Assembly (NCBI GenBank): GCA_964496695.1
Contig: CAZCBE010000002.1
Location: forward strand, 61,861-125,860
Length of the DNA stretch: 64,000 nt
Direction of reading: 5' to 3'
Origin: an uncultured Klebsiella sp.
GTDB lineage: Bacteria > Verrucomicrobiota > Verrucomicrobiia > Limisphaerales > SXTU01
Numbering within the stretch: position 1 is the stretch's first letter; every line of letters starts with the position of its first letter. The notes under the pieces are model-generated. The model searched no databases. It had not been told where the DNA came from and saw nothing but the letters and a program-made list of their open reading frames with translations. The position numbers and the translations under genes are program-made. Shown here one piece after another: positions 1 to 64,000 of the stretch.

Positions 1-516
1 TGGACCCCGTCGCAACTGGACAACAAGGGGAAGTTCCCCGAGGAGCCGCGCGACTGGCAGCCGGTGGTGGAGGTGTCGAATTCGGCGCTGTGGAATGTCA
101 AAATCGGCAAGCAGCTTGCCACCCAACTGGCGCAGGCGGTCAACACGCAGCTTCCCATGGTCCGCGCCTCCCTGCTCAAGAACGATTTTCTCATGCGCGC
201 ACTCGGCCGGCCGCACCGTGAGCAGATTGTCAGTGTCCGTCCGAACGAACTGAACACCTTGGAGGCGATTGACCTGAACAATGGCCAGGCCCTGGCCACG
301 CGCTTGGAACAAGGTGCGACGCGCCTCCTCGCGAAGCCATGGGCGGACAGCGAGGCGCTGGCCAAGTGGCTCTACCAGTTTGCGCTCGCCCGGGTGCCGA
401 CCAGCGCCGAGCTGGCGCTCGCCCGGGAAGTCCTCGGTGAGAAGCCGACCGGGCAGGGGGTGCAGGACCTGCTCTGGGCGGTGCTGATGCTGCCGGAGTT
501 TCAGTTGGTGCGGTGA
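1..516 (+). CDS. C-terminal fragment of a DUF1553 (PSD1)-type protein; 5' end outside window
   Basis: Frame 1 is open from nt 1 (WTPSQLDNKGKF...) to TGA 514-516. The tail ...QGVQDLLWAVLMLPEFQLVR is the ending I associate with DUF1549/DUF1553 proteins of Planctomycetes/Verrucomicrobia. Their usual partner (DUF1501) is at 1280. Confidence 0.7.
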   Translation, partial: WTPSQLDNKGKFPEEPRDWQPVVEVSNSALWNVKIGKQLATQLAQAVNTQLPMVRASLLKNDFLMRALGRPHREQIVSVRPNELNTLEAIDLNNGQALATRLEQGATRLLAKPWADSEALAKWLYQFALARVPTSAELALAREVLGEKPTGQGVQDLLWAVLMLPEFQLVR

Positions 517-563
517 GGGCGGCGGACTTGTCAAACCACCCGGAATCAGCGATTTGTCAGACC

Positions 564-818
564 ATGAGCACCGTGCAACAGGCAGTGAAGAAGGTGAAAG
601 GCCTGTCGGACAGCCAGGCACAGGCGCTGCTGGACTGGCTGGCGGAACAGCCGCCCTCACCGCGTGCCGTCAAACGGAAGCGCGCGACTTCGCGCCGCAA
701 GCCGAAGCGCAAGCAGACCATGAAGGAGTTGATGGCCTGGTATGATTCGATTCGTGGCACCACCAATTGGGAGCCGCCTCGGATGCCGGATGACCTCGTG
801 CAGCGGGTGAAGTTGTGA
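564..818 (+). CDS. putative antitoxin (weakly DUF2281-like) of a VapBC pair
   Basis: 84-aa ORF from ATG 564 (MSTVQQAVKKVKGLSDSQAQALLDWLAEQ...). Its TGA (816-818) overlaps the GTG start of the PIN gene (GTGA overlap), the coupling typical of type II TA pairs. The family call rests only on weak N-terminal resemblance. Confidence 0.5.
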   Translation: MSTVQQAVKKVKGLSDSQAQALLDWLAEQPPSPRAVKRKRATSRRKPKRKQTMKELMAWYDSIRGTTNWEPPRMPDDLVQRVKL

Positions 819-1219
819 ACTTCGTTCTGGACACCAACGCGGTCAGCGAGTTTCGGAAGCCTCGTCCTAACGCGGGCTTGATGCAATGGCAACAGATTCA
901 GGATGCCGCTTGGTTGTTCGTCACCACTATCACGATGGGAGAAGTCTGGCAGGGTTTTCACTCGCTCCCGTCAGGACATCCTGACTACGCCAGCATCAAG
1001 GCGTTTGCCGACGATCTGCCGCGCCGGTATCGCGTCCTGAATTTCGATGCCCGCGCCGCAGCGATGTGGGGCAGGATGACGGCAGAGGTGGCTAAGCCAC
1101 TGCCTTTGCGCGATTCATTTATCGCCGCCATTGCCCGCTCGCGGGGTTTCACCGTCGTCACACGGGATATCGGTCCGTTTGAACGCGCGGGGTGCAAGGT
1201 GCTAAACCCTTGGAACTGA
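815..1219 (+). CDS. vapC: PIN-domain toxin, VapC/FitB family
   Basis: 134 aa with a GTG start. N-terminus MNFVLDTNAVSEFRKPRPN... and C-terminal ...SFIAAIARSRGFTVVTRDIGPFE match the PIN acidic-residue pattern (D6, E, D near the C-terminus). Confidence 0.9.
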   Translation: MNFVLDTNAVSEFRKPRPNAGLMQWQQIQDAAWLFVTTITMGEVWQGFHSLPSGHPDYASIKAFADDLPRRYRVLNFDARAAAMWGRMTAEVAKPLPLRDSFIAAIARSRGFTVVTRDIGPFERAGCKVLNPWN

Positions 1220-1279
1220 AATCACTGAGCACGATAACCTTACTTCGCCGTCCAACTGCTGTAGACAAATCACTTTCCG

Positions 1280-2728
1280 ATGAACGCGCTACCACTCGAC
1301 CCGCAGCACACCCGCCGTGACTTCCTCCAGAAGCTCGCTGCCGCCACGACCGCCACCATGGGCATGGCCGCGCCGCGCCTCCTGGCCAACGAGCAGGTGG
1401 TCCATCCCAAGGCCACGGCGGATTCGTGCATTCTGATCTGGATGGGCGGCGGCATGGCCGCCCCGGACACGTTTGACCCGAAGCGCTACCAGCCCTTCGA
1501 GAAGGGCGTGCCGGTGAAGAACATTCTCAGCACTTTCCCGGCGATTCCCACGGCGGTGGACGGCGTGAAGATCTGCCAGGGGCTGGAGCAGATTGCCTCG
1601 GTGATGGACCGCGCCACGCTGATCCGCAGCGCCACGCAGCCGGACCTTGGGCACATTCTGCACTCACGGCACCAGTATCACTGGCACACGGGCTACGTGC
1701 CGCCGCAGACCGTAGCCTGTCCTCACCTGGGCGCGTGGATGGCCAAGGTGCTCGGTCCGCGCAACCCGGTGATGCCCGCCTTCATCAATGTTGGCCAGCG
1801 GCTTGAAGGCGTCGGCGAGCAGGAGGAGCTGAAGGCCTTCACCACTGCCGGGTTCTTCGGCAACGAGTTTGGTCCGATGAATCTGCCCTATCCCGATGAC
1901 GCCGCGCAGTCCGTGCGCCCGCCCAAGGGGATGGAACCGGGCCGGTTCGACAACCGCTACAGTCTCTATCGCAAGCTGGTGGACAAGAACCCGCACCGCG
2001 AGTTCATGAGCGACTTCCAGCAGGAGTCCATGCTGCGCTCGCTGGACAACGCGCACCGCCTGCTTAGCTCGAAGGAACGCGCGGCCTTCGATCTCTCGCT
2101 GGAACCGAAGGAGAGCTACGCCAAATACAACACGGGCCGCTTCGGCCAGGGCTGCCTGCTCGCGCGGCGGCTCGTGGAGAACGGCGCGCGGTTCGTGGAG
2201 GTGACGACGGAATACGTGCCGTTCCTGCACTGGGACACGCACAAGGACGGCCACGAAACGGTTGCGGGCATGCACAAGCTGATGGACGCGCCCATCGCGC
2301 AGCTCATCCGCGACCTTGAGGCGCGCGGCCTGCTGAACCGCACGCTGGTGGTGATCGCCAGCGAGTTCAGCCGGGACGCGATGATCGAGGGCATCCCGGG
2401 CTCGAACGCGAAGGACCAGGCCACCGCGCCGAGCGAGACGTTGCAGGAGATGAAGCACTACGGCCTGCACCGGCACTTCACCGGCGGCACGAGCGTGGTG
2501 ATGTTCGGCGGCGGCGTGAAGAAGGGCTTCGTCTATGGCCAGACCGCAGACGAGCGTCCGCTCGTCGCGATCAAGAACCCCATGCCCGTGATGGACTTGC
2601 ACGCCACCATTTTCAGCATCATGGGCATCAGCCCGAAGACGGCCTTTGACATCGAAGGCCGGCCCTTCTATGCGACGGAAGACGGCAAGGGCAAGGTGGT
2701 GAAGGAGATCACCGGGGCCACCGGCTGA
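1280..2728 (+). CDS. DUF1501 domain protein (sulfatase/alkaline-phosphatase fold), Tat signal
   Basis: 482 aa. Twin-arginine leader HTRRDFLQKLAAATTATMGMA. Internal ...IRSATQPDLGHILHSRHQYHWHTGY... is typical of DUF1501. It sits downstream of a DUF1553 gene. Confidence 0.85.
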   Translation: MNALPLDPQHTRRDFLQKLAAATTATMGMAAPRLLANEQVVHPKATADSCILIWMGGGMAAPDTFDPKRYQPFEKGVPVKNILSTFPAIPTAVDGVKICQGLEQIASVMDRATLIRSATQPDLGHILHSRHQYHWHTGYVPPQTVACPHLGAWMAKVLGPRNPVMPAFINVGQRLEGVGEQEELKAFTTAGFFGNEFGPMNLPYPDDAAQSVRPPKGMEPGRFDNRYSLYRKLVDKNPHREFMSDFQQESMLRSLDNAHRLLSSKERAAFDLSLEPKESYAKYNTGRFGQGCLLARRLVENGARFVEVTTEYVPFLHWDTHKDGHETVAGMHKLMDAPIAQLIRDLEARGLLNRTLVVIASEFSRDAMIEGIPGSNAKDQATAPSETLQEMKHYGLHRHFTGGTSVVMFGGGVKKGFVYGQTADERPLVAIKNPMPVMDLHATIFSIMGISPKTAFDIEGRPFYATEDGKGKVVKEITGATG

Positions 2729-2850
2729 AAGCCGGGTGCTTGTAATGGTTGAGTGTCGCCGCTGCTCTGTTACGCTCCCACGCCAATGCCTCGTAAAATT
2801 CCGGCCCGGTCCTGGGCGCTTGGCACGACGTTGCAAAAAACACCTAAGCT

Positions 2851-4194
2851 ATGAGACATCGGTTCCTCCCCCTCGCATTGCTGCTGCTCGCCGTCGTTGC
2901 CGCGCCTGCCGCCCCCGCGCCGTTTCCCTATGTGACCGCCAAGGCGTTCCACATCCCGCCGGAAACCACGACCGAGGAGTCGGGCTACTTCTCGCTGTGC
3001 GAAGGGCGCAACGGCAAGATTTACGTGGGCACTGCCGCGTATGGACGGAATGCGTTCCTCGTCGAGTTCGATCCGGCGACCGAGAAGCAGCGCATCGTGC
3101 TGGATGTCCACAAGCTCGTCGGCTTGCCGCTCACGCCCACCGGGTATGCCGCGCAGTCCAAGCTGCACACGCGCAATTTTGTCGGCCCGTCGGGGAAAAT
3201 TTACGTCGGGTCCAAGCAGGGTTATCCCACGGCGGAGGAGAAGGCCATGCTCAAACGCGGTGAGGCCATTCCGATTTATCGCGGTGGCTACGTGATCGTT
3301 TATGATCCGGCCACCGACACCGCCGAGAACCTCGGCATGCCGATGCCCATCGAGAGCAAGCCTCCTGGTGCCAAGGAAGGCGAAGGCGTGATTGACGTGA
3401 CGGCGGATGAGGCGCGCGGGCTGATCTACGTCATCACCTGCGAAGAGCAGCACTGGATGCTCTACGACGTGAAGACAAAGAAGTATCGCGAACTCGGTCC
3501 CATCCTCCGCGACCAGCCGAACACGCTGATTGACGCGCAAGGGCGGGGCACGGCGATTACGAAGGATTATCAGGTCGCGCGCTACAATCCCAAGACTGAC
3601 AAGGTCACCGTGGACCCGCTGCTGGTGGACGGCAAGCCGTTCGCCGAGGTGCTTGGCACGAACCGCGTGCATCCCGACTGGCGCATCACTCCGGACGGGA
3701 AGACCGCCTACGTGCAGGTGCTCAACGACCTCCGCATGTTCCGTGTGGATCTCTCCAGCAAGGAGGGGAAGCCGGTGGTCGTGACGAATCTCGGCAACCG
3801 GCTCGAAGGCGTGCATCCGGACTCGCGTGGTTCGATCAGCCTAGGCCCTGATGGACGCGTTTATTCCGCCTTGCGCGTGGACAACAAGACCGGTTTCGGT
3901 GCTGGCTATCTGCACCACCTCATCCGCCACGACCCGAAGAAGAAGAACTCCATGGAAGACCTCGGCGTGTTTTCGATCTCCAATCCCGGCTTCTTCGACT
4001 TCAAGGGCGTGCAGGCGAAGAACCCCGATGGCTCGCTGCGTCCGCGCCACGGCTACCACACCTTGCCCGATGGCACGCTCACGCCGCTCCACGTCATCAT
4101 GGGCATGATCGTCACCCGTGACGGCACCATCTACGCGACGACCATCTATCCCTATTCGCTGCTCAAGGTGGAGTCGGTGAAGGCGAAGAAGTAG
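2851..4194 (+). CDS. secreted hypothetical protein (possibly beta-propeller-like)
   Basis: 447-aa ORF with signal peptide MRHRFLPLALLLLAVVAAPAAPA. Repetitive GKIYVG / DGRVY-type strands. No family recognised. Confidence 0.6.
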   Translation: MRHRFLPLALLLLAVVAAPAAPAPFPYVTAKAFHIPPETTTEESGYFSLCEGRNGKIYVGTAAYGRNAFLVEFDPATEKQRIVLDVHKLVGLPLTPTGYAAQSKLHTRNFVGPSGKIYVGSKQGYPTAEEKAMLKRGEAIPIYRGGYVIVYDPATDTAENLGMPMPIESKPPGAKEGEGVIDVTADEARGLIYVITCEEQHWMLYDVKTKKYRELGPILRDQPNTLIDAQGRGTAITKDYQVARYNPKTDKVTVDPLLVDGKPFAEVLGTNRVHPDWRITPDGKTAYVQVLNDLRMFRVDLSSKEGKPVVVTNLGNRLEGVHPDSRGSISLGPDGRVYSALRVDNKTGFGAGYLHHLIRHDPKKKNSMEDLGVFSISNPGFFDFKGVQAKNPDGSLRPRHGYHTLPDGTLTPLHVIMGMIVTRDGTIYATTIYPYSLLKVESVKAKK

Positions 4195-4201
4195 TTCGGC
4201 C

Positions 4202-5620
4202 ATGAACACCTCCACGCTGACGCGCCGCCAGTGGCTGGCAAAATCCGCGCTCGGTGCGGGCGTGCTGGCGGCAGCCCGGTTTCCGGCGGCGACCTGGGCG
4301 GCTGAAGCCTCCGCGCCGCTTGCGCTCGGCACGCGCCGTGAGTTGTTCCTCGACGACTTTCTCATCGCGCACCTGGACGGTGCGTCGTTGCAGGCCCACC
4401 AGCCCGTGCCGCGCGACGTGGTCATCACCTGCGACGCGCCGTGGGAGGGCAACACCTCGGCCTACTACACGCTCTTCGCGGACGGCGACCGGTTCCGGAT
4501 GTATTACCGTGGCGCGCATTGGGACGAGGCGGCGAAGAAGGCGGCGCACCCGGAGTTCGCCTGCTATGCGGAGAGCCGCGACGGGCTGACCTTCACCAAG
4601 CCCAAGCTCGGCTTGTTCGAGTTCAACGGCTCCAAAGAGAACAATATCGTCCTCACTGGTGCGGGGACGCATTGTTTCACCGCCTTCAAGGATGCCAATC
4701 CCGCCGCGCCCGCCGAGGCGCGCTACAAGGCGGTGTCCGGCGCGTTTAAGAAAGGGTTGTATGCCTACCAATCACCGGACGGCGTCCGCTGGTCGTGGAT
4801 ACAGCAGGCACCGATCATCACCGACGGTGCGTTTGACTCGCAAAACCTCGCGTTCTGGGACGCGGCGCGTGGCGAGTATCGGGCCTACTGGCGGACCTTT
4901 GCCCAGGGCGTGCGGGCCGTCCGCACGGCCACTTCGAAGGATTTTCTCCACTGGGAAAACCAGGCCGACCTGCGCTACGTGGACTCGCCCATCGAGCACC
5001 TCTACACCAACGCGGTGATGCCCTACGCGCGTGCGCCGCACTTGTTCATCGGCTTCCCCACGCGTTTCCAGCCGAAGCATCAGCAGGTGGAGCCGGTGTT
5101 CATGAGTAGCCGCGACGGCGTGCTCTTCAAGCGCTGGGCCGAGCCGCTCATTCCCATCACCGCGCCGAAGGACCGCGACGGCAACCGCAGCAACTACATG
5201 ACCTGGGGCCTGCTCCAGTTGCCCGGCCAGGACCGCGAGCTGTCGGTGTATGCCACGGAGGCCTACTACGCCGGCCCCGGCAGCCGCGTGCGCCGGTTCG
5301 TCTTCCGCACCGACGGCTTCGTCTCGGTGCGCGCCAGCGCGGCCGGCGGCACGCTGCTCACCAAGCCGCTGACGTTCACCGGCACGAAACTCTCGGTGAA
5401 CCTCGCGAGCAAAGGGCCGACACGCGTCGAGTTGCAGGACGCGTCCGGCAAGGCGTTGCCCGGCTTTGCGCTGGCCGACTGCACCCCTATCACCGGCGAC
5501 TTCATCGAGCACACGGTGAACTGGCGCGGCGGCAGCCTTGCAGCGCACGCGGGCAAGGCGGTGCGTCTGAAATTTGAGCTGAAGGACGCCGACGTGTTCG
5601 CCATGCAATTCAAGGGCTGA
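4202..5620 (+). CDS. Tat-exported Asp-box (BNR-like) beta-propeller, glycoside-hydrolase-like, with C-terminal beta-sandwich
   Basis: 472 aa. Leader TRRQWLAKSALGAGVLAAA. Four S-x-D-G-x-x-(W/F)-type boxes (SRDGLTF, SPDGVRW, SKDFLHW, SRDGVLF). The function call is tentative. Confidence 0.5.
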   Translation: MNTSTLTRRQWLAKSALGAGVLAAARFPAATWAAEASAPLALGTRRELFLDDFLIAHLDGASLQAHQPVPRDVVITCDAPWEGNTSAYYTLFADGDRFRMYYRGAHWDEAAKKAAHPEFACYAESRDGLTFTKPKLGLFEFNGSKENNIVLTGAGTHCFTAFKDANPAAPAEARYKAVSGAFKKGLYAYQSPDGVRWSWIQQAPIITDGAFDSQNLAFWDAARGEYRAYWRTFAQGVRAVRTATSKDFLHWENQADLRYVDSPIEHLYTNAVMPYARAPHLFIGFPTRFQPKHQQVEPVFMSSRDGVLFKRWAEPLIPITAPKDRDGNRSNYMTWGLLQLPGQDRELSVYATEAYYAGPGSRVRRFVFRTDGFVSVRASAAGGTLLTKPLTFTGTKLSVNLASKGPTRVELQDASGKALPGFALADCTPITGDFIEHTVNWRGGSLAAHAGKAVRLKFELKDADVFAMQFKG

Positions 5621-5631
5621 GCCTTCCCCCC

Positions 5632-6486
5632 ATGACCACGAACTCCGATGACGCCGCGCGTCGCGCCTACTGGGCCGAGCAGATGGAGCTGGGCTACGAG
5701 CTGGTCCAGCGCACGCTGCCCTTCGAGGTCCGCGAGTGCGGCGAGGGCTTCGCCTCCCTGCCCGATGCGGCCGCCGCAGCCGGCATCGAGATGCAGTTCT
5801 CCCAGTCCAAGATTGCCGGGGGTCTCGACCGCGTGTTCTTCATGCGCGAGCGCCTGGTCCGCGACGTGATGGCCGTGGGCCGGGCCATGAACGAGCGAGG
5901 CTGGGTTTTGAAGATCGAGGACGCCTACCGCTCGCTGGAGATGCAGGGCCAGCTCGTGCGCAAACCCGAGGTCTTCGACGCCGTGCTGCGCAAGTGCATC
6001 TGGGAAAATGGCGGCGTCATGCCGCCGGTCGAGTTCGTCGCCCGCCGCGCGCTCGTCATGGTCGCCAACGTCCCGAAGATTGGCACCCACATGTCCGGCT
6101 CGGCGATTGACGTGTCGGTCTTCCGTCGTGACGACGGTTCCGAGGTCTGGCGTGGCAACGCCTATTTGGAAATGAGCGAACGCACGCCGATGCGCTCACC
6201 GTTCATCGCGCCGGAGGACTTGCAGAACCGGCTCGAGATCACCGCGATGCTGGAGGCGCAGGGCTTCATCCATTTTCCGTTCGAGTTCTGGCATTTCAAC
6301 CAAGGCGACGCACTGGGTCACCTCGTCCGGGGCCTGCCCGCGCCCGCCCGCTACGGTGCGGTTCATTGGGATGCGAAGTCCAACCGCGTGACGCCGTGCG
6401 AAAATCCGCTCACGCCACTGAACCCGCTGGACGCCTTCGAGCGCGAAATCACGGCTGCCATGCGACGCGCTGAGGCGCAACGGTAA
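5632..6486 (+). CDS. M15 family zinc peptidase, VanX/DdpX-like (D-Ala-D-Ala dipeptidase fold)
   Basis: 284 aa. GTHMSGSAIDVSVF (H-x6-D zinc ligands) and FEFWHF (E-x-x-H) match the VanX-type motif order. Confidence 0.6.
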   Translation: MTTNSDDAARRAYWAEQMELGYELVQRTLPFEVRECGEGFASLPDAAAAAGIEMQFSQSKIAGGLDRVFFMRERLVRDVMAVGRAMNERGWVLKIEDAYRSLEMQGQLVRKPEVFDAVLRKCIWENGGVMPPVEFVARRALVMVANVPKIGTHMSGSAIDVSVFRRDDGSEVWRGNAYLEMSERTPMRSPFIAPEDLQNRLEITAMLEAQGFIHFPFEFWHFNQGDALGHLVRGLPAPARYGAVHWDAKSNRVTPCENPLTPLNPLDAFEREITAAMRRAEAQR

Positions 6487-6645
6487 CCATCGATGCGGAG
6501 GGGCACGGCCTTCAGGCCGCAGAAACGTGAGCACGCCGGGAGTGGTTCGAACGCAATTTTCCAGGCGCAGCCTTCTGCGGCGTGAACGCCGCGCGCCGCC
6601 CGCTGCCAGCGTGTTCGATGGTCTGCAGCGAGAGTTCGACCAGTG

Positions 6646-8304
6646 TCACTCGGGAAAAAAGCTCACATCATCGAGATAGACCACTGCACCTGCGGGAGCC
6701 GCAACGTTCAGCATCAGCGTCGCTGTGAGCGTCGCCGGTGGAGTGAAGGCCATGCTGACCTCGGACCAAGTTGATCCAGCCTTCACCGTGGCTTCTTGTT
6801 TCAGCGTCTTGCCATCGAATGTGCCGGCCAGTTCCACTTTGAGTTCCGTGTCCGCCGCAGCTTTCACCCAGGCCGTCAGCCGGTGCGGCACGCCGGTGGT
6901 AAACTGGATGCAGCGGAATCTTCCCTTGCCCTTGATGACGGCGGATTGCTTGCCGGCTTTGACGTGTGCTGGATCAGTGTTGATCGCGACGGCATTGTCC
7001 CAGAAGCCTGATGCTTTCAGGAAACCGACACCCTCCGGCTCGAAGCTGCCCCACAGGCTGCATCCGTCGTAGCTGAGTTTCGCCTTTGCGTGCCGGGGAT
7101 CTGGCTCCACCCGGAGCAGTGGGGTGGAGTAGCGGAAGCCTTCGCGGCCGGTCACGGCCCCACCGATGTAGAAGGGCAGTGGACTGGCCGGGAGTTCGAC
7201 GGCGCAAGTCTGGCCATTGATTTTTGCTGGCAGGGTCTGCCAGAACCGCGAGACCCAGTTACCATTGTCGCCATGGCTCAGCATCAAGTCCGCGTTGGTC
7301 ACTGCTCGTGGCCCGCTAAAATCCCACTCGGCCAAAGTGGCCTTGCCGCGCTTCGCCAGGCGCACAGGACCGACTGTGTTGAACGGCGGTGCGCCATTGA
7401 GATGCACATCCAGCCACGCGAAGACCTGTTCATCGGCGGTGGGCGTCAGGCCGTGGTTCCAGTTCGGCAGAATGGTCAGGTGTTTTGGGCCGGCGGCGAG
7501 GCGGTGTGTCTCCATCACCGCCGGCATCCAGTAGAAGTGGTCGTTCGCACCGGTGAACCAGCCGATGGGCGTCTTCCGCTGCGCGAGCCGGAAGGCGGGA
7601 TCGAGCGTGGTGCGCCAGCGTTCGGCCGTCGCCGCGTCGTATTTGGGATTCGGCCCGCCGCCAAACCACCACGAGTTGCCCAGGTGCAAACTGCCGGTGC
7701 CAAACATCGCCGAGCCAACCTTCAGCCGTGGGTCCACACCCGTCATCAACGTTGTGTAAAACCCACCCCATGAACTGCCGCACATGCCGATGCGGTTCCG
7801 GTCCACTTCCGGCCGGGATTCCAGATAGGACACGGCCTTCAGCAGGGCGACCGCTCCGTGATAGATCGGTGCGCGTTTCGGGTCGGTGCCAGCCTCCAGA
7901 CTGGACACGATCGGATAGCCGCCGGTGGAGCGGTAGCCCGGCATCGGGAAGTCAATGCACAGCGCCGCATAGCCGCGCTTGGCCCCGAGGATGGTCCAAT
8001 AGGTCGAGGCCCGCCCCAGCCCGCCCTGGTTCCAGATGAAGGCCGGCAACGCGCGCTTGCCCTTCGCGAAGCTGAAGAAGGCGAAAATATCCACGGCCTT
8101 CTCCCCGTCCATCTCGGAGTGGAACATCACCTCCTCGGTGACGATGCCATCCTTCTCCTCTGATTTCATGGTCCGAGGGTTCAGCGGGGTGGCGAGCAGC
8201 TTCTCCAGATCGAACACCGGGTCAGGCAGCGCCGCAGCGGATAGGAAGGGCATCGCGAGCAGCCAACTCAGCAGCAGCACAGGCAGAAGCTGGCGCAGCT
8301 TCAA
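6646..8304 (-). CDS. secreted alpha/beta-hydrolase esterase with C-terminal carbohydrate-binding-like domain
   Basis: The ORF is open to 8496, but a signal peptide (L)KLRQLLPVLLLSWLLAMPFLSAAA starts at TTG 8304. Nucleophile elbow GSSWGG. C-terminal ...VVYLDDVSFFPE resembles a CBM4/9-type sandwich. Start position uncertain. Confidence 0.65.
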   Translation of the reverse strand: MKLRQLLPVLLLSWLLAMPFLSAAALPDPVFDLEKLLATPLNPRTMKSEEKDGIVTEEVMFHSEMDGEKAVDIFAFFSFAKGKRALPAFIWNQGGLGRASTYWTILGAKRGYAALCIDFPMPGYRSTGGYPIVSSLEAGTDPKRAPIYHGAVALLKAVSYLESRPEVDRNRIGMCGSSWGGFYTTLMTGVDPRLKVGSAMFGTGSLHLGNSWWFGGGPNPKYDAATAERWRTTLDPAFRLAQRKTPIGWFTGANDHFYWMPAVMETHRLAAGPKHLTILPNWNHGLTPTADEQVFAWLDVHLNGAPPFNTVGPVRLAKRGKATLAEWDFSGPRAVTNADLMLSHGDNGNWVSRFWQTLPAKINGQTCAVELPASPLPFYIGGAVTGREGFRYSTPLLRVEPDPRHAKAKLSYDGCSLWGSFEPEGVGFLKASGFWDNAVAINTDPAHVKAGKQSAVIKGKGRFRCIQFTTGVPHRLTAWVKAAADTELKVELAGTFDGKTLKQEATVKAGSTWSEVSMAFTPPATLTATLMLNVAAPAGAVVYLDDVSFFPE

Positions 8305-8310
8305 ACTGCT

Positions 8311-8421
8311 GCGGAGCGCGGGTCTGTGACCCGCAGCTACGTCCGTCCTGCGGATGCGTGCAGATTCCCCCGTGACCTTCTGGCTAAGCTGCCTGCTGCG
8401 GGTCACAGACCCGCGCTCCGC
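8311..8421. repeat. perfect 27-nt inverted repeat with 57-nt spacer (GCGGAGCGCGGGTCTGTGACCCGCAGC)
   Basis: 8311-8337 is the exact reverse complement of 8395-8421. It lies in the divergent spacer between the esterase (-) and DUF1080 (+) genes. It is related to the GGAGCGCCGGTCTCCGACCCGGCG family seen at 26169, 26335, 28588 and 28638. Confidence 0.9.
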
Positions 8422-8614
8422 CCGCGTTTCGGTGCCGTGGTCCAATACACCAAGTGCAAAGGTTCGCGCGAAAAATCCCTTTCCGTGGCTGTGCATCGGC
8501 GGGCAGACTACGAGGCGCTTCGCCCCGGGTCAAAGTAAACGGACCACGCGGTCTCGTGCCGTGGTGGTGGTCCGGTTTCCTGATGGGCGGAGGCAACGAA
8601 TTCGTCAGCCAACC

Positions 8615-9367
8615 ATGAAATCGAAACTGTCCGTCCGCTCCTCCTCCCTGGCTCTCGCCACGCTTCTGCTCGCCGCGTTGACCCTCCCCGCCGCCGAACC
8701 GGTTCCGCCGAAGGGTTTCCGCGCGCTCTTCAACGGCAAAGACCTCACCGGCTGGTATGGTCTGAACCCGCACAACAGCGTAAAGCTCCAGGGCGAAAAG
8801 AAGGATGCCAACCTCAAGCAGCAGCGCGAGGAATTCTCAAAGCACTGGACCGTCGAGAACAGCGAACTGGTCAACAGCGGCACCGGCCCTTACGCCACGA
8901 CGGATGCGGAGTTCGGCGACATCGAGTTCCTCATCGAATACAAGACCGTGGCGAAGGCCGACAGCGGCATCTACCTGCGCGGCACGCCGCAGGTGCAGAT
9001 CTGGGATGTGAACCAAGTGTTCAACGAGAAGAACCCCACGCGCAAGCCGCACCTCGGCTCCGGCGGTCTCTTTAACAACACGCCGGGCGCTCCCGGCCGC
9101 GATCCGCTCGTGGTGGCGGACAAACCCTTTGGCGAGTGGAATACCTTTCGCATCCAGCAGGTCGGCGCGACCACCTGGGTGTGGCTCAACGGCAAGGTGG
9201 TGGTGGATCGGGCGGTGATGGAAAACTACTGGGACAAGAAGCAGCCGCTCCCGGCGAAAGGCCCGATCATGCTCCAGACCCACGGCGGCGAGATCCGCTG
9301 GCGGAACATCTTCGTGCGGGAGATCGGTGAGGCGGAGGGAAAGAAGCTGCTCGCAGGGGCAAAGTAA
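8615..9367 (+). CDS. DUF1080 domain protein (3-keto-disaccharide hydrolase-like)
   Basis: Start taken at ATG 8615 (MKSKLSVRSSSLALATLLLAALTLPAAEP signal). WTVENSELVNSG...FGDIEFLIEY...DSGIYLRG...PFGEWNTFRI...NG...IMLQTHGGEIRWRNIFVREI is the DUF1080 pattern. Confidence 0.85.
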   Translation: MKSKLSVRSSSLALATLLLAALTLPAAEPVPPKGFRALFNGKDLTGWYGLNPHNSVKLQGEKKDANLKQQREEFSKHWTVENSELVNSGTGPYATTDAEFGDIEFLIEYKTVAKADSGIYLRGTPQVQIWDVNQVFNEKNPTRKPHLGSGGLFNNTPGAPGRDPLVVADKPFGEWNTFRIQQVGATTWVWLNGKVVVDRAVMENYWDKKQPLPAKGPIMLQTHGGEIRWRNIFVREIGEAEGKKLLAGAK

Positions 9368-9379
9368 CTCACAAGTCGC

Positions 9380-10381
9380 ATGCGTCCCGTCAGTCTCATC
9401 CGTCGCCTCGCTTCTGCGATGCTGCTGCTGGCCTTCGTCGCACAGCCTCAAGCAGCCGAATCACCTAAAGTCGTCAAAGTCTTCATCCTCGCCGGCCAGT
9501 CGAACATGGAAGGGCACGGGTTCATCGCGGCGGACCCTAAACGAAACGGTGGCAAAGGCTCGCTGGAGTTCCTGTTGAAGGACGCGGCCACCGCGTCGAA
9601 GTTTGCGCATCTCGCGGATGCCGCAGGCAAGTGGCGCGTGCGTGACGATGTCTTCATCCACTACCTCCAGCGGAAGGGGCCGCTCACCACCGGCTTTGGC
9701 GCGAAGGATACGCTCATTGGCCCGGAGCTGGGCTTCGGCTGGGTGACGGGCGATGCGCTGAAGGAGCCGGTGCTGCTCATCAAATGTGCCTGGGGCGGTA
9801 AGAGCCTCGCGGTGGACTTCCGTCCGCCCAGCGCGGGGAAGCTGCCGTATTCCATGGGTGAGAAGGCGGATGCCGCCCTCGCGCAAGACCCGGCCATGCT
9901 CGGCAAGTATTATCGCGAAACCGTGGCGCTCACGAAGGCCGCGCTGGCGCAAGTGAAGGAACTCGTGCCCGGCAGCGACGGGCGCTACGAGATCGTCGGC
10001 TTCGGCTGGCACCAAGGGTGGAATGATCGCATCAACGACAAGTTCAACGCGGAATACGAGAGCAACATGGCGCACTTTATCCGCGACATCCGTCGCGACC
10101 TGGGCGTGGCGAAGCTGCCGTTCGTGATCGCGGAGAGCGGCATGAGCGGCTTTGAGGAAAAGCATCCGCGCGCCCTCTCGCTCATGAAGGCGCAGGCCGC
10201 GGTGGCCGATTATCCTGAGTTCAAAGGCAATGTCGGCTTCGTCGGCACCAAGGCCTTCTGGCGTCCCGTCGAGTCCTCGCCGTCAGGGCAGGGCTACCAC
10301 TGGAACACGAACGCGGAGACTTATTATCTGATTGGTGAGGCGATGGGCCGGGCGATGCTCAAGCTCCTGGAGAAACCCTAA
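9380..10381 (+). CDS. sialate O-acetylesterase-like esterase (DUF303/SGNH type)
   Basis: 333 aa with a signal peptide, then VKVFILAGQSNMEGHG (GQSNM nucleophile block). The TAA stop overlaps the next ATG (TAATG). Confidence 0.8.
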   Translation: MRPVSLIRRLASAMLLLAFVAQPQAAESPKVVKVFILAGQSNMEGHGFIAADPKRNGGKGSLEFLLKDAATASKFAHLADAAGKWRVRDDVFIHYLQRKGPLTTGFGAKDTLIGPELGFGWVTGDALKEPVLLIKCAWGGKSLAVDFRPPSAGKLPYSMGEKADAALAQDPAMLGKYYRETVALTKAALAQVKELVPGSDGRYEIVGFGWHQGWNDRINDKFNAEYESNMAHFIRDIRRDLGVAKLPFVIAESGMSGFEEKHPRALSLMKAQAAVADYPEFKGNVGFVGTKAFWRPVESSPSGQGYHWNTNAETYYLIGEAMGRAMLKLLEKP

Positions 10382-13300
10382 TGAGATTTGTCCTTCCTTT
10401 GGTGGCAGTCACGCTGGCGTTGTCGGCTGGCCTTATGCATGCGGCCCCGGCCGATTATCAAAAGGACATCCGCCCGCTGCTCAACGAGTTCTGCCTCAAG
10501 TGTCACTCGACCAAGGATCAGAAGGGCGACCTCGACTTGGAGCGGTTCAAGTCGCTGGACTCTGTGAAGCGCGACGCCAAGGTCTGGCTGCAGGTGGAGG
10601 AACAGATCGAACTGGGTGAGATGCCCCCCAAGGACAAGCCACAGCTCTCCAGCGCACAGAAAACCCAGCTCATGACGTGGTTGCGCGGCACGCTCAATGA
10701 CATCGCGAAAGCCAATGCGGGCGACCCCGGGCCGGTTGTCCTCCGCCGCCTCTCGAACGCCGAATACACCTATACCGTGCGCGACCTCACGGGCGTCGAG
10801 TCCCTCGATCCCGCGCGCGAGTTCCCTGTGGATGGCGCGGCGGGCGAGGGCTTCTCGAACACCGGCGCGGCGCTCGTCATGTCGCCCGCGCTGCTCACGA
10901 AGTATCTTGATGCCGCGAAAGACATCGCCGCGCACGCCGTGCTGCTGCCCGATGGCGTGCGGTTCTCGCCGAGCACTTCACAGCGTGACTGGAGCGAGGA
11001 GCGGCTCACGGCCATCCGCACGTTCTATGCGCAGTTCACTGAGAAGGGCGGCGGCACGGCGGTCAATCTGCAGGGCATCAAGTTCGACACCAAGGACGGC
11101 GGCGTGCTGCCGCTTGAAAAGTATCTTGCTGCGACGCTCGCCGAGCGCGATGTGTTGGCTACCAAGCGCAAGTCAATTGCCGACATCGCCAAGGAACGCG
11201 GCCTCAACGCGAAATATCTCGGCACGCTCTGGGCCGCGCTCAACGGCACGGAGCCTTCGCTGGTGCTGGATCTCGTCCGTGCCCAATGGCGCGCCGCGAA
11301 GCCTGCGGACGCGTCGGCCCTGGTCGCCTCGATCGCGCAGTGGCAGCGGACCTTGTGGCGCTTCACGACCGTCGGTCACATCGGCAAGCGCAACGGTCCG
11401 TTGGCGTGGCAGGTTCCGGTGCTTCCACTCGCCGCCTCGCAGGAGATACGAGTGAAGCTCGCCGCGCCAAGCAACGGCAACGAAGTCACCTTTTATCTCC
11501 TCGCGTCCGATGCGGGCGACGGCAACGGGCACGATTTCGCCGTCTGGGAAAATCCGCGGCTGATCGCGCCTGGCCGGCCCGACCTGCGCCTGCGTGATGT
11601 GCGCGAGGCGGTCCTGGCCTTCCAATCGCAGCGCGAGCGCGTCGCGGCCAGCGCGGCCAAGTGTCTTGCGGCGGCGGCGGAAGCCGCGGCGATGTCTGAC
11701 CGTGCCGCTGTTGACCAGCTCGCGCAGAAGCACGGCGTCGAGCCAACGCTGTTGGTGGCGTGGCTGGATTATCTCGGCATCGGCGGCGGGCCGGTGCGGG
11801 TGACCTCGCACATGACCAAGAAGGCCGAGAACGCGAACAATTACGATTTCATCAAGGGCTGGACCGGTGCGGATGCATTGAGCGTGCTGGCGAATTCGAG
11901 CGACCAGGCCGTGCGTATTCCCGGCCACATGAAGCCGCACAGCGTCGGCGTGCATCCGTCGCCGAAGCTGCGCGTGTGCGTCGGTTGGAGCAGCCTGGTC
12001 GCGGCGACCGTGCGCGTCGAGGCTGCGGTGCAGCACGCGCATCCCGAGTGCGGCAACGGGGTCACCTGGGCTGTGGAACTTCGGCGGGGCAGCACGCGCC
12101 AGCGCCTGGCCGCCGGCACCGCCCAGGGCGCGAAGGAAGTGAAAGTTCCGCTGGTGGAAAACCTCGCGGTGCAGCCGGGCGACCTGCTCTCGCTCGTCAT
12201 CGGCCCGCGCGACGGCAACCACTCGTGCGACATGACGGCAGTGGACCTGGACATCAAGAGCGCCGACGGCAAGCAGTGGAACGTCGCACGCGACGTCTCG
12301 CCGAACATCCTCGCTGGCAACCCGCACGCGGACGGCTTGGGCAACCCCGGCGTCTGGCATTTCTACAGCGAGCCGGACAGCGGTGGCGGGGCGGACTCCG
12401 TGATCCCGGCCGGCTCGGTCTTGGCGAAATGGCGTGCTGCCACTGACGCGAGGGAGCGAAGCCGGCTGGCGGACGAGGTGCAAAGGTTGTTGCAGGGCAA
12501 TGCGGCTGGTCTGGCCAAGGGTGCGCCTGATCTGGTCCTTCATCGCGAACTTACGTCGCTTGGCGGCCCGCTGTTCAAGCACCAACCGGGTAGCAGCCGA
12601 CGTGAGGAGGCTCCGATCAAACCCCGCGATAATCAGAGCCTCCTCACGTCGGCTGCTACCTGGGGTCTTGATCCCGCGCTCTTCGGCAAGCACCCGAATG
12701 GCACCGCCCTTCCGGCGGCGAATCTTTGCGTGCGCGCGCCTTCGCTCATTGAGGTGCGTCTGCCCGCAGCGTTGGTCGAAGGCTGCGAGTTCGTGACCAC
12801 CGCCACCTTGCACCGCGAGACCGGGGCGGAAGGCAGCGTGCAAATGCAGGTGCTGACGAACAAGCCTGCGAGCGCCTCCGGCCTCGCGGCCGGCACGGCG
12901 ACGGTGCTGGGCGGCAAGAGCACCTGGTCGGACGGCGAGCGGCCCGTGGGGTCGGACGCGCCCATTCTCGTGGCGGAAGGCAGCGCGTCACGCAAACGCA
13001 TCGAGACGGCGCTCGACGGGTTCCGCCAGCTCTTCCCCGCCGCACTCTGCTACACGAAGATCGTGCCAGTGGACGAGGTCGTGACCCTCACGCTCTATTA
13101 TCGTGAGGATGACCAGCTTCGCCGCCTGATGCTGGATGATGCGCAGGCCGCCGAGCTGGACCGGCTCTGGGCCGAACTGCACTTTGTCAGTCACAGCCCG
13201 CTCAAGCTCGTGGATGCCTTCGAGCAGCTCTGGCAGTTCGCCACGCAGGACGCGGACCCGAGCGCCTTCACGCCGATGCGCGAGCCGATCAAGCAGCGCG

Positions 13301-14589
13301 CGGAGGTCTTTCGCAAGGAACTGGTCGCCGCCGAGCCGAAGCAGATCGAGGCGGTGTTGAACTTCGCCGGACAGGCATGGCGACGTCAGCTTACGAGTGC
13401 TGAAAGGACCGAACTTGGCGCGCTCTATCGCACTTTCCGCGCTCAGGAGCTTTCGCACGACGCCGCGCTGCGCATGACGCTAGCCCGGGTGTTTGTTGCG
13501 CCAGGCTTTCTCTACAAGCTGGAGAAGCCTGCGCCGGGCACCGCGCAGTCGCCGGTAAGTGATACGGAGCTGGCCACCCGGCTGAGCTACTTCCTCTGGT
13601 CCTCCACGCCGGACAGTGAACTGGCCGGGCTGGCGTCAGCAGGCAAGCTGCGCAATCCCGAGGTGCTTGCGACCCAGATGCGGCGGATGCTGAAGGACCC
13701 GCGGGTGCGGCGGCTGGCGGTGGAGTTCGGCGCGCAGTGGCTGCACACGCGCGACCTCGACAAGCTCGACGAGAAGAGCGAGCGGCACTTCCCGACGTTC
13801 GCCTCGGTGCGCGGCGCGCTGAATGAGGAACCGATTCGCTTCTTCACCGACCTCTTCCAGCACGACGGCTCCGTGCTGGCGCTGCTGGATGCGGACTACA
13901 CGTTCGTGAACGGCACGTTGGCGAAGCACTACGGATTGACCGGTGTGAACGGCAACGAGTGGCGGCGGGTGGAGGGCGTGCGCGCGCAGGGCCGCGGCGG
14001 CGTGCTGGGCTTCGGCGCGACGCTGGCGAAGCAGAGCGGGGCTTCGCGCACGAGTCCGATTCTGCGCGGCAACTGGCTCAGCGAAACCCTGCTCGGCGAG
14101 CGTCTGCCGCGTCCGCCCAAGGGCGTGCCCGTGCTGCCCGAGGAAGCCCCCGCCGGACTCACCGAGCGCGCGCTGACCGAGAAGCATAGCAGCGACCCGA
14201 AGTGCGCCGGCTGCCACGCGCGCATTGATCCGTTCGGCTTCGCCCTGGAGCGCTATGACGCCATCGGCCGGCTACGGACGAAGGATGCAGCCGGCCTGGC
14301 GATTGACACCCGCACCCGCACGGCGGACGGCACGGCACTGGATGGCCTCGACGGGCTGCGGAACTACCTGCTCACGACGCGCCGCGAGGCTTTCGAGCGG
14401 CAGTTCTGCCGGAAGCTGCTCGGCTACGCGCTTGGGCGCGGCGTGCTGTTGAGCGACCAGCCGTTGATTGACGAGATGGTGAAGCAGCTTGCGGCGAACG
14501 AACATCGCGTCGGTTCCGTCGTCGAACTGATCGTGCGCAGCCGCCAGTTCCGTGAAATTCGCAGTCGCGACCGGGCCTCGGCCGAGTAA
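10381..14589 (+). CDS. giant PSCyt/DUF1587/DUF1592/DUF1595/DUF1588/DUF1585-type protein
   Basis: 1402 aa. Signal peptide, then N-terminal CLKCH (CxxCH). LRRLSNAEYTYTVRDLTGV (DUF1587-like). ...SRTSPILRGNWLSETLLG... (DUF1588-like). CAGCHARIDPFGFALERYDAIG (DUF1585-like). Confidence 0.85.
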   Translation: MRFVLPLVAVTLALSAGLMHAAPADYQKDIRPLLNEFCLKCHSTKDQKGDLDLERFKSLDSVKRDAKVWLQVEEQIELGEMPPKDKPQLSSAQKTQLMTWLRGTLNDIAKANAGDPGPVVLRRLSNAEYTYTVRDLTGVESLDPAREFPVDGAAGEGFSNTGAALVMSPALLTKYLDAAKDIAAHAVLLPDGVRFSPSTSQRDWSEERLTAIRTFYAQFTEKGGGTAVNLQGIKFDTKDGGVLPLEKYLAATLAERDVLATKRKSIADIAKERGLNAKYLGTLWAALNGTEPSLVLDLVRAQWRAAKPADASALVASIAQWQRTLWRFTTVGHIGKRNGPLAWQVPVLPLAASQEIRVKLAAPSNGNEVTFYLLASDAGDGNGHDFAVWENPRLIAPGRPDLRLRDVREAVLAFQSQRERVAASAAKCLAAAAEAAAMSDRAAVDQLAQKHGVEPTLLVAWLDYLGIGGGPVRVTSHMTKKAENANNYDFIKGWTGADALSVLANSSDQAVRIPGHMKPHSVGVHPSPKLRVCVGWSSLVAATVRVEAAVQHAHPECGNGVTWAVELRRGSTRQRLAAGTAQGAKEVKVPLVENLAVQPGDLLSLVIGPRDGNHSCDMTAVDLDIKSADGKQWNVARDVSPNILAGNPHADGLGNPGVWHFYSEPDSGGGADSVIPAGSVLAKWRAATDARERSRLADEVQRLLQGNAAGLAKGAPDLVLHRELTSLGGPLFKHQPGSSRREEAPIKPRDNQSLLTSAATWGLDPALFGKHPNGTALPAANLCVRAPSLIEVRLPAALVEGCEFVTTATLHRETGAEGSVQMQVLTNKPASASGLAAGTATVLGGKSTWSDGERPVGSDAPILVAEGSASRKRIETALDGFRQLFPAALCYTKIVPVDEVVTLTLYYREDDQLRRLMLDDAQAAELDRLWAELHFVSHSPLKLVDAFEQLWQFATQDADPSAFTPMREPIKQRAEVFRKELVAAEPKQIEAVLNFAGQAWRRQLTSAERTELGALYRTFRAQELSHDAALRMTLARVFVAPGFLYKLEKPAPGTAQSPVSDTELATRLSYFLWSSTPDSELAGLASAGKLRNPEVLATQMRRMLKDPRVRRLAVEFGAQWLHTRDLDKLDEKSERHFPTFASVRGALNEEPIRFFTDLFQHDGSVLALLDADYTFVNGTLAKHYGLTGVNGNEWRRVEGVRAQGRGGVLGFGATLAKQSGASRTSPILRGNWLSETLLGERLPRPPKGVPVLPEEAPAGLTERALTEKHSSDPKCAGCHARIDPFGFALERYDAIGRLRTKDAAGLAIDTRTRTADGTALDGLDGLRNYLLTTRREAFERQFCRKLLGYALGRGVLLSDQPLIDEMVKQLAANEHRVGSVVELIVRSRQFREIRSRDRASAE
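12589..12660. repeat. 72-nt palindromic repeat inserted in frame in the DUF1592-type CDS
   Basis: Perfect 25-nt arms, 12589-12613 (GGTAGCAGCCGACGTGAGGAGGCTC) and 12636-12660 (exact reverse complement), with a 22-nt loop. It translates as (G)SSRREEAPIKPRDNQSLLTSAAT. Confidence 0.9.
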
Positions 14590-14601
14590 ACTTTCAAAAC
14601 T

Positions 14602-15933
14602 ATGAGCACCCATCGCTTCAACCGCCGCGCCTTCCTGCGCGGCGTCGGCGTCACCATGGCGCTGCCGTGGATGGAGTCCTTCAACGTGTGGGGCGATGAG
14701 CCGGGCAAGAGCAAGCCGGCCAGTGAGGCTCCGGTGCGGCTCGCGGTGCTGTTCTCCGGCAACGGCTTTCACTCGAAGGAATGGTGGGCCAAGGGCGAGG
14801 GCAAGGCGATGGAACTGGGCCGGGTGCTCGCGCCGCTGCATGACCTCCGCGAGAAGCTGACCTTCGTGCGCGGCCTGTATCACGAGGAGGCGCGCAAGGG
14901 GAACATCCACAGTTCGCAGACGGGCAACATGCTCTCGGGCGCGCCCATCGCATCAGGCGGGGAGATTCGGTCGGGCACGAGCTTTGACCAGTTGCTGGCG
15001 CAGACGTATGGGCGTTCGACGAAGGTGCCGAGTCTCGTGCTGGGCTGCGAGCACTCGAACCCGTCGGTGCATAAGAACTACTCGATGCTCTACAGCTCGC
15101 ACATCTCGTGGAGTTCACCCACCACGCCGACGCCGCTGGAGCTATATCCGGCGCTGGCGTTCGACCGGCTGTTCAAGGACGAGGCCACGCCCGGCGACAA
15201 GAGCGTGCTGGATGCGGTGCTGACGGACGCGCAGGACCTGCGCCGCAGCATCAGCAAGGGCGACCAGCGCAAGCTCGACGAGTATCTCGACTCGGTGCGT
15301 GACGTGGAGAAGCGCATTGAGAACGCCGGCAAGCGCGGCGAAGTGCAGGGCTGGCGGCCCACGCTTGACAAGCCCAATATCAAGCGTCCGGCCGACGGCA
15401 TCCCGCAGGATGTCGGCGAGCACATGCGGCTCATGTGCGATCTGCTGGTGCTGGGTTTCCAGACGGACACCACGCGCATCACGACGCTGAAGCTGAACAA
15501 CGACCACAGCGCGCTGCGCTTCCCGAACCTGCCCAGCGTGCAGCAGGCGGGCCACGGCATTGACTACATGATCCACCACCTGCTCTCGCACAGCGACGGC
15601 GAGGACTGGCTGAAGGTGAACCAGTTCTTCATGGAGCAGGTGGCGTATGTCGCGAAGAAGCTCGACGCGATTCAGGAAGGGCCGCGCACGCTGCTCGACA
15701 ACACGATGCTCATGCACTGTTCCAGCATGATGGCCGGGGCGAGACACGACAACGACCAGCTCCCGGTCATCGTCCTCGGCGGCGCCGGTGGCCGCCTCAA
15801 AGGCGGTCGCGCCCTCGATTACAAGGACAAGCCCGACCGCCAGCTCTGCCGGCTCTATCTCTCGATGATGGACAAGATGGCGGTGCGGCCAGCGAGCTTT
15901 GGCGATGGGAAGAAGCCGTTGGAGGAGGTCTGA
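14602..15933 (+). CDS. DUF1552 domain protein, Tat signal
   Basis: 443 aa. FNRRAFLRGVGVTMALPWMESF leader typical of DUF1552. Internal MIHHLLSHSD (HxxSHH-like). Directly follows the DUF1592-type gene. Confidence 0.85.
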   Translation: MSTHRFNRRAFLRGVGVTMALPWMESFNVWGDEPGKSKPASEAPVRLAVLFSGNGFHSKEWWAKGEGKAMELGRVLAPLHDLREKLTFVRGLYHEEARKGNIHSSQTGNMLSGAPIASGGEIRSGTSFDQLLAQTYGRSTKVPSLVLGCEHSNPSVHKNYSMLYSSHISWSSPTTPTPLELYPALAFDRLFKDEATPGDKSVLDAVLTDAQDLRRSISKGDQRKLDEYLDSVRDVEKRIENAGKRGEVQGWRPTLDKPNIKRPADGIPQDVGEHMRLMCDLLVLGFQTDTTRITTLKLNNDHSALRFPNLPSVQQAGHGIDYMIHHLLSHSDGEDWLKVNQFFMEQVAYVAKKLDAIQEGPRTLLDNTMLMHCSSMMAGARHDNDQLPVIVLGGAGGRLKGGRALDYKDKPDRQLCRLYLSMMDKMAVRPASFGDGKKPLEEV

Positions 15934-16019
15934 GGGCTTGCGCGTCTGACAAGCCAGTTCATCCGCTAAACCGGCCCGCGCGGACCGTCGCATCACCCTT
16001 TCTTCCAGGAAACCAACCG

Positions 16020-19000
16020 ATGAACCTTCTCTTCATCCTGCCTGTGGTCCTGCTCTTTTCCTTCGGCCAGCTTCGCGCTGCGGATGCCAGCGCAAGCGTT
16101 GCCATGGCGGAAAAACATCGTGCCTTGTTCAAGACGCATTGCGTCTCCTGTCATGGACCGGAGAAGCAGAAAGGCAAGTTCCGCGTGGATGATCTGCCCT
16201 TCACCCTCTCGAACATCGAGACGGCGGAGCGCTGGCAGAAGGTGCTCAACGCACTGAACTCCGGCGAGATGCCGCCGGAGGGCGAGCCGCCGCTGCCGAA
16301 TGCCGCGAAGGCTGATTTCCTCGATGATCTGGCGAACGTGATGGTGGCGGCACGGCGGAGCCTGAGCGATCAGAACGGCGTCATCACCATGCGGCGGCTC
16401 AACCGGCGAGAGTATCGGAACACGCTGCGCGAGCTGCTCGGGGTGGAGATCAACGTGGCGGAGCTGCCGTCGGACACGGGCACCGGCGGCTTTGACACGG
16501 CGGGCGTGAACCTGTTCATGTCGGCGAACCAGTTCGAGCAGTATCAATCGCTCGGACGCGAGGCGCTGGTGGAGGCCTTTGCCTGGCAGGCGGCGGCGGG
16601 CGAGGAGCGCAAGCTGCGCTACGAGGCGGAGAGTTCGCTCAAGGTCATCACCAAGAATTACCAGGAGAAGCTCGATGCGCTGGAGCGGGCGAAGCAGTGG
16701 GTGAAGGCCGTGGATGCAGCAGCGGCTCGCCCAGAGAACGCAAAGGTTGTGGCGGTGCTGCGGGCAGAGTCGAAGAGCGGCGACCTCTTCCGCCGGTCGT
16801 GGGCGAAGCTCAAGGGCGCGCCCGCGCCGGAGGATTTTGGCTTCCGAACGGTGGAGAACAACGCCGACAAGGCCAACGGTGCGCTGAGCTACGGAACACC
16901 GACCGGGGCGGGTTACATGCGGCCTTACCACGAACACTATCTGAAGCAGCCGCACCTGGACACGGGTGCCTATCTGACCATCATGGCCGGCAATGACCTT
17001 GGCAACGACGCGCTGAGCATCTACGTGCCGCCGAGCTGGCCGGTGGGGGATTACACGGTGCGCGTGCGCGTGGCGGCGACGCCGCAGGCTTCGCCGGAGC
17101 GGCGCTTCATCGAGTTCGGCATTCACCCGCGCAACGGGCAGGTGATGAGCACGCATGAGGTCACGGGCACGCTGGCCGCGCCGCAAATCATTGAGATTCC
17201 CCTCACGCTGACCAAGGGCAACCAGGACCGCGACAACCGCACGATCTTCATTCGCGAGAAGGGCAGCAACGATCACTACACCCAGACCCGCCTCATCTTT
17301 AACCAGGGCAAGGCAAAGAACGGGATCGGCCCGGAACTGGCACTGTGGGTGGACTGGGTGGAGGTCGAGCGCAAAACGAAAACCGCACCGGTGAGCGCTC
17401 CAGCGGTGGTGAAGTTCGGCATTGGTGACAACCGTCAGGTCGGCTCCGTTTCCGCAAAAGGGCTGACCGCCGTGCGCTTCGAGTGCGAGACCGCGAACGA
17501 GAAGGTGTCCAAGTATGTCGCCGGGCAGATTGATGCGCGGGACCGGGCGCAGCGCTGGGTGAAGGCGGTGGAGGAGGCCGCTGCACGGCCGGAGAACAAG
17601 GAGATTGTTGCTGAACTGAAGAAGAACTCGAAGAACGACGCCATCTTCCGCCGCTCATGGGACAAGCTCAAAGGCGCGCCCTCGCCCGAGTCGTTCGGCT
17701 TCAAGACGGAGGAGAACAACGCGGACAAGGCCAACAGCGCGCTCGGGGAGAACTGGCAGAAGTATCATGAGTATTACCTGCGGCAGCCTGGCCTCGACCG
17801 CGGCGCGTATCTCGGCACGCCCACGATGCACCCGGCGGTGATGGCGCTGGGCTTCCTGCAGTTGCCCGTGCCCGGCGAGTGGACCAGCGGCAACTACGTC
17901 TTTCGCGTGCGCCTGGCGGCGGCGAAGGACGCGCGGCCGGAGCAGCGCTTTCTCGAAGTGGGCATGCATCCGCGCAATGGCATGGTCCGCGCGACGTTCG
18001 AGGTTACGGGCACGATGGACCGGCCGCAGATCGTCGAAATGCCCTTCACGCTCACGCGTTCCCAGACTGATGCGGGTGATCGCACCCTGTTCATCCGTGA
18101 GAAAGGTGCCTGGGACAGCAACGAGGAAGGGGGACGCAAACGTGCGGAAGCGCTGAAGCGCAACGGCATCGGCCCCGAGGCCGTGCTATGGATTGACTAC
18201 ATGGAAATCGAGCGGCTCAGCGACGCCGTCCGCCCGCAGCCGCCCGGCCTGGCGGCGCTCGCTGGCCTCCCGGTGGATGATAAGACCAGTGCGCCGTCAT
18301 CCACCGAGGTGCAAGCGGCGCTCGCCCGTTTCGCCACGGTGGCGTTCCGCGGCACCGAACCGCCGGCGAGCTATCTGCAACGGCTCGCCAGCATCTACGA
18401 CACGCAGTTGAAGTCCGGCACGAAGCACAGCGTGGCGCTGCGGGAGACGCTCGCCGTGGTGTTGTCATCGCCCATGTTTCTCTATCTCGCCGAGCCGGCC
18501 GCCGATGAGAAGCGCCGTCCGCTTACCGGTCCCGAACTGGCCACGCGGCTTGCCTATTTTCTCTGGAGCGCGCCGCCGGATGAGACGCTGCTGGAGCTGG
18601 CCAGACGCGGCGAACTGGCGAAGCCCGAGGTGCTCGCCGCCGAGACCGCGCGGTTGCTGGATGACCCGCGTGCGCAGGACTTCGTGCGCGGCTTCCTGTT
18701 CCAGTGGCTGGGGATGGACCGGCTCGATTTCTTCGAGGTGAACCGCGCGAAATACCCGCGCTTCGATGACAGCACCCGGCTGGCCGCGAAGAACGAGGTG
18801 TATGAAACCTTTGCCCATGTCCTGCGGCACAACGCCCCGCTGCGCGATCTCCTCAAGTCCGACTATGTCGTCGTCAATCACCTGCTGGCGGACTTCTACG
18901 GCATTCCCGGCGTGAGCGGCGATGCCTACCAGAAGGTGTCGCTGCCCAAGGATTCACCGCGCGGCGGCCTGCTCGGCATGGCCGCCATCAACGTCATGGG

Positions 19001-19571
19001 CGGCAACGGCGACCACACCAGCCCCGTCGAGCGCGGAGCCTGGGTGCTGCGCAAGCTCCTCAATGATCCGCCGCCGCCGGCCCCGGCGAACGTGCCGCAA
19101 ATCACCCGGCTCGCCGGCAAAGTGCTCACCACCCGCGAGCGGCTGCAGGCGCATCAGGAGGATGCGCAGTGCGCGAGCTGTCACCGCAAGATTGACCCCA
19201 TCGGATTCGGCCTGGAGAATTTCGATGCCGTCGGCCAATGGCGCACCAGCGACACCTATCAGGTCATGGACGAGAAAGGCAAACCGGTGAAGGGGGCGAG
19301 CAAGACCTGGACGATCGAGGTCACTTCACAGCTTTACAAAGGCCCGGCCTTCCGGAGCTACTTCGAGCTGCGCGACCTCATTGCCGCCAAGGGCGACAGC
19401 TTCGCCCGGGGGTTCAGCATGGCCTTGACCGAGTATGCGCTGGGCCGCCCGTTGGGATTCCGTGACGAGCCGCTGATCGAGGCGATGGTGTGGCGCACGG
19501 GGCAGAAGGGATTCGCCACGCGCGAGTTCGTCCATGCGCTGGTGAGCAGCCGGGAGTTTCAAACCAAGTGA
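16020..19571 (+). CDS. second PSCyt/DUF1587/DUF1592/DUF1588/DUF1585-type protein with an internal domain duplication
   Basis: 1183 aa. CVSCHGPEKQKGKFRVDDL, MRRLNRREYRNTLRELLGVE, HTSPVERGAWVLRKLL, CASCHRKIDPIGFGLENFDAVG. Two ~250-aa internal repeats (about 16614-17372 and 17472-18215). Confidence 0.85.
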   Translation: MNLLFILPVVLLFSFGQLRAADASASVAMAEKHRALFKTHCVSCHGPEKQKGKFRVDDLPFTLSNIETAERWQKVLNALNSGEMPPEGEPPLPNAAKADFLDDLANVMVAARRSLSDQNGVITMRRLNRREYRNTLRELLGVEINVAELPSDTGTGGFDTAGVNLFMSANQFEQYQSLGREALVEAFAWQAAAGEERKLRYEAESSLKVITKNYQEKLDALERAKQWVKAVDAAAARPENAKVVAVLRAESKSGDLFRRSWAKLKGAPAPEDFGFRTVENNADKANGALSYGTPTGAGYMRPYHEHYLKQPHLDTGAYLTIMAGNDLGNDALSIYVPPSWPVGDYTVRVRVAATPQASPERRFIEFGIHPRNGQVMSTHEVTGTLAAPQIIEIPLTLTKGNQDRDNRTIFIREKGSNDHYTQTRLIFNQGKAKNGIGPELALWVDWVEVERKTKTAPVSAPAVVKFGIGDNRQVGSVSAKGLTAVRFECETANEKVSKYVAGQIDARDRAQRWVKAVEEAAARPENKEIVAELKKNSKNDAIFRRSWDKLKGAPSPESFGFKTEENNADKANSALGENWQKYHEYYLRQPGLDRGAYLGTPTMHPAVMALGFLQLPVPGEWTSGNYVFRVRLAAAKDARPEQRFLEVGMHPRNGMVRATFEVTGTMDRPQIVEMPFTLTRSQTDAGDRTLFIREKGAWDSNEEGGRKRAEALKRNGIGPEAVLWIDYMEIERLSDAVRPQPPGLAALAGLPVDDKTSAPSSTEVQAALARFATVAFRGTEPPASYLQRLASIYDTQLKSGTKHSVALRETLAVVLSSPMFLYLAEPAADEKRRPLTGPELATRLAYFLWSAPPDETLLELARRGELAKPEVLAAETARLLDDPRAQDFVRGFLFQWLGMDRLDFFEVNRAKYPRFDDSTRLAAKNEVYETFAHVLRHNAPLRDLLKSDYVVVNHLLADFYGIPGVSGDAYQKVSLPKDSPRGGLLGMAAINVMGGNGDHTSPVERGAWVLRKLLNDPPPPAPANVPQITRLAGKVLTTRERLQAHQEDAQCASCHRKIDPIGFGLENFDAVGQWRTSDTYQVMDEKGKPVKGASKTWTIEVTSQLYKGPAFRSYFELRDLIAAKGDSFARGFSMALTEYALGRPLGFRDEPLIEAMVWRTGQKGFATREFVHALVSSREFQTK

Positions 19572-19647
19572 AGCCTGCAGAGCCATTGCCCAAACCCTTT
19601 CCTTCAATCATTCCGCCGATGCCATCGTCCGCTGTTCCACGAACTGC

Positions 19648-20940
19648 ATGAACGCCCCGCTCCGACGCCGTCGTTTCCTCCAATCCAGCACCGCGCTGAT
19701 CGCGTTGCCAGCGCTCGAATCACTGGGCTTCCGTCGCTTTGCCTCGGCGGCCCCGGCGGCCCCGCCGAAGCGGCTGATCTTCCTCGGCTTCGGCTGGGGC
19801 ATCACCGAGAGCACCTGGTATCCGGACATCAAAAAGCCGGGCACGGATTATGAGCTGCCCATCGGCCTCAAGCCGCTCGCGCGGCACAAGGCGGACTTTA
19901 GCGTCGTGCAGGGGTTGTGGAACAAATACTCAAACGAAGGCCACTGGGGCAGCACGATGTGGCTGACGGGGGCGAACCGGTATGCGCAGCCGGGGCAGAG
20001 CTTTCACAACAGCATCAGTGCGGACCAGGTCGCGGCGGCGCAGCTTGGCCTCCAGACGCGGTTTGCTTCCTTGCAGTTCAATGGCAGCCAGACGGGAGAC
20101 GCCAGCGGGCACGGGCCTGGCCTGTCAATGGCCTGGGATGTGAGCGGGAAGCCGGTGGGCGGGCAGAACGGCCCTGTGGCGGCATTCCACCGGCTCTTTG
20201 CCAAGGACACCACGCCCATCGAGCAGCAAAAGGCGTTGCTGGCGCAGAAGCGCAGCGTCCTGGACGCGGTGCTCGACAACGCGAAAGCCTTGCAGCGCGG
20301 CCTCGCGAAGAACGACAACACCAAGCTCGAAGAATACTTTCAGGGCATCCGCGACATCGAGACGCGGCTCGCAAAGGAAGAGCAGTGGATGGGCGTGCCG
20401 CAGCCGAAGGCCCCGATCCCCGAGCCCAAGCCCGGCGTGAACGGCAAGGAGGAGATCAAGCTCATCTATGACCTCATGATCGCCGCGATGCAGACGGACA
20501 GCACGCGGGTGATGACCTTCCGCCAGCCTGTGAACACGCTGCTGACCGCGTTGGACATCAAGGTGCATCCGCACGACATGAGCCACTATCACACCACGCT
20601 GGGCGAGAAGCTGGACGCCTCGCAGCGTCGGGATCTGGCGCAGAGCGAACTGCTCGCGGGTTTTCTCGACAAGCTCAAGGCCACGAAGGAATCCGACGGC
20701 ACCACGCTCTTTGACCATGTCGCCCTGGCCTACGGCAGCAACATCCGCACGGGGCACGAGCTGAGCAACTGCCCCACCATCCTCGCCGGCCGGGGGGCGG
20801 GCATCAAACTCGGCCAGAGCATCGTCGCGCCGAAGGACACGCCGCTGTGCAATGTCTGGCTGACCATGCTGCACGGGCTGGGCGTCAAGGCGGAGCGGCA
20901 TGGGGACAGCACGGGGGTGCTGAAGGAAATTGTGGTGTGA
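19648..20940 (+). CDS. DUF1552 domain protein, Tat signal
   Basis: 430 aa. LRRRRFLQSSTALIALPALESL leader and HDMSHYH motif. Paralogue of 14602-15933. Confidence 0.85.
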   Translation: MNAPLRRRRFLQSSTALIALPALESLGFRRFASAAPAAPPKRLIFLGFGWGITESTWYPDIKKPGTDYELPIGLKPLARHKADFSVVQGLWNKYSNEGHWGSTMWLTGANRYAQPGQSFHNSISADQVAAAQLGLQTRFASLQFNGSQTGDASGHGPGLSMAWDVSGKPVGGQNGPVAAFHRLFAKDTTPIEQQKALLAQKRSVLDAVLDNAKALQRGLAKNDNTKLEEYFQGIRDIETRLAKEEQWMGVPQPKAPIPEPKPGVNGKEEIKLIYDLMIAAMQTDSTRVMTFRQPVNTLLTALDIKVHPHDMSHYHTTLGEKLDASQRRDLAQSELLAGFLDKLKATKESDGTTLFDHVALAYGSNIRTGHELSNCPTILAGRGAGIKLGQSIVAPKDTPLCNVWLTMLHGLGVKAERHGDSTGVLKEIVV

Positions 20941-20995
20941 AGCCGTGACCTGAATGACCTCGGCGGCGGTGGCCCCGCCAAGCCAAACCAATCTC

Positions 20996-21883
20996 ATGAA
21001 CCGCGTTTCCATTTCCCGACTTTTCGGCACCGTCCTCGCGGCGCTGCTCCTCACGCCAGCCGCAGTGGCCGCCGCGGATGCCTTCCGCATCGAGAAGAAT
21101 GTGGCTTATCTCGCGCCCGACCGGACGGAGAAGGCCGATCTGTATTTGCCGGCGAGCGCGGCGGCGGGGGCGCGGCGTCCGGCGGTGGTCATCATCCACG
21201 GCGGCGGCTGGACGGGCGGTGACAAGGGCGCGGGGCGCGAGATCAACATCGGGACGAACCTCGCGCTGAACGGCTACGTGGGCCTGAGCATCAACTACGT
21301 GCTCGCCAGCACGAACAAGGCGGTGAGCAAGGCGACCTGGCCGCAGAACCTGCACGACTGCATGACCGCCGTGCGCTGGCTGCGCAAGAACGCGGAGCGG
21401 CTGCAGGTGGACCCGGAGCGCATCGGGGTCATCGGTGGCTCGGCGGGCGGGCATCTGGCGGCGATGCTGGCGGTGCTGGGTGACAAGGACGGCCTCGATC
21501 CGAAAGGGCCTTACGGCGAGTTCTCCTGCCGGGTGCAGTGTGCGGTGGACCTCTACGGACCGGCGGATTTGTCCGACCGGCCACACCTCACCATGCTGGG
21601 CAAAACGCGTGAGGAGGCCCCGGAGCTTTACCGTGCGGTCTCGCCGGTGACTTACGTGGACAAGAACGATCCGCCGATCCTCATCATGCACGGCACGGCG
21701 GACAAGACGGTGGATGTCGAGCAATCCAAGCGGTTCGCGGCCAAGCTGAAGGAAGCGGGCGCGCGGCATGAACTGGTGATCGTCGAGGGTGCGCCGCACA
21801 CATTTCATTTGCAGCCGAAGCAGGCTGATCTGCGGCCGAAGGTGCTGGGATTCTTCGACCAGCACTTGAAGGCGGCACGGTAG
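20996..21883 (+). CDS. secreted alpha/beta-hydrolase (esterase/lipase, HGGGW type)
   Basis: Start at ATG 20996 gives the signal MNRVSISRLFGTVLAALLLTPAAVAAADA. Oxyanion IIHGGGW, nucleophile GGSAGGHLA, C-terminal HGTADKTV. Confidence 0.85.
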   Translation: MNRVSISRLFGTVLAALLLTPAAVAAADAFRIEKNVAYLAPDRTEKADLYLPASAAAGARRPAVVIIHGGGWTGGDKGAGREINIGTNLALNGYVGLSINYVLASTNKAVSKATWPQNLHDCMTAVRWLRKNAERLQVDPERIGVIGGSAGGHLAAMLAVLGDKDGLDPKGPYGEFSCRVQCAVDLYGPADLSDRPHLTMLGKTREEAPELYRAVSPVTYVDKNDPPILIMHGTADKTVDVEQSKRFAAKLKEAGARHELVIVEGAPHTFHLQPKQADLRPKVLGFFDQHLKAAR

Positions 21884-21913
21884 CCGCCGGTGCGCCGCGA
21901 GGCTCCCGCGGGT

Positions 21914-23026
21914 TCAAGCCATGGCTGCCTTGGCCATGTGGGCGAATTCACGAGGATACACGTTGAACGCGATGCAAATCCTTTCCTCCTCAACGTGCGT
22001 CGGGATCGTCGAGTGGAAGAAGTAGCCCGGCATGAGCACCAGCGTTCCCGGGGTCGGCTCGATCAGCCGTTCCGGCCAGCCGTCCGGCTGAGAAAGGCCC
22101 AGGTTGTCCGGTGCGGCCAGTCTGAGTGAACCACCATGATCTTCGGGAGCGCGTGGCGACTCCGGGCGGCGCACGTAGTAAACGCCGCTCAGCCAGGCCC
22201 GCAAATGGATGTGCGGGACCAGATGCCCCGCGCCGCTCGTGATGAGCGCCCAGCCATCAATCACGTAGTTATCCGGGCGGGCCAGCAGGAACGGATGATC
22301 GGTTCCGGACGGAAGCTCGGCGATGTATTGCCCGACCCGCCGATGAATCTCCTTCCCCAACGCACGGCTGGCGGGCAGCCCGGAAGCAAGGATGTGGTCA
22401 TTGCGCCACGACTTGCGCATCACCCCGCCTTCCTGCGGGTCGTGGTATTTCAAGTCGGTGCGGATCTCGGCGGCGAGCGTTCCGAGAAAGTCCCCACCGG
22501 CGAACTCTCCGGGCACCACGGCAGGAAGGCAGCGCAGGAACGTGTCGTAGTCCATCAGGCGTCCCGCTGCCGCGGCATGGCCGAGGACCGCCTCGCCGAT
22601 GGCCAGCGCGGCGAGGACCGGGGCATAGGTCACGCCCCGGTCAATGAGCGCCTGAGCACACGCGCGCAATTTTTCCGCAGCCCGCGTCCCGCCTGCGACC
22701 GGCCAGTTCGCCGGTGCCGGCGGCAGCATGGCCGGCTGCATACGGAAGGCGCTCTGGAAGACCCGGGCGAATTCATCGAGCTCGCCGTGATCGAACAGGG
22801 CGTAGGCGAGCCTGAACCGGGTTTCGGCGGAGTCGGGCTTCAGCTCGGCGGCGCGGCGCAGCAAGGCCAGTTGAACTTGACTCGCCGGAACGCGCTGCTT
22901 CAGCCCGGTCTGGGGCGGTCCATTGACTGGCGATTCCTGCATCTGCGCAGGAGTATTGGTCCTCCCGCCCGAAACGGACAGGAATTTGCGGAGGTTCCGG
23001 GCCATCATCCGGCAGGCGTGCTTCAC
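21914..23026 (-). CDS. putative 2OG-Fe(II) oxygenase family protein (TIGR02466/PF13759-like) with N-terminal helical repeats
   Basis: C-terminal ...GHLVPHIHLRAWLSGVYYV...PTPGTLVLMPGYFFHSTIP...ICIAFNVYP fits the His-x-His...His jelly-roll family. The start codon is uncertain (several in-frame Met). Confidence 0.6.
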   Translation of the reverse strand: MKHACRMMARNLRKFLSVSGGRTNTPAQMQESPVNGPPQTGLKQRVPASQVQLALLRRAAELKPDSAETRFRLAYALFDHGELDEFARVFQSAFRMQPAMLPPAPANWPVAGGTRAAEKLRACAQALIDRGVTYAPVLAALAIGEAVLGHAAAAGRLMDYDTFLRCLPAVVPGEFAGGDFLGTLAAEIRTDLKYHDPQEGGVMRKSWRNDHILASGLPASRALGKEIHRRVGQYIAELPSGTDHPFLLARPDNYVIDGWALITSGAGHLVPHIHLRAWLSGVYYVRRPESPRAPEDHGGSLRLAAPDNLGLSQPDGWPERLIEPTPGTLVLMPGYFFHSTIPTHVEEERICIAFNVYPREFAHMAKAAMA

Positions 23027-23088
23027 TGCGCCTGGTGGATTGGAAACTGCGTGAGTGCGGAGGCCGGGTTTGGTCGTCCAATTCCGCC

Positions 23089-24078
23089 ATGAAGCCCGCT
23101 GCGCTGCTCGCCCTCGCTACGATTGTCTTCGGTCTGGTGGTGTCCAACACGTCGGCCGCGCCGGCCGATGCGCTGGTGAAACCGCTGGAAGTTCGCACGG
23201 TGTTCGCCAACGGAAAGCACAACGCCTTCACCGCCCTGCGCCGCTTTCAGGGCGATCTCTGGCTGGCCTTCAGGTCAGGTGACGCGCACAACTCGGCGAC
23301 CGCCGATGTCCTTGTGCTGCGCTCCAAGGACGGCAAGGAGTGGACGCAGGCGCACAAGCTGGATGTGGCCAAGGACGACCGCGATCCGCAGTTCGTCGCG
23401 ACGCCGAAGCGGCTCTTCCTCTACTGCCCGGCGATGAACGGCGCGACGCTGACGACCTGGCTGACCTACACGGACGACGGCAAGACGTGGAGCGCGCCGG
23501 TGGCGGTCTATGAGCCGCAGTTCATCCTGTGGAAGCCGATTGTGCATGACGGGACGTTCTATGCCGCTGCGCACAAGAAGGATGAGACCGGCGGCGGCAA
23601 GGGGCGCGCCGTGCATCTCGTGAAGTCCGCCGATGGCATCAAGTGGGAGAAGGTGTCGCTGATCCGCGCGGGCAACTGGGAGAGCGAGACGACGATGTTC
23701 TTCGATGGCAAGCATCACGCCACGGCGTTCCTGCGGCAGAAATACGGCAGCCCGCAGGCGCAGATTCTGGAGTCCGACCCGCCCTACGCTGAGTGGCAGG
23801 CGCGCCCGGCGGATGCGCCGCACTTCAGCGGGCACAGCGTGCATACGTTCCGGGGCGTGACGTATCTGCTGTCGCGCGCGCTCGTGGCGGGCAAGACGAC
23901 TGGTTCGCGCATCTATGTCTTCGCCGATGGCAAGCTGACGCCCTACTGCGACCTGCCTTCGGGCGGCGACTGCGCCTATCTCGAAGCGGTGGAGGACGGG
24001 GCGAACATGCTGGTGAGCTACTACTCGACGCACGAAGGGACGACGAACATCTACCTCGCGGTGGTGCCGCTGAAGTGA
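23089..24078 (+). CDS. secreted BNR/Asp-box repeat protein (sialidase-fold)
   Basis: Start at ATG 23089 (MKPAALLALATIVFGLVVSNTSAAPADA). Asp-boxes SKDGKEWT, TDDGKTWS, SADGIKWE. Confidence 0.75.
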   Translation: MKPAALLALATIVFGLVVSNTSAAPADALVKPLEVRTVFANGKHNAFTALRRFQGDLWLAFRSGDAHNSATADVLVLRSKDGKEWTQAHKLDVAKDDRDPQFVATPKRLFLYCPAMNGATLTTWLTYTDDGKTWSAPVAVYEPQFILWKPIVHDGTFYAAAHKKDETGGGKGRAVHLVKSADGIKWEKVSLIRAGNWESETTMFFDGKHHATAFLRQKYGSPQAQILESDPPYAEWQARPADAPHFSGHSVHTFRGVTYLLSRALVAGKTTGSRIYVFADGKLTPYCDLPSGGDCAYLEAVEDGANMLVSYYSTHEGTTNIYLAVVPLK

Positions 24079-24080
24079 GC

Positions 24081-24232
24081 GCGTGGTGGCAGGCATCCTG
24101 CCTGCCGTAGAGGGCGCGCGTCCCGCCGCCCGGATGCAGGCAACGGAGTTCGTAGCGGCAGTTGCGCAAGTTGCCCGAGTCCGCCGGGCGGGACGCCCGG
24201 CTCTACGGCAGGCGGGACGCCTGCCGCCACGC
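24081..24232. repeat. 152-bp imperfect long palindrome built from GC-rich GGA-loop hairpins
   Basis: The 32-nt arms 24081-24112 (GCGTGGTGGCAGGCATCCTGCCTGCCGTAGAG) and 24201-24232 match 29/32 as reverse complements. Inner units CCGGGCGGGACGCCCGG and GGCAGGCGGGACGCCTGCC are themselves hairpins. Confidence 0.85.
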
Positions 24233-24296
24233 GCCACGAGCGGGCTTGAGTTGCCGACGGCACCTGTGAGTTAATCGGGAAAACGAAAGACACTTT

Positions 24297-25181
24297 ATGC
24301 ATCTGATGGGAATTGGCGATGAAGCGGGCGGCGCACTGGATTTTCAAATCAAGGCCGCGAAGGAACTCGGCTGGAAACACATTGAGATGCGCGGCGTGGA
24401 GGTGCCGGGCTTTGCGAAGGCGAATTTTCATGAGATTCCCGACGCCGCGTTTGACCTCGCCGTGGCGAAGCTGCAGGAGAGCGGCATCGGCGTGTATTGC
24501 TTCGGCTCCACCATCATGAACTGGGCCAAGACCGTCGAGACGCCGTTCGACGTGACGCTGGGCGAGGTGCGGCGGGCCATCCCCCGGATGCAGCGGCTGG
24601 GCACGAAGTTCGTGCGCATCATGAGCTTCAAGCCGACCGAGAACGCCGCCGTGACGCCGCCCGTGGTGTTCGAGCGCGTGCGCGAGGTGACGAAGATGTT
24701 CCTCGATGCCGGTTTGCAGCCCGTGCATGAGAACTGCATGAACTACGGCGGCATGAGCAGCGCCCACGCGCTGGAGATGCTGGACCAGTGTCCCGGGCTC
24801 AAATGGGTCTTCGACACCGCCAACCCCATCTTCAACCCCGACCGCCAGCTCCCCGCCCCGTGGCCGCGTCAGAACGCGTGGGAATTCTGGACCACCGTCC
24901 GCGACCACGTCGCCCACATCCATGTGAAGGACGCGACGTGGAATCCGGCCAAGAACGACGCCGACTACAACTGGCCGGGTGAAGGGCAGGGGCAGGTGCG
25001 CCGCATCCTCGCCGACGCCTTCGCGCGCGGCTACAATGCCGGCATCAGCATCGAGCCGCACATGGTCGTCGTCTTCCACGACGCGGGCTCGAAGGTCACC
25101 AATGACGCGGACGTTTGTGCGAACTTCGTCGAGTATGGCAAACGGCTGGAGAAGCTGATTGCCGAGGTCAAGGCGAAGTAA
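24297..25181 (+). CDS. sugar phosphate isomerase/epimerase (xylose-isomerase-like TIM barrel)
   Basis: 294 aa. ...RIMSF..., HENCMNYGG, VAHIHVKDATWN and SIEPHM blocks are typical of AP-endonuclease-2/xylose-isomerase-like TIM barrels. Confidence 0.75.
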   Translation: MHLMGIGDEAGGALDFQIKAAKELGWKHIEMRGVEVPGFAKANFHEIPDAAFDLAVAKLQESGIGVYCFGSTIMNWAKTVETPFDVTLGEVRRAIPRMQRLGTKFVRIMSFKPTENAAVTPPVVFERVREVTKMFLDAGLQPVHENCMNYGGMSSAHALEMLDQCPGLKWVFDTANPIFNPDRQLPAPWPRQNAWEFWTTVRDHVAHIHVKDATWNPAKNDADYNWPGEGQGQVRRILADAFARGYNAGISIEPHMVVVFHDAGSKVTNDADVCANFVEYGKRLEKLIAEVKAK

Positions 25182-25257
25182 GGTTTTTGCCCGACTTGCC
25201 TCCGGCGGTGGAAAGCGTATGCCTTGAGGGTCGCCGTCACCTCAACGCACCACCGTC

Positions 25258-25692
25258 ATGAGCCTCGCGAAAACACTCCTCACCGCCGTCGCAATCTCCC
25301 TCCTCACCCTGTCCGCGCACGCGCAGGACAAGGCGCTTATCGGCACCTGGGAGGGCTGGCTGGTGCAGGGTGATGGCAGCCAGCCGTCGCAGCGGCAGGG
25401 GCGCATCACCGAGTTGGTCATCACCGCCGCGCAGATCTCCGCGAAGGACGGCGGCAACCGGAGCATGGGCGCGGGCACTTACCGCACCGGGGGCACGGGT
25501 GCGGTGCGAACGATTGATGCGACCGGCACCGCCGGCGAACCCAACGGCAAGGCGTTCCAGGGCATCTATCAGGTCAGCGGGGACACACTCAAGTGGTGCT
25601 CCGGCAATGACAAGGCGAAGACCCGCCCAACCGAGCTGAAGACTAATGTCGGCAACGGCCATTTCCTCATGGTCTTGACCCGCAAAAAGTGA
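25258..25692 (+). CDS. TIGR03067-like secreted small protein
   Basis: 144 aa with a signal peptide. GIYQVSGDTLKWCSGNDKAKTRPTELKT... matches the G-x-Y...L...RP pattern of the Planctomycete TIGR03067 domain. Confidence 0.7.
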   Translation: MSLAKTLLTAVAISLLTLSAHAQDKALIGTWEGWLVQGDGSQPSQRQGRITELVITAAQISAKDGGNRSMGAGTYRTGGTGAVRTIDATGTAGEPNGKAFQGIYQVSGDTLKWCSGNDKAKTRPTELKTNVGNGHFLMVLTRKK

Positions 25693-25728
25693 GTTGCCTC
25701 CGCGCGCGGGCTTTCACATTGTCCCCTC

Positions 25729-26169
25729 ATGAAAGCCCGCTTCGCAAAGTCACTGCTCCTCACCGCGCTCACGCTCACCCTCGCCACGCCGCTGCTCGCA
25801 CAGTCGGCCAAGGAACTCGAAGGCACATGGGTCGGCGGCGTGCTCAATCCCGGCGGCAAGGGCAAGAGCGGCACGGCGACAATGGTGGAAATCTCGGAGC
25901 TGACCATCAAGAACGGCAAGGTGGTCGCGTGCAAGGACAAGGGCGGTGTCAGCCTCGGCAATTGTGAGGTGCTGACCCTCGACCCGGCCAAGCAGACGAT
26001 GGACGCCAAGGGCAACACGAAGAACCACACGGGCATTTTCCAGGGCATCTACCGCCTGAAGGATGGCAAGCTCGAGTGGTGCGCCGCGAACCCCGGCCAG
26101 AAGCGCCCCGACGACTACTACACCGTCCGGCAGGTGCAGTTCCACATGGTCTTCGACAAGAAGAAGTAG
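25729..26169 (+). CDS. TIGR03067-like secreted small protein (tandem paralogue)
   Basis: 146 aa with a signal peptide. GIYRLKDGKLEWCAANPGQKRPDDYYT... is parallel to the upstream gene. Confidence 0.7.
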   Translation: MKARFAKSLLLTALTLTLATPLLAQSAKELEGTWVGGVLNPGGKGKSGTATMVEISELTIKNGKVVACKDKGGVSLGNCEVLTLDPAKQTMDAKGNTKNHTGIFQGIYRLKDGKLEWCAANPGQKRPDDYYTVRQVQFHMVFDKKK

Positions 26170-26360
26170 CGGAGCGGCGGGCTCCGACCCGGCGTTAAGA
26201 ATCAGCCTGCGCCGGACGATGCGGCAGTCTGTGGGGCGCGCGGCGTTCACGCCGCTTCAACGTGCGGAGCGGTATGGTGTTCTTATGCCCTGCTGCGTTC
26301 GGACGATGAAGCGGCATAAATGCCGCGGTCCTCACGCCGGGTCGGAGACCGGCGCTCCAC
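26169..26360. repeat. inverted pair of the GGAGCGCCGGTCTCCGACCCGGCG repeat family bracketing a convergent intergenic region
   Basis: 26169-26194 (GCGGAGCGGCGGGCTCCGACCCGGCG) and 26335-26360 (CGCCGGGTCGGAGACCGGCGCTCCAC) match 23/26 as reverse complements. The small hairpin GCGGCAtaaaTGCCGC (26311-26326) lies inside. Confidence 0.85.
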
Positions 26361-26366
26361 CGAAAG

Positions 26367-27743
26367 TCACTTCGCCGCTGACACCGCTTCGTCCGTCGCC
26401 TCGCTCAACACGGCGAGGGACTCTTCCAGCGCCTCGCGCGGGAGGGTCAGGGGCGGGGCGATCTTCACGGTCTGGCCCCAGGCACCCACGGGTGCGAAGA
26501 GCAGCAGCCCCTTCCACATGCACCGCTCGATGATCGCGTGCGCGAGGTCGTGGTCCGGCTGCTTCGTGCCGGGCTTCACGGTCTGCATGCCCGCGACCAG
26601 GCCGCGCGCGGTCACGTGGCCGATGACCTGCGGGTGCTTGGCCTGGATCGCTTTCAGGCCGTCCAGCAGCACCGGCTCCAGCGCGGCGGCGTTTTCCGTG
26701 AGCTTCTCGCGAATGATCTTCCGCACGCTGGCCAGCGCGGCGGCGACACACACCGGGTTGCCCGTGTGCGTGCTGGTCATCGAGCCGGGCGGGAACTGGT
26801 CCATGATGGCCTCGCGGCCGATGACCGCCGAGATGGGCAGCGAGCTGCTGATACCCTTGCCGCAGCAGATCACGTCGGGCGAGACGCCGTAGTGCTCGAA
26901 CGCCCAAAACTTGCCCGTGCGCCCGAAGCCCGCCTGCACCTCGTCGAAGGTCAGCACGATCTGGTGCTGGTCGCACCACTCGCGCAGCCGGCGCACGAAC
27001 TCCACCGGCGCGAAGTCCGGCCCCACGCCCTGATAGCTCTCCATGATGACGCCGGCGACGTTCTCCGGCTGGAGGCCGCGCGCGGCGACCGACTTGAGGA
27101 ACGATTCGAAGCTCGTGTCCTGCTGCCAGTAGCCATCTGGGAACGGCGCGGTGATGATTGCGGGGTCCTCGTTCACGATCCAATTCTTCTGCCCCGCCAT
27201 GCCGCCGGCCTGCTGCGAGCCCAGCGTGCGTCCGTGAAAGCCGCGTTCCCAGCCGATGATGCCAATCTTCTTGTTGCCGCCGACCTTGATGCCGTGGGCG
27301 CGGCTGAGCTTGATGGCGCACTCGGTGGCCTCCGAGCCGGTGGTGAGCAGGAAGACCTTCTTCAAGCCCTCCGGCGCGAGCGCGGCCAGCTCGCCCGCCA
27401 GCTCGGCGCGTTCCTCGCTGGGGAAGACGTAATTGTGCAGCAGCCCGCTGTTCACCTGGTCGAGGATGGCCCGCTTGACCTCCGGCGCGCAGTGGCCGGC
27501 GTTGGTCACCAGCACACCGCTGGACCAGTCCAGCCAGCGGTTGCCGTATTTGTCATACACAAAGATGTCCTGCGCGTGGTCCCACACGATGGGCGGCTGG
27601 CCGCGCATGGACTGCGGCTCGAACTGCCGGAGCCGCTCCAGCGTCGGCACCGAGTCCGGGTGGGGGATCGGCGTGACGATGCGGCGATACTTGGTTTCGA
27701 CGTGCGGAACGGTCCGCGGAGTGATGCTGAATTCTTTGCCCAT
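26367..27743 (-). CDS. class-III PLP-dependent aminotransferase (acetylornithine/GABA aminotransferase family)
   Basis: Start at ATG 27743 (MGKEFSITPRTVPHVETKYRRIVTPIP...). ...VTNAGHCAPEV..., LLTTGSEATECAIKL, FDEVQAGFGRTGKFWAFEH, CCGKGISS (the Lys of the PLP Schiff base). Confidence 0.9.
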   Translation of the reverse strand: MGKEFSITPRTVPHVETKYRRIVTPIPHPDSVPTLERLRQFEPQSMRGQPPIVWDHAQDIFVYDKYGNRWLDWSSGVLVTNAGHCAPEVKRAILDQVNSGLLHNYVFPSEERAELAGELAALAPEGLKKVFLLTTGSEATECAIKLSRAHGIKVGGNKKIGIIGWERGFHGRTLGSQQAGGMAGQKNWIVNEDPAIITAPFPDGYWQQDTSFESFLKSVAARGLQPENVAGVIMESYQGVGPDFAPVEFVRRLREWCDQHQIVLTFDEVQAGFGRTGKFWAFEHYGVSPDVICCGKGISSSLPISAVIGREAIMDQFPPGSMTSTHTGNPVCVAAALASVRKIIREKLTENAAALEPVLLDGLKAIQAKHPQVIGHVTARGLVAGMQTVKPGTKQPDHDLAHAIIERCMWKGLLLFAPVGAWGQTVKIAPPLTLPREALEESLAVLSEATDEAVSAAK

Positions 27744-28031
27744 AGTGCGGGTGACGATGCGGCCGGGACGGGTGAAGGTGCTACGCCGAAAGTCCCGCGT
27801 TCCGATGCTTTTGTGACGTGCCACGGGAGAACTGAAATTCTTTTGGCCACCAAGAGGCGCAAGATGGCGCAAGATGGAAATCCAGCCGGATGCCGGGGTG
27901 AAAACCTGATGGCAACCACGGAATACCCGGAATACGCGGAAGCGGAAAGAGACAGCGTCGGACCGGTCTTCATGCTTGAGGACATGGTGTGTCGGTTGGC
28001 AAAGGGGGAACACCGTCCGGCGCTTCCGTGT

Positions 28032-28193
28032 GGGCGCATCTTGACACTTCCCCCGAAGCTGAGCCGGCGCGGACGCCGGCGACACGGCCCGCGGGACGCG
28101 GGCGCTACGTAGCGCCGGCCTCCGGCCGGCCGTGTCGCAAGCGTCCTCGCTTGCCCGGTGGGGCGAGGTCGGGGGCAGTGTCAAGATGCGCCC
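28032..28193. mobile_element. 162-bp MITE-like element: 25-nt terminal inverted repeats plus a 9-bp direct flanking duplication
   Basis: Left TIR 28032-28056 GGGCGCATCTTGACACTTCCCCCGA. The right TIR 28169-28193 is its reverse complement at 24/25. CTTCCGTGT abuts both ends (28023-28031 and 28194-28202). No ORF inside. Confidence 0.7.
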
Positions 28194-28331
28194 CTTCCGT
28201 GTGTTCCGCGTATTCCGTGGTTCTCAATCGCTGGTTTTGGGCTGGACTGGTGGCGGACCGGAGGGTCCGCCGCACGGGTGCGCCGCTCAACCTGGCTCAT
28301 AGCCGATAGACCTTTGCCACGCTTTGACATG

Positions 28332-28342
28332 GACTATGAGTC
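28332..28342 (+). promoter_or_regulatory. C-box-like operator GACTatgAGTC abutting the C-gene ATG
   Basis: Perfect GACT-N3-AGTC palindrome ending one base before ATG 28343. TTGACA lies at 28324-28329 and a degenerate palindrome GCTcatAGC at 28295-28303. Confidence 0.5.
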
Positions 28343-28570
28343 ATGTTGAAACGTGACAAGGTTCTCTCCGCCCTCGGGCTGAACGTCCGCAGGAATCGCG
28401 AGGCCCGCGAGTTCACCCAGGAGAAGCTGTCGGAGAAATCGGGCCTCGATCCCACCTACATCAGCGACATTGAGCGGGGCCGGCGCAACCCCGGCATCAA
28501 AAACGTCGCCAAGCTGGCCAAGGCGCTGGGGCTCACCACGGCGGAACTCTGCCAAGGGGTGGACGCGTGA
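28343..28570 (+). CDS. XRE-family HTH protein resembling R-M controller (C) proteins
   Basis: 75 aa. ...EFTQEKLSEKSGLDPTYISDIERGRRNPGIKNVAKLAKALGL... is close in pattern to C.Esp1396I/C.PvuII-type regulators. Confidence 0.75.
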   Translation: MLKRDKVLSALGLNVRRNREAREFTQEKLSEKSGLDPTYISDIERGRRNPGIKNVAKLAKALGLTTAELCQGVDA

Positions 28571-28588
28571 AGGGGAAAGCCAAGTCCG

Positions 28589-28662
28589 CGGAGCGCCGGT
28601 CTCCGACCCGGCGTGTGGATGTTCGGCCCCCGGAACTCGCCGGGTCGGAGACCGGCGCTCCG
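28589..28662. repeat. perfect 25-nt inverted repeat (CGGAGCGCCGGTCTCCGACCCGGCG) with 24-nt loop, just downstream of the C gene
   Basis: 28589-28613 is the exact reverse complement of 28638-28662. Same family as 26169/26335. It may act as a terminator hairpin, although no U-tract follows. Confidence 0.85.
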
Positions 28663-28741
28663 GCCCTCCGCGAGGAGCCCGTGCCCTACCGCACCGCCTC
28701 CGAATCTTCTCCCTCTCCGCTCCGGGGAGGGCCGGGGAGAG

Positions 28742-28828
28742 GTGGTGGCGCTCCGTTTCATTGACCTCTTCTGCGGCATCGGCGGCTTCCGCCTCGCCTT
28801 CGAGCACGCGGGTGCGCACTGCGTCTTC
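28742..28828 (+). pseudogene. dcm: remnant of a C5-cytosine DNA methyltransferase (N-terminus and motif I only)
   Basis: GTG 28742 onward encodes VVALRFIDLFCGIGGFRLAFEHAGAHCVF, containing motif I DLFxGxGG. Recognisable MTase sequence ends before the convergent HNH gene stop at 28860. Confidence 0.7.
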
Positions 28829-28859
28829 CTTGGCGATTGGGCGGACTCAGCCATCAGGT

Positions 28860-29657
28860 CTACAGCTTGCGGAAAATCTTGGCGCGATGCTCTGAAAGGA
28901 ATGCCAAATCAGGTAACGCCGCATCATCGGGCAGCCACAACGGCTGGCCAGCATAAGCGCCAAAGTTCTCGGAGACTGAACGCTGAGAAAGTTCGAACTT
29001 CAACTTCGGCGAGAGCAGAAGTCGCAGTGTGTCGTCGAAAGCAATCAAGCCACGGTCAAATGCCGCATCGTGCAAGCGTGACAGGGACAAACCGTTGCGG
29101 ACATTAAGCCGCTCGGTGGGATGAGCACCCCAAGGTAAAATGTGCGATGCCACCAACAGCTCGCGAATTGCCAGCCCAGTTATGCCGCATCGTCCGCCGA
29201 AGTTGTTCAGCACCGCATCGCGAAAATACTCCTGTCCACGGCGCAGCTTTACGCTCGCTGTTGTTTCTGTAGGCCCAATCGGTGGGCGTTTGCAGACGCG
29301 GACACCTTCCTTCGGTAACACTTCAAGGTCGCTGCTTTCATCCACGTCGAACAGGTTTCGCAGAGCTTCCTCGCTCACTGGCACCGCCTCATTGAGGTTT
29401 TGGTGGAACTCGTTCCACACCGTCCGGTCGAGGGCACTTGCACCCTCAAGCCCTTTGATGCCGCGCAGCTTCAATGCAGGGTCCAGCGAAGCGAAGTTGC
29501 ACAGCTTCATGGCGACGCTGTTGGGACCACGTTCGAGCTTGTCTGCCAACGCCATAATCGCTGGGTGTCGCGCGTGAAGCTGACCGAAGGTCAGCTTGTG
29601 GTAGAGATTCAAGGTGACGAGCAATTCACCGTGGGTCCATCGTTTTCCGGCTGCCAT
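28860..29657 (-). CDS. HNH endonuclease (HNH_2 / COG3440-type predicted restriction endonuclease)
   Basis: Start taken at ATG 29657 (MAAGKRWTHGELLVTLNLY...). N-terminal ...GPNSVAMKLCNFASLDP... C-terminal RCGITGLAIRELLVASHILPW...NGLSLSRLHDAAFDRGLIAFDD is the H-N-H core. Confidence 0.8.
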   Translation of the reverse strand: MAAGKRWTHGELLVTLNLYHKLTFGQLHARHPAIMALADKLERGPNSVAMKLCNFASLDPALKLRGIKGLEGASALDRTVWNEFHQNLNEAVPVSEEALRNLFDVDESSDLEVLPKEGVRVCKRPPIGPTETTASVKLRRGQEYFRDAVLNNFGGRCGITGLAIRELLVASHILPWGAHPTERLNVRNGLSLSRLHDAAFDRGLIAFDDTLRLLLSPKLKFELSQRSVSENFGAYAGQPLWLPDDAALPDLAFLSEHRAKIFRKL

Positions 29658-29746
29658 GTTTTGACGGTGCCAGGTTCGCAGTGATGAGCGAAGGAGGAAA
29701 GTGCTTGCCGCCGAAAGCAAACCTGGCCAGGTAGTTCTGCCGAGCT

Positions 29747-30415
29747 ATGTCTAACGAATCTGAACTCGGCACTGAACCACTCGACCCCGCCGCTGTCTTC
29801 GCCTGTGCCCTTTCGCTGCGCGAGGCGTGCCTGAAGCGCGCGAAAACAAACCCGCAACTGAACTTGAGCGAGAACTACAACGGCATGGATCAGTTTTTGC
29901 GCGAGCTGATGCGAGTCGCCAATCTGTTCGAGGCATGGGCTTGTGCCCATGTTGAGTTCGAGGAGATGAGCGAGGTTTGGCCGTCTCTGATGGAGGACAA
30001 ATTCGGCGACGCTTGCCTGGAGTCCACGCTTCCGAGCGCGCTGGCTCAGTTCGATGATTCCGACTGCTTGCGGGTAGCACTCCGGTTGCGATTGCCCATA
30101 CAAGCAGACGATAAGCTTCGCGTGCCCATTGATGTTCGCGCACCCAATCCGATTGGGGGCTCGGATTTCCAAGCGTTTCGGATTCAAACCGTGCGCAATG
30201 AGCTTGATGAAGGCAATGCAGTTGCGTTCACCACCGATGATGACCCGTTCGATGAGGAGTTTGGGCCACCGTATTTCGCACTGTATGGCGTGGGCTATGA
30301 TGGATTGTCAGAACACATCGCCGACCGAAACACTTATTCAGATGCCTTGAGCCTTGCTCAGAAGCTTGCGCCCGGTGTGGCACTTCCACTCAAACCGATT
30401 TGTTTCACCACATGA
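29747..30415 (+). CDS. hypothetical acidic protein, no recognisable family
   Basis: 222-aa ORF divergent from the HNH gene (89-bp spacer). Rich in D/E (DDDPFDEEF, FDDSDC). More protein-like than the overlapping antisense ORF 29609-30187. Confidence 0.5.
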   Translation: MSNESELGTEPLDPAAVFACALSLREACLKRAKTNPQLNLSENYNGMDQFLRELMRVANLFEAWACAHVEFEEMSEVWPSLMEDKFGDACLESTLPSALAQFDDSDCLRVALRLRLPIQADDKLRVPIDVRAPNPIGGSDFQAFRIQTVRNELDEGNAVAFTTDDDPFDEEFGPPYFALYGVGYDGLSEHIADRNTYSDALSLAQKLAPGVALPLKPICFTT

Positions 30416-30552
30416 GCGACCGACGGTCTGTTTTGCAGTTGAAGGTTCAACGTTGAGCGTTGGAGGTTGGAAGTTCACCGTTCCTCACCACGCCTGACGT
30501 CTTCACCAAGGCCAAGGCTGTTGAGGCGCGTGGCCGGCCGGGACACCCCGCG

Positions 30553-30885
30553 TCATTTCTTGCCGGACTTGTGGCTGCGCGGTTGGTTGCCCCGCTCGGT
30601 CGTGCGACTCGTTGCGCGGGGAGCCGAGCGACGCGGTTCCTCGCGCCGGATCTCAGCGCGGCTGGGCTTGGCTTGGGAGACGGGGGCGGAGCTTCTGGTG
30701 GTGGCTGGTTGCTTAGCTTTCACGCCCTGACCATATCCCTCCTTCTTAAGCGGCACAACCGCCCGTTTGGCAAAGGTTGGAAGGAGCGGGAGAAGAACGG
30801 CGGTGATTTCGAGCCAATCACGACCGTGATGTTCGTCTCCCTCGTTCGGAAATTTCAGCTTCCACAGCGTCGCGTAAATGCTCAT
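30553..30885 (-). CDS. hypothetical small protein with basic, low-complexity C-terminus
   Basis: 110-aa ORF (MSIYATLWKLKFPNEGDEHHGRDWLEITA...). It sits between two copies of the vsr 5' end. It may be a gene fragment. Confidence 0.3.
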   Translation of the reverse strand: MSIYATLWKLKFPNEGDEHHGRDWLEITAVLLPLLPTFAKRAVVPLKKEGYGQGVKAKQPATTRSSAPVSQAKPSRAEIRREEPRRSAPRATSRTTERGNQPRSHKSGKK

Positions 30886-30946
30886 GGATTATGCGTAGCG
30901 TTTCGCCGTTGTTTCGACGAGCGGGCAACTTGCCAACCATCACGCG

Positions 30947-31522
30947 ATGCCAGATGTCTTCACCAAGGCCAAACGGTCGGCGGTCATGGCGCGCATCCGG
31001 TCGCGGGGGAACCAGGCGACGGAGCTGGTGCTGGTGCGGGTGTTCCGCGCGCATGGGATCACGGGGTGGAGGAGGCATCTGAAGTTGAGAGTGGCGGAGT
31101 TGAGAGTTGAGCGTCGGAAGCGGGTGCGTTCGTCCGCGCTCGGCGGCTCTCAACCCTCAACTTTCAACCCTCAACTCACCGTTCGTCCTGACTTCGTGTT
31201 TCCCAAGCTGCGGGTGGCGGTGTTTGTGGACGGGTGCTTCTGGCATGCGTGTCCGCAGCACGCGACGCAGCCCAAGGGGAATGCGGCGTTCTGGCGCGCG
31301 AAGCTGGCGCGGAATCAGGCGCGGGACCGGCTGGTGACGCGGACGTTGCGGCGGGCGGGGTGGCGGGTGCTGCGGCTCTGGGAGCATGAGCTGGCCCGGA
31401 AGCGTGCGGCGCGGTTGGTGGCGCGGTTGCGGCGGGTGTTGGCGGGTGTGCCTGCGAAACCCGCACAGACAGCGACACCTCACCCCAACCCCTCTCCCCG
31501 GTCGAGGCGGAGAGGGGCCTGA
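30947..31522 (+). CDS. vsr: very-short-patch repair endonuclease (Vsr) carrying an in-frame repeat insertion and a repeat-derived tail
   Basis: MPDVFTKAKRSAVMARIRSRGNQATE... then RPDFVFPKLRVAVFVDGCFWHACP...FWRAKLARNQARDR...GWRVLRLWEHEL matches E. coli Vsr block by block (...SKNMRAI...PDFVV...IFTHGCFWH...FW..K...N..RD...GWRVL.VWE). Confidence 0.8.
   Translation: MPDVFTKAKRSAVMARIRSRGNQATELVLVRVFRAHGITGWRRHLKLRVAELRVERRKRVRSSALGGSQPSTFNPQLTVRPDFVFPKLRVAVFVDGCFWHACPQHATQPKGNAAFWRAKLARNQARDRLVTRTLRRAGWRVLRLWEHELARKRAARLVARLRRVLAGVPAKPAQTATPHPNPSPRSRRRGA
31083..31183. repeat. about 96-nt GTTGAGAG/CTCAACCC-type palindromic repeat inside vsr
   Basis: Encodes RVAELRVERRKRVRSSALGGSQPSTFNPQLTV between the Vsr N-terminal helix and the PDFVF catalytic block. 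The arms GAGTTGAGAGTTGAG / CTCAACCCTCAACT(T/C) are imperfect complements. A related unit lies at 30440-30480. Confidence 0.7.
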
Positions 31523-31612
31523 GATGGGCCCGCGAAACACGCCAAAAGACGCGAATGAGGTGAAGAGAACGCGGAGTTTGGAACTCGGAATGCGGAATGA
31601 AATAGGACCGCG

Positions 31613-31859
31613 CGAATGGGGAGGGCACCGCAGAGGCGGGACGGGCGCAGAGGTGTTGCGGAATGCGGAATGTGACGCCTCCGCATGAGCCTGTGCCGGC
31701 GACTTGCAGTCGCCGTCCGTGGGCCACAGCAGGACGAACCAGCTTCAAGCTGTCCACCCGCAACGCGGCGGCTGCAAGCCGCCGGCACGGGGACCGGGCG
31801 AACGGGAGGGCACCGCAGAGGCGGGTCGGGCGCAGAGGAGTTGCGGAATGTGACGCCTC
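31613..31859. repeat. two direct copies of a ~61-69-bp repeat (GGGAGGGCACCGCAGAGGCGGG.CGGGCGCAGAGG.GTTGCGGAATGTGACGCCTC)
   Basis: Copy 1 is 31613-31681 (with an extra GCGGAAT). Copy 2 is 31799-31859. Identity is about 90%. They are flanked by CTCTCCCC...GGGGAGAG-type hairpins at 31473-31519 and 31852-31897. Confidence 0.85.
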
Positions 31860-31943
31860 TCCCCAACCCCTCTCCCCGAGCGAGGCGCAGAGGGGGCAAT
31901 CGCACGGTTACAGCGGGCGTTGGGGCGTTTCGTTCATCCATGT

Positions 31944-32636
31944 TTATCGGTGTGCATCCGTAGTTGGATCGGCTGGGGAAATTCGGTTCAGGTCGGCGAG
32001 GGCGGTGTGGGCGGGGGCGGCGAGCCAGCGCTCGAAGGCGGCTTTGCGCGCGGGCCAGTCGGTGTCGAGCATCGCGAACCAGGTGGTGTCGCGGTTCTGG
32101 TTTTTCACGACCATGTGCTGGCGGAAGCAGCCTTCGTATTGAAAGCCCAGGCGCAACGCCGCGGCGCGGCTGCGGGCGTTTTCCGCGTTGCACTTCCACT
32201 CGACGCGCCGGTAGCCGAGGTCGTCGAAGAGGTGGCGCAGCAGGAGGAAGACGGACTCGGTGTTGACGGGCGTGCGTTGTGCGGCGAGGCCATACCAGAT
32301 GTGGCCGAGTTCGGCGGTGCCGTGCGCCGGCGTGATGCGCAGGATGGAGATCATGCCGATGCGTTCGCCAGTGGGGTGGCGGCGCACGGTGAAGAAGAGC
32401 GGGTCGGTGCTGGCCTGCGCGGTGTGGAGCCAGGCACGGAAGGCGTCGAGATCCGCATAGGGGCCGTGGGTGAGGTAGCGCCAGATTTCCTGCGCGGCGA
32501 GGGGCGTGTGGCTGGCGTGATAGAGTTCGGCGGCGTCGTCGTCCGCGTGGAGCGGGGTGAGGCGGACGTGGCGGCCGGCGAGGGGTTGGTGCGCGGGCAG
32601 GGGCCAAGTGGCGGGGAAGGGCAGGGCGATGCTCAT
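31944..32636 (-). CDS. GNAT family N-acetyltransferase (RimJ/RimL-like, Acetyltransf_3)
   Basis: Start at ATG 32636 (MSIALPFPATWPLPAHQPLAGRHVRLTPL...). ...ERIGMISILRITPAHGTAELGHIWYG...RRVEWKCNAENARSRAAALRLGFQYEG. Confidence 0.8.
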   Translation of the reverse strand: MSIALPFPATWPLPAHQPLAGRHVRLTPLHADDDAAELYHASHTPLAAQEIWRYLTHGPYADLDAFRAWLHTAQASTDPLFFTVRRHPTGERIGMISILRITPAHGTAELGHIWYGLAAQRTPVNTESVFLLLRHLFDDLGYRRVEWKCNAENARSRAAALRLGFQYEGCFRQHMVVKNQNRDTTWFAMLDTDWPARKAAFERWLAAPAHTALADLNRISPADPTTDAHR

Positions 32637-32885
32637 GGGCGAGGAGTTCAGAGGAAACGCGGGTGGATGGCTACGCGAAATATCCCTGCTTTCAATGCTT
32701 TCGTGCGTGCGGGCCGGTGGAGCAGCAGAACTGGCAATGGGGATTGAACCCGAACGCCGAAGTGGAACAGGGTAGCACAAGCCACCGGCCTGTGCCGTCC
32801 GGCCACTGGCCGGACGGAACGGCGAGACGGCCACCTATTAAATTTGATGCTCCGCTGTTTTCGGTGGACAGCGGAGGCCGGCAGG

Positions 32886-33101
32886 GAAATTCCAAACTTC
32901 AAGGTTCAAGCTCCAAAGAAATCCCAAACCTCAAATTCCAATCGTTCAGCGCGCCTCGCAGCCAGCCCTTCCGCCCAGGTTGGCACCTTGATTAAAGGGC
33001 TGGGATGGTGCGGCTTGTCCGCCCAGGGCCAGGCCACGCTTTCCCTTGGAATTTGGACCTTGGAGTTTCTTTGGAAGTTGGAACTTGGGATTTGGAGCTT
33101 C
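32886..33101. repeat. imperfect inverted repeat of CCAAA/CTCCAAAGAAA-rich ~55-nt arms
   Basis: 32886-32941 (..TTCAAGCTCCAAAGAAATCCCAAACCTCAAATTCCAA) pairs with 33046-33101 (TTGGAATTTGGACCTTGGAGTTTCTTTGGAAGTTGG...). Identity is about 80% over the inner 35 nt. Confidence 0.8.
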
Positions 33102-33229
33102 TTCCACCCGCCATTCCACTGAAAACAGCGGGGAGCCTTAAAGGTTCCTCGCTGTTTTCGGTGGAAGGAGGCTGCGCGGTGGTTGGCTGCGCCAAGCTCA
33201 CCGGAGACGCGCGCCGGGCGTGCATTAGT

Positions 33230-33429
33230 CCCGGAGGGCCGTCCGACAATAGCCCAGCGATTCATCGCTGGGTTGAGCCGGGGCCGCTGGCCAGTCCCGC
33301 AGGGACGAAAGAGCTTCTCCACGCGGGATGCCCACGAAGAGCCATTCTGCCGTCCCTCCGGGACTCCCCATCATTGCCGCCACAGCTTCCAGCGATGAAT
33401 CGCTGGGCTATTCTCTGTCGCCCTCCGGG
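33230..33429. repeat. two inverted copies of a repeat centred on the hairpin CCCAGCGAttcaTCGCTGGG
   Basis: Hairpins at 33253-33272 and 33389-33407. The flanks CCCGGAGGGC..GACA..ATAGCCCAGCGA are shared in opposite orientation. Confidence 0.8.
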
Positions 33430-33585
33430 CTGAACCCAAGGCCATGCCATCGGAAACTGCGGAGCCCCGGGATTTTTCTGACCCCATGTTTCTGACTTCC
33501 GTGCTTATGAGGCATGCCTCCGCACTACGGAGGTTTGGATCGCCAAGGAACTGCGTCGCATGAATAAAAAAGTCCAGAAAAAATG

Positions 33586-33613
33586 TTGACTCTTTTCCGC
33601 TGCGGCATAGTTT
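33586..33613 (+). promoter_or_regulatory. sigma70-like promoter (TTGACT-N16-TAGTTT) with an A-rich upstream tract
   Basis: TTGACT at 33586-33591 and TAGTTT at 33608-33613, preceded by GAATAAAAAAGTCCAGAAAAAATG. It is the only good promoter match I can see upstream of tRNA-Thr/tuf. Confidence 0.45.
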
Positions 33614-33654
33614 GTGCGCCCGGTTCACAACAACCGTCAGCAAGCTTGAAAGCA

Positions 33655-33704
33655 CATCGGCCCGGTTGCAGCAGCAGGGCAAACAGGGCCGATGGGTTTT
33701 TTTT
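33655..33704 (+). terminator. intrinsic-terminator-like hairpin plus T8
   Basis: CATCGGCCC (33655-33663) pairs with GGGCCGATG (33686-33694) around a 22-nt loop, followed by GG and TTTTTTTT (33697-33704). Confidence 0.55.
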
Positions 33705-33747
33705 CCCCTGACGGGGAGATTTGGATCGGACGGGTGAAAGTAATTTC

Positions 33748-33823
<76 letters not shown>

Positions 33824-33889
33824 GATTTTAGGCCGGTCGGCAACGGTCGGACATAGCAGCAGAGTCAACCACTAACTAGAACATCGCAA

Positions 33890-35089
33890 ATGGCAAAAGA
33901 AGCCTTCAAACGGACGAAACCCCACGTGAACGTCGGCACCATCGGCCACGTTGACCACGGCAAATCCACCCTCACGGCCTGCATCGTGGCCGTGCAGAAC
34001 CGCAAGGGCCTGGCACCCGCAATTTCCTACGCCGACATCACCAAGGGCGGCACGGTGCGCGACGAGTCCAAGACCGTGACCATCGCGGCCTCGCACGTCG
34101 AATACGAGTCCGACCTGCGCCACTACGCGCACGTGGACTGCCCCGGCCACGCTGACTACGTCAAGAACATGATCACCGGCGCCGCCCAGATGGACGGCGC
34201 GATCCTGGTCGTGTCCGCCGCGGACGGCCCGATGCCGCAGACGCGCGAGCACATCCTCCTGGCCCGCCAGGTCGGCGTGCCCGCCATCGTCGTCTTCCTG
34301 AACAAGGTGGACCTCGTGGACGACGCGGAACTGCTCGACCTCGTCGAGATGGAAATCCGCGACCTCCTGACGAAGTATCAGTTCCCCGGTGACAAGACCC
34401 CGATCATCCGGGGCAGTGCCACCGCCGCCATGGCCGGCAAGCCGGAAGGCGAGAAGGCCGTGCAGGACCTGCTCACCGCGATTGACACGTTCATCCCGGA
34501 GCCCGTGCGCGAGATCGACAAGCCGTTCCTCATGTGCATCGAGGACGTGTTCAACATCGAAGGTCGCGGCACCGTCGTGACCGGTCGTGTGGAGCGCGGC
34601 ATCCTCAAGAAGATGGACGAAGTCGAAATCGTCGGCATCAAGGACACGCGCAAGACCACGGCGACGGACATCGAAATGTTCCGCAAGCTCCTCGACGAAG
34701 CCCGCTCGGGTGAAAACGTCGGTGTGCTGCTCCGCGGCACGAAGAAGGAAGAAGTCGAGCGCGGCATGGTGCTGGCCAAGCCGGGCAGCATCAAGCCCTA
34801 CACGAAGTTCAAGGCCGAGGTTTACGTCCTCACCAAGGACGAGGGTGGCCGCCACACGCCGTTCTTCAACAAGTATCGTCCCCAGTTCTACTTCCGCACC
34901 TCGGACGTGACCGGCAATGTCACGCTCCCGGCCGGAGTGGAAATGGTGATGCCCGGCGACAACGTCTCCGTGGACATCGAACTCATCGTCGGTGTCGCCA
35001 TGGAAAAGGGCCAGCGCTTCGCGATCCGCGAAGGTGGCCGCACCATCGGCGCCGGCCGCGTGAGCGACATCATCGCGACCGTCGCTTAA
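33890..35089 (+). CDS. tuf: elongation factor Tu
   Basis: 399 aa. [30 protein letters not shown]..., [34 protein letters not shown]. Confidence 0.98.
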
Positions 35090-35103
35090 TCAAAACAATC
35101 ATT

Positions 35104-35138
35104 GGGGAGGGCGGGGTGAAAGCCCCGTCTCCCTTTTT
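35104..35138 (+). terminator. intrinsic terminator after tuf
   Basis: GGGGAGGGCGGGG tgaaag CCCCGTCTCCC hairpin (one bulge) followed by TTTTT at 35134-35138. Confidence 0.65.
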
Positions 35139-35172
35139 CGTCCCGATAACAGAAAATCATCCGAATGGCACT

Positions 35173-35248
35173 AGGGCGTTAGCTCAATTGGTAGAGTAGC
35201 GGTCTCCAAAACCGTTGGTTGGGGGTTCGAGTCCCTCACGCCCTGCCA
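35173..35248 (+). tRNA. tRNA-Trp (anticodon CCA)
   Basis: AGGGCGT...ACGCCCT acceptor stem, anticodon loop CTCCAAA, encoded CCA. Near-identical layout to E. coli tRNA-Trp. Canonical position before secE. Confidence 0.93.
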
Positions 35249-35257
35249 GCCGGTGCT

Positions 35258-35347
35258 GGAGGGGTGGCAGAGTGGTCTATCGCGGCGGTCTTGAAAACCG
35301 CTTCGGGTGAAAGCCCGACGGGGGTTCGAATCCCTCCCCCTCCGCCA
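35258..35347 (+). tRNA. tRNA-Ser (anticodon UGA), class II with long variable arm
   Basis: GGAGGGG...CCCCTCC acceptor stem, anticodon stem-loop GCGGT-CTTGAAA-ACCGC, variable arm TTCGGGTGAAAGCCCGAC, encoded CCA. One A.C mismatch in the D stem. Confidence 0.85.
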
Positions 35348-35376
35348 AGCCGGATGATGCAGCAGAATTAAAAGTC

Positions 35377-35634
35377 GTGAGCACGTTTCAAATGGTCTTG
35401 CTGGGCGTGGCGGTCGCCGTGTTTGCCTGGGCATGGCAAAAGGGGCACCTGCTGCGCCTCGGCAATTACGTGGACGAGACGAAAGTCGAGCTGCGCAAAT
35501 GCACCTGGCCGACGCGGGAAGAGCTGAAGGGCTCGACCGTGGTGGTCATCATCAGCACCGGCATCGTGGCCGCGTTCACGGTCAGCGTGGATTTTCTCAT
35601 CAGCCGGCTCGTCATCCTGCTGAACAACTTCTAA
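35377..35634 (+). CDS. secE: preprotein translocase subunit SecE
   Basis: 85 aa with a GTG start. ...VDETKVELRKCTWPTREELKGSTVVVIISTGIVAAF... (K-x-x-W-P-x-R-x-E plus a TM helix). Sits between tRNA-Trp and nusG. Confidence 0.85.
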   Translation: MSTFQMVLLGVAVAVFAWAWQKGHLLRLGNYVDETKVELRKCTWPTREELKGSTVVVIISTGIVAAFTVSVDFLISRLVILLNNF

Positions 35635-35647
35635 CCGAAAGCACGCC

Positions 35648-36196
35648 ATGCAAAGCCAGTGGTTCGCCATTCATACGCTGTCCGGCCAGGAGCTGAAGGT
35701 TCGCGACAACATCGAGAAACGCATCAAGACCGAGGAGATGCAGGACTACATCAAGGAAGTGATGGTTCCGATGGAGAAGGTCGTCGAGGTGCGCAACCAG
35801 AAGAAGACGGTCACGACGCGCAAGCTGCATCCGGGCTACGTTTACATTGACATGGTGCTGCTGGACGAGAACCGCCGCCTGCTGGACCGCCCGTGGTATT
35901 TCATCCGCGAGACGACCGGCATCATCGGCTTCGTCGGCGGCGAGCGTCCCGTCTCCGTGAGCCGCGAGGAGATTGACGTGATCAAGGAGCAGATCAGCGA
36001 GTCCGAGGACACGGAGAAGCCCAAGGTCAACTTCGAGGTGGGCGAGACCATCAAGATCAACGACGGCCCGTTCCTGAACTTCAGCGGCGTGATCGAGGAG
36101 ATTGATCCCGCCCGCGGCAAGCTCAAGGTGACGGTCAACATTTTCGGACGGAACACCCCCGTCGAACTCGAATACTGGCAGGTCGAAAAGGCCTAG
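35648..36196 (+). CDS. nusG: transcription termination/antitermination factor NusG
   Basis: 182 aa. WFAIHTLSGQELKV..., C-terminal KOW block GETIKINDGPFLNFSGVIEEID...KLKVTVNIFGRNTPVEL. Confidence 0.95.
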   Translation: MQSQWFAIHTLSGQELKVRDNIEKRIKTEEMQDYIKEVMVPMEKVVEVRNQKKTVTTRKLHPGYVYIDMVLLDENRRLLDRPWYFIRETTGIIGFVGGERPVSVSREEIDVIKEQISESEDTEKPKVNFEVGETIKINDGPFLNFSGVIEEIDPARGKLKVTVNIFGRNTPVELEYWQVEKA

Positions 36197-36242
36197 CCCG
36201 CGTGCTTCCCAGCGACATTAAAGACAGCATTTTCATCCCCTT

Positions 36243-36668
36243 ATGGCAAAGAAAGTAACCGGATCCATCAAGCTCGCCATTGCCGCCGGCCAGGCGAACC
36301 CCGCCCCGCCCGTCGGCCCCGCGCTCGGCCAGCACGGCGTGAACATCATGGCGTTCTGCAAGGAATTCAACGCGGCCACGAAGGAGCAGGCCGGCCTCGT
36401 GATTCCCGTCATCATCACCGTCTATCAGGACAAGTCCTTCACCTGCGTTTACAAGTCGCCGCCCGCGTCCATCCTGCTCAAGAAGGCCGCCGGGGTCGCC
36501 TCCGGCTCCAAGACGCCGAACAAGGACAAAGTCGGCAAGGTCACGCGCAAGCAGATCCTTGAGATCGTCAAGATGAAGCAGAAGGACCTGAACGTGAACA
36601 GCGAGGACGCCGCCGTGCGCCTCATCTCCGGCACCGCCCGGAGCATGGGAATTGAAGTTGTCGGTTAA
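36243..36668 (+). CDS. rplK: 50S ribosomal protein L11
   Basis: 141 aa. [35 protein letters not shown]. Confidence 0.97.
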
Positions 36669-36718
36669 CTCAAACCGCGGGAGGGCGCTCTGCGTCCGCA
36701 TGCACCGCACCAAACCAA

Positions 36719-37417
36719 ATGCCCAGCAAACGCTATAATAAAAACGCGAAGTTGGTGGAGGCCCGCAAGCCCCACAGCTTGAAGGACGCCGTCCAGCTCC
36801 TCGCGAAGTTCGAAAAGGCCAAGTTCAACGAGACCGTTGACCTCGCTTTCCGCCTCGGGGTGGACCCGAAGCAGAGCGACCAGATGGTCCGCGGCACCGT
36901 TCCGCTGCCTCACGGCTCCGGCAAGGTGGTCCGCGTGCTCGTCTTCGCCAAGCCCGGTCCGACCGCGGAAGCGGCCCGCCAGGCCGGTGCGGAGTTCGTC
37001 GGCTTCGACGACATGATCAAGAAGTGCACCGAAGGCTGGGTGGATTTCGATGTCGCGGTCGCCACGCCCGAGGCGATGGTGGAAGTCCGCAAGCTCGGCA
37101 AGGTGCTCGGACCGCGCGGTCTGATGCCCAATCCGAAGACCGGCACCGTGACCGATGACACCGCCAAGGCGGTCAGGGAAGTCAAGGCCGGCCGCGTCGA
37201 GTTCAAGGTGGACAAGGCGGGCAACATCCATGTGCCCGTCGGCAAGGCCTCCTTCAAGCCGGAGCAGCTCGAGGAAAACGCCCGTTCCGTCATCGAGGCG
37301 GTCGCGAAGGCCCGTCCGGCCAGCGTGAAGGGTGTCTTCATGCAGAGCTGCACCATCTCGGCCACCATGAGTCCGGGCGTCCGCGTGGACACCCGGGAGT
37401 TCATCGCCGCCACTTAA
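36719..37417 (+). CDS. rplA: 50S ribosomal protein L1
   Basis: 232 aa. ...FNETVDLAFRLGVDPKQSDQMVRGTVPLPHGSGK..., LGPRGLMPNPKTGTV. Confidence 0.97.
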   Translation: MPSKRYNKNAKLVEARKPHSLKDAVQLLAKFEKAKFNETVDLAFRLGVDPKQSDQMVRGTVPLPHGSGKVVRVLVFAKPGPTAEAARQAGAEFVGFDDMIKKCTEGWVDFDVAVATPEAMVEVRKLGKVLGPRGLMPNPKTGTVTDDTAKAVREVKAGRVEFKVDKAGNIHVPVGKASFKPEQLEENARSVIEAVAKARPASVKGVFMQSCTISATMSPGVRVDTREFIAAT

Positions 37418-37438
37418 TCTTTACCCCTCCAGAATCCC

Positions 37439-37951
37439 ATGCGTGCCGCCAAGAAATTCATCACCAGCGAATACGTCGCCCGGCTCAATGCCTCGCCGTT
37501 TTTCATCGTTGTGGACTACACGGGCCTGACCGTGACGCACTTCAACGAACTGCGCACCCGCCTCCGCAAGGGCGGAGCCGAGGCGCATGTCGTCAAGAAC
37601 AGCATCTTCCGCATTGCCGCCAAGGAAGCCGGCCTCGCCGATCTCTCGGGCGCGCTGACGGGCCAGATTGCCGTGGTCACCGGCCAGAAGGACGTCTCCG
37701 CCGCCGCGAAGACGTTGAAGAACTTCGCCGCCGAGTTCGAGAAGCCGAAGCTCAAGTTCGGCCATCTCGGCAACAAGCGCCTGGAAGGCGCGGACCTGCT
37801 CGCCCTCGCTGATCTGCCGTCGCTCGAAGTGTTGCGCGGCAAGCTGCTGGGCGTGCTGCAGGCCCCGGCTCAAAAGCTCGCGGCCATGATCAACACGCCT
37901 GGTTCGCAGCTCGCCCGGGTCATCAAGGCCAAGAGCGAAAAGCCGGCCTGA
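37439..37951 (+). CDS. rplJ: 50S ribosomal protein L10
   Basis: 170 aa. ...FFIVVDYTGLTVTHFNELRTRLRKGGAEAHVVKNS... Sits between rplA and rplL. Confidence 0.93.
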   Translation: MRAAKKFITSEYVARLNASPFFIVVDYTGLTVTHFNELRTRLRKGGAEAHVVKNSIFRIAAKEAGLADLSGALTGQIAVVTGQKDVSAAAKTLKNFAAEFEKPKLKFGHLGNKRLEGADLLALADLPSLEVLRGKLLGVLQAPAQKLAAMINTPGSQLARVIKAKSEKPA

Positions 37952-38128
37952 AGCATCGGCGACCGGGTTCCTTCAGCGGAATTCGGGCGCTGATATTGAA
38001 CAGATTTCCTTCCTGCCGGTCGCAGGAGGGGGAAACAAACAACGAAACAAACAGAGTGAATCGTCGGTCGGCGGCTGCCGGCTCAAATCCTCGGGGCTCC
38101 GGGGGCGACGAGACTAAAGAAAGGTAAC

Positions 38129-38512
38129 ATGGCTGATATCGCAAAGTTGGTTGATGAGTTGAGCGCGCTGACGGTTCTGGAAGCCGCCGACTTGGTGAAG
38201 CAGTTGGAAGGCAAGTGGGGCGTGACCGCCGCTGCTCCGGTGGCTGCTGCCGCCGCTGGTGGTGGGGCTGCTGCCGCTGCTCCGGCTGCTGTCGCGAAGG
38301 ATACCTTTGATGTCATCCTCAAGGAAATTGGCGCCAACAAGATTGGCGTCATCAAGGCCGTTCGTGAGGTCAAGGCCGGTCTGGGTCTCGCTGAGGCCAA
38401 GGCGCTGGTCGAAGGCGCTCCGAAGCCCGTGCTCGAAGGCGCGAACAAGGCGGACTCCGAAGCTGCCAAGAAGAAGCTCGAAGACGCCGGCGCGAAGGTT
38501 GAACTCAAGTAA
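38129..38512 (+). CDS. rplL: 50S ribosomal protein L7/L12
   Basis: 127 aa. Ala/Gly hinge, then [42 protein letters not shown]. Confidence 0.97.
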
Positions 38513-38716
38513 GCATTGTCATTCAGGCGGGCGGCGGCCCCTGTGCCGTCGCCCGCTCTTCCTCCCGAGGGAGGCATGAATGACCGGACACCAGATTTGT
38601 TGCAGAAGTAGTTTTTGATTTTTTGTGGCGGACTTCCGAAGCAATTCGGAAGGCTGCCTATTTTCGTCCCGTAATGAAAATGCCCGGCAGGTGCCAGGCC
38701 AGCCCGAAAGAAACAA

Positions 38717-42625
<3,909 letters not shown>

Positions 42626-42655
42626 TCCTACGTAACCACCCAAGCACTAAACATT

Positions 42656-46795
<4,140 letters not shown>

Positions 46796-46828
46796 AACTG
46801 AAATGTTCCGGTCAACCCAAAAAACAGG

Positions 46829-46856
46829 TTGCCACGACTCCTGCATTTGCTAACAA
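46829..46856 (+). promoter_or_regulatory. possible str-operon promoter (TTGCCA-N16-TAACAA)
   Basis: Hexamers at 46829-46834 and 46851-46856, preceded by CCCAAAAAACAGG. A weak match by eye only. Confidence 0.3.
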
Positions 46857-46911
46857 TCCGCGCTCCTTTCACCCGAACCGGGAAAGGGCGCAAAACTGAA
46901 GGCTGAAAAGC

Positions 46912-47310
46912 ATGCCGACCATCAATCAACTCGTCCGTAAGGGCCGTAACAAGATTCGTTACAAGTCCAAATCCCCGGCGCTCGAAGGCGCGTCCTTCCG
47001 CCGCGGGGTGTGTGTGCAGGTCATGACCCGCACGCCTAAAAAGCCGAACTCCGCGCTCCGCAAGGTCGCGAAGGTCCGCCTCACCAACGGCTATGAGATC
47101 ATCGCCTACATCCCGGATGAAGGCCATAATCTCCAGGAGCACTCCATCGTGCTCGTGCGTGGCGGCCGCGTGAAAGATCTTCCCGGCGTGCGCTATCACA
47201 TCGTCCGCGGCACCTTCGACGCCGCCGGCGTCGAGAAGCGCCGGGTCAGCCGTTCCAAGTATGGCGTGAAACGCCCGAAGGCCGCCAAGGCCGGCGAAGC
47301 CAAGAAGTAA
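46912..47310 (+). CDS. rpsL: 30S ribosomal protein S12
   Basis: 132 aa. [12 protein letters not shown]..., [33 protein letters not shown]. Confidence 0.98.
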
Positions 47311-47333
47311 ATTTCGTCTAACCACCGCCCTCC

Positions 47334-47807
47334 ATGTCCCGTCGCCGCCAAGCCAACAAACGCCAGATCATCGCCGATGGCCGCTTTAACAGCGTGCTCG
47401 TCGGACGCCTCGTCAACACCGTCATGCAGTGCGGCAAGAAGAGCGTCGCCCAGCGCATCGTTTACGGTGCCTTCGACTCCCTTGCCGAGAAGGTGCCTGA
47501 CGCCAGCCCGGTGGACGTCCTCCAGCGCGCCGTGGACAACGCCAAGCCGCGCCTTGAGGTCAAGCCCCGCCGCGTCGGTGGCGCCACCTACCAGGTGCCG
47601 CTCGAAGTGCCGGCCGACCGCCAGGCCTCGCTCGCCGTCCGCTGGATCGTGAGCTTCGCCGACGGCCGCAAGGGCATCCCCATGAGCCAGGCGCTCGCCG
47701 CCGAGATCATGGACGCCTATCAAGGGCAGGGGAACGCCATCCGCAAGCGCGACGAAGTCCACAAGACCGCGCAGGCGAACAAGGCCTTCGCGCACTTCCG
47801 CTGGTAG
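47334..47807 (+). CDS. rpsG: 30S ribosomal protein S7
   Basis: 157 aa. ...[19 protein letters not shown]..., [10 protein letters not shown]. Confidence 0.97.
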
Positions 47808-47822
47808 TCGAAAACTTTTTTT

Positions 47823-47857
47823 GACGCCCCGCGGCGCACACCGTCCCGGGGCGTTTT
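47823..47857 (+). promoter_or_regulatory. intercistronic hairpin with short T-tract (possible attenuator) between rpsG and fusA
   Basis: GACGCCCCG (47823-47831) pairs with CGGGGCGT(T) (47847-47855) around a 15-nt loop, followed by TTTT. Function not established. Confidence 0.3.
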
Positions 47858-47883
47858 CGTTGATACCGCCAACTATTCCGCAC

Positions 47884-50106
47884 ATGAGCACCCTCGTTGA
47901 AAACAAGGCCGTCAATTCGCCGCACCGGCAATACACGCTGGAGCGCACGCGCAACATCGGCATCGCCGCGCACATTGACGCCGGCAAGACGACCACCACC
48001 GAGCGCATCCTGTTTTACACCGGCCTGATCCACAAGATCGGTGACGTGGATGACGGCAACACCGTGACGGACTGGATGGAGCAGGAACGCGAACGCGGCA
48101 TCACGATCACCTCCGCCGCCGTCACCTGCTTCTGGACGCAGAAGTGCGCGAAGGCGGGCGAGGACAAGGTTTACAAGGCCTTCAACAACATCCCGCACCG
48201 CATCAACATCATTGACACCCCCGGCCACGTGGACTTCACCGCCGAGGTGGAGCGCTCCATGCGCGTGCTGGACGGCGCGGTCGCCGTGTTCTGCGGCGTC
48301 GCCGGCGTGCAGCCGCAGTCCGAGACGGTCTGGCGGCAGGCGACCAAATACAAGGTCCCGCGCATCGCGTTTGTGAACAAGATGGACCGCATCGGCGCGA
48401 ACTTTGAGAACGCGCTGAACGACATGCGCACCAAGCTGCGCGCGTATGCGTTCCCGATCTTCCTGCCCCTCGGTGCCGGCCCGACCGAGGCCGAAGGCAA
48501 GACCGTTGTCGGCGGCTTTGAAGGCGTGATTGACGTGGTCAATCAGAAGGCCATCAACTGGGGCCCGACCGAGGCCAATGAAGGCCTGAACTACGACGTC
48601 ACGGACATTCCCGCCGAGCATCTGGAGCGCGCCCAGGCCGCGCTTGCCGAGTTGATTGACGCCGTCTCCAACAAGGACGACGAGATCGCCAACCTCGTGC
48701 TCGAAGAGAAGCCGATTGCCCCCGAGGTGCTCAAGGCCGCCATCCGCCGCCTCACCTGCAAGATCGAGATCATCCCCGTCCTCTGCGGCTCCGCCTTCAA
48801 GAAAAAGGGCGTGCAGGTCCTCGTGGATGCCGTCGTGGATTACCTCCCGTCGCCGCTGGACATTCCTCCCGCCCAAGGCCACGAGCCGGGCACGGACAAC
48901 CAGGTGGCCGTGCCGACGGACGACAACCAGAAGTTCTGCTCGCTCGCGTTCAAGCTCTGGACCGACCCCTACGCGGGCAAGCTGGTGTTCTTCCGCGTCT
49001 ATTCCGGCCACCTCAAGAAGGGTGACAACATTTACAACCCGCGCACGCGCCGTCGCGAGCGCGTCAGCCGCCTGATGGTCATTCAAGGCAGCGAGCGCAA
49101 GGACATCGACGAGGTCTATGCCGGTGACATCGCCGCGCTCGTCGGCCTGCGCAACATCACCACCGGTGACACGATCTGCAACGAGGACTTCGACGTGGCC
49201 CTGGAGCCGCCGACCTTCCCCGAGCCCGTCATCAGCATGGCCGTCGAGCCGAAGACCAAGCAGGACCGCGACAAGATGTCCGAGGGCCTGCAGCGCCTCG
49301 CCGAGGAAGACCCGACCTTCCACTGCTTCACCAACGAGGAGACCGGCCAGCGCATCATCGCGGGCATGGGCGAGCTCCACCTGGAAATCATCATTGACCG
49401 CCTCAAGCGCGAGTTCAAGGTCGAGGCCAACTCCGGCGCGCCGCAGATCGCCTACCGCGAGACCATCACGAAGGCCGCCGAGGGCGAGGGCAAGTTCATC
49501 CGCCAGTCCGGTGGTCGCGGTCAATACGGCCACGCCTGCATCACCCTGGAGCCCAATGAAAAGGGCAAGGGCGTCGAGATCGAGAACAAGATCGTCGGCG
49601 GCACCATCCCGAAGGAATACGTCCCGGCCGTCATCAACGGCATCGAGGAGGCCTGCCGCACCGGTGTGTATGCCGGCTACCAGGTCATTGACGTGAAGAT
49701 CGCCGTGACCGACGGCTCCTTCCACGAAGTGGACTCCAACGAGCTCGCCTTCAAGATGGCCGGCATCTTCGCGCTCAAGGACGCCTTCAAGTCCGCCGGC
49801 CCGATCATCCTCGAGCCCATCATGAAGGTCGAGGTCACCACGCCTGACGAGTATCAGGGCGACCTCCTGGGCGACATCAACCGCCGCCGCGGCATCATCC
49901 ACGCCGTGGAGGCCAAGAGCGGCCAGACCGTCCTGAACGCGCATGTGCCGCTGGCCGAGATGTTCGGCTACGCCACGGCCATCCGCTCCCTCTCGAAGGG
50001 CCGCGCGAGCTACAGCATGGAGCCGCACACCTTCGAGCAGGTGCCGCAGCAGATCGCGCAGCAGATCCTCGAGGTCTCGGCCAAGAAGCCCGCCGCGCGC
50101 ACGTAG
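47884..50106 (+). CDS. fusA: elongation factor G
   Basis: Start at ATG 47884 ([43 protein letters not shown]...). [24 protein letters not shown]. 740 aa. Confidence 0.97.
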
Positions 50107-50125
50107 GCCATTCAGTCTTCACCAA

Positions 50126-50158
50126 GCCCGCCGGCCGCAAGGCCGGCGGGCTTTTTGT
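50126..50158 (+). terminator. intrinsic terminator of the str operon
   Basis: GCCCGCCGGCC gcaa GGCCGGCGGGC perfect stem followed by TTTTTGTT. Confidence 0.85.
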
Positions 50159-50574
50159 TGGGGTGGTCTTACGGCCGTGAGGTATGCGGCATGCAAACCC
50201 GCAGAGGGAATCATGGCGAAGGTAGGGCGTGGCTCGTCCCGTGCGCGTCCGCTTAGTTCAGCGGCGCGCTGTTGAGGTGCAGTGACCGGATTAACGAGAC
50301 GGGCGTGATGGCCACTGTCTCCGGCGGCGCGGAGCGTCTGGAGTGCGGCGTGTTCCACCGCCGCTTTTGGGCTGGGCGCACGATGAGGGCGGCGAGTTTG
50401 CCAACGCCCTGGCACGAGGAAAAGCGGTGCTGAAAGACACCGCACTACAGACGCTGGCGCGACTTCCACTCTCTCGGGTTCCCGCGAATGTTGTGGGATC
50501 ACCGGGTGCAAAAGATTGGGATGCATCCTATTCCGGCCACTTTCAATAAAGGATCTTGCACCCAGGCAACGGAT

Positions 50575-51003
50575 ATGGATCGGATCACCTGCATGAAGCA
50601 AAACAAAATAAGTTCCCGAGAAATATTCAAAGAAATTGGCACAGTCCGTTGGACCAATAACCATTCGTTTGAAGTCCGGACAAAGTTCACCGCGCGATTG
50701 TTTCTAAGTCCTAACACTGATCCGGATACAGGCCCGCCAACACAAGTCATTGTCGATGAGGTATTCGTTCCTAAGCGATTTAGAAGACGTGGTAACGCTA
50801 CCAAGGCAATGACTGCGCTTTGTCGCCTCGCGGATAAGTATCAATTCAGCCTAGAAGGCGGACCTGTTGGCGGGAATATCGGCGAATGGAGCAAAAAGTT
50901 TGCGGAGTGGGTGCTGAGCTTCGGCTTTGTTCGCAATAGGTCAACGGACGTGACCACCGACGACCCGGCAGCGTTCTATGTGGTGCGAAGGCCACGAAAG
51001 TAA
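50575..51003 (+). CDS. small GNAT-like acetyltransferase-fold protein (hypothetical)
   Basis: 142 aa from ATG 50575 (alternative start 50593). VIVDEVFVPKRFRRRGNATKAMTALCRLADKYQFSLEG resembles GNAT motif A (R-x-x-G-x-A). Lies in a lower-GC region. The upstream part of ORF 50488 is repeat-derived. Confidence 0.45.
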   Translation: MDRITCMKQNKISSREIFKEIGTVRWTNNHSFEVRTKFTARLFLSPNTDPDTGPPTQVIVDEVFVPKRFRRRGNATKAMTALCRLADKYQFSLEGGPVGGNIGEWSKKFAEWVLSFGFVRNRSTDVTTDDPAAFYVVRRPRK

Positions 51004-51086
51004 TGTCATTTCATTCATCTGTTCTACGCTTGCAAGGCGCAACATGCTTACTTGCTGTAGCTTTCAACCTAAATTTCCATCAATAC

Positions 51087-51115
51087 TTGAAGGTGGTTCG
51101 AGTCGGTGATGTAAT
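51087..51115 (+). promoter_or_regulatory. promoter TTGAAG-N17-TGTAAT ending 8 nt before the DpnI-like ATG
   Basis: Hexamers at 51087-51092 and 51110-51115. This predicts a leaderless or near-leaderless transcript for 51124. Confidence 0.4.
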
Positions 51116-51123
51116 CGCCAGAA

Positions 51124-51891
51124 ATGAACCTCACAATGGGTAGTGAGATGGCGGCACTTTACAAAAGTGCCGCCCAGCGCGCCCGCGTTGTGACTGAGTC
51201 ATGGGGGGAACACAATCTATATTGCCCGAACTGTCCTTCACCGAAACTGTCTCGACTAAGCCATAACGCCAAAGCGAACGACTTCGCCTGTCCCGACTGC
51301 AAATTCTGGTATCAGCTCAAAGGTCAACAATCGCGAATTGGGAACTCGGTCCCGGATGGGGCATACCAAACTATGCTGGACGCGATTCGAGAGGGCGAGA
51401 CGCCGAATTTTTACTTCATGCACTATGATCTCGCGACATGGAGTATAAAGAACTTACTGCTGGTTCCGCATTTCGCCTTTCCACCTTCAGCCATTATCTA
51501 GCGTAAACCGCTCGCTGTTACGGCGCGCCGTGCCGGCTGGATTGGTTGCAACATTGCGTTGAACCATATACCTGTTGAAGCGCGAATTGTCGTTGTAGCG
51601 GAAAGCAAGGTTCTGCCGGAGGATGAAGTGCGCGCACAGTTCCGGCGCGTGAAGCCGCTCGGTGAAATCAAGGCCAAGGAACGAAGCTGGACACTCGATG
51701 TGTTGAACGCAATTCGCACGCTTTGCAAAGTGGAATTCACCAATGACGACGCATATACACTCGTCCCCCACTTGGCGAAATTGCATCCCGGTAACCGTCA
51801 TGTTCGCGATAAGATTCGCCAGCGACTTCAAGTCCTCCGGGATGCAGGCCTGTTAACTCATGTGGGGCGCGGCCAATGGCGGCTTCCATGA
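51124..51891 (+). pseudogene. DpnI-family (Dam-replacing/DpnI, PF06044-like) methyl-directed restriction endonuclease interrupted by one in-frame TAG
   Basis: ORFs 51124-51501 and 51559-51891 share a frame. Joined across TAG 51499-51501 they give 255 codons colinear with DpnI: YKSAAQRARVVTESW, YCPNC, DFACPDC, DGAYQTM, PNFYFM, II*RKPLAVTARRAGWIGCNIAL, KIRQRLQVLRDAG. Confidence 0.85.
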
Positions 51892-52355
51892 ATTCATCTG
51901 GGAATCGGCGTGGAGTTCTCGCACCCGGAGAGGTAAGGTCGGCCCCCGGCCTGGGCAGGGCGCGATTCGCACGAAAGAGGAGACCCTCATGAACCTGCGG
52001 GAACCAAGATTCTTTGAGGGCGTCGGATGCAATCCCTTCGGGCATATGCCTTCGGCGCGGATTTCTGGTCCCGCCGCTTGGGATGCGGCTTTGTTCGCTG
52101 AAGGCTTGCGCCGCGACGATTCAGGCATCCGGTGGGATCGATCCCTTATTTCTGCGGGGGATCAAGAGCGGTTTTGCTGTTTCGCGATGGGATCACGAGC
52201 GTCCAGGCACATTTCCGACGGTTTGCGCACTCGTGCGTCTGTTAAGACTGTGTGACAGCCAAATTGTTTGAGGTCATGGAAGATGGTTTTCCTACGAAAA
52301 CAGGCCGTTTTTGCGGGTCCCTCGGCCTTCCCGGTAAAAAAGTTTCTAAAAGGTG

Positions 52356-52383
52356 TTGCACGGAAAATGCATCCTGCTATTTT
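52356..52383 (+). promoter_or_regulatory. candidate S10-operon promoter (TTGCAC-N16-TATTTT)
   Basis: Hexamers at 52356-52361 and 52378-52383, preceded by the A/T-rich GGTAAAAAAGTTTCTAAAAGG. Confidence 0.4.
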
Positions 52384-52507
52384 GCCCGCCCTTTCGTCGG
52401 GTGAACACGGCGAGGGTAAAACGAAAAACACAGTGACTTGCAGTCAGACAATTCGTGAATTGAAGAGCGCGCTGGGCCGACTCGTGGAGTCGGCGTGGGT
52501 GCGCGAG

Positions 52508-52532
52508 GGCGCGGACCGCGCCTAGGTTTTTT
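52508..52532 (+). terminator. terminator-like hairpin plus T6 in the S10 leader (candidate attenuator)
   Basis: GGCGCG gac CGCGCC (52508-52522), then TAGG and TTTTTT (52527-52532), 17 nt before the rpsJ ATG. The upstream hairpin GCCGACTC gtg GAGTCGGC is also present. Confidence 0.45.
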
Positions 52533-52548
52533 AACACTTGTTCTTTGT

Positions 52549-52857
52549 ATGGCTGGACAACGCATTCGCATTCGCCTCAAGGCTTACGACCACCGGGTCA
52601 TCGACCAGTCGGCCCACGACATCGTCGAGACGGTCAAGCGCAGCGGCGCCAAGGTCGCCGGCCCGATCCCCCTTCCCACCCGCATCGAGCGCCTCACGGT
52701 GCTCCGCTCTCCCCACGCCGACAAGAAATCGCAGGAAACGTTTGAGCAGCGCACGCACAAGCGACTGCTGGACATCCTCGACCCCACGGCCAAGACCGTG
52801 GACGAGTTGAAAAAGCTCAACCTCCCGGCGGGGGTTGACATCACCATTAAGATCTAA
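52549..52857 (+). CDS. rpsJ: 30S ribosomal protein S10
   Basis: Start at ATG 52549. [44 protein letters not shown]... Confidence 0.97.
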
Positions 52858-52863
52858 CTTCCT

Positions 52864-53592
52864 ATGATTGGCTTGCTCGGAAAAAAACTCGGCCACACGC
52901 GCGTCTATGACGCCAGCGGGAATGCCATCGCCGTGACGGTGGTGCTCGCCGGGCCGAACCGCGTCCTCCAGGTCAAGGCCAAGGAGGGCAAGGACGGCTA
53001 CAATGCGGTGCAGCTCGGTTTCGACGACCAGAAGGCGCAGCGCCTGTCGAAGGCCGAACTCGGGCACATCACCAAGCACAAGGGCGCGCCGGTGAAGCGC
53101 ATCAAGGAATTCCGCGACTTCACCCTGACGGTCAAGCCGGGTGACGTGGTCGGACCGGATATTTTCGCCGTCGGTGACTTCGTGGATGCCATCGGCACCA
53201 CCAAGGGCCGCGGCTTCGAGGGTGTCGTGGCCCGCTGGGCGTTCGCCGGTGGCGACGCCACGCACGGCTGCAAAGGCTGGAAACGCCGCTCGGGCGCCAT
53301 CGGCCAGCGCCTCTTCCCCGGCACAGTCATGCGGGGCATGAAGATGCCCGGTCACATGGGCCAGCAGCGCCGCACCACGCAGAACCTGGAAGTCATCCAG
53401 GTGCGCAAGGACGACAACCTGCTGCTCATCAAGGGCTCGATTCCCGGCTCCGAGGGCGATTACGTCGTCATCCGCGAAGCCAAGAAGTATCCGATCGTGC
53501 AGGCCCGCAAGGACCGCGAGGAAGCGGCCAAGAAGGCCAAGGAACGCGCCGAGGCAGACGCCAAGGGCAAGAAGGACGCCAAGAAGAAGTAA
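52864..53592 (+). CDS. rplC: 50S ribosomal protein L3 (Lys/Glu-rich C-terminal extension)
   Basis: 242 aa. MIGLLGKKLGHTRVYD..., TKGRGFEGVVARW..., PGHMGQQRRTTQNLEV. Confidence 0.97.
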   Translation: MIGLLGKKLGHTRVYDASGNAIAVTVVLAGPNRVLQVKAKEGKDGYNAVQLGFDDQKAQRLSKAELGHITKHKGAPVKRIKEFRDFTLTVKPGDVVGPDIFAVGDFVDAIGTTKGRGFEGVVARWAFAGGDATHGCKGWKRRSGAIGQRLFPGTVMRGMKMPGHMGQQRRTTQNLEVIQVRKDDNLLLIKGSIPGSEGDYVVIREAKKYPIVQARKDREEAAKKAKERAEADAKGKKDAKKK

Positions 53593-53595
53593 GCC

Positions 53596-54222
53596 ATGAA
53601 ACTTCCCATTTTGGACAACAAGGGCAACAGCCAGGGCGAGGTCGAGGTCGGCTTCGACCTGATCGAGAACGGTCGCGGCACCCAGGCGGTGCATGATGCC
53701 GTGGTCGCTTACAACGCGGCGCAGCGCAGCGGCACGGCGTGTGCGAAGACGGTCGGCGAAGTGTCCGGCACGAACAAGAAGCCGTGGCGTCAGAAGGGCA
53801 CCGGCCGCGCCCGCGCTGGTTCCACCCAGTCTCCCCTGTGGCCTGGTGGCGGCGTGGTCTTCGGCCCGCGTCCCCGTGATTTCCGCAAGAAGGTCAACAA
53901 GAAGGTCCGCGCGCTGGCGCTCCGCAAGGCGCTGAGCGAACGGCTCAAGGCGGGCGATGTGCTCGTGGTGGACGACTTCAAGCTGGCCACGCACAAGACC
54001 AAGGAATTCCTCGGCCTGCTCGACACCCTCAAGGTGACGGACGGCACGGTGCTCCTGGTTTCTTCGGAAGACACGAACCTCACCCGGGCCTCACGCAACA
54101 TTTCCTACGTGGAACTGACCAGCGGCGAGAAGCTCAACACTTACGACACGCTGCTCTGCGACAAGCTCGTCTTCACCAAGGCCGCCTTGGAGAAGGTCGC
54201 GCTCCGGCTCTCCGACAAGTAA
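53596..54222 (+). CDS. rplD: 50S ribosomal protein L4
   Basis: 208 aa. ...KKPWRQKGTGRARAGSTQSPLWPGGGVVFGPRPRDF... Confidence 0.97.
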   Translation: MKLPILDNKGNSQGEVEVGFDLIENGRGTQAVHDAVVAYNAAQRSGTACAKTVGEVSGTNKKPWRQKGTGRARAGSTQSPLWPGGGVVFGPRPRDFRKKVNKKVRALALRKALSERLKAGDVLVVDDFKLATHKTKEFLGLLDTLKVTDGTVLLVSSEDTNLTRASRNISYVELTSGEKLNTYDTLLCDKLVFTKAALEKVALRLSDK

Positions 54223-54227
54223 CCGCC

Positions 54228-54509
54228 ATGAATTCCTTCGACATCATCAAGACGGTGCGTATCAGCGAGAAGGGCGCGATGCAGGCCGAGAAGTTCAATC
54301 AATACACCGTGGTGGCCGACCGCCGCGCGAACAAGATTGAGATCCGCAAGGCCGTGGAAGAGCTCTTCAAGGTCAAGGTCGTCGCGGTGAACACCTCGAA
54401 CGTCCGGGGCAAGGCCCGCCGCCAGAGCACCAAGCACGCCGGCCGCGACGTGAATTGGAAAAAGGCCGTCATCACTCTCAAAGAGGGTGAAAAAATCAAC
54501 CTCACCTAA
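54228..54509 (+). CDS. rplW: 50S ribosomal protein L23
   Basis: 93 aa. ...NQYTVVADRRANKIEIRKAVEELFKVKVVAVNT... Confidence 0.95.
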   Translation: MNSFDIIKTVRISEKGAMQAEKFNQYTVVADRRANKIEIRKAVEELFKVKVVAVNTSNVRGKARRQSTKHAGRDVNWKKAVITLKEGEKINLT

Positions 54510-54518
54510 TCTCCCGCC

Positions 54519-55373
54519 ATGCCCGTCAAAACTTTTCGTCCGCTGACGCCGTCCACGAGATACATCACGATCTCGGACTACAGCGACATCACCAAGTCGA
54601 AGCCTGAGAAGAGCCTCGTCATCATTCGCAAGAAGACGGGCGGCCGCAACACCCATGGGCGCGTGACTGCACGCGGCATCGGTGGCGGACACAAGCAGAA
54701 GATCCGCCTGGTTGATTTCCGTCGGAACAAGCATGGCATCGAGGCGGAAGTCTCGGCCATCGAGTATGATCCGATCCGCACCGCCCGTTTGGCGCTGCTC
54801 ACTTACAAGGACGGCGACAAGCGCTACATCGTTGCGCCCGTCGGCCTGCAGGTCGGTGCCAAGGTGGTTTCCGGCCCGACCGCTCCGCCTGACCTGGGCA
54901 ACAGCGTGCTGCTGAAGAACGTGCCGGTGGGCCTGCCCATCCACGCGATTGAGATCATGCCGGGCAAGGGCGCGCAGATCGTGCGCTCCGCCGGTTCCGC
55001 TGCCACGCTGATGTCCGTGGACGAGGGTTACGCCCAGATCCGCCTGCCGTCCGGTGAAATCCGCCGGATCAACGAGAACTGCTACGCGACCATCGGCCAG
55101 GTGGGCAACACCGAGCACGAGAAGGTCGTCCTCGGCAAGGCCGGCCGGAGCCGCCATCGCGGCATCCGCCCGATCAGCCGCGGTGTGGCGCGCAACCCGG
55201 TGGACCACCCGAACGGTGGCGGCCAGGGCAAGTCGAAGTCCGGCGGTGGCTGGCAGCAGCTCACCTCACCGTGGGGTCTGCTGGCCAAGGGCTATCGCAC
55301 CCGTGTCAAGACGAAGGATTCCAACCGGTTTATCGTGGTCCGCCGTGATGGCCGCCCAATGAAGCAACAGTAA
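54519..55373 (+). CDS. rplB: 50S ribosomal protein L2
   Basis: 284 aa. ...GGRNTHGRVTARGIGGGHKQKIRLVDF..., RGVARNPVDHPNGGGQGK. Confidence 0.98.
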   Translation: MPVKTFRPLTPSTRYITISDYSDITKSKPEKSLVIIRKKTGGRNTHGRVTARGIGGGHKQKIRLVDFRRNKHGIEAEVSAIEYDPIRTARLALLTYKDGDKRYIVAPVGLQVGAKVVSGPTAPPDLGNSVLLKNVPVGLPIHAIEIMPGKGAQIVRSAGSAATLMSVDEGYAQIRLPSGEIRRINENCYATIGQVGNTEHEKVVLGKAGRSRHRGIRPISRGVARNPVDHPNGGGQGKSKSGGGWQQLTSPWGLLAKGYRTRVKTKDSNRFIVVRRDGRPMKQQ

Positions 55374-55379
55374 ACGACT

Positions 55380-55661
55380 ATGGGACGTTCAATCAAAAAA
55401 GGCGCCTTCGTGGAGGCGAGTCTTCAGGACAAGATCGTGAAGGCCAAGGCAGCGAACATGAAGACCCCGATCAAGACGTGGTCCCGTCGTTCGACCATCA
55501 CGCCCGAGTTCATCGGGCTGACTTTCAACGTGCACAACGGAAAACAATTTCTGCCGGTGTTCGTGACGGAGAACATGGTCGGGCACAAGCTCGGCGAGTT
55601 CTCGCTCACCCGCATCTTCAAGAAGCATGGCGCTCACACCGCCAAGGCGGAGGCCAAGTAG
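55380..55661 (+). CDS. rpsS: 30S ribosomal protein S19
   Basis: 93 aa. [11 protein letters not shown]..., [42 protein letters not shown]. Confidence 0.97.
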
Positions 55662-55662
55662 T

Positions 55663-55998
55663 ATGGAAGTCCAAGCCTTTCTCAAGAATTTCCGGATGTC
55701 GCCCCAGAAGGTGCGCGAAGTCGTGCGCCAGATCCAAGGGCTCCCGGCGCTCCAGGCCAAGCATGTCCTGGCTGTCATCCCCCGCAAGTCCGCGCGGGCG
55801 GTGGCCAAGACGCTGGACTCGGCCATTGCCAATGCCGAGAACAACAACGGCCTGAAGGCCGAGAACCTCGTCGTGCGCGAGGCGCTGGCGCTCACCGCCG
55901 GCCGCTTGAAGCGCTTCACGCCGAAGGCGCGCGGTTCGGCCGGCCCGATCATCAAGCGGAACAGCCACATCAAAATCATCCTTTCCGACCTGCAATAG
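55663..55998 (+). CDS. rplV: 50S ribosomal protein L22
   Basis: Start at ATG 55663. [26 protein letters not shown]..., [24 protein letters not shown]. Confidence 0.95.
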
Positions 55999-55999
55999 T

Positions 56000-56686
56000 A
56001 TGGGCCAAAAATCCAATCCCATCGGCCTTCGCGTCGCGGTCAACAAGGACTGGCGCTCGAAGTGGTATTCCGACAAAAAGGGCTTCGGCACGCTGCTGAC
56101 CGAAGACTACAAGATTCGCGCGATTCTGAAGAAGAAGCTCGAGTCCGCCTCCGTGCCGCGCATCGGCATCGAGCGCGCCGCGAACCGCTGCCGCATCACC
56201 ATCTATACGGCTCGTCCGGGGGTCGTGATCGGCCGCAAGGGCGCGGAGATTGACAAGCTCAAGGAAGAGCTGAGCAAGATGACGGGCAAGGAAGTTTACG
56301 TGGACATCATCGAGGTGAAGTCCCCGGAGTCCGACGCCCAGCTCGTCGCGGAAAACATCGCGCTGCAGTTGGAGCGCCGGGTTTCCTTCCGCCGCGCGAT
56401 GAAGAAGGCCGTGCAGACGGCCATGCAGATGTCGGGCGTGCAGGGCATCCGTGTCCGCTGCGCCGGCCGGCTCGGCGGCGCGGAAATCGCCCGCGTGGAG
56501 AAGTATCTCGAAGGCAGCGTCCCGCTGCACACGCTGCGCGCGAACATTGATTACGGCTTTGCGGAAGCGAAGACGGTTTACGGCAAGCTCGGCGTGAAGT
56601 GCTGGATTTGCAAAGATGAGCCGAAGGACAAGGACGTGAAACCGTCCGCTCCGGCCCCGTCTTCGGCCCCGGTCAACGGCAATTAA
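56000..56686 (+). CDS. rpsC: 30S ribosomal protein S3
   Basis: 228 aa. [23 protein letters not shown]..., KH domain, [10 protein letters not shown]. Confidence 0.97.
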
Positions 56687-56707
56687 CTTTCAGACTTAGG
56701 ACTCGCT

Positions 56708-57127
56708 ATGGCAATGATGCCCGCAAGAGTGAAGTATCGCAAAATGCACCGTGGTGCGCGGCGTGGCCTGGCCACGCGCGGCAACACCGTGGCCTTTGGC
56801 GAGTATGGCCTGATGGCGCTGGAGCGCTGCTGGCTCGACAACAAGGTCATCGAGGCCTGCCGTGTGGCGATTTCCCGGCACATGAAGCGCCGCGGCAAGA
56901 TGTGGATCCGGGTGTTTCCGGACAAGTCGTTCACGAAGAAGCCCCTGGAAGTGCGAATGGGCACCGGCAAGGGCGGCGTCGAGGGCTGGGTGGCGGTCAT
57001 CCGCCCGGCGAACGTGTTGTTTGAAGTGGACGGCATCCCCGAGGTGATGGCCCGCGAGGCCATGCGCCTGGCGGCCACCAAGATGCCCATCAAGACGAAA
57101 TTCATCGCGCGTCACGCGCACGCCTGA
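56708..57127 (+). CDS. rplP: 50S ribosomal protein L16
   Basis: 139 aa. [13 protein letters not shown]..., [24 protein letters not shown]. Confidence 0.97.
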
Positions 57128-57129
57128 TC

Positions 57130-57339
57130 ATGAAATTTGCCGAACTGAAAGATATGACGGCGGCCGAGCTGGCCGTCAAGAGCCGCGACCTCCGGCAGGA
57201 ACTGTTCAATCTGCGCCTGCAAAAGGCGACCGCGCAGCTTGAGAAGCCCTCCCGGCTGCGCATTCTCCGCAAGGACATTGCGCGCGTCGAAACCCGCATC
57301 ACCCAGCTCCGCCAGCAAGCGCAACCCAAAGCCGCCTAA
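57130..57339 (+). CDS. rpmC: 50S ribosomal protein L29
   Basis: 69 aa. ...ELAVKSRDLRQELFNLRLQKATAQLEKPSRLRILRKDIARV... Confidence 0.95.
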   Translation: MKFAELKDMTAAELAVKSRDLRQELFNLRLQKATAQLEKPSRLRILRKDIARVETRITQLRQQAQPKAA

Positions 57340-57342
57340 GCT

Positions 57343-57639
57343 ATGTCCGAGACCGCGAACATCATTTCCCGTCACCAACGCAAGGAGCGCACCGGCGAGG
57401 TCGTTTCCAGCAAGATGCAGAAGACGATTGTCGTCAGCGTGAAGCGCCGCTTCCCGCATCCGCAGTTCAAGAAGGTGGTGACCAGCTTCAAGAAATTCTA
57501 CGCGCACGACGAGAAGTCCGAGGCCAAGGTCGGCGACATCGTGCGCATCGAGGAGACCCGTCCCCTCTCCAAGACCAAGCGCTGGCGCCTGGTTGAAATC
57601 GTCGAGCGCGCCCAGGAACAGGCGCAAGTGACCGCCTAA
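57343..57639 (+). CDS. rpsQ: 30S ribosomal protein S17
   Basis: 98 aa. ...[18 protein letters not shown]...[29 protein letters not shown]. Confidence 0.95.
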
Positions 57640-57651
57640 CCGTCCACGACC

Positions 57652-58017
57652 ATGCTCCAAATCCGTTCCATCTTAGACGTGGCCGACAACACCGGCGCCA
57701 AGCGCGCGGCGATGATCGGTGTCCAGGGCCGCAACCAGACCTACGCCCGCGTCGGTCAGGTGATCAAGTGCCACATCAAGGAGGCCGCTCCCGACGGCAC
57801 CGTGAAAAAGGGCGAGGTTTGCGACGCCGTCGTCGTCCGCACCCGCCAGAGCATCCGCCGCGCGGACGGCTCCTACCTGCGCTTTGACCGCAACGCCATC
57901 GTCATCATTGACGCTGAGAACAACCCCAAGGGGACGCGCATCTTTGGTCCCGTCGCCCGCGAGCTGCGCGACCTGAAGTTCATGAAAATCATTTCGCTCG
58001 CCCCGGAGGTCATCTAG
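57652..58017 (+). CDS. rplN: 50S ribosomal protein L14
   Basis: 121 aa. [24 protein letters not shown]..., [21 protein letters not shown]. Confidence 0.98.
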
Positions 58018-58019
58018 TT

Positions 58020-58304
58020 ATGCCCAGCAAACTTCATGTGAAACGTGAGGACGAAGTCGTCGTCATCACCGGCAAGGACAAAGGCAAGCGCGGAAAAATC
58101 ACCTCGGTGATCACCAAGCGGGACCGGGTGGTCGTTGAAGGGGTGAACCTTCAGAAGAAGCACGTCCGCAAAAACCAGCAGAACCCCAATGGGTCGATCA
58201 TCGAACGCGAAGGCACCATCCACGTCTCCAACGTGATGCTTGCCAGCAAATTCGACGCCCGTGCCGCCAAACGCGGCCCGGCCCAGCCCGCCCCAGCAGC
58301 CTGA
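58020..58304 (+). CDS. rplX: 50S ribosomal protein L24
   Basis: 94 aa. [24 protein letters not shown] (KOW)... Confidence 0.95.
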
Positions 58305-58309
58305 CGCGT

Positions 58310-58852
58310 ATGGAATCACGCCTTTACAAAAAATATCTCGAGGAAGTCCGTCCCGCGCTGCTCGAGAAGCGCAAATACACCAACGTCCACCAGGTGCCGA
58401 AGCTGGAGAAGATCGTCATCAACATGGGCGTAAGCGCCTCGCTCGAAAAGAGCGCCGTGGATGACGCCGCGAAGGACCTGGCTGCCATCACGGGCCGCAA
58501 GCCCGTCATCGCCAAGGCCCGCAAGAGCGTCGCCAACTTCAAGCTGCGCCAGCATCAGCCCTGCGCCTGCTTCGTCACGCTCCGGCGCGACGCGATGTAT
58601 GAGTTTTTCGACCGCCTGGTGGCCACGGCCCTGCCGCGCATCCGTGACTTCCGCGGCATCAGCCCGCGCAAGTTCGACGGCCGGGGCAACTACTCCCTGG
58701 GCATCTCCGACCAGACGATCTTCCCGGAGATTGATCTGGACAAGATCAAGCGCCAGCAGGGCATGGACATCACCATCGTCACCTCGGCGCCCACCAACGA
58801 CGAGGCCCGCGACCTGCTCAAGCTGATGGGCATGCCGTTCGCCGAGAAGTAA
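58310..58852 (+). CDS. rplE: 50S ribosomal protein L5
   Basis: 180 aa. ...VPKLEKIVINMGV..., FDGRGNYSLGISDQTIFPEID, GMDITIVT. Confidence 0.97.
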   Translation: MESRLYKKYLEEVRPALLEKRKYTNVHQVPKLEKIVINMGVSASLEKSAVDDAAKDLAAITGRKPVIAKARKSVANFKLRQHQPCACFVTLRRDAMYEFFDRLVATALPRIRDFRGISPRKFDGRGNYSLGISDQTIFPEIDLDKIKRQQGMDITIVTSAPTNDEARDLLKLMGMPFAEK

Positions 58853-58869
58853 TTTAACGAACCAAATTT

Positions 58870-59139
58870 ATGGCCAAGACAGCCTGGTTGGAGCGCGAAA
58901 AGCGCAAACAAAAGACGGTCAAGAAATACGCCGCCAAGCGCGCCGAGCTGAAGGCGAAGAAGGACTACGCCGGCCTTGCGCAGCTTCCGCGCAATGCCTC
59001 GCCTGTCCGCCTGACAAACCGCTGCGCCGTCACCGGCCGCCGCCACGGTTTTATCCGCAAATTTAGTGTGTCCCGCCTGACGTTCCGCGAACTCGCGCTG
59101 TCCGGCATGATTCCTGGAGTGACGAAAGCGAGCTGGTAA
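58870..59139 (+). CDS. rpsN: 30S ribosomal protein S14 (long, non-zinc form)
   Basis: 89 aa. ...[40 protein letters not shown]. Confidence 0.95.
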
Positions 59140-59141
59140 AT

Positions 59142-59531
59142 ATGAGCGATCCCATTTCCGACATGTTGACCCGTATCCGCAACGCCGGCAACGCGTTGCT
59201 GCCCGGCGTCGAGATCCCGCACTCCAAGCTGAAGGAGAGCATTGCGCACATCCTCAAGCGCGAGGGCTACATCAGCGATGTCGCCGTCGAGGGCGCCGTG
59301 GCCAAGAAGAAGATCAAGGTCAAGCTCAAGTATCAGGGGCGCAAGAGCGTTATTGACGGGCTGAAGCGCATCAGCACCCCCGGCCTGCGCCGCTATGTCG
59401 GCTCGGACGAAATCCCCCGTGTGCGCAACGGCATGGGCACGGCCATTCTTTCCACGCCCGCCGGCATTCTGACTGGCAACGAGGCCCGCCGCCAAAACGT
59501 CGGTGGCGAGCTGCTCTGCTACATCTGGTAA
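59142..59531 (+). CDS. rpsH: 30S ribosomal protein S8
   Basis: 129 aa. MSDPISDMLTRIRNA..., GELLCYIW. Confidence 0.97.
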   Translation: MSDPISDMLTRIRNAGNALLPGVEIPHSKLKESIAHILKREGYISDVAVEGAVAKKKIKVKLKYQGRKSVIDGLKRISTPGLRRYVGSDEIPRVRNGMGTAILSTPAGILTGNEARRQNVGGELLCYIW

Positions 59532-59543
59532 CTTTTCAAGCAT

Positions 59544-60080
59544 ATGTCACGCATCGGCAAACAGCCCGTCTCCATCCCGGCCAAGGTCAAGGTCGAGGTC
59601 AAGGGAACGAATATTTTTGTGGAAGGCCCCAAGGGCAAGCTCCAGCAGGCCATTCCCGGCCGTGTCACCGCCGCGGTGGACAAGGACCGGATCGTGGTTT
59701 CCCGCCAGGGCGATGACGCCGAGGCCAAGGCCCTGCACGGCCTGACCCGTGCGCTCCTGAACAACATGGTCAAGGGCGTCAGCGAAGGCTACGTCAAGAA
59801 GCTCGAGATTCACGGCGTCGGCTTCAAGGCCTCCGTGAAGGGCAAGCAGGTGGATCTTTCGCTCGGTTTTTCCCACCCCGTCCTGTTCGACATTCCCGAC
59901 CAGATCAAGGTCACGGTTGAGGAAAACACCAAGCTGACCATCGAAGGTCCTGACAAACAAGTCGTCGGTCAGGTGGCGGCCGAGATCCGCAGCTTCTATC
60001 CGCCGGAACCCTACAAGGGCAAGGGCGTCCGCTACGCCGGCGAGCACATCGTCCGCAAGGAAGGCAAGACGGTTCAGTGA
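59544..60080 (+). CDS. rplF: 50S ribosomal protein L6
   Basis: 178 aa. MSRIGKQPVSIPAKVKVEV..., YPPEPYKGKGVRYAGEHIVRKEGK. Confidence 0.97.
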   Translation: MSRIGKQPVSIPAKVKVEVKGTNIFVEGPKGKLQQAIPGRVTAAVDKDRIVVSRQGDDAEAKALHGLTRALLNNMVKGVSEGYVKKLEIHGVGFKASVKGKQVDLSLGFSHPVLFDIPDQIKVTVEENTKLTIEGPDKQVVGQVAAEIRSFYPPEPYKGKGVRYAGEHIVRKEGKTVQ

Positions 60081-60118
60081 TGATTTGAGGCTACGGCTGA
60101 CACCGTGGTCCACCCGCA

Positions 60119-60484
60119 ATGAAAACTCAGAAAAAGCAACAACTTCGCCAGCTTCGTGTCTGGCGCATCCGCAACAAGCTTTCCGGCACGGCGGAACGTC
60201 CCCGCATGAGCGTCCGCTTCACGGGCGAGCACATCTACGTGCAGTTCGTGGACGATGGCGCTGGCGTGACGCTGGCCGCCGCCTCGACCCGCACGAAGGA
60301 TCTGCCCGAGCGCGCGTCCCTCGGCGCGAATGTCAAAAGCGCCGTGATCGTGGGCAAAGCGGCCGCCGAGGCCGCCAAGGCCAAGGGCATCAGCGCCGTG
60401 GTCTTTGACCGCCGTGGCGCCCGGTATCATGGCAAGGTGAAGGCCCTGGCGGATGCCGCCCGGGAAGCCGGGCTCAAATTTTAA
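60119..60484 (+). CDS. rplR: 50S ribosomal protein L18
   Basis: 121 aa. ...[20 protein letters not shown]..., [28 protein letters not shown]. Confidence 0.96.
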
Positions 60485-60499
60485 CCGCGAACAGGAGAC

Positions 60500-61171
60500 T
60501 TGACCGTGTCTGACCCAATTACCCCCACCCCCGAAGCCGCCGCCGAGCAGATTCCTGCCGCCGCCCCCGCCGCCCCCGCGCCGGAGCGGTCTGAACAACG
60601 CGGTGACCGCGGCGGTCGTGGCCGCGGCCCCGGCCGCGGTGGTCCGCGCCGCCGTTCCGACACCGACCAGAACAACGAGAACAGCGAGTTCTGCGAAAAA
60701 GTGCTGTTCATCAATCGTTCCGCCAAGGTCGTGAAGGGTGGCCGCCGGTTCAGCTTCAGCGCGCTCGTCGTCACCGGCGACCGCAAGGGCCGCATCGGCA
60801 TCGGACTGGGCAAGGCCGCCGAAGTTTCCGAAGCCATCAAAAAGGGCGGGGAAGCCTCGAAGCAGAACATGCTCTCCGTGTCCATCATCGGTGCGACGAT
60901 TCCGCACGACGCCTATTGCGCCTTCGACGGCGCGAAGGTGCTGCTGCGTCCGGCTTCGCCCGGCACGGGTTTGATCGCCGGCAAGACGGTCCGGGCCGTG
61001 CTCGAGACTGTTGGCATCAAGGACGTGCTGAGCAAGTCGCTCGGTTCCAAGAACGCCGCGAATGTTGCCAAGGCGACCATCGCCGCCCTCCAAAGCCTCC
61101 GCCTCCGTGAGGATGTTGCCAAGCGTCGCGGCGTTTCGCTCGGCAGCCCCAAGGAAGCGGTCGCAGCCTGA
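60500..61171 (+). CDS. rpsE: 30S ribosomal protein S5 with a ~60-aa Pro/Ala then RGG-rich N-terminal extension
   Basis: 223 aa from TTG 60500 (GTG 60506 also possible). Core ...VLFINRSAKVVKGGRRFSFSALVVTGDRKGRIGIGLGKAAEV... Confidence 0.93.
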   Translation: MTVSDPITPTPEAAAEQIPAAAPAAPAPERSEQRGDRGGRGRGPGRGGPRRRSDTDQNNENSEFCEKVLFINRSAKVVKGGRRFSFSALVVTGDRKGRIGIGLGKAAEVSEAIKKGGEASKQNMLSVSIIGATIPHDAYCAFDGAKVLLRPASPGTGLIAGKTVRAVLETVGIKDVLSKSLGSKNAANVAKATIAALQSLRLREDVAKRRGVSLGSPKEAVAA

Positions 61172-61195
61172 TCCACTCCCAACTTATTTGACATC

Positions 61196-61657
61196 ATGCG
61201 TCTCCACGATTTGAAGCCCCGTCCCGGGGCCAAGCACCGGACCAAGCGTCTCGGCCAGGGCGAATCCAGCGGCCACGGCAAGACCTCGGGTCGCGGTGGC
61301 AAAGGCCAGTCCGCGCGCAGCGGCTCCTCCATGCGCCATGGCTTTGAAGGCGGCCAGATGCCGCTCATCCGCCGCATCCCCAAGCGTGGCTTCAGCAATG
61401 CCCGCTTCGCCACGACCTACATTCCCGTGAATGTCGAGAGCCTGAACGTCTTCGACGACGGTGCCCGGGTGGACGAAGCGCTGCTGCGCAAGAGCGGCTT
61501 GGCTAACGGCAAGTCCAGCGGCGGCATCAAGATCCTCGGCGATGGCAAGCTCACCAAGAAGCTCACCGTGGCGGCCAGTGCCTTCAGTGCTGGCGCCCGG
61601 AAGCAGATTGAGGCGCTGGGCGGGGCGTGCGAAGTGCCGGCTCCCAAGGCGGCCTGA
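61196..61657 (+). CDS. rplO: 50S ribosomal protein L15
   Basis: 153 aa. MRLHDLKPRPGAKHRTKRLGQGESSGHGKTSGRGGKGQ..., FEGGQMPL. Confidence 0.97.
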   Translation: MRLHDLKPRPGAKHRTKRLGQGESSGHGKTSGRGGKGQSARSGSSMRHGFEGGQMPLIRRIPKRGFSNARFATTYIPVNVESLNVFDDGARVDEALLRKSGLANGKSSGGIKILGDGKLTKKLTVAASAFSAGARKQIEALGGACEVPAPKAA

Positions 61658-61677
61658 ACGGCGGCTGACTTCGCCCC

Positions 61678-63078
61678 ATGCTCAAGAACATCGTCAATAC
61701 GTTCGTCAACTGCTTCAAGATTCCGGAGCTGAAGTCGCGTATTTTCTTTACCCTCATCGTTCTGGCCATCTGTCGGCTGGTTTCGATGCTCCCGCTGCCG
61801 GGTCTGGACGGCCAGGCCTTGCAGGCGTTTTTCGATGAAATGTCGAAGAAAGACGGCGGCGGTCTGCTGGGGATGTATTCCATGTTCACCGGTGGCGCGC
61901 TGGAGCGTTGCGGCATCGGGTCACTGGGCATCATGCCCTACATCAGCGCGACGATCATCATCCAGTTGCTCAGCGCGGTCATCCCGCAGTTGAGCAAGCT
62001 CGCCCGGGAAGAGGGCGGGCGGGCCAAGATCATTCAGTATGGCCGGTATTTGACGGTGATTCTGTGCCTCGGTCAGGGCCTGGTCATGGCCATGGCGTGG
62101 GAAAACCCGGAGAAGATTTTTAACGGATTTACCGGCCAGCTCGTGCAGGATCCCGGCTGGGGCTATCGGCTGGAAACGACTCTGCTGCTGACAACCGGCA
62201 CCTTGCTGATGATGTGGTTGGGTGAGCAAATCAGCGAACGCGGCATCGGCAACGGTGTCTCGCTCATCATCACCGTCGGCATTCTCGCCCGGGTGCCGCA
62301 GACCGTCCAGGCGCTGTGGGAAATGTTCTTCCCGCCCGATGGCGTCACGGATTCGGCCCGGTTCAATCTCTTCCACGGCGTTGCGCTCGTGCTCCTGCTG
62401 CTGGCGGTGATCGCCGGGGTCATTGCGGTGACGCAGGCTCAGCGCAAGATCCCGGTGCAATACGCGCAGCGCACGGTGGGGCGGAAGCAGATCCAGGGCG
62501 GCAGTTCGTTCATGCCGCTCAAGGTCAATTACGCGGGTGTCATGCCGATCATCTTCGCCCAGGCGATCCTGATGTTCCCCGAAAAGCTGCTGGGCCTGCT
62601 GGGCCAGCGGTTTGACATCAAATTCCTTGTGGACTTGTCCATGCACTTCCGTGAGGACCAGTGGGTTCACATGACTTTCCTGGCGGCGATGATCTTGTTC
62701 TTCTCCTACTTCTGGGTGGCCACGCAGTTCAACGAAGTGCAGATCGCCGATGACTTGAAGAAGTATGGCGGCTACATCCCCGGCGTCCGTCCCGGTCAGG
62801 CCACCAGTGACTACCTGCACCACACGATGAGCCGCATCACGCTGGCGGGAGCCATCTTCCTGGTCGTCATTGCCATTATTCCTCAGTTCATGACGCGGTC
62901 GTTTGGCATCAACTATTACGTCTCCCAGTTTTTTGGCGGCACGAGCCTCCTGATCACGGTCGGCGTGGTGCTGGACACGATGCGGATGATGGAGTCGCAC
63001 CTGCTGATGCGGCACTACGACGGATTTCTGAGCGGTGGGAAGGGCGGCAAGGGGCCACGCCTGCGCGGGCGGGCCTGA
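61678..63078 (+). CDS. secY: preprotein translocase subunit SecY
   Basis: 466 aa, multi-TM. ...GIMPYISATIIIQLL..., GTLLMMWLGEQISERGIGNGVSLII. Confidence 0.97.
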   Translation: MLKNIVNTFVNCFKIPELKSRIFFTLIVLAICRLVSMLPLPGLDGQALQAFFDEMSKKDGGGLLGMYSMFTGGALERCGIGSLGIMPYISATIIIQLLSAVIPQLSKLAREEGGRAKIIQYGRYLTVILCLGQGLVMAMAWENPEKIFNGFTGQLVQDPGWGYRLETTLLLTTGTLLMMWLGEQISERGIGNGVSLIITVGILARVPQTVQALWEMFFPPDGVTDSARFNLFHGVALVLLLLAVIAGVIAVTQAQRKIPVQYAQRTVGRKQIQGGSSFMPLKVNYAGVMPIIFAQAILMFPEKLLGLLGQRFDIKFLVDLSMHFREDQWVHMTFLAAMILFFSYFWVATQFNEVQIADDLKKYGGYIPGVRPGQATSDYLHHTMSRITLAGAIFLVVIAIIPQFMTRSFGINYYVSQFFGGTSLLITVGVVLDTMRMMESHLLMRHYDGFLSGGKGGKGPRLRGRA

Positions 63079-63079
63079 T

Positions 63080-63727
63080 ATGCGGCGGCGAGTGATATTG
63101 CTCGGCCCGCCGGGGTCGGGCAAGGGAACCATCGCCGCCCGGTTGAAAACTGAATTCGGATTTGAGCACTTCTCGACGGGGCATCTGCTCCGGCAGGAAG
63201 TGGCGAAAGGCTCGGCGGTTGGCCGCCAAGCCGGAATGTTCCTTGAACGTGGCGAATTGGTGCCGGATGAACTGGTCTTGACCTTGGTCGAGGCCGCGCT
63301 GGCCAGGTCAAACCCGCAAACGGGCTATCTATCGGATGGCTTTCCGCGGACGCTGGCCCAGGCCGAGGCGTTTGATGCTTGGGCGGGGCCGCTGGGTTTG
63401 GGCATAGAACGGGTGATCTACTGCGAGAGCAGCGAGGAACTGGTTCTGAGCCGCATCACCGGGCGACGCTCCTGCAGCGACTGCGGCCGGGTCTATCACG
63501 CGACGCTCATTCCGCCGAAGCGGACGGGCTGGTGCGATGACTGTGGCGGCGGGCTGACGCAGCGCGCGGATGATACCGAACCGGTCGTCCGCAAGCGCTT
63601 CCAGATTTACCTGCGCGAGACCGAGCCGCTGGTGGCCTACTACCGGAACCAGGGCAATCTGGCCTTGGTGGATGCGAGTCAGGGGCCGGAGCAGTTGATG
63701 GCAGAGACTTTGGCCGTGTTGCGGTGA
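63080..63727 (+). CDS. adk: adenylate kinase (Cys4 zinc-lid type)
   Basis: Start at ATG 63080. MRRRVILLGPPGSGKGT (P-loop). Lid CSDCGRVYH...CDDCGG. Confidence 0.95.
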   Translation: MRRRVILLGPPGSGKGTIAARLKTEFGFEHFSTGHLLRQEVAKGSAVGRQAGMFLERGELVPDELVLTLVEAALARSNPQTGYLSDGFPRTLAQAEAFDAWAGPLGLGIERVIYCESSEELVLSRITGRRSCSDCGRVYHATLIPPKRTGWCDDCGGGLTQRADDTEPVVRKRFQIYLRETEPLVAYYRNQGNLALVDASQGPEQLMAETLAVLR

Positions 63728-64000
63728 TGATCGTTTACAAGACAGAGCGCGAACTGGAAATCATGCGGGCTGCCGGGGCGATCGCCGCGGTGGTGCTGAA
63801 TGACGTGGGCTCTTTCATACGGCCGGGCGTGACGACGAAAGAAGTGGACGAATTTGCGGCGTCCCGCATCCGGCACTACGGTGCGACCAGTGCGTTTCTC
63901 GGCTACCGGAAGTATCCGTGCAACATCTGCATCTCGGTGAACGACGAAGTGGTGCATGGGCTGGCGGGACCGCGGCGGATACAGTTCGGTGACATCATCA
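63727..64000 (+). CDS. map: methionine aminopeptidase type I, N-terminal part (runs off the window)
   Basis: ATG 63727 overlaps the adk TGA (TGATG). My own translation: MIVYKTERELEIMRAAGAIAAVVLNDVGSFIRPGVTTKEVDEFAA...FLGYRKYPCNICISVNDEVVHGLAGPRRIQFGDII. Confidence 0.85.
   Translation, partial: MIVYKTERELEIMRAAGAIAAVVLNDVGSFIRPGVTTKEVDEFAASRIRHYGATSAFLGYRKYPCNICISVNDEVVHGLAGPRRIQFGDII

What the first reader, a model, noticed from the sequence alone, without database searches (positions are those of the whole stretch)
10381..20940. Tandem cassettes of giant double-CxxCH protein plus Tat-exported DUF1552 partner; a third, related cassette lies at the window start
Two consecutive gene pairs share one design. 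Each pairs a signal-peptide protein of 1402 or 1183 aa with a 430-443-aa twin-arginine DUF1552 protein. The large proteins have an N-terminal CxxCH (CLKCH, CVSCH), DUF1587/1592/1588-type blocks and a second CxxCH near the C-terminus (CAGCH, CASCH). In the DUF1552 partners, RRxFL is followed by ALP.(M/L)ES and an HxxSH-type motif. The DUF1553 fragment (1-516) plus DUF1501 (1280-2728) is the sister architecture. These pairings are well known from Planctomycetes/Verrucomicrobia annotation. To my knowledge they have no experimentally defined function. Heme-type motifs plus a sulfatase-fold periplasmic partner, embedded among glycan esterases and propellers, hint at a redox-linked extracytoplasmic substrate-processing system.
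Basis: partly seen in the sequence, partly recalled or inferred. Interest (0 to 1): 0.55.

Follow-up and report, generated by a model that had tools for sequence, protein, structure and literature searches.

The report
PVC cytochrome-like and DUF1552 gene pairs
Two neighbouring gene pairs in a Verrucomicrobium each combine a large exported protein, with two heme-attachment motifs and a variable middle part, with a highly conserved partner related to alkaline-phosphatase/sulfatase-type enzymes; the pairing is already in the literature, but nobody has shown what it does.

Summary
Both large proteins have PSCyt1-PSD3-[variable insert]-PSD5-PSD4-PSCyt3-PSD2 with two CxxCH motifs. Both partners are twin-arginine DUF1552/HXXSHH proteins.

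The pairing is prior art (Kamneva 2012 for the sister DUF1501 system; He 2017 for PSCyt3 genes). I found no biochemistry.

New here:
- The cassettes are old paralogues (29-36% identity). The closest relative lacks the second one.
- DUF1552 is homologous to DUF1501 (hhalign 97.4%). The large proteins' C-terminal module is homologous to PSCyt2 (87%). The two cassette types are therefore true sister systems.
- DUF1552 lacks the sulfatase formylglycine motif and instead has four (near-)invariant histidines.
- The partner is always more conserved than the large protein (81% vs 57%, 52/52 pairs).
- The 1183-aa protein carries a duplicated module whose beta-sandwich resembles carbohydrate-binding modules.
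- That cassette's orthologues sit beside carbohydrate esterases in 5 of 6 contexts.

Best reading (about 0.4): a periplasmic two-subunit enzyme, with a Tat-exported metallo-catalytic subunit and a diheme, glycan-targeting electron-transfer subunit. A non-redox hydrolase is a serious rival. This is a new member of a known but functionally unsolved kind.

The parts
1..516 (+). 3' end of a PSCyt2/PSD1 (DUF1549/DUF1553)-type gene cut by the window edge; the large-protein gene of the third (sister) cassette
   Evidence: PSD1 hit of 27.6 bits against profile positions 167-243 of 244. It is 41-81% identical to the C-terminal ends of ORFs that abut DUF1501 orthologues.
1280..2728 (+). DUF1501 partner with a twin-arginine leader (third cassette)
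   Evidence: Pfam DUF1501, E 7.7e-76. NCBIfam TAT_signal_seq. Orthologues at 72-96% identity in 80 metagenome loci.
8354..9367 (+). 3-keto-disaccharide hydrolase family (DUF1080) gene, first gene of the same-strand run
   Evidence: Pfam 3keto-disac_hyd, E 1.6e-37. There is a 12-nt gap to the next gene.
9380..10381 (+). SASA-family carbohydrate acetylesterase; its stop codon overlaps the start of the first large gene (TAATG)
   Evidence: Pfam SASA, E 2.4e-21. Junction sequence. The same SASA-to-large-gene order occurs in the closest relative, L005.
10381..14589 (+). Large protein 1 (1402 aa): Sec leader, cytochrome c-like PSCyt1, PSD3, about 800 aa without any Pfam match, then PSD5-PSD4-PSCyt3-PSD2
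10492..10506 (+). First CxxCH of large protein 1 (CLKCH, residues 38-42); Met81-Pro-Pro is the likely distal ligand segment
   Evidence: C, C, H and M-P-P are (near-)invariant in 79 homologues.
11602..12708 (+). About 370-aa segment of large protein 1 (residues 408-776) that the ~1040-aa orthologues lack
   Evidence: BLAST against the Humisphaera and Chthoniobacter orthologues aligns only residues 1-407 and 777-1400. No Pfam match.
13351..14550 (+). Conserved all-alpha C-terminal module of large protein 1 (PSD5, PSD4, PSCyt3, PSD2)
   Evidence: Pfam. 36% identical to the same module of large protein 2. Homologous to PSCyt2.
14203..14217 (+). Second CxxCH of large protein 1 (CAGCH, residues 1275-1279), with invariant His1269 six residues upstream
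   Evidence: Invariant in 89/89 homologues.
14602..15933 (+). DUF1552/HXXSHH partner 1 (443 aa), 12 nt after large gene 1
   Evidence: Pfam, E 6e-86. Orthologues at 74-94% identity across Verrucomicrobiota, Planctomycetota and some Acidobacteriota.
14620..14637 (+). Twin-arginine motif NRRAFL of partner 1
   Evidence: R8 and R9 are each present in 79 of 80 diverse family members.
15577..15591 (+). H326-x3-H330 (HLLSH) of partner 1, core of the family's histidine cluster (with H103 and H382)
   Evidence: H326, H330 and H382 in 80/80, H103 in 78/80.
16020..19571 (+). Large protein 2 (1183 aa): same end modules as large protein 1, different insert
   Evidence: AlphaFold model with pLDDT 78.8.
16140..16154 (+). 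First CxxCH of large protein 2 (CVSCH, residues 41-45)
16614..17372 (+). Repeat module 1 of large protein 2 (residues 199-451): helical part plus beta-sandwich
   Evidence: 50% identical to module 2, E 8e-87. Secondary structure. The whole-chain Foldseek hit list is dominated by CBM22/CBM15/CBM35/malectin/EngBF; I attribute these matches to the beta-sandwiches.
17472..18215 (+). Repeat module 2 of large protein 2 (residues 485-732)
   Evidence: Relatives of about 900 aa cover only about 60% of the query, which fits a single copy.
18309..19559 (+). Conserved all-alpha C-terminal module of large protein 2 (PSD5, PSD4, PSCyt3, PSD2)
   Evidence: No solved relative by sequence.
19170..19184 (+). 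Second CxxCH of large protein 2 (CASCH, residues 1051-1055), with invariant His1045
   Evidence: The model is low-confidence here (992-1053), as expected for a site modelled without its cofactor.
19648..20940 (+). DUF1552/HXXSHH partner 2 (430 aa), 76 nt after large gene 2; RRRRFL at 19663-19680, HDMSH at 20572-20586
   Evidence: Pfam, E 6e-76. The best 120 database clusters are 84-96% identical. Residue mapping.
20954..21883 (+). BD-FAE-type carbohydrate (acetyl/feruloyl) esterase, 13 nt after partner 2
   Evidence: Pfam BD-FAE, E 7e-55. In relative L005 it follows partner 1 with no second cassette in between.

Best explanation
Each cassette encodes a two-subunit periplasmic enzyme.

The small DUF1552 protein is the catalytic subunit. 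It is exported folded through the Tat pathway. It has an alkaline-phosphatase/sulfatase-type alpha/beta core whose usual catalytic residues are replaced by a cluster of four (near-)invariant histidines plus acidic residues, probably a metal site.

The large protein is exported by Sec and receives two c-type hemes. Its N-terminal His/Met class-I-like cytochrome domain exchanges electrons with the respiratory chain or another carrier. Its conserved all-alpha C-terminal module, carrying the second heme, docks onto and wires the catalytic subunit. Its variable middle part selects the substrate; in the 1183-aa protein this is two helical-plus-CBM-like beta-sandwich modules.

The second cassette most likely acts on esterified hemicellulose-type glycans or their fragments.

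Shown: domain content, motif invariance, gene coupling, homology to the DUF1501/PSCyt2 system, and neighbourhoods. Inferred: heme binding, metal binding, complex formation, redox chemistry, and the substrate.
For: 1. Gene coupling. The gaps are 12 and 76 nt. In 65 loci of the first partner's orthogroup with enough upstream DNA, the large gene is directly upstream in 52, directly downstream in 3 and upstream with a 0.5-1.9 kb gap in 4. The flanking genes differ between genomes.

2. Different export routes. The large proteins have Sec-type leaders, as c-type heme attachment requires. Twin arginines are present in 79/80 DUF1552 members. This combination is typical of periplasmic dehydrogenases with a cofactor-bearing subunit and a cytochrome c subunit (established knowledge: SorAB, SoxCD, glucoside 3-dehydrogenase).

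3. Heme motifs. C41, C44, H45 and M84-P85-P86 are conserved in 77-79 of 79 sequences, and H1045, C1051, C1054 and H1055 in 89 of 89. PSCyt1, and for the 1183-aa protein also Cytochrome_CBB3 and Cytochrom_C, score above their gathering cut-offs.

4. Partner conservation. H326, H330 and H382 are present in 80/80 members, H103 in 78/80, D129 in 79/80. The partner is more conserved than the large protein in 52/52 pairs (mean 80.9% vs 57.3%). This is what one expects of a catalytic core paired with a specificity subunit.

5. Fold. DUF1552 vs DUF1501 by hhalign gives 97.4%, E 1.2e-11. DUF1501 members give weak Sulfatase/Phosphodiest/DUF229 hits. The Foldseek hit list for the DUF1552 model consists mostly of alkaline-phosphatase-superfamily enzymes.

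6. Substrate side. The 1183-aa protein has two beta-sandwich modules, and its Foldseek hits are CBM22, CBM15, CBM35, malectin and EngBF. Orthologues of this cassette lie next to GDSL, CE4, CE15, AXE1 or BD-FAE esterases in 5 of 6 contexts. They also lie near DUF1080, AP_endonuc_2, PQQ/GSDH dehydrogenase and GH43 genes.

7. Prior authors reached the same tentative reading for the sister system (PMC3542564).
Against: - No experiment shows heme, metal, a complex or activity.
- Enzymes of the alkaline-phosphatase superfamily are hydrolases, transferases or mutases, and I know of no redox-active member (from memory). A histidine cluster could equally be a hydrolytic zinc, iron or calcium site.
- Tat export is also used by non-redox members of that superfamily (PhoD, PhoX, PlcH; from memory).
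- The DUF1552 model is of low confidence (pLDDT 55.8) and no single structural hit is significant.
- From memory, DUF1501 also pairs with heme-less DUF1800 proteins in Proteobacteria; the pairing itself is described in PMC5122149. If so, heme may be an add-on and not the core of the mechanism.
- The glycan context is absent around the first cassette's orthologues in Humisphaera and Chthoniobacter.
- I did not compute the background frequency of esterase genes in these genomes.
- The CBM resemblance rests on modest TM-scores (0.35-0.45), and sugar binding is not shown.
Confidence: 0.4

Rival explanations
1. DUF1552 is a non-redox metallohydrolase of the alkaline-phosphatase superfamily (phospho-, sulfo- or other ester cleavage). 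The large protein is an accessory subunit that binds and presents a polymeric substrate. Its hemes serve a structural, regulatory or redox-sensing role and not catalysis.
For: Homology to DUF1501. DUF1501's weak Sulfatase/Phosphodiest hits. A Foldseek list of hydrolases and mutases. Neighbours that are mostly hydrolytic esterases. Tat-exported hydrolases of this superfamily are known (PhoD, PhoX, PlcH; from memory). DUF1501 pairs with DUF1800, which I recall as heme-less, elsewhere.
Against: The formylglycine motif is absent. The position after the first beta-strand is Asn/Gly and not the usual metal-binding Asp. Two heme motifs are kept invariant across 79-89 homologues, which is costly to maintain for a purely structural role.
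Confidence: 0.25
2. The large protein is a glycan-anchored electron shuttle, like Cellvibrio Cbp2D, that feeds electrons to a separate oxidative enzyme such as a lytic polysaccharide monooxygenase. DUF1552 is an adaptor or maturation factor and not the catalyst.
For: Cbp2D combines a CBM, c-type cytochrome domains and a DUF1587/PSD3 domain, and its X183 cytochrome domain reduces LPMOs (PMC8981238). A Cellvibrio DUF1592 protein with a CBM2 appears in a multi-omics study of a lignocellulose-degrading community (PMC6004670). One related locus has a large protein with a faint AA9 hit (L175).
Against: Pfam found no LPMO domain and no YceI-like domain in the window genes examined. The tight coupling to DUF1552 and its extreme conservation point to a core catalytic role for DUF1552. 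The AA9 hit is of the faint class, which rarely passes Pfam's threshold.
Confidence: 0.12
3. The pair is a non-enzymatic periplasmic binding or uptake device for polysaccharides in PVC bacteria. Many paralogous cassettes would provide different ligand specificities, comparable in logic to SusD-like proteins.
For: The DUF1552 family is large (11,121 representatives at the 50%-identity cluster level). The large proteins carry variable CBM-like inserts. Several cassettes occur per locus. He et al. note that PSCyt gene density is inversely related to glycoside-hydrolase gene density.
Against: Invariant histidines and acidic residues in the partner, and invariant heme motifs, are hallmarks of chemistry and not of binding. 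No transporter gene is consistently adjacent.
Confidence: 0.1
4. The module serves internal-membrane or cell-plan functions specific to compartmentalised PVC bacteria, as proposed for the DUF1501 system in 2012.
For: Kamneva et al. report a correlation of 0.85 between one DUF1501 cluster type and intracellular membranes. In locus L008 a first-cassette DUF1552 orthologue sits directly after three genes of that cluster type: a PPC protein, a PSCyt1/WD40 protein and DUF1501.
Against: The first partner's orthogroup also occurs in MAGs labelled Acidobacteriota. The neighbours are substrate-processing enzymes. The correlation is confounded by phylogeny.
Confidence: 0.03

Closest known systems
PSCyt3-type gene pairs of freshwater Verrucomicrobia (He et al. 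2017, PMC5615132) and the Rhodopirellula baltica PSCyt/PSD domains (Studholme et al. 2004, cited there)
   Same: Same domain set. The same statement is made there that PSCyt3 genes usually sit next to one family of unknown genes, that CBMs occur in some members, and that sulfatase/glycan genes lie nearby. Function is stated to be unknown.
   Different: Nothing essential differs: the window holds two further members. Added here: homology of the partner to DUF1501, the partner's histidine cluster, the asymmetry in conservation, the duplicated CBM-like module and the esterase association.
DUF1501 + PSCyt1/PSCyt2/PSD1 module of PVC bacteria (Kamneva et al. 2012, PMC3542564)
   Same: Same logic: a Sec-exported cytochrome-motif protein with optional carbohydrate-binding domains next to a twin-arginine protein. 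Both halves are homologous to those of the present cassettes. One such cassette is at 1-2728 in the window, and DUF1501 genes lie within 7 kb of the first partner's orthologues in 25 of 80 loci.
   Different: Different Pfam families. PSCyt2/PSD1 stands in place of PSD3/PSD5/PSD4/PSCyt3/PSD2. DUF1501 has a WDxH-type motif where DUF1552 has HxxSH(H).
Cellvibrio japonicus Cbp2D (CBM2, YceI-like X158, FN3, cytochrome domains X183 and X132, DUF1587), an LPMO electron donor (PMC8981238)
   Same: A c-type cytochrome domain together with a DUF1587/PSD3 domain and a carbohydrate-binding module in one secreted protein. This is the only relative in which a domain, the X183 cytochrome domain, has been studied experimentally.
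   Different: No YceI-like or FN3 domain here. Cbp2D's published domain map lists no PSD5/PSD4/PSCyt3/PSD2 block. I found no report of a DUF1552 partner for Cbp2D. No LPMO gene was seen in the window genes examined.
Two-subunit periplasmic dehydrogenases with a Tat-exported catalytic subunit and a Sec-exported cytochrome c subunit (SorAB, SoxCD, glucoside 3-dehydrogenase; from established knowledge). TsdBA, a multi-heme enzyme, is the structure on which Cbp2D's X183 domain superposes.
   Same: Division of labour and export routes; adjacent co-oriented genes.
   Different: Those catalytic subunits carry molybdopterin, FAD or heme. DUF1552 shows no such domain, only an alkaline-phosphatase-type scaffold with a histidine cluster. 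This is a resemblance in how it may work, not membership.
Type I (formylglycine) sulfatases and Tat-exported phosphatases PhoD/PhoX of the alkaline-phosphatase superfamily
   Same: Probable shared core fold. Tat export of some members (from memory).
   Different: No C/S-x-P/A-x-R motif. No significant Pfam hit of DUF1552 to any family of that clan in 80 members. Different conserved residues. No cytochrome partner in the classical enzymes.
DUF1800 + DUF1501 operons of Proteobacteria (mentioned in PMC5122149)
   Same: An adjacent pair with a DUF1501 protein that is predicted to form one operon, moves together by horizontal transfer, and has unknown function. That DUF1800 is helical is from memory.
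   Different: DUF1800 has no CxxCH motifs as far as I recall. I did not test homology to the large proteins here.

Membership tests
PSCyt3-type PVC large protein (PSCyt1-PSD3-PSD5-PSD4-PSCyt3-PSD2) | All six Pfam domains present, in this order, above gathering score | tested here: met
   both proteins (for example PSD4 at 143.6 and 142 bits, PSCyt3 at 109.5 and 118.2, PSCyt1 at 31.9 and 36.2 against a cut-off of 22).
PSCyt3-type PVC large protein (PSCyt1-PSD3-PSD5-PSD4-PSCyt3-PSD2) | Two conserved CxxCH motifs, one in PSCyt1 and one in PSCyt3 | tested here: met
   invariant in 79/79 (first motif) and 89/89 (second motif) homologues.
PSCyt3-type PVC large protein (PSCyt1-PSD3-PSD5-PSD4-PSCyt3-PSD2) | A DUF1552 gene immediately adjacent on the same strand | tested here: met
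   (gaps of 12 and 76 nt). (55 of 65 related loci directly adjacent).
DUF1552 / HXXSHH (PF07586) | Full-length profile match above gathering score | tested here: met
   289.2 and 256.4 bits against a cut-off of 30.
DUF1552 / HXXSHH (PF07586) | HxxSH(H) motif | tested here: met
   HLLSH (326-330) and HDMSH (309-313). Both His residues are present in 80/80 members and the Ser in 68/80. The final His of the name motif is Ser in partner 1.
DUF1552 / HXXSHH (PF07586) | Twin-arginine leader and actual Tat export | tested here: inconclusive
   The motif is present (R8 and R9 in 79/80), and 24 of 80 members give weak TAT_signal hits. Export itself cannot be tested with these tools.
Class I c-type cytochrome domain | CxxCH plus a distal Met, and a cytochrome c profile match | tested here: met
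   The 1183-aa protein scores Cytochrome_CBB3 29.4 (cut-off 27) and Cytochrom_C 22.4 (cut-off 21.3). The 1402-aa protein scores only 22 for Cytochrome_CBB3, below the cut-off. M-P-P is (near-)invariant about 40 residues after the motif. PDB sequence hits are weak and limited to the heme motif.
Class I c-type cytochrome domain | Covalently bound heme | not testable with these tools
   Needs heme staining or spectroscopy.
Alkaline-phosphatase / sulfatase superfamily (fold level) | Core alpha/beta fold shared with solved members | tested here: inconclusive
Type I sulfatase | C/S-x-P/A-x-R formylglycine motif after the second strand | tested here: not met
   Absent from both partners and from the window's DUF1501. 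Present in the relevant region in only 2 of 80 family members.
DUF1501 + PSCyt2/PSD1 sister cassette (window 1-2728) | A PSD1-bearing large gene followed by a DUF1501 gene | tested here: met
   DUF1501, E 7.7e-76. The PSD1 fragment is 0.9 bit below the cut-off, but it is homologous to the C-termini of ORFs that abut DUF1501 orthologues, and comparable ORFs upstream of DUF1501 elsewhere are PSCyt1/PSCyt2/PSD1. Adjacency is interrupted here by a 760-nt insert with a PIN-domain ORF.
Cbp2D-type LPMO electron donor | YceI-like quinone-binding domain and an LPMO partner | tested here: not met
   No such Pfam domains in the large proteins or in the neighbouring genes examined. Only the cytochrome and DUF1587 domains are shared.
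Two-subunit periplasmic dehydrogenase | A recognised redox cofactor domain in the Tat-exported subunit | tested here: not met
   No molybdopterin, flavin, iron-sulfur or copper-oxidase family hit in DUF1552 at E up to 5 in 80 members. A new kind of metal site cannot be excluded.

The most novel reading that the evidence does not exclude
DUF1552 (and by homology DUF1501) would be the first redox-active branch of the alkaline-phosphatase superfamily. Its scaffold would be rebuilt into a four-histidine metal centre that is wired through a dedicated diheme subunit. With swappable CBM-like modules, PVC bacteria would use it for oxidative, non-hydrolytic processing of esterified glycans in the periplasm. 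That would be a large enzyme class parallel to glycoside hydrolases and LPMOs.
Probability: 0.15. Interest if true: 0.8.

Novelty: new member of a known kind. Interest (0 to 1): 0.35.

Why it matters
These cassettes are among the most expanded gene families of Planctomycetota and Verrucomicrobiota. The DUF1552 family alone has more than 11,000 representatives at the 50%-identity cluster level. PSD1 and PSCyt2, the domains of the sister family's large proteins, each occur 41 times in Rhodopirellula baltica. The function of these cassettes has been an open question since 2004.

If the pair is a heme-wired enzyme that acts on glycans, a sizeable part of carbon turnover by these abundant freshwater, soil and marine bacteria runs through chemistry that current annotation does not capture.

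The window does not solve this. The analysis narrows what to test:
- DUF1552 and DUF1501 are one superfamily.
- The candidate active-site residues are H103, H326, H330 and H382, plus D129.
- The partner, not the large protein, is the constrained component.
- One orthogroup (the second cassette here) has a usable substrate lead, namely acetylated or feruloylated xylan-type material.

Tried and rejected
- Sequence searches of all four proteins, a DUF1552 profile and the isolated N- and C-terminal modules against PDB sequences gave nothing significant.
- The AlphaFold model of DUF1552, built from an alignment of two tight subfamilies, was poor (pLDDT 55.8). Foldseek against the PDB gave no significant single hit.
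- A Pfam scan of 80 DUF1552 members at E up to 5 found no recurrent hit to alkaline-phosphatase-clan families.
- hhalign of DUF1552 against the single window DUF1501 sequence gave 2%, and against a narrow DUF1501 profile 15%. Only a diverse DUF1501 profile gave a clear answer. A first run in global mode was meaningless.
- NCBIfam has no model for any of the four proteins.
- Pfam on sub-segments of the inserts of both large proteins found nothing.
- hhalign of the first large protein's family against the second's merged everything into one alignment. It did not show whether the inserts share a module.
- The promoter and terminator scan was uninformative; terminator-like sites were at chance level. 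The operon structure therefore rests only on strand and spacing.
- The search for related loci with the diverse DUF1552 alignment failed for lack of a conserved stretch.
- I considered a recent tandem duplication and rejected it: identity is only 29-36%, and the closest relative lacks the second cassette.
- I considered that the CxxCH motifs are chance and rejected it because they are invariant.

Full report
WHAT IS THERE. The four ORFs are exactly as reported: 10381-14589 (1402 aa), 14602-15933 (443 aa), 16020-19571 (1183 aa) and 19648-20940 (430 aa), all on the + strand. Pfam places both large proteins as PSCyt1, PSD3/DUF1587, a long stretch without any match, then PSD5/DUF1595, PSD4/DUF1592, PSCyt3/DUF1588 and PSD2/DUF1585, each above its gathering score. 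Both small proteins are HXXSHH/DUF1552 (E 6e-86 and 6e-76). The CxxCH motifs are at residues 38 and 1275 of the first large protein and at 41 and 1051 of the second. Both large proteins begin with a hydrophobic Sec-type leader. The partners begin with NRRAFL and RRRRFL, followed by ALPWMES and ALPALES, and carry HLLSH and HDMSH. At the window start, 1280-2728 is DUF1501. The fragment 1-516 is the C-terminal end of a PSD1-bearing protein. It is 0.9 bit under the Pfam cut-off, but it aligns with the C-termini of ORFs that abut DUF1501 orthologues in about 50 loci. Comparable ORFs upstream of DUF1501 genes in other loci are PSCyt1/PSCyt2/PSD1.

ORGANISM AND SETTING. The window is chromosomal: tuf, rpoB, rpoC, fusA and secY lie downstream. 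Its RpoB clusters at 90% or more with MAGs named Limisphaerales and Pedosphaera. The cassettes sit in a same-strand run: DUF1080 (3-keto-disaccharide hydrolase family), a SASA acetylesterase, large gene 1, partner 1, large gene 2, partner 2 and a BD-FAE esterase. The gaps are 12, -1 (TAATG overlap), 12, 86, 76 and 13 nt. A 2OG-Fe(II) oxygenase gene on the other strand, a BNR gene and an AP_endonuc_2 TIM-barrel gene follow. Consensus promoter and terminator scans added nothing.

NOT A RECENT DUPLICATION. The partners share 29% identity. The large proteins share 32% over the first 177 aa and 36% over the last 400 aa, and their middle parts are unrelated. In the closest relative found (L005; partner 92%, large protein 84%) the order is SASA, large gene 1, partner 1, BD-FAE, AP_endonuc_2, without the second cassette. 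The tandem arrangement is therefore lineage-specific, although several cassettes per locus recur elsewhere.

THE PAIR IS THE UNIT. There are 65 loci of the first partner's orthogroup with enough upstream DNA. The large gene is directly upstream in 52, directly downstream in 3 and upstream with a 0.5-1.9 kb gap in 4. In two further loci a DUF1501 gene takes that place. The flanking genes in Humisphaera borealis and Chthoniobacter flavus share nothing with the window.

ASYMMETRIC CONSERVATION. The partner is more conserved than the large protein in 52 of 52 pairs (mean 80.9% vs 57.3%). The best 120 database clusters for either partner are all 84-96% identical, across Verrucomicrobiota and Planctomycetota. 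The second large protein's relatives on the same contigs are only 68-80% identical.

THE LARGE PROTEINS. Across homologues of both subfamilies, C41, C44, H45 and M84-P85-P86 are conserved in 77-79 of 79 sequences (numbering of the 1183-aa protein). That is the pattern of a His/Met class I cytochrome c. H1045, C1051, C1054 and H1055 are invariant in 89 of 89, and the C-terminal module has no invariant Met. Heme 2 would therefore be His/His, or have an open or unusual sixth position; this is inference. The AlphaFold model of the 1183-aa protein (pLDDT 78.8) shows a small helical N-terminal domain, two repeats of a helical segment plus a beta-sandwich, and an all-alpha C-terminal block of about 420 aa. 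Confidence drops around the second heme motif. The two repeats (199-451 and 485-732) are 50% identical (E 8e-87). Relatives of about 900 aa cover only about 60% of the query, which fits a single copy. The Foldseek hits are EngBF (E 9e-6), tandem CBM22, CBM15, CBM35 and malectin, which I attribute to the beta-sandwiches. The inserts are therefore CBM-like; sugar binding is not shown. The 1402-aa protein has a different insert. About 370 aa of it (residues 408-776) are missing from the ~1040-aa orthologues. It has no Pfam match. The C-terminal block has no solved relative.

THE PARTNER. DUF1552 is a large family: 11,121 representatives at the 50%-identity cluster level at E of 0.001 or better. 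In 80 diverse members the invariant or nearly invariant residues are R8, R9, L21, P22, R46, G55, H103, D129, Q130, W170, D204, D221, H326, H330 and H382. The model was poor (pLDDT 55.8, pTM 0.68). No single Foldseek hit is significant, yet most of the hits shown are alkaline-phosphatase-superfamily enzymes: phosphopentomutase, LtaP, choline sulfatase, NPP/autotaxin, iPGM and alkaline phosphatase. The firm result is sequence-based. A DUF1552 profile aligns end to end with a diverse DUF1501 profile (hhalign 97.4%, E 1.2e-11, 371 columns). The alignment matches the twin-arginine leader, the first strand, the H...TG segment (H103), the LLD-x-(S/T) strand and the G-x-x-H segment (H382). DUF1501 proteins give recurrent weak hits to Sulfatase (6 of 10, best E 7.9e-5), Phosphodiest and DUF229 in that same C-terminal region. 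The sulfatase formylglycine motif is absent. The partner is therefore best described as a divergent alkaline-phosphatase/sulfatase-fold protein with a histidine-rich site, not as a sulfatase.

SISTER SYSTEMS. The C-terminal module of the large proteins aligns with the PSCyt2 region of the DUF1501-associated large proteins (hhalign 87%, E 4e-6, 325 columns), with QCASCH over KCASCH. Both halves of the two cassette types are thus homologous. The two types are also physically linked. 25 of 80 loci of the first partner's orthogroup carry a DUF1501 gene within 7 kb. In about ten of these it directly precedes the large gene or the DUF1552 gene, which gives four-gene clusters. In L008 the DUF1552 gene follows three genes of the four-gene cluster type that Kamneva et al. 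described: a PPC protein, a PSCyt1/WD40 protein and DUF1501.

CONTEXT OF THE SECOND CASSETTE. Six contexts of its orthogroup were inspected. Five contain carbohydrate esterases within a few genes: BD-FAE and SASA here; CE4 and several GDSL in L168; CE15 glucuronoyl esterase in L172; GDSL and AXE1/DLH in L173; and GDSL in L174. DUF1080, AP_endonuc_2, CBM9-GSDH, PQQ and GH43 genes also appear. Background frequencies were not computed, so this is a lead and not a statistic.

MECHANISM. The combination resembles periplasmic two-subunit dehydrogenases (established knowledge). It comprises a Sec-exported protein with two invariant heme c motifs, a Tat-exported and highly constrained partner with a histidine-rich site, tight gene coupling and swappable CBM-like inserts. 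I therefore favour, at about 0.4, a catalytic DUF1552 subunit wired by a diheme, substrate-targeting subunit, with esterified hemicellulose-type material as the lead substrate for the second cassette.

The main rival, at about 0.25, is an ordinary metallohydrolase with an accessory binding subunit. Three points support it. The fold family is hydrolytic. Tat export also occurs in PhoD, PhoX and PlcH (from memory). DUF1501 pairs with DUF1800 elsewhere, and I recall DUF1800 as heme-less. Lesser rivals are a Cbp2D-like electron shuttle for a separate oxidase, a non-enzymatic binding device, and a cell-plan role.

PRIOR KNOWLEDGE. Kamneva et al. 2012 described the DUF1501/PSCyt module, its twin-arginine and cytochrome signatures and its carbohydrate-binding add-ons. 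They proposed electron transfer to sugars or proteins, with function unknown. He et al. 2017 described PSCyt3 genes next to a family of unknown genes, CBMs in some members, and stated that nothing is known of their function. Searches by every DUF, Pfam and PSCyt name found no biochemistry. The library is open-access only, so a paper in a subscription journal could have been missed.

VERDICT. The finding is real and correctly described, but it is a new instance of a known, unsolved kind. Its interest lies in the open question, not in anything unusual about this locus.

Noticed in passing
window 513-1219 (+): A 101-aa ORF and an overlapping 134-aa PIN-domain ORF (Pfam PIN, E 5.7e-11), which looks like a VapBC-type toxin-antitoxin pair, lie between the PSD1-type gene and its DUF1501 partner. 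In the related loci compared, the PSD1-type ORF ends just upstream of the DUF1501 gene, and neither small ORF has a match in any of the 80 loci.
   Followed up: partly
window 14602-15933 and 19648-20940; loci L005-L084: The DUF1552 partners are unusually conserved. The best 120 database clusters are 84-96% identical, including genomes of another phylum (Humisphaera, Pirellula-like; 84-86%). Their large partners are only 40-84% identical. Whether this reflects extreme constraint or horizontal transfer was not resolved; identities show little phylogenetic gradient.
   Followed up: partly
window 14659-14679 and 19702-19722 (residues 20-26 of each partner): Leu21-Pro22 is invariant in 80 of 80 diverse DUF1552 proteins. 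It lies inside what should be the hydrophobic core of the Tat signal peptide, in the ALPxLES motif. That is unusual for a cleaved leader. It might mark a chaperone-binding or retained N-terminal segment.
   Followed up: no
L007, L017, L018, L020, L022, L025, L033, L078; L008-L010: A DUF1501 gene, where examined preceded by a PSCyt1/PSCyt2/PSD1 gene, sits directly upstream of the large gene of the DUF1552 cassette and forms four-gene clusters. In L008-L010 DUF1501 directly precedes DUF1552. In L008 the upstream genes are a PPC protein and a PSCyt1/WD40 protein, as in three of the four genes of the cluster of Kamneva et al. 2012.
   Followed up: partly
L175 11232-15982: Next to a second-cassette orthologue, the large-protein architecture is split into a 199-aa PSCyt1+PSD3 protein and a 1383-aa PSD5-PSD4-PSCyt3-PSD2 protein. 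The precomputed Pfam list for the latter includes a faint AA9 (LPMO) hit.
   Followed up: no
L001 11471-14959 (-), L168 12113-14713 (+), L169, L170: Large DUF7133 + HEAT_2 + Cytochrom_C proteins, with F5/8 type C domains in the Verrucomicrobiales loci, lie one or two genes downstream of DUF1552 genes of both orthogroups in unrelated genomes. They may be a recurrent third component.
   Followed up: no
L005 (RFVF01000007.1): This MAG is titled 'Proteobacteria bacterium', but its SASA, large-protein, DUF1552, BD-FAE and AP_endonuc_2 genes are 84-92% identical to those of the window, whose RpoB clusters with Limisphaerales/Pedosphaera. The label is probably wrong.
   Followed up: no
window 50001-52000: G+C drops to 0.555, against 0.60-0.67 elsewhere in the window, just after the fusA-like gene.
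   Followed up: no
window 8354-8496: The listed start of the DUF1080 ORF overlaps the 5' end of the opposite-strand ORF 6646-8496 by 143 nt, and the Pfam match begins only at residue 121. The true start codon may therefore lie further downstream.
   Followed up: no

Follow-up and report, generated by a model that had tools for sequence, protein, structure and literature searches.

A putative REPIN-type doublet of GTAG-headed REP units, in frame within a hypervariable linker of a verrucomicrobial DUF1592 gene

How does a long, perfect palindrome come to lie in frame within a protein-coding gene? The question is raised by a locus in the window, the whole 64-kb stretch of DNA analysed here. The palindrome consists of perfect 25-nt arms, GGTAGCAGCCGACGTGAGGAGGCTC at 12589-12613 and its exact reverse complement at 12636-12660, with a 22-nt spacer between them. 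Over all 72 nt the frame of the ORF at 10381-14589 (plus strand) continues without a stop, and the encoded sequence is ...KHQPG-SSRREEAPIKPRDNQSLLTSAAT-WGLDP.... As judged from the ORF list and Pfam, the host gene specifies a 1402-aa planctomycete/verrucomicrobial PSD-family protein with the domains PSCyt1, PSD3, PSD5, PSD4 (DUF1592), PSCyt3 (DUF1588), and PSD2; a DUF1552 partner gene lies downstream (14602-15933). An initial annotation of the locus had described the arms, the spacer, and the uninterrupted frame within the DUF1592 ORF in the same terms, and all are confirmed.

In a repeat search the arms lengthen to 32 nt (12586-12617 and 12632-12663) with 94% complementarity, so that the full imperfect palindrome, 12586-12663, includes a few complementary flanking bases. 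No comparable inverted pair was seen in dinucleotide shuffles of the window (expected 0.00). Folding of a 111-nt RNA stretch gives -74.7 kcal/mol, versus -35.0 +/- 3.5 in shuffles (z = -11.4), and the very stable mRNA hairpin proposed in the initial annotation is thus predicted. Such a fold, together with the perfect complementarity of the arms, would suit a functional RNA or DNA structure specific to this gene (a pause, an RNase III site, or a protein-binding site) that is kept by selection rather than carried as a passenger repeat. However, an Rfam scan of 12300-12950 returned only sub-threshold matches resembling miRNA precursors, equivalent to a generic hairpin, and the distribution of the arms in other genomes, described below, argues further against this idea.

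Within the 64-kb window the arm is single-copy: no second copy was found with up to 7 mismatches allowed, or with a degenerate core motif. Consequently, its repeat nature can be demonstrated only through other genomes. There, at least 120 stretches carry the 24-nt arm GTAGCAGCCGACGTGAGGAGGCTC; they belong to about 78 MAGs, most of them verrucomicrobial, and one MAG (JACRJZ01) contributes 11 loci among the first 120 matches. The genome from which the window comes is not among the loci listed, and a scan of viral contigs found no copy of the 25-mer. The arms usually form inverted doublets with variable spacers, and a first scan yielded 102 paired doublets that share the 24-nt arms while their spacers vary. 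The initial annotation had taken the arms for a dispersed repeat rather than native protein sequence, and the abundance of the 25-mer core elsewhere upholds that view. One master sequence characterises the family across many orders of Verrucomicrobiota. These hundreds of copies come from unrelated projects, and the same element occupies the same site in two independent assemblies (L001 and L002). That the palindrome is an assembly or sequencing artefact, for example a palindromic chimera, is therefore a vanishingly small prospect, for which only its perfection speaks.

Comparison with these copies defines the parts of the element. The family unit is 70 nt (24+22+24, GTAG...CTAC) and corresponds to 12590-12659 in the window; the outer G/C pair of the window's 25-nt arms is absent from the family consensus. 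The left unit (12590-12613, plus strand) matches the 24-nt master sequence exactly, and the right unit (12636-12659, minus strand) is its exact reverse complement, making this an A/A type doublet. The spacer between them (CGATCAAACCCCGCGATAATCA, 12614-12635, plus strand) is hypervariable within the family, ranging elsewhere from 13 to 194 nt with frequent 7-nt tandem repeats. Across the family, the outer flanks of the doublets are complementary only at chance level; the complementary flanking bases of 12586-12663 thus probably reflect chance and codon constraints and lie outside the element. (In neither doublet sample is element length enriched for multiples of three, and the distance from GTAG to CTAC is usually 1 or 2 modulo 3, even within ORFs, which counts against the reading favoured below; an in-frame unit size is therefore no property of the family.)

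The pattern used in the first scan demanded an A-type arm, which biases the statistics of pairing between arms. For this reason metagenomes were scanned with a B-type arm, which gave a further, independent set of 96 doublets. Among the B-ascertained copies, 74 of 87 doublets are A/B hybrids, whose arms differ by two mismatches. The dominance of hybrids argues that the arms act as separate REPs, not as one selected long hairpin, and since pairing along a perfect long stem is not conserved, it also weakens the case for a gene-specific structure.

Each arm, judged from its sequence, has the architecture of a REP. The left arm is composed of GTAG, a C, the imperfect local hairpin AGCC-GA-C-GTGA-G-GA-GGCT, and a final C. 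Thus the window arms begin with the conserved unpaired 5' tetranucleotide (GT[AG]G) that characterises the GTAG super-family, and in 256 arms the counts at its four positions are G 251, T 242, A 235, and G 253. The local stem is formed by A6-T23, G7-C22, C8-G21, C9-G20, the mismatches G10.A19 and A11.G18, and C12-G17, and closes on a GNRA-like loop; 227 of the 256 arms have GTGA or GTAA there. At position 12:17, 211 arms have CG and 39 have GC; only 6 cannot pair, as against about 66 expected under independence, although these covariation counts rest on few independent events. Other compensatory variants are seen at 9:20 (GC), 8:21 (AT), and 6:23 (CG); the arms of L003 and L032 (AGCGGAC-GTGA-GTCCGCT) are a fully paired compensatory variant, and those of L125 and L131 (AGAC...GTCT) carry further changes of this kind. 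Nearest-neighbour folding of a single arm does no better than shuffles, so it is the covariation, and not the folding energy, that argues for the local hairpin. The short stem (5-13 bp in the super-family), small loop, and complementary changes nevertheless amount to the imperfect palindrome of a GTAG super-family REP, and the inverted pairing of two such units, in the window as in the 102 and 96 doublets elsewhere, is that of a REPIN.

A search of the window (tblastn with four RAYTs) found no REP-associated tyrosine transposase. Elsewhere, however, a candidate is flanked by the arms. The 208-aa ORF at L011:935-1558 matches NCBIfam NF047646 (REP-associated tyrosine transposase) with E = 7e-12, at 45 bits and thus below the curated cut-off of 80; it aligns with E. 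coli TnpA-REP (4ER8) at E = 8.5e-5, with the HUH and YxxxNPV motifs in register, and it escapes Pfam Y1_Tnp even at E<=10. Some of its homologues carry the JGI name RayT. At all four independent loci, which lie in other genomes, GTAG> arms are found 14-93 nt upstream of the gene and <CTAC arms 3-46 nt downstream, so that in these relatives a Y1 HUH RAYT-like gene is flanked by the same REPs. (An IS200-like Y1 transposase at L069 was also considered as a partner, but it lies 1.4 kb from an arm, is not arm-flanked, and was not counted.) By analogy with characterised systems, mobilisation of the family by a RAYT would be expected.

The inverted 24-nt termini, short variable interior, and dispersal of the element also recall a MITE; the element would then descend by deletion from an IS with a DDE transposase, and the arms would be its terminal inverted repeats. 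This origin is highly improbable, since no target-site duplication was seen at the doublets and their outer flanks show only the chance complementarity described above, each terminus opens with GTAG and has a covarying hairpin of its own, arms also occur singly and in tandem arrays, and the sole arm-flanked transposase found is the Y1 HUH RAYT-like protein.

An extragenic location is one of the marks of REPs, and here the family departs from the rule, as do the intragenic GTAG REPs already documented within the super-family (PMC3733652). Besides the window copy, 42 of 102 doublets in the first scan and 31 of 85 in the second (about 36-41%) lie in long ORFs. That these are real genes is indicated by Pfam domains on both sides of the insert in 16 of 17 ORFs tested. 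The carriers include CarB, UvrB, AddB, P-type ATPases, and Cas4-Cas1, and for CarB and UvrB the insertions are visible against solved structures. The family is not mainly intergenic; of the initial annotation's "genome-wide intergenic repeat", the repeat stands and the predominantly intergenic location does not. The occurrence of the same 24-nt arms in about 200 unrelated contexts, intergenic and within many unrelated genes, is likewise difficult to reconcile with a structure dedicated to the PSD-family gene.

Within that gene, the element falls in a hypervariable linker (12559-12672, plus strand) between conserved LGGPLF and WGLD blocks. An alignment of 60 orthologues shows a linker of about 17-50 aa in all of them, and in the window gene nearly the whole linker is element, which encodes residues 737-760 (the SSRREEAPIKPRDNQSLLTSAATW region). 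The notion that the protein "simply gains" 24 residues therefore does not hold. In an AF2 model, pLDDT is below 50 at segment residues 176-197 (protein residues 736-757) and 77-88 in the flanks; the peptide is thus predicted to be a disordered, low-confidence loop, in keeping with the initial annotation. The same annotation had looked to the paralogue at 16020 for proof of insertion, but the two proteins align in their N- and C-terminal domains only, and the paralogue is unusable for this purpose around the insert.

Orthologues are more informative. L001-L004 carry the same element at the same codon position, and L256 keeps a remnant of the left arm. On this sequence comparison the insertion is old and common to orthologues rather than recent, although no empty site that would fix its boundaries was found. 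Relative to L001, the window copy has 47/48 identical arm positions, a spacer identical at 16/22, and flanking coding DNA that is 80-82% identical; relative to L002, the arms are again identical at 47/48, but the flanking coding DNA at only 63-72%. Simple neutral vertical inheritance does not explain arms of 47/48 beside flanks of 63-72%, and gene conversion, re-copying, or selection is needed. In L003, L004, and L256, on the other hand, the arms have decayed, and in one further orthologue a different REP family occupies the same linker site. Orthologues with a similar peptide thus retain a decaying nucleotide palindrome, rather than conserving the peptide with no palindrome at all.

The near-invariance of the arms in L001 and L002 is the remaining point in favour of a selected structure peculiar to this gene. 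Given the decay of the arms in three orthologues, their replacement by another family in a fourth, and the wide dispersal of the same arms, such a structure is nonetheless quite unlikely. Host-level selection could also act on the family as a whole, if it had been domesticated for a benefit such as supercoiling, nucleoid-protein binding, or mRNA stability. Three points speak for this: the master sequence does not vary among about 78 species-level genomes, whereas identity between RAYT homologues is only about 60-74%; an orthologous site within a gene has kept its arms; and the REPIN literature favours long vertical persistence (bioRxiv 10.1101/2021.07.10.451892). However, the decayed copies at this very site indicate that loss is tolerated, and RAYT re-copying, gene conversion, or a constraint of RAYT recognition on replicating copies would explain the conservation equally well; domestication of the family is therefore regarded as unlikely.

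Taken together, these observations favour, with a probability of roughly 0.82, a REPIN-type doublet of a Verrucomicrobiota REP family that entered a permissive linker in frame in an ancestor and has since been inherited vertically. Two inverted 24-nt GTAG-headed REP units with a 22-nt spacer make up the doublet. By analogy with characterised REP/RAYT systems, the units would be recognised as single-stranded hairpins (GTAG plus the local stem-loop), and a cognate Y1 HUH transposase present in single copy, the RAYT, would copy them at very low rates. An ancestor of the lineage would have acquired a copy in the hypervariable inter-domain linker of its PSD/DUF1592 gene, and the insert, preserving the frame and free of stops, would have given the protein a hydrophilic, disordered loop of 24 aa on translation and would have been retained. 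Vertical inheritance would then have followed, the arms staying at the master sequence in some lineages and decaying in others. The insert is presumably translated and may well be neutral. The mRNA hairpin may have an effect too: a perfect 25-28-bp RNA duplex could plausibly be cut by RNase III or hinder ribosomes.

The odd perfect palindrome of the window is thereby explained as ordinary mobile-repeat biology. For annotation the locus carries a warning, since peptides of the SSRREEA...SLLTSAAT type in proteins of Verrucomicrobiota derive from the repeat and should not be read as conserved motifs. The hundreds of in-frame insertions into proteins of known fold also constitute a natural data set, which can be used to study the sites that tolerate inserts of 20-30 aa, the persistence of REPs and RAYTs in gene-dense genomes, and the possible cost of strong intragenic mRNA hairpins. 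A broader idea, put forward tentatively and less probable than not, is that this one REP family is a quantitatively important, long-lived source of translated inserts across Verrucomicrobiota, with roughly four in ten copies in frame within genes, core enzymes among them. On this reading, orthologous intragenic copies, which appear to be actively kept at the master sequence by RAYT re-copying, conversion, or selection while the codons around them diverge to about 65% identity, and particular linkers that may be recurrent landing pads for several REP families, would point to a persistent within-gene replicator that shapes linkers, not to an accident tolerated now and then.

The closest known systems include the GTAG REPs of Opitutus terrae. 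GTAG REP dimers inside genes, encoding 20-30 aa, have been described and are most numerous in this organism (families GTAG-17 to -20) [Di Nocera, De Gregorio & Rocco 2013, BMC Genomics 14:522; PMC3733652]; neither the arm nor the peptides SSRREEA and SLLTSAAT appear in the paper or its supplements. The shared features are the 5' GTAG tag, the short imperfect stem-loop, repeat-flanked RAYT genes (REPtrons), a predominance of inverted dimers whose spacers measure 20-100 bp, in-frame location within genes, including DNA-repair genes such as uvr, and verrucomicrobial enrichment. Unlike the O. terrae repeats, the window family has a GNRA-like loop and tandem G.A mismatches, keeps one master sequence over many orders of Verrucomicrobiota, and has about 36-41% of its sampled doublets within genes. 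The family is thus new, and the in-frame intragenic REP doublet is a type of event already known.

With the REPIN-RAYT systems of Pseudomonas and Enterobacteria (Bertels & Rainey 2011; Nunvar et al. 2010), the family shares inverted REP doublets with a variable spacer and a long hairpin, a population structured around a master sequence, long vertical inheritance, and a single-copy Y1 HUH transposase flanked by REPs (E. coli TnpA-REP, PDB 4ER8). However, classical REPINs are almost wholly extragenic, whereas a large share of the copies of the window family would be translated, and its RAYT is distant from the classical ones, falling below the NCBIfam cut-off and being missed by Pfam Y1_Tnp.

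The palindromic elements of Rickettsia (RPE; Ogata et al. 2000, 2002) also lie in frame in many unrelated genes, including essential ones, and the peptides that they encode are likewise accepted where the protein is permissive or at its surface. The resemblance seems to be one of function, confined to in-frame palindromes: RPE-1, at 106-150 bp, is presumably unrelated in sequence, and the short rickettsial forms belong to a CGTC super-family without a dedicated transposase (PMC3733652), whereas the arm here is GTAG-tagged. The RPE hosts, moreover, have reduced intracellular genomes, while those of the window family are free-living Verrucomicrobiota of soil and freshwater.

The palindrome that the initial annotation placed at 12589-12660 is borne out: a 25-nt arm, GGTAGCAGCCGACGTGAGGAGGCTC, is followed by a 22-nt spacer and by its exact reverse complement, and a few flanking bases lengthen the arms to 32 nt, with 94% complementarity. 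This arm pair never arose in dinucleotide shuffles of the window. The 111-nt region folds at a predicted -74.7 kcal/mol (z = -11.4 versus shuffles), in agreement with the very stable RNA hairpin that had been proposed. As had also been claimed, the 72 nt are free of stops and in frame within ORF 10381-14589 (1402 aa), whose domains are PSCyt1/PSD3/PSD5/PSD4 (DUF1592)/PSCyt3/PSD2; the arms are reverse complements codon for codon (SSRREEA versus SLLTSAA). No second copy of the arm was found within the 64-kb window with up to 7 mismatches allowed.

The arm belongs to a dispersed repeat family. A first scan, using a 19-nt arm core and one genome per species, matched at least 120 stretches; the matches listed represent about 78 assemblies, and almost all of these are Verrucomicrobiota MAGs (Limisphaerales/Pedosphaera, Opitutaceae, Chthoniobacteraceae and Verrucomicrobiales), with 11 loci from a single MAG. 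These listed loci hold 52 solo arms and 102 doublets of a common design, in which 13-194 nt of spacer separate the 24-nt arm GTAGCAGCCGACGTGAGGAGGCTC from an inverted arm (12590-12659 in the window). A second, independent scan of metagenome contigs for a variant (B-type) arm gave at least 96 doublets.

Within 256 arms the 5' GTAG is almost invariant. Each arm can form a local hairpin (A6-G7-C8-C9 with G20-G21-C22-T23); tandem G.A/A.G mismatches come next, and then a C12-G17 pair closing a loop, which is GTGA or GTAA in 227 of the 256. The 12:17 pair is CG in 211 arms and GC in 39; only 6 arms have a non-pair there, versus about 66 expected under independence, with few independent events underlying these counts. 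Further compensatory changes are seen in rarer variants (9:20 GC, 8:21 AT, 6:23 CG); an arm subfamily flanking some genes for RAYTs (REP-associated tyrosine transposases) has the compensatory pair A8-T21; and in a variant found in two loci (L003 and L032; L numbers denote stretches from other genomes or metagenome contigs) the mismatches become G-C and A-T, yielding a perfect 7-bp stem. Nearest-neighbour folding of a single arm was not significant. Hybrids of the B-type arm and the A-type arm, the type of both window arms, make up 74 of 87 doublets in the B-ascertained sample and have a long stem with two mismatches; because they are so common, it is each arm that is conserved rather than perfect arm-to-arm pairing. 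GTAG REPs and REPINs are defined by GTAG with an imperfect stem-loop, mostly in inverted dimers (PMC3733652, PMC3116915); each arm is a REP.

In the outer flanks of the doublets, C is only weakly favoured at position -1 outside GTAG and complementarity is no greater than chance, which argues that the unit ends at GTAG/CTAC, without target duplication. Inside, the five bases adjoining each arm form a loose WRAYT motif, and the spacers are otherwise hypervariable, with frequent 7-nt tandem repeats. Three to four tandem copies of such a unit (TTCGGAT, GCGGAGT, CAGAAGT, CCGCATT or GAAACCC) occur in L073:2985-3075, L025:3730-3823, L028:5438-5531, L014:3804-3897, L002:956-1046 and others, and within ORFs they encode 7-aa periodic peptides, e.g. 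SEIRNPKSEIRN; spacer length seems to evolve through heptamer expansion. At L183:2269-2420 four B-type arms with a 43-nt period lie head-to-tail ahead of a single inverted A-type arm, forming a REP cluster and not a doublet. Some repeat-carrying MAGs (L007, L013, L014, L017, L052, L053, L057 and L089) bear the titles Bifidobacterium, Klebsiella, Akkermansia muciniphila or Chitinophaga; genes beside the repeats, e.g. TPR-CHAT or Cas4-Cas1 with the repeat, suggest that these bins are mislabelled or contaminated.

A regex for the HUH...Y motif, run across all loci, found a 208-aa ORF between family arms in L011. Its NCBIfam match is NF047646 (REP-associated tyrosine transposase), covering profile positions 15-146 of 146 (E = 7e-12; 45 bits, under the curated 80-bit cut-off), and it also matches E. 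coli TnpA-REP (4ER8), where PDHIHLVW aligns with the HUH motif and YVLMNPV with the catalytic-Tyr motif; Pfam Y1_Tnp does not detect it. Some of its 1362 homologues are named RayT by JGI, and some have verrucomicrobial labels. In all four independent loci compared (L011 and three homologue loci), a GTAG-oriented arm lies 14-93 nt upstream of the RAYT-like gene and a CTAC-oriented arm 3-46 nt downstream. This is the arrangement of a REPtron, and by analogy the RAYT-like protein would mobilise the doublets. No RAYT-like gene was found in the 64-kb window. An Eco57I/MmeI-type methylase gene lies directly upstream of the RAYT gene in L125-L130:1-1990, with its own intragenic doublet at 522-593, and an Eco57I/MmeI-type restriction-modification methylase at L009:4883-7999 carries an in-frame doublet.

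The initial annotation had taken the arms for a genome-wide intergenic repeat. They are indeed dispersed, but many copies are not intergenic: with a frame open for at least 60 codons on each side as the criterion, 42 of the 102 A-arm doublets from genome contigs (41%) and 31 of 85 evaluable B-arm doublets from metagenome contigs (36%) lie in open frames, versus 71% of random 70-nt windows from the same loci, so that depletion in genes is only about two-fold. Of 17 ORFs tested with Pfam, 16 have domains surrounding the element or flanking it on each side; the hosts are alpha-2-macroglobulin, a further DUF1592 protein (at a different site from the window's), FtsX, two Ser/Thr kinases, TPR-CHAT, AddB, an Eco57I/MmeI-type methylase, CarB, two PSCyt2/PSD1 proteins, a P-type ATPase, a Cas4-Cas1 fusion, UvrB, MbnP-MauG and a POT transporter. 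Compared with solved structures, the CarB insert (~30 residues) falls between E. coli residues 476 and 483, and the UvrB insert, of ~61 residues, between positions 402 and 405 of the B. caldotenax protein. The UvrB insert (L008:3450-3560) combines the element with an adjoining unrelated palindromic repeat encoding ...PLTPSLSPSGGER... (CCCTCTCCCCATCGGGTGGGGAGAGGG), and a similar sequence is nested in the L029 spacer. The commonest peptide reading is SSRREEA...SLLTSAAT; other readings are VAADVRRL... and ...EPPHVGCY. Multiples of three are not over-represented among the GTAG-to-CTAC lengths (15 of 102 and 21 of 96 doublets), and the lengths in ORFs are mostly 1 or 2 mod 3.

Alignment of 60 orthologues shows the conserved LTSLGGPLF and WGLDPALFGKHPNG joined by a hypervariable linker (~17-50 residues), in which the window's element lies. 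Since it makes up nearly all of the window's 29-residue linker, net linker length stays within the normal range. AlphaFold2 (residues 561-960, 40 homologues) gives the element peptide (segment residues 176-197) a pLDDT below 50 and the regions on either side 77-88, consistent with a disordered loop, as had been proposed, at the protein surface. At the same codon position the 70-nt element is also present in the syntenic L001 (nearby nt identity 80-82%); L002 has a 91-nt copy with its spacer expanded by GAAACCC-type heptamers, L003 and L004 decayed copies, L256 a left-arm remnant (16/24 positions), and L258 (1300-1450) a doublet of a third REP family, in a GTGG variant, which fills the linker. 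This shared position argues that the insertion predates the divergence of these lineages, and that REP families have struck the linker more than once. Compared with L002, the window's arms are identical at 47/48 positions while the flanks reach only 63-72%, a conservation that needs re-copying, gene conversion or selection. In the metagenome contig L001 the orthologue (8330-12652) is split into two called genes, of 550 aa and 883 aa; the break near 9982-10001, far from the hairpin, could reflect a frameshift, a stop codon or an error in sequencing; the orthologues in L004 and L257 are split much as in L001.

The window holds other repeats. A perfect 27-nt inverted pair (GCGGAGCGCGGGTCTGTGACCCGCAGC and its reverse complement, 57 nt apart) at 8311-8421 overlaps the ends of two ORFs, 6646-8496(-) and 8354-9367(+). 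Its left copy reads GTAG-CT-GCGGGTC-ACA-GACCCGC... on the minus strand, a second REP family of the GTAG type. The third family, also in the L258 linker, is present as an intergenic GGCAGGCATCCTGCCTGCC-GTAG-AG doublet at 24079-24234. Where the window has only this ~200-nt REP doublet (24081-24282), L001:16697-18825 has a DNA cytosine methylase and a Bpu10I-like restriction enzyme, which is a presence/absence difference of a restriction-modification system beside a REP. A second DUF1592/DUF1552 pair (15935-21070; genes 16020-19571 and 19648-20940) is absent from L001, where a PhdYeFM/PIN toxin-antitoxin pair (12652-13318) follows the first DUF1592 gene instead. Further long palindromes lie at 28067-28150, 28589-28662, 32886-33101 and 33114-33166; two are GC-rich, 28589-28662 resembling the 8311 family, and the remaining two comprise a 56-nt imperfect inverted pair, richer in AT and built from short CCAAA/TTGGA-like repeats, and next to it a 26-nt hairpin.

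Taken together, the finding is real and its initial interpretation essentially right. The GTAG REP super-family and its RAYT REPtrons were defined by Di Nocera et al. 2013 (PMC3733652), in which GTAG REP dimers encode 20-30 aa and their hosts include DNA-repair genes; the present arm sequence and its peptides are absent from that paper and its supplements, and our literature search found no other paper linking RAYT or REPIN to Verrucomicrobia. The repeat is thus a new family, but of a kind already known. At the level of the family it is somewhat notable that one master sequence occurs in many orders, with ~40% of copies putatively translated, and that it is conserved at orthologous intragenic sites. 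The classical in-frame analogue of the intragenic element is provided by the Rickettsia RPEs.

Follow-up and report, generated by a model that had tools for sequence, protein, structure and literature searches.

The ISKra4 group of IS elements is clade p-MULT 4 of the prokaryotic Mutator-like transposases described by Guerillot et al. in 2014 (PMC3942029). The IRs of its members measure 18-39 bp and have a terminal C, their direct repeats are 8 or 9 bp long, and p-MULT duplications in general resemble those of MULEs (PMC3942029). Some ISKra4-group elements, like ISLre2 and TnGBS, insert 13-17 bp upstream of sigmaA promoters; transposases of this promoter-targeting subset carry a signature that lies between domains N1 and N2 and includes a conserved Asp (PMC3942029).

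The DNA analysed here is a stretch of 64 kb, referred to in full as the window. Its positions 28032-28193 are very probably a non-autonomous MITE of a Verrucomicrobiota family, mobilised by an IS of the ISKra4 group with a 9-bp staggered cut and with targeting to promoter-like boxes. This is an ordinary kind of element from a previously undescribed family, and Verrucomicrobiota are not among the phyla in the 2014 survey (PMC3942029). The family is like the ISKra4 group in many respects – a single-ORF IS of about 1.4 kb with NF033572 as its best match, near-perfect IRs in the 18-39-bp range with a terminal C, 8-9-bp duplications, a fixed distance upstream of -35-like boxes of the sigma-70 type, and no set direction of insertion where the two IRs are nearly identical. 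Unlike the named members, it has a transposase just 23-36% identical to theirs and below the curated cut-off. Unlike the published group, it has 27 bp rather than 13-17 bp between the IR end and the start of the -35 box, and it consists mainly of short non-autonomous derivatives, which are not mentioned in PMC3942029. The searched literature contained no MITEs of ISKra4 or of this family, and a literature search with the TIR motif and the 9-mer array motif described below gave no match for either.

TnGBS and ISLre2 (p-MULT 3) also use a DDE transposase of the Mutator-like type, duplicate 8-9 bp and insert upstream of the -35 box of sigmaA promoters at a fixed distance. They belong to a different clade, their distance is 15-17 bp and their insertion is oriented; unlike a MITE, these elements extend up to conjugative elements of tens of kilobases. 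REP/BIME sequences are, like the element here, short, GC-rich, intergenic, hairpin-forming and multi-copy. However, they are imperfect palindromes 20-40 bp long, lack the combination of TIR and duplication, and are linked to the RAYT Y1 enzyme, while this element has 162 bp, 25-nt TIRs, a 9-bp duplication and a putative DDE partner. Eukaryotic MULE-derived MITEs are short, TIR-bounded, non-autonomous elements of the Mutator superfamily with duplications of about 9 bp, many of them with much longer TIRs. The likeness to these is one of superfamily-level kinship only.

Anatomy of the element and its locus

The MITE is found in a 600-bp region between an aminotransferase gene and an XRE gene. The features of the locus, in window coordinates and with a strand where they have one, are:

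26367-27743, minus strand: class-III aminotransferase gene (PF00202, E 9e-91), on the opposite side of the intergenic region
27819-31943: variable island of about 4.1 kb hosting the arrays and the MITE, from comparison with orthologous loci
27914-27945, minus strand: left array arm, reverse complement TTCCGCGTATTCCGGGTATTCCGTGGTT, found by inverted-repeat search as one of an outward-facing pair
28023-28031: left target-site duplication CTTCCGTGT, touching the left TIR; the window has just one other copy
28032-28193: MITE, 162 bp, non-coding, a near-perfect long hairpin, with a full-length relative at L038:1615-1776
28032-28056, plus strand: left TIR GGGCGCATCTTGACACTTCCCCCGA, whose 23-25 nt also form the termini of the 1.37-kb ISs of L063, L059 and L021
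28067-28150: internal palindrome centred at 28108/28109, with 42-nt arms that are 83% complementary
28169-28193, minus strand: right TIR, reverse complement GGGCGCATCTTGACACTGCCCCCGA, equal to the right end of the L063 IS at 25/25 positions
28194-28202: right target-site duplication CTTCCGTGT, also the first unit of the right triple 9-mer array, abutting the right TIR
28195-28222, plus strand: right array arm TTCCGTGTGTTCCGCGTATTCCGTGGTT, intact after the insertion and carrying the 26-nt motif
28221-28226, plus strand: TTCTCA, a -35-like hexamer at flank position 28 facing the XRE gene, 4/6 to TTGACA
28343-28570, plus strand: XRE-family HTH gene of 75 aa (HTH_3, E 2.7e-17), downstream of the right end of the MITE

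An earlier note on this DNA had described 25-nt TIRs, a 9-bp duplication around them, and a partly self-complementary interior without an ORF, and all of these are seen directly. The left TIR is matched at 24 of 25 positions by the reverse complement of 28169-28193. Even at three mismatches, the 64 kb contain no TIR match beyond these two, and 100 dinucleotide-preserving shuffles of the window contained none. The nonamer CTTCCGTGT occurs exactly twice in the window, identical at 9/9 positions, with one copy touching each TIR. Both copies are followed by a G, and the boundary of the element is therefore ambiguous by one base – a 10-bp repeat with a TIR starting at GGCGC is also possible. The 3' end of the element reads ...GCGCCC-3'.

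The arms of the interior palindrome are 28067-28108 and 28109-28150. The whole 162-nt element folds into one long hairpin of about -130 kcal/mol (z about -10) on either strand; covariation in the hairpin, assessed by eye, was uninformative with just two full-length copies. The element is small (162 bp) and has no coding capacity. The ORFs that run across it were judged to be artefacts of high GC content. Its interior is not conserved among members of the family.

Three other candidate features in and around the element were considered. Each TIR contains a TTGACA that is directed inward and lacks a suitably spaced -10, and this was therefore rejected as an outward promoter. A tandem of GCGCAAGATG at 27849-27870 has a weak resemblance to the TIR. 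A search for degenerate outer TIRs around the arrays, which would make a larger composite like L014:5839-6462, gave nothing convincing.

The surrounding island, beside the XRE/C gene, retains 35 residues of a cytosine-5 methylase and also carries genes for an HNH_2 endonuclease and a hypothetical protein, as well as vsr. The XRE gene is probably the controller (C) protein gene of the adjoining restriction-modification remnant. In two orthologous loci, L112 and L120, the gene immediately before the aminotransferase gene is a GNAT gene, while the homologue in the window (31944-32834, minus strand) is 4.1 kb away. The 80 orthologous aminotransferase loci found in metagenomes have only the 75-nt leader at 27744-27818 in common with the window, and the whole island is absent from them. 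From these orthologues without intervening DNA, and the distance to the GNAT gene, 27819-31943 is recognised as a variable island. An empty site was sought with the exact 22-nt junction pattern, which had no match in metagenome contigs; the orthologous loci lack the whole island.

One Logan contig of 1755 bp (L111, from SRR14271336) is identical to the window and ends inside the MITE, at window position 28090. It is the only contig with an exact protein match, and no exact record of the XRE protein was found. A break inside the MITE is typical of assemblies at repeats and hairpins.

Copies in other genomes and a partner IS

The core of the TIR was used to scan one genome per species, and all of the loci compared here come from species other than that of the window. 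The earlier note had proposed searching the full genome for copies of the TIR and of the whole element; both recur in the other genomes scanned here. Among the matches listed, the TIR core is present in more than 110 stretches, nearly all of them titled as Verrucomicrobiota, Verrucomicrobiales or Limisphaerales MAGs; the TIR is thus multi-copy across many genomes. It had 0 matches in viral contigs, and within the 64-kb window it matches just the two ends of the element, which is single-copy there. The matches listed form 60 TIR pairs, of which 55 are short elements of 117-273 bp. The most common length among them is 135 bp (23 elements), and seven have 162-163 bp.

Duplications flank many of these pairs. 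Counting the window copy, 18 pairs among the matches listed have perfect 9-bp duplications (17 others), 12 further pairs match at 8/9 positions, and four have an exact 8-bp duplication. The duplicated sequence is different in every copy, and a 9/9 match by chance would be expected at about 4e-6 per pair.

Most copies have only the terminal 23-31 nt in common with the element of the window. The palindromic interior is specific to a subfamily, common only to the window element and L038 among the matches listed. The L038 copy, at 1615-1776, is 91% identical over all 162 nt, in reversed orientation, with unrelated flanks and an 8/9 duplication. The presence of this near-identical copy in a different context means that insertion of one short sequence has taken place at more than one site. 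The same MITE family includes a TIR-bounded composite of 624 bp (L014:5839-6462).

Three ISs of 1374-1377 bp with the same TIR were identified among the matches listed (L063:89-1465, L059:876-2252 and L021:4509-5882), each with an intact ORF of 408 aa. A transposase gene bounded by the TIRs of the MITE, which the earlier note had suggested looking for, is therefore present in three loci. Identity among the ISs is just 66-78% for DNA and 55-78% for protein, but their terminal 23 nt are unchanged. Two other, longer TIR pairs (2.1-2.2 kb, in L009 and L107) were considered as IS candidates and rejected; they are ends of separate elements with host genes between them.

The 408-aa protein matches the NCBIfam model NF033572, "ISKra4 family transposase", with E 3.1e-50 over profile positions 59-411 of 422; it scores 171.5 bits, where the curated cut-off is 205. 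The match to the ISLre2 model NF033529 is weak (E 1.6e-13), the ISH6 model is also weak, and a Pfam search of the protein gave no match. In a tblastn search against plasmids, the best relatives were cyanobacterial and named ISKra4 family transposase by PGAP, with identities of 23-36% (28-29% in the best matches). Conserved blocks LLDGWQ, DGAPWIW and GAVES, containing a D...D...E series, were seen by eye in the transposases. The 25-nt IR lies in the range of 18-39 bp for the ISKra4 group (p-MULT 4) and has the terminal C, and the direct repeats are 8-9 bp; a duplication of 9 bp, which was to be compared with known IS families, fits this group (PMC3942029). The window itself has no transposase of this kind, as the earlier note had stated: tblastn with the partner transposase found none in the 64 kb at E<=1.

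The right TIR of the window element is identical to the right end of the L063 IS (25/25). Both ends of the MITE are of the IS right-end type, CCCCCGA, while the left end of the IS is of the type CCCCCAT. Beyond the termini, the interior of the MITE has no similarity to the IS.

The designation of the element as a MITE is well founded on these comparisons – the TIR is multi-copy, the 9-bp duplications are unrelated to one another, the L038 copy lies elsewhere, and a transposase gene is bounded by the same TIRs. The generic features of MITEs are all present, as the elements have TIRs and a duplication of fixed length, are small and non-coding, occur in many copies at unrelated sites, and have an autonomous partner with the same TIRs. 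The family is now tied to ISKra4 / Mutator-like transposases. A single MITE is unremarkable in itself, and the association with a box at a fixed distance, described in the next section, is the most useful result.

Two other origins for the 162 bp were weighed. The element could be a structured element specific to this locus (a regulatory hairpin, a terminator or attenuator, or a small RNA gene), with the nonamers being units of the adjoining array and without any transposition. It folds very stably on both strands and is single-copy in the window; yet its termini are also those of more than 50 short elements and three transposase-bearing ISs, with unrelated 9-bp duplications among the matches listed, and a 91% identical copy has unrelated flanks. 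Rfam covariance models found nothing in the region at the gathering threshold (a permissive scan gave just noise, E 0.25-0.59), and no terminator-like T tract was found at the element. The 9-bp period of the array is also the length of the repeat, so that the two copies, if left standing, would make the array a regular one of four units, and the earlier note had named flanks that are tandem-repeat units as grounds against a MITE. In this one copy, the duplication could in principle be two native units, as the array period equals the duplication length. However, a true duplication is the better reading because the family makes 8-9-bp duplications and the two copies of the nonamer are identical, while neighbouring units differ at 2-3 positions, and because three regular units, not four, make up every other arm, both in viral contigs and on the left side here. 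A locus-specific structure is largely refuted by the family copies, the unrelated duplications and the L038 copy, and we regard it as extremely improbable.

It is nearly as improbable that the element is a full-length IS that decayed in situ by internal deletion, and not part of a separately amplifying MITE lineage. This is a route by which MITEs are thought to arise, and the TIRs are IS termini, the right one at 25/25. But a decayed IS would have one left and one right end where this element has two of the right-end type, and its interior is dissimilar to the IS beyond the termini. The 162-bp sequence recurs at 91% identity at another locus in another genome, and so moved as a short element, and size classes of 135 bp and 162-163 bp also recur. 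A mobile MITE of the family remains the preferred identity of 28032-28193.

The TTGACA-like box at flank position 28

Because promoter targeting has been published for elements of the ISKra4 group, the sequences that read outward from every TIR end in the matches listed were pooled. There were 170 such flanks, 168 of them independent by clustering. A TTG starts at flank position 28 in 32 of the 168, compared with 1.5% per position elsewhere (maximum 9), with a binomial P of 1.9e-25. Hexamers within two mismatches of TTGACA are found at this position in 40 of the 168, with 4.7 expected. In the subset with TTG, the next bases favour A/C-C-A. An AT-rich, -10-like block stands at +24 to +29, which leaves a spacer of about 18 nt; the background GC content is 63%. 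Many single flanks look like typical promoters, among them TTGCCA-N17-TATACT in L095 and TTGACA-N16-TATCTT in L045.

The box is found on one side of the element only. Both flanks are readable in 55 TIR pairs among the matches listed (including the three ISs and the window copy), and the box is one-sided in 30, two-sided in none and absent in 25. In all three ISs it lies beyond the right end, and in L038 the hexamer at position 28 is TTGACG, on the flank matching the right end of the window element. Insertion in this family puts one element end 27 bp upstream of a -35-type box, 18 bp past the 9-bp duplication. This rule resembles the promoter targeting of ISKra4, ISLre2 and TnGBS, at a different distance (27 vs 13-17 bp, though the counting conventions may differ).

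Judging by their composition, the TTGACA-like boxes would be active promoters. It is also conceivable, though unlikely, that a TTG at position 28 reflects a preference of the transposase for sequence or shape, in which case the MITE would be real and the promoter targeting a misreading. The boxes are read as promoters from their sequence, and a test of promoter function using outward ORF starts gave 71% in both classes, with no discrimination in high-GC DNA; yet the composition is TTGACA-like and is followed about 18 nt on by an AT-rich block in DNA of 63% GC, and the signal is one-sided, never on both flanks. The distance of 27 bp differs from the published 13-17 bp, but promoter seeking is documented for relatives within this transposase clade (PMC3942029). 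The window copy, with a weak hexamer and no -10, fits a preference for sequence or shape. Targeting of promoters remains the reading we favour for the family.

The 27-bp register is about one helical turn beyond the published 13-17 bp.

The window copy has the same orientation relative to position 28 as L038 and the ISs. Its hexamer, TTCTCA, is a weak example of the box, and 2.8% of background positions have a hexamer as near to TTGACA. TTCTCA lacks a convincing -10 after it, and a simple promoter scan of 27600-28500 found nothing. TTCTCA may be one of the active promoter boxes, and the insertion may affect expression of the XRE gene or the aminotransferase gene; the chance that the hexamer is a working promoter seems somewhat below even.

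These results suggest the following mechanism. A 1.37-kb IS of the ISKra4 group (p-MULT 4, prokaryotic Mutator-like) would supply a putative DDE transposase in trans, which would recognise the 23-25-nt termini GGGCGCATCTTGACACTGCCCCC(GA). A site would be chosen with one end of the element 27 bp upstream of a -35-type TTGACA box, and a 9-bp staggered cut would produce the duplication, here CTTCCGTGT. The window element faces the XRE/C gene with the end that equals the IS right end, and TTCTCA stands there at position 28.

If the boxes are real promoters, copies of the family would map promoter positions and the promoter consensus in Limisphaerales-type Verrucomicrobiota, where hardly any promoters have been mapped, and would be natural markers of sigma-70-type promoters in an almost uncultured phylum. 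The family would also offer a second spacing register for studying how transposases read promoter-bound complexes.

Triple 9-mer arrays at the insertion site

The insertion site led to a conserved 26-nt motif, a triple 9-mer array that is common in viral contigs. Each array arm consists of three tandem 9-mers, TTCCGTGTG TTCCGCGTA TTCCGTGG, and the ...CGTGG ends point outward. In the window, the motif is present at this locus only. The duplicated target had been placed by the earlier note in a second repeat family, mirrored on the other side of the element, and this is borne out: 27914-27945 and 28191-28222 are 88% complementary over 32 nt, and the 26-nt array motif was found in 54 stretches of viral contigs. 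The further statement that one repeat had landed inside another holds as a description, but nothing shows that the second repeat is mobile.

The cut site of the MITE covers the first unit of the right array, and the array fills exactly the 27-bp interval before TTCTCA. The cut would have been made at the upstream edge of the array, with the 26 nt between the element end and TTCTCA being the array. The right array is intact after the insertion because the duplication restores its first unit. The allele before insertion would have read ...CGGCG CTTCCGTGT GTTCCGCG..., with a single nonamer. The two inverted partners are now 171 bp of hairpin-forming DNA further apart.

The viral contigs were scanned with a degenerate form of the 26-nt motif. 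The contigs with the 54 stretches have 44-70% GC, and there are up to six copies per locus. Most of the viral arrays are solo; eight are outward-facing pairs of 103-138 bp, like the pair reconstructed for the window, at 138 bp. In L199, two array pairs occupy consecutive intergenic gaps before genes that, read from the sequence, are putative terminase genes. No protein family is common to the array-bearing viral loci (the most widespread is in 10 of the 54), array direction has no clear bias relative to downstream genes in these loci, and there was no sign of duplications. In L198 and L203 an array pair is present at the same site, with the arrays conserved and the spacer replaced, which points to selection acting on the arrays. 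That the array is a protein-binding site is a guess.

A wider reading, which we offer only tentatively, is that the element represents an undescribed Mutator-like (ISKra4-type) lineage of Verrucomicrobiota that seeks promoters with a 27-bp register, mainly amplified as MITEs, and that it was inserted at the upstream edge of an undescribed, widely conserved protein-binding or regulatory array (TTCCGTGTG x3) of phage and island DNA associated with Verrucomicrobiota.

A variant of the array with TTTCG was also seen inside the 624-bp composite of L014 and beside a TIR in L017; the arms point inward there.

Triple 9-mer arrays in viral contigs and beside the MITE family

The 9-mer arrays that lie on either side of the MITE in the window (27914-27945 and 28195-28222) share a conserved motif of 26 nt, consisting of three tandem 9-mers (TTYCGTGTN TTYCGTGTR TTYCGTGG). 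The motif was also found in 54 stretches of viral contigs (L192-L245) with GC contents of 44-70%, where it lies within intergenic gaps. The viral arrays occur singly or as inverted pairs of 103-138 bp facing outward. At one orthologous site the spacer was replaced while the arrays were conserved. A match to the 26-nt motif was not found in the literature. Examples of the viral arrays are:

L199, 3701-3816 and 4404-4515
L198, 7699-7804
L203, 3011-3148

Within the 1.18 Mb of genome loci, arrays were found elsewhere only in L014 and L017, two loci of the MAG JANYDN01, and there they adjoin the same MITE family as in the window. L014 has a 624-bp composite (5839-6462) whose ends are the TIRs of the window MITE family and whose flanks match 8/9; it contains a pair of arrays, of a TTTCG variant, facing inward. 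A second, shorter copy is found at L017:1-395.

The island and its borders

The arrays and the MITE are within an island of about 4.1 kb (27819-31943) that is missing from the closest orthologous loci. The island looks like a decayed restriction-modification unit and contains:

28343-28570, XRE/C-protein gene
within 28613-29107, cytosine-5 methylase remnant of 35 residues
28860-29720, minus strand, HNH_2 endonuclease
29747-30415, hypothetical gene
30947-31522, vsr

On the aminotransferase side, the island is bordered by a 75-nt leader upstream of that gene (27744-27818, CGTCACAAAAGCAYCGGAAGG...). The leader has 75-79% DNA identity across six related metagenome loci, while the sequence farther upstream differs; it had no Rfam match and may be a conserved leader with a regulatory role. 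An inverted repeat, TCAACCTGGCTCATAGCCGAT / ATGGACTATGAGTCATGTTGA (28287-28349), overlaps the XRE start codon, with TTGCCA and TTGACA hexamers immediately upstream. Within this repeat, GACTATGAGTC somewhat resembles a controller-protein operator of the C-box type.

The vsr frame has an in-frame palindromic insert (31080-31180) made of GTTGAGAG / CTCAACCC repeats, and this insert divides the Vsr Pfam match in two. A repeat of the initial 24 nt of vsr, GCCAGATGTCTTCACCAAGGCCAA, is found 457 bp upstream (30492-30515, in the region 30440-30520). Several short direct repeats are found at the island end opposite the MITE:

31474-31517 and 31852-31895, CCCCTCTCCCCG...GGAGAGGGG hairpin, two copies
31619-31665 and 31804-31850, 47-nt repeat, 96% identity
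31586, 31659 and 31843, CGGAATG 7-mer tandems

Elsewhere in the window, CGGAAT clusters occur only in the 9-mer arrays.

Other palindromic elements in the window

Two matches to the Acido-Lenti-1 RNA motif lie directly upstream of tRNA-Thr, at 33227-33272 (minus strand, 44.8 bits) and 33388-33431 (plus strand, 37.5 bits). They are separated by 117 nt and make up an inverted repeat of 35 nt. The pair (33227-33431) has no evident flanking duplication and resembles the two termini of a small palindromic element more than it does a set of separate sRNA genes. In an intergenic gap, 24079-24234 has a TIR-like pair with 34-nt arms (GCGCGTGGTGGCAGGCATCCTGCCTGCCGTAGAG, 91% complementary, spacing 88 nt) and is a candidate for a second MITE, of about 156 bp. 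Intergenic DNA also contains several inverted pairs from a family of REP-like hairpins, represented by CGGAGCGCCGGTCTCCGACCCGGCG and its variants:

26171-26200 and 26329-26358
28589-28616 and 28635-28662
8311-8337 and 8395-8421

The MITE interior at 28108-28135 is like this hairpin family in 23 of 28 positions.

Follow-up and report, generated by a model that had tools for sequence, protein, structure and literature searches.

The 75-aa ORF at positions 28343-28570 of the forward strand is a genuine controller (C) gene of a restriction-modification (R-M) system, its product being of the C.PvuII-like class, and it forms part of a controller subfamily that extends across the Verrucomicrobiota. 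In the 64-kb stretch of DNA analyzed here (the window), this gene appears to have kept a PvuII-like promoter while the methylase (M) and endonuclease (R) core of its cassette was replaced by an HNH_2 nuclease gene and an accompanying ORF, so that C would now be a self-regulating orphan; we assign this reading a probability of roughly 75%. In mobile R-M systems, controller proteins serve as the textbook timing switch, and to our knowledge a handful of examples from Proteobacteria and Bacillus account for nearly everything understood about them.

The identity of the protein was examined at the levels of sequence, profile, and structure. The ORF matched the HTH_3 domain (2.7e-17), and its best PDB match as a single sequence was C.AhdI (5e-9). 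When the PDB was searched with the family profile, ten controller-protein sequences, namely C.BclI, C.AhdI, and C.Esp1396I including its point mutants, ranked first with E values of 1.7e-15 to 3.6e-12 (6e-14 for C.Esp1396I), and the first clearly non-controller XRE protein appeared at 4e-9, about three or more orders of magnitude behind. The top PADLOC model for the ORF was 'Control_protein' (1e-16), and an AlphaFold model of the protein (pLDDT 87) had its closest fold in C.AhdI (TM 0.80/0.91, rmsd 0.7 A, 42% identity). The first-pass annotation, made from the letters of the sequence, had named the ORF an R-M controller, and these comparisons bear it out; no clustering with generic XRE regulators was seen. 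That the ORF might nevertheless be a generic XRE-family regulator or antitoxin with no R-M connection is exceedingly improbable and is already contradicted by the context data. The NCBIfam matches that would speak for such a protein (HipB-type antitoxin, TrbA, RstR, and others) are weak and all sub-threshold, with scores far under the curated cut-offs, and although the XRE fold is not discriminating, with ClgR, DdrO, and SinR matching the C model too, C proteins top the sequence, profile, and structure comparisons alike. Moreover, the gene lies directly 5' of an m5C methylase gene or its remnant in nearly all loci, the C-box architecture is in place, and a toxin partner is absent.

The subfamily comprises more than 800 clusters at 90% identity. 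Its recognition helix, residues 37-44 (PTYISDIE) in the window copy, reads D(P/A/Q)TY across the subfamily and DPTY in the window. The known spacer classes between the two operators of a C promoter are TGTA or CGTG, both with an almost invariant central GT that is required for function, and the recognition helices of the known classes read HRTY or DR(T/S)Y (PMC2175313). Because the present subfamily has a GATA or CATA spacer without the central GT together with a D(P/A/Q)TY helix, it is a new sub-class that falls into neither of the two described spacer/helix classes.

In related Verrucomicrobiota contigs, the intact cassette consists of C followed by M, R, and Vsr, all in the same direction, and it was found at nine loci (L001, L002, L017, L042, L050, L051, L055, L062, and L065), while most other loci of the family carry M or R remnants directly 3' of C. 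The M of the intact cassette is a Dcm-like m5C methylase of 402 aa (PF00145; NF007772, 3e-112), with CCWGG as its predicted specificity and a start that overlaps the C stop in family cassettes. The R protein has 436 aa, with an MvaI_BcnI domain and an extra N-terminal domain of 175 aa, and no PDB sequence match for it was obtained; ORF113 of L025, considered as a missing R N-terminus, had no similarity to it and was discarded. Intact homologous loci of the C-R-M type, which the first-pass annotation had suggested looking for, thus exist, but in the order C-M-R-Vsr: R comes second after C in the same direction, and C does not lie directly 5' of R. Among the species-level genomes sampled, the commonest state was C...HNH...Vsr (18 loci versus 7 intact ones), and the swap of the core recurs in related soil and freshwater bacteria.

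Family-wide conservation covers the 55 bp 5' of the ATG; beyond -55 the loci are unrelated in sequence. The left edge of this conservation is CAACCT (28288-28293, forward strand; mean 1.47 bits/position), which forms the outer flank of the C-box motif. It is followed on the same strand by the candidate distal operator OL (C-box 1A/1B; 28294-28304), a perfect 4+3+4 palindrome reading GGCTcatAGCC, by a 4-nt inter-operator spacer GATA (28305-28308; CATA in most relatives), and by a weaker candidate operator OR (C-box 2A/2B; 28309-28319) reading GACCtttGCCA, in which conservation (mean 0.93 bits) is limited to the left half (GAC). OL reads GACTcatAGTC or GGCTgatCGTC in relatives, and the first base of the spacer covaries with residue 42 of the recognition helix, g occurring with D and c with G. 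The double box GGCTcatAGCC-GATA-GACCtttGCCA as a whole (28294-28319) is found at -49 in 46 of the 65 distinct family loci, and its pattern is unique in the 64-kb window. The 75-aa ORF, the hexamer TTGACA, the palindrome GACTatgAGTC, and the shorter GCTcatAGC (28295-28303) are all located where the first-pass annotation had placed them; the last, however, had been described as degenerate and is actually the inner part of the perfect 11-mer at 28294-28304, the first half of the double box. The published double-box consensus is GACT-N3-AGTC-N4-GACT-N3-AGTC, and in PvuII, OL is GACTcatAGTC and the -35 element overlaps the spacer and half-box 2A (PMC2175313). A strong 5' copy with a weak 3' copy is usual in PvuII-like motifs, and C promoters are usually without a recognizable -10 (PMC2632904).

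In the window, the hexamer TAGACC (28307-28312, forward strand; 30 nt 5' of A28343), which is conserved as aTAGAC and likewise overlaps the spacer and half-box 2A, probably represents the -35-like element of the C promoter. The TTGACA hexamer (28324-28329, forward strand), to which attention had been drawn earlier, is present but is rejected as a -35 because it is not conserved, relatives reading TTTGCC, TTCGGC, or TTTAGC; in addition, a -10 at 17-nt spacing from it would land within the ORF. It is probably no promoter element. A sigma-70 promoter scan of 28150-30000 found no pair and no recognizable -10, and a terminator scan of the same interval found nothing. The 26-bp core of the double box ends at 28319, 23 nt 5' of the ATG, and a centered 35-bp motif with 4-5 nt of outer flank would end about 18 nt before the ATG, indicating a distance that appears typical of leaderless C genes, for which the mode of the motif-to-ATG distance is 17-18 nt (PMC2632904). 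An in-frame TGA stands 5' of the C start at 28337-28339, and inspection of this gene alone by eye revealed no purine-rich, SD-like run in the 20 nt before the ATG. The idea that the C promoter contains a conserved site of methylation was rejected, since CCTGG overlies OL only where half-box 1A is GGCT, and relatives with a GACT half-box read CCTGACT.

A third C-box, GACTatgAGTC (28332-28342, forward strand), adjoins the ATG and covers the -10/+1 region. It had first been taken for the C-box of the gene; its form is indeed that of a C-box, but it is the double box farther upstream that corresponds to the canonical operator, the proximal palindrome being an additional, candidate one. By itself this palindrome is no more than expected by chance, as GACTNNNAGTC occurs exactly 4 times in the 64-kb window and 11 times with at most one mismatch, against 18 expected from shuffles; its significance lies in its position and conservation. 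Other exact single boxes in the window are at 31701, 51824, and 52435, two of which share GACTTGCAGTC. With regard to conservation, which the first-pass annotation had proposed as a check, the proximal box is perfect in 46 of the 65 distinct family loci and has at most one mismatch in 57 of them, and both of its half-sites reach about 1.8-2.0 bits. Read on the opposite strand, the 11-mer is identical to the symmetric/consensus OL of PvuII, and more distant C subfamilies are without it.

Its left half, GACTAT, is a -10 candidate, and one could suppose that the palindrome is nothing but a core promoter and start (-10 GACTAT plus discriminator), its symmetry being incidental and C acting solely at the double box. 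GACTAT is the most conserved block and holds the A and T that are critical in a -10 hexamer, and PvuII-type promoters reportedly have their -10 at the position of this box. Mismatches concentrate in the right half (AGCC, CGTC, GGTC), yet that half (AGTC) still carries 1.78 bits/position, compared with 1.11 in the 12 nt upstream of the box and 0.93 in OR. The AGTC half would be absent from a leaderless RNA, and therefore the constraint on it is likely to be on the DNA. That the more distant C subfamilies manage without a proximal site also favors a plain promoter, but the match to the reverse complement of the consensus OL includes the class of the central triplet, and the C protein of Esp1396I uses such a symmetric site over its start point. 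We consequently regard a mere promoter as rather unlikely and prefer to see in the proximal box a third operator.

By analogy with PvuII, AhdI, and Esp1396I, a C dimer on OL would recruit RNA polymerase, transcription would start at or beside A28343, and at a higher C level OR would be occupied and the promoter shut. The pairing of D42 with g and of G42 with c indirectly favors such binding. The third box over the -10/+1 region would add to this repression. It may be likened to the high-affinity OM of Esp1396I, which in this family would have become part of the C promoter, M being transcribed together with C.

Downstream of C, the window contains the remains of the cassette and what replaced it. 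The N-terminal part of the m5C methylase gene persists as a frameshifted remnant (28567-28764, forward strand), which begins with a GTG that overlaps the C stop (GTGA); its translation, MKGKAKSAERRSP...LREEPVPYRTAS, parallels the N-terminus of the intact M of L001 and falls out of frame before motif I. A REP-like hairpin with 28-nt arms that are 96% complementary lies in this remnant (28589-28662), beginning 19 nt past the C stop. This same repeat is found at the corresponding place in L008, L013, L031, and L039, one arm occurs again at 26333-26358 of the window, and an Rfam scan of 27000-32500 gave only sub-threshold hairpin and miRNA look-alikes. The remnant is followed by a methylase motif I stub (FIDLFCGIGG...; 28754-28852, forward strand) corresponding to M residues 54-86 of 402 (tblastn 73% identity; PF00145 3e-7; Dcm subfamily NF007772 5.7e-10). 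This stub had been counted as 29 codons of dcm but is about 33 codons long, with the frameshifted remnant further upstream. No R match was found in the window. Because M is reduced to a stub and R is absent, C is an orphan, and the earlier view that the regulator has outlived its system is supported.

In place of M and R stands an HNH_2 nuclease gene encoding 265 aa (28860-29657, reverse strand; PF13391 2.4e-10), whose stop is separated from the M stub by 8 bp and from the C stop by 290 bp. Its product matched the PADLOC model HNH over its full length (1e-79), and residues 120-237 matched VcaM4I (6YEX; 3.3e-16). The protein also matched the NCBIfam 'PT-DNA restriction endonuclease' domain, and residues 1-120 gave no sensor-domain match in Pfam, NCBIfam, or PDB sequences. 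An AlphaFold model of the protein (pLDDT 55) was too poor for fold classification. The likeness of the HNH domain to that of VcaM4I, which is 5mC/5hmC-dependent, suggests that this nuclease is methylation-dependent. The neighboring ORF222 (29747-30415, forward strand), of unassigned function and without a Pfam, PHROG, or PADLOC match, travels with the HNH gene, and its homologues adjoin HNH in L011, L023, L027, L033, L103, L108, L110, and others. GC content is 57% over 28800-30600, compared with ~65% in the flanks. The divergent HNH/ORF222 promoter region contains a palindrome, ACCTGGCCAGGT (29721-29732), made of two overlapping CCWGG sites and unique in the window; the ACCTGGCCAGGT pattern was found in 19 of the 86 loci searched, always beside an inserted nuclease gene. 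CCWGG avoidance in the window was uninformative (observed/expected 0.78 and 0.96).

The last gene of the cassette, vsr (30947-31522, forward strand), has survived (TIGR00632, 100.1 bits versus a cut-off of 97.85); its product is 58% identical to the L001 Vsr, and the FVDGCFWH motif is present. The 5' end of vsr occurs twice as a 24-nt direct repeat (30492-30515 and 30949-30972, forward strand), the 457-bp segment bracketed by the two copies contains ORF110 (30553-30885, reverse strand), and the same structure of vsr repeat and ORF110 is present in L172. Decay of vsr, which its 14% divergence from L172 might indicate, was discounted, as all of the divergence falls within the hypervariable repeat insertion, with a core that has stayed conserved. 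We envisage that the HNH_2 gene and ORF222 replaced the M-R core, which would leave over C, 33 M codons, and vsr, and that the orphan C most likely still makes a protein that would act only on its own promoter, as a repressor or an activator.

Sequence constraint bears on whether this C gene is still in use or is a pure relic, functionless together with its boxes and merely not yet lost, in which case its intact look would reflect recent orphaning or gene conversion. The dN/dS of C is about 0.17 family-wide (0.17 in disrupted and 0.19 in intact loci), and that of the M remnant relaxes from 0.11 to 0.29. Between the window and the intact L001, dN/dS of C is 0.056 over a dS of 0.65, which leaves only a very short neutral period for a relic. 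L172 is an orphan locus of the same layout; its C gene differs from that of the window at 9 synonymous and 2 nonsynonymous positions (under neutrality, P=1.3e-4), and the promoter has 0/55 changes and the M stub 16/289. This last comparison may be compromised, since divergence from L172 is ~5% in C and the M stub, 0.6% in HNH, and 1.2% (2/166 bp) in the upstream flank. Such a mosaic suggests a recombination tract whose donor could be an intact cassette, and the constraint signal against L172 may thus have been imported by recombination. The C and HNH trees are also incongruent, which, taken together with the mosaic, points to frequent recombination and lends the relic some credit. Pseudogenized or truncated C copies in L015, L073, L064, and L089 are further in its favor, and neither the window nor the surroundings of the HNH promoter offers a second C-box target. 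Against it, C in the window is of full length with all three of its boxes perfect, although M there has been frameshifted, invaded by a repeat, and trimmed to 33 codons and R has been lost. On balance, we think it unlikely that C is a functionless leftover.

Loci sampled through the HNH gene complete this history. Among the ~44 that have sufficient flank, the 75-aa C is retained in only 4-6, and a further 14 contain a C-like match that is more distant, shortened, or partial; most are without C, even where an M remnant is present (L103, L108, L117, L125, and L129), an absence that can be counted for a relic and that means the new module does not need C. We rejected a recent spread of this module, because the closest HNH pairs still differ by >0.4 in synonymous divergence. 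The aminotransferase and GNAT genes that flank the cassette in the window were shared by no compared locus, and decay in place is accordingly not separable from arrival of the cassette in an already decayed state.

Alternatively, C could have been co-opted to serve the new module, either through antisense transcription into HNH or in trans on incoming cassettes with the same C-boxes, where it would either confer immunity to intact cassettes by repressing them or activate them prematurely. C transcripts would enter the dead M remnant and then run antisense into the HNH gene: the C promoter faces the HNH 3' end across the 290 bp between the two stops, with no terminator-like site in between, although the long REP hairpin just past C could stop read-through. 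In the distant lineages L089, L131, and L138, C-like HTH genes are convergent to or overlap the HNH 3' end, and the purifying selection on C in orphan loci would also suit a new role. R-M systems that share a C specificity have reportedly been seen to exclude one another through C, which would favor the action in trans. On the other hand, no C-box was found near the HNH/ORF222 promoter in any locus searched, and most HNH loci are without C. Co-option is, in our estimate, quite unlikely, and the re-use of C for another target, which the first-pass annotation had offered as a possibility, is not supported by these comparisons. A more elaborate and still more doubtful picture would make C and vsr the conserved arms of a Verrucomicrobiota swap locus, at which a Dcm-type core is repeatedly traded for nucleases that depend on methylation, represented by two lineages of HNH_2 and one PD-(D/E)xK-like gene; ACCTGGCCAGGT would sense methylation and delay the nuclease, and the orphan C would be an in-trans immunity repressor. 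If so, C would block methylase-bearing cassettes through the high-affinity box over their start and avert self-restriction. Our preferred reading remains an orphan C that regulates only itself.

This subfamily from an uncultured phylum departs from the known classes in its spacer/helix pairing and in the predicted third operator over the start site, and the C-M-R-Vsr order is at odds with the customary 'M first, R later' scheme. The loci form a natural series of decay states, in which one can follow the fate of a regulator whose toxin and antitoxin genes have given way to a type IV-like nuclease. Intact and disrupted cassettes together offer a comparative system for the conflict between a methylase and a methylation-dependent nuclease, C-mediated exclusion, and operator evolution. 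For annotation, the locus shows the many 'XRE-family regulators' beside HNH endonucleases in Verrucomicrobiota to be stranded C genes.

Among known systems, the C.PvuII class (motifs 1-6 of Sorokin et al.) shares with the present subfamily a small XRE-type protein, a double operator whose 5' copy is strong and whose 3' copy is weak, a -35-like hexamer that overlaps the spacer and half-box 2A, and a distance of ~18 nt from motif to ATG. The PvuII operator reads GACTcatAGTC-tgta-GACTcaaAGTC, whereas that of the family reads G(G/A)CT(c/g)AT(a/c)G(t/c)C-(c/g)ATA-GACCttt..., with a (C/G)ATA spacer lacking the central GT, a DPTY helix in place of HRTY or DR(T/S)Y, and an extra perfect box over -11 to -1. 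PvuII has a C-R operon with M transcribed separately, while here C, M, R, and Vsr run in one direction, and the window copy retains no functional M and no R. In Esp1396I, C has three operators (OL, OR, and OM), the symmetric one of highest affinity lying over the transcription start and repressing. The present family resembles it in having three predicted sites, the most symmetric of them over the start region, but OM of Esp1396I is at a separate, convergent M promoter, and the third box here is in the C promoter with M downstream of C. C.AhdI and C.BclI are the closest solved structures (42% and 30% identity, the same five-helix fold, TM 0.80-0.84) and share with the family the signature (S/T)Y..(G/E/D)(V/I)ERG.RN; they come, however, from Proteobacteria and Firmicutes, have CGTG-type spacers, and in the case of C.AhdI accompany a Type I-like M/S arrangement.

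The HNH protein aligns through its linker and HNH domain with residues 173-292 of VcaM4I (EVE-HNH; 3e-16) of the VcaM4I/ScoMcrA family, from which it differs in its N-terminal 120 residues, which match no known sensor domain. The intact cassette, on the other hand, combines a Dcm-like methylase, Vsr, and an MvaI_BcnI-family nuclease as do the EcoRII/Dcm-Vsr CCWGG modules and MvaI/BcnI, although the cassette R differs from the MvaI/BcnI endonucleases in its additional N-terminal domain of 175 aa. Finally, many C-family genes with C-boxes and leaderless spacing but no R-M neighbors have been described and were proposed to be vestiges of horizontal transfer (Sorokin et al., 2009). In contrast to those vestiges, the same subfamily is known here in intact form, the breakpoints are visible as the M stub and, in relatives, as R' remnants, and the genes that replaced the core are identified.

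The 75-residue ORF at 28343-28570 (+) stands as the first-pass annotation placed it, and its assignment as a restriction-modification (R-M) controller protein (C) was supported by PDB sequence, profile, PADLOC, and structure-model comparisons. Pfam assigned the protein to HTH_3, and NCBIfam gave only sub-threshold matches to assorted XRE regulators. A PDB search with the single sequence returned C.AhdI as the best match, followed by C.BclI and C.Esp1396I. With a profile built from 51 C family members, ten controller-protein sequences (C.BclI, C.AhdI, C.Esp1396I, and point mutants of the last) ranked on top at 1.7e-15 to 3.6e-12, followed by the uncharacterised Neisseria factor NHTF (6e-12), and the first clearly non-controller XRE protein appeared at 4e-9. 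The best PADLOC model was 'Control_protein'. An AlphaFold model showed a five-helix XRE fold (pLDDT 87) with the recognition helix at residues 37-44 (PTYISDIE), and its best structural match in the PDB was C.AhdI (rmsd 0.7 Å, 42% identity), with ClgR, DdrO, and SinR close behind. By several independent comparisons, the window protein belongs among the R-M controller proteins.

The sequence up to the ATG at 28343 reads ...CAACCTGGCTCATAGCCGATAGACCTTTGCCACGCTTTGACATGGACTATGAGTC|ATGTTG..., and a longer C ORF is excluded by an in-frame TGA at 28337-28339. Among related loci, conservation sets in sharply 55 nt before the ATG, at CAACCT, and further upstream the loci are unrelated to each other. The family promoter consensus, caaCcTGgCT.AT.GtCcATaGACctt...c..gttt.ggcATGGACTAT.AGtCATG, consists of box 1 at -49 to -39 (G(G/A)CT-(c/g)AT-(a/c)G(t/c)C), a 4-nt spacer ((c/g)AT(a/g)), box 2, conserved only in GAC(c/t), a variable stretch of about 12 bases, and a nearly invariant proximal palindrome at -11 to -1. 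In the window the double-box core occupies 26 bp (28294-28319). GCTcatAGC, previously described as a degenerate palindrome, is located at 28295-28303 as reported but is really part of a perfect 11-mer, GGCTcatAGCC (28294-28304). The PvuII-type operator has the consensus GACT-N3-AGTC-N4-GACT-N3-AGTC, that of PvuII itself being GACTcatAGTC-tgta-GACTcaaAGTC; the -35 element of its C-dependent promoter lies within the spacer and half-box 2A, and the C transcript is leaderless (PMC2175313). Sorokin et al. described C-box sites as motifs of 35 bp in which the 5' copy is strong and the 3' copy weak; the motif-to-start-codon distance has a sharp mode at 17-18 nt, and there is no recognisable -10 (PMC2632904). 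In the window this distance is approximately 18 nt, counting the outer flank of the motif, TAGACC (28307-28312) lies 30 nt before A28343, and inspection by eye, of this gene alone, showed no purine-rich SD-like run in the 20 nt preceding its ATG. In sequence, the window promoter matches the published PvuII-type description point by point, a fit that marks the upstream double box as the predicted canonical operator pair. The TTGACA hexamer is indeed present at 28324-28329, but it varies in relatives, would start transcription inside the ORF if it served as a -35 element, and is probably incidental.

GACTatgAGTC at 28332-28342, which abuts the ATG, had been taken as the C-box of this gene; the sequence is there and has the C-box form, but the role of canonical operator is assigned to the upstream double box. 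Exact GACTN3AGTC occurs four times in the 64-kb window, and 11 copies were found with one mismatch allowed, against 18 expected from shuffles. Because the exact motif is not rare, the case rests on position and conservation and not on the palindrome by itself. Reverse-complementing the symmetric PvuII OL, GACTCATAGTC, gives exactly the proximal palindrome, GACTATGAGTC, and the variant form carried by relatives, GACTATCAGTC, stands in the same relation to GACTGATAGTC, the OL of the related locus L042. Among loci pre-selected for at most one mismatch, the left and right half-sites showed 1.96 and 1.78 bits per position, compared with 1.11 bits for the neighbouring 12 nt and 0.93 bits for box 2. 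A leaderless RNA would lack these bases, and what constrains the right half therefore operates at the DNA level. GACTAT, the left half, probably serves as the -10 as well. The nearest precedent is the third operator of Esp1396I, OM, which is nearly perfectly symmetric, has the highest affinity, overlaps the transcription start of the methylase gene (M), and represses M (PMC3488213). As M is co-transcribed with C in the present family, an OM-like site would naturally fall in the C promoter. Distant C subfamilies (47-71% identity; L061, L069, L070, and L131) keep the double box and lack the proximal one, so that the third box is a trait of the window's C subfamily. The ATG-fused palindrome is a predicted third, OM-like site over the start.

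More than 800 relatives of the window C protein were found, and each of the best 120 is exactly 75 aa long, with an identity of 80% or more. Verrucomicrobiota account for the few named hits and for most genome records found with C. In L001, L002, and L004, C is followed co-directionally by a Dcm-like m5C methylase of approximately 402 aa (NF007772, 3e-112) whose start overlaps the C stop, a nuclease gene (R), and Vsr. In the R protein (404-436 aa), a complete MvaI_BcnI domain lies behind an N-terminal extension of 175 aa. The original system was C-M-R-Vsr. The proposal that C is an orphan controller of the R-M type, with C-boxes like those of PvuII, holds, and the intact system is seen in related genomes. 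We classified 86 loci by tblastn with the cassette proteins. Among species-level genome loci and the window, C-M-R(-Vsr) was intact in 7, M was truncated with an HNH_2 gene on the opposite strand in 18, truncated or different without HNH in 18, absent in 15, and different in 4; one locus had M only, and 16 were too short for classification. Flanking genes vary from locus to locus, and those of the window were found at no other locus, which indicates that the cassette moves horizontally.

Orphan status was borne out in the window, where M survives as stub fragments. The M frame starts at GTG 28567 (+) after the C stop, paralleling the N-terminus of L001 M, is broken by a REP-like hairpin (28589-28662), and continues out of frame; a motif I stub (28754-28852, +; M residues 54-86) ends 8 bp before the stop of the minus-strand HNH_2 gene (28860-29657, 265 aa from a conserved ATG). 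The HNH protein matches the PADLOC 'HNH' model over its full length (1e-79). An alignment with VcaM4I (6YEX), a 5mC/5hmC-dependent EVE-HNH enzyme, covers its linker and HNH domain; the N-terminal 120 residues are unclassified. Past HNH lie a divergent ORF222, a 457-bp insert between two copies of the vsr 5' end, and vsr itself, and GC content falls from approximately 65% to 57% over 28800-30600. In the window, a probable type IV nuclease has replaced M and R.

Several repeats accompany the cassette. The REP-like hairpin has 28-nt arms, starts 19 nt after the C stop, and might end C transcripts; one of its arms is repeated at 26333-26358, and the hairpin recurs at the same position in L008, L013, L031, and L039 and has copies elsewhere in many Verrucomicrobiota loci. 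The vsr 5'-end direct repeat (24 nt; 30492-30972) brackets a segment encoding ORF110 (30553-30885, -); this structure is common to the window and the related contig L172, and partial ORF110 homologues occur in L030 and L038. Within vsr, an in-frame repeat insertion (31067-31187) falls in a surface loop, and a different repeat at the same place in L172 explains most of the gene's 14% divergence. Between an aminotransferase gene and the cassette lie approximately 310 bp of MITE-like nested inverted repeats (27914-28222; arms 27914-27945/28191-28222, 28032-28056/28169-28193, and 28067-28108/28109-28150), part of which recurs in L033. Over the 64-kb window CTAG is far rarer than expected (9 observed against 33.5), GATC is mildly depleted (0.77), and CCWGG is not clearly avoided.

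At the left junction, the M remnant of many loci ends at residues 259-274 with the same sequence, ...GAGAAATACACnCTCACCGA|TCA, and others end at residue 30, 86, 107, 129, 156, or 176, always within 0-30 bp of the HNH stop or of an intervening IS200-like transposase gene (window 28852-28862, L009-L048). Such a Y1 transposase gene lies between the M remnant and HNH in L005 (6098-6601), L009, L010, L013, and L024. The varied endpoints may stem from separate insertions or from serial deletions anchored at the HNH end. At the right junction of L025, L037, and L048, ORF113 precedes a complete 259-aa MvaI_BcnI ORF beginning at R residue 177, approximately 330 bp from the HNH start; in L035 this pair stands beside a different nuclease gene, and at other loci ORF222 takes its place. 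The 259-aa ORFs (L025:3411-4190, L035:10277-11056, L037, and L048), accompanied by truncated M and preceded by a conserved ORF of 113-137 aa, show a pairwise dN/dS of 0.18 (L025, L037, and L048) and may encode a nuclease without a cognate methylase. Two HNH lineages, approximately 50% identical, occupy the same slot. In L035 the HNH position is taken by a PD-(D/E)xK-like gene (9027-9980, -; 317 aa; EVKTT motif in the C-terminus) beside a conserved 12-bp palindrome found at other loci too, and the slot thus accepts different stand-alone nucleases. This palindrome, ACCTGGCCAGGT (two overlapping CCWGG; window 29721-29732, also L005, L011, L012, L014, L019, L023-L025, L027, L029, L030, L033, L035, L044, L048, L066, and L083), was found in 19 of the 86 loci searched, within the promoter region from which the inserted nuclease gene and ORF222/ORF113 diverge. 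It may act as an operator or as a methylation-sensitive element, given that intact cassettes encode a Dcm-like methylase. Different methylation-related systems cluster at such sites; beside the HNH/Vsr remnant of L089, positions 1-2888 encode a 343-aa m5C methylase, a 384-aa ORF, and a 714-aa HATPase_c_3 protein. Because the C and HNH trees disagree and the closest HNH pairs still exceed 0.4 in synonymous divergence, the replacement architecture is old and reshuffled by recombination.

The orphan C shows signs of maintenance. In 20 of 21 loci disrupted by HNH it keeps its full length of 75 aa, with a pairwise dN/dS of 0.17 in disrupted loci versus 0.19 in intact cassettes, while that of M relaxes from 0.11 to 0.29 in remnants; between the window and intact L001, C has a dN/dS of 0.056 at dS 0.65. 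L172, 96% identical to the window, has exactly the same orphan architecture, including the M stub and vsr duplication. The two C genes differ by 9 synonymous and 2 nonsynonymous changes (P=1.3e-4 under neutrality), and the 55-bp promoter shows no differences against 16/289 in the M stub. Divergence across 28177-31690 is a mosaic (promoter 0%, HNH 0.6%, ORF222 1.6%, C and M stub approximately 5%), indicative of short recombination tracts inside the cassette. As C and the stub are ten times more diverged than HNH, this segment of L172 may itself be a recombination tract, in which case selection might have acted elsewhere. The first locus sample was gathered through C and hence biased towards its presence. 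In a second sample gathered through HNH, only 4-6 of approximately 44 loci with enough flank keep a 75-aa C, 14 carry a C-like match that is more distant, shortened, or partial, and approximately 24 lack C, some still holding an M remnant. Neither a second double C-box within the window nor a C-box at the HNH promoter was found. We read C as dispensable for the HNH module and lost over time; the window copy nevertheless looks functional and most likely continues to control its own expression.

Compared with described C-box classes, the family differs in several respects. The order is C-M-R-Vsr, unlike the usual C-R operon of known controllers. The central spacer GT of PvuII is nearly invariant and essential, whereas the family spacer is (C/G)ATA without central GT, and the helix reads D(P/A/Q)TY in place of HRTY or DR(T/S)Y. 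Residue 42 of the helix covaries almost perfectly with the first spacer base within the family: D pairs with g (and box 1B ...GCC) and G with c (and ...GTC), and g also occurs in a few distant D-type members. This covariation suggests a protein-DNA contact, although shared ancestry could account for the same pairing. Already known are C proteins and their C-boxes, leaderless C genes, and C homologues that lack R-M partners (PMC2632904, PMC2175313). What is added here is the exchange of M and R for a probable type IV nuclease, at a locus where the replacement recurs and recombination is at work. This is not a new kind of system but a variant of a known controller system with an unusually clear decay series.
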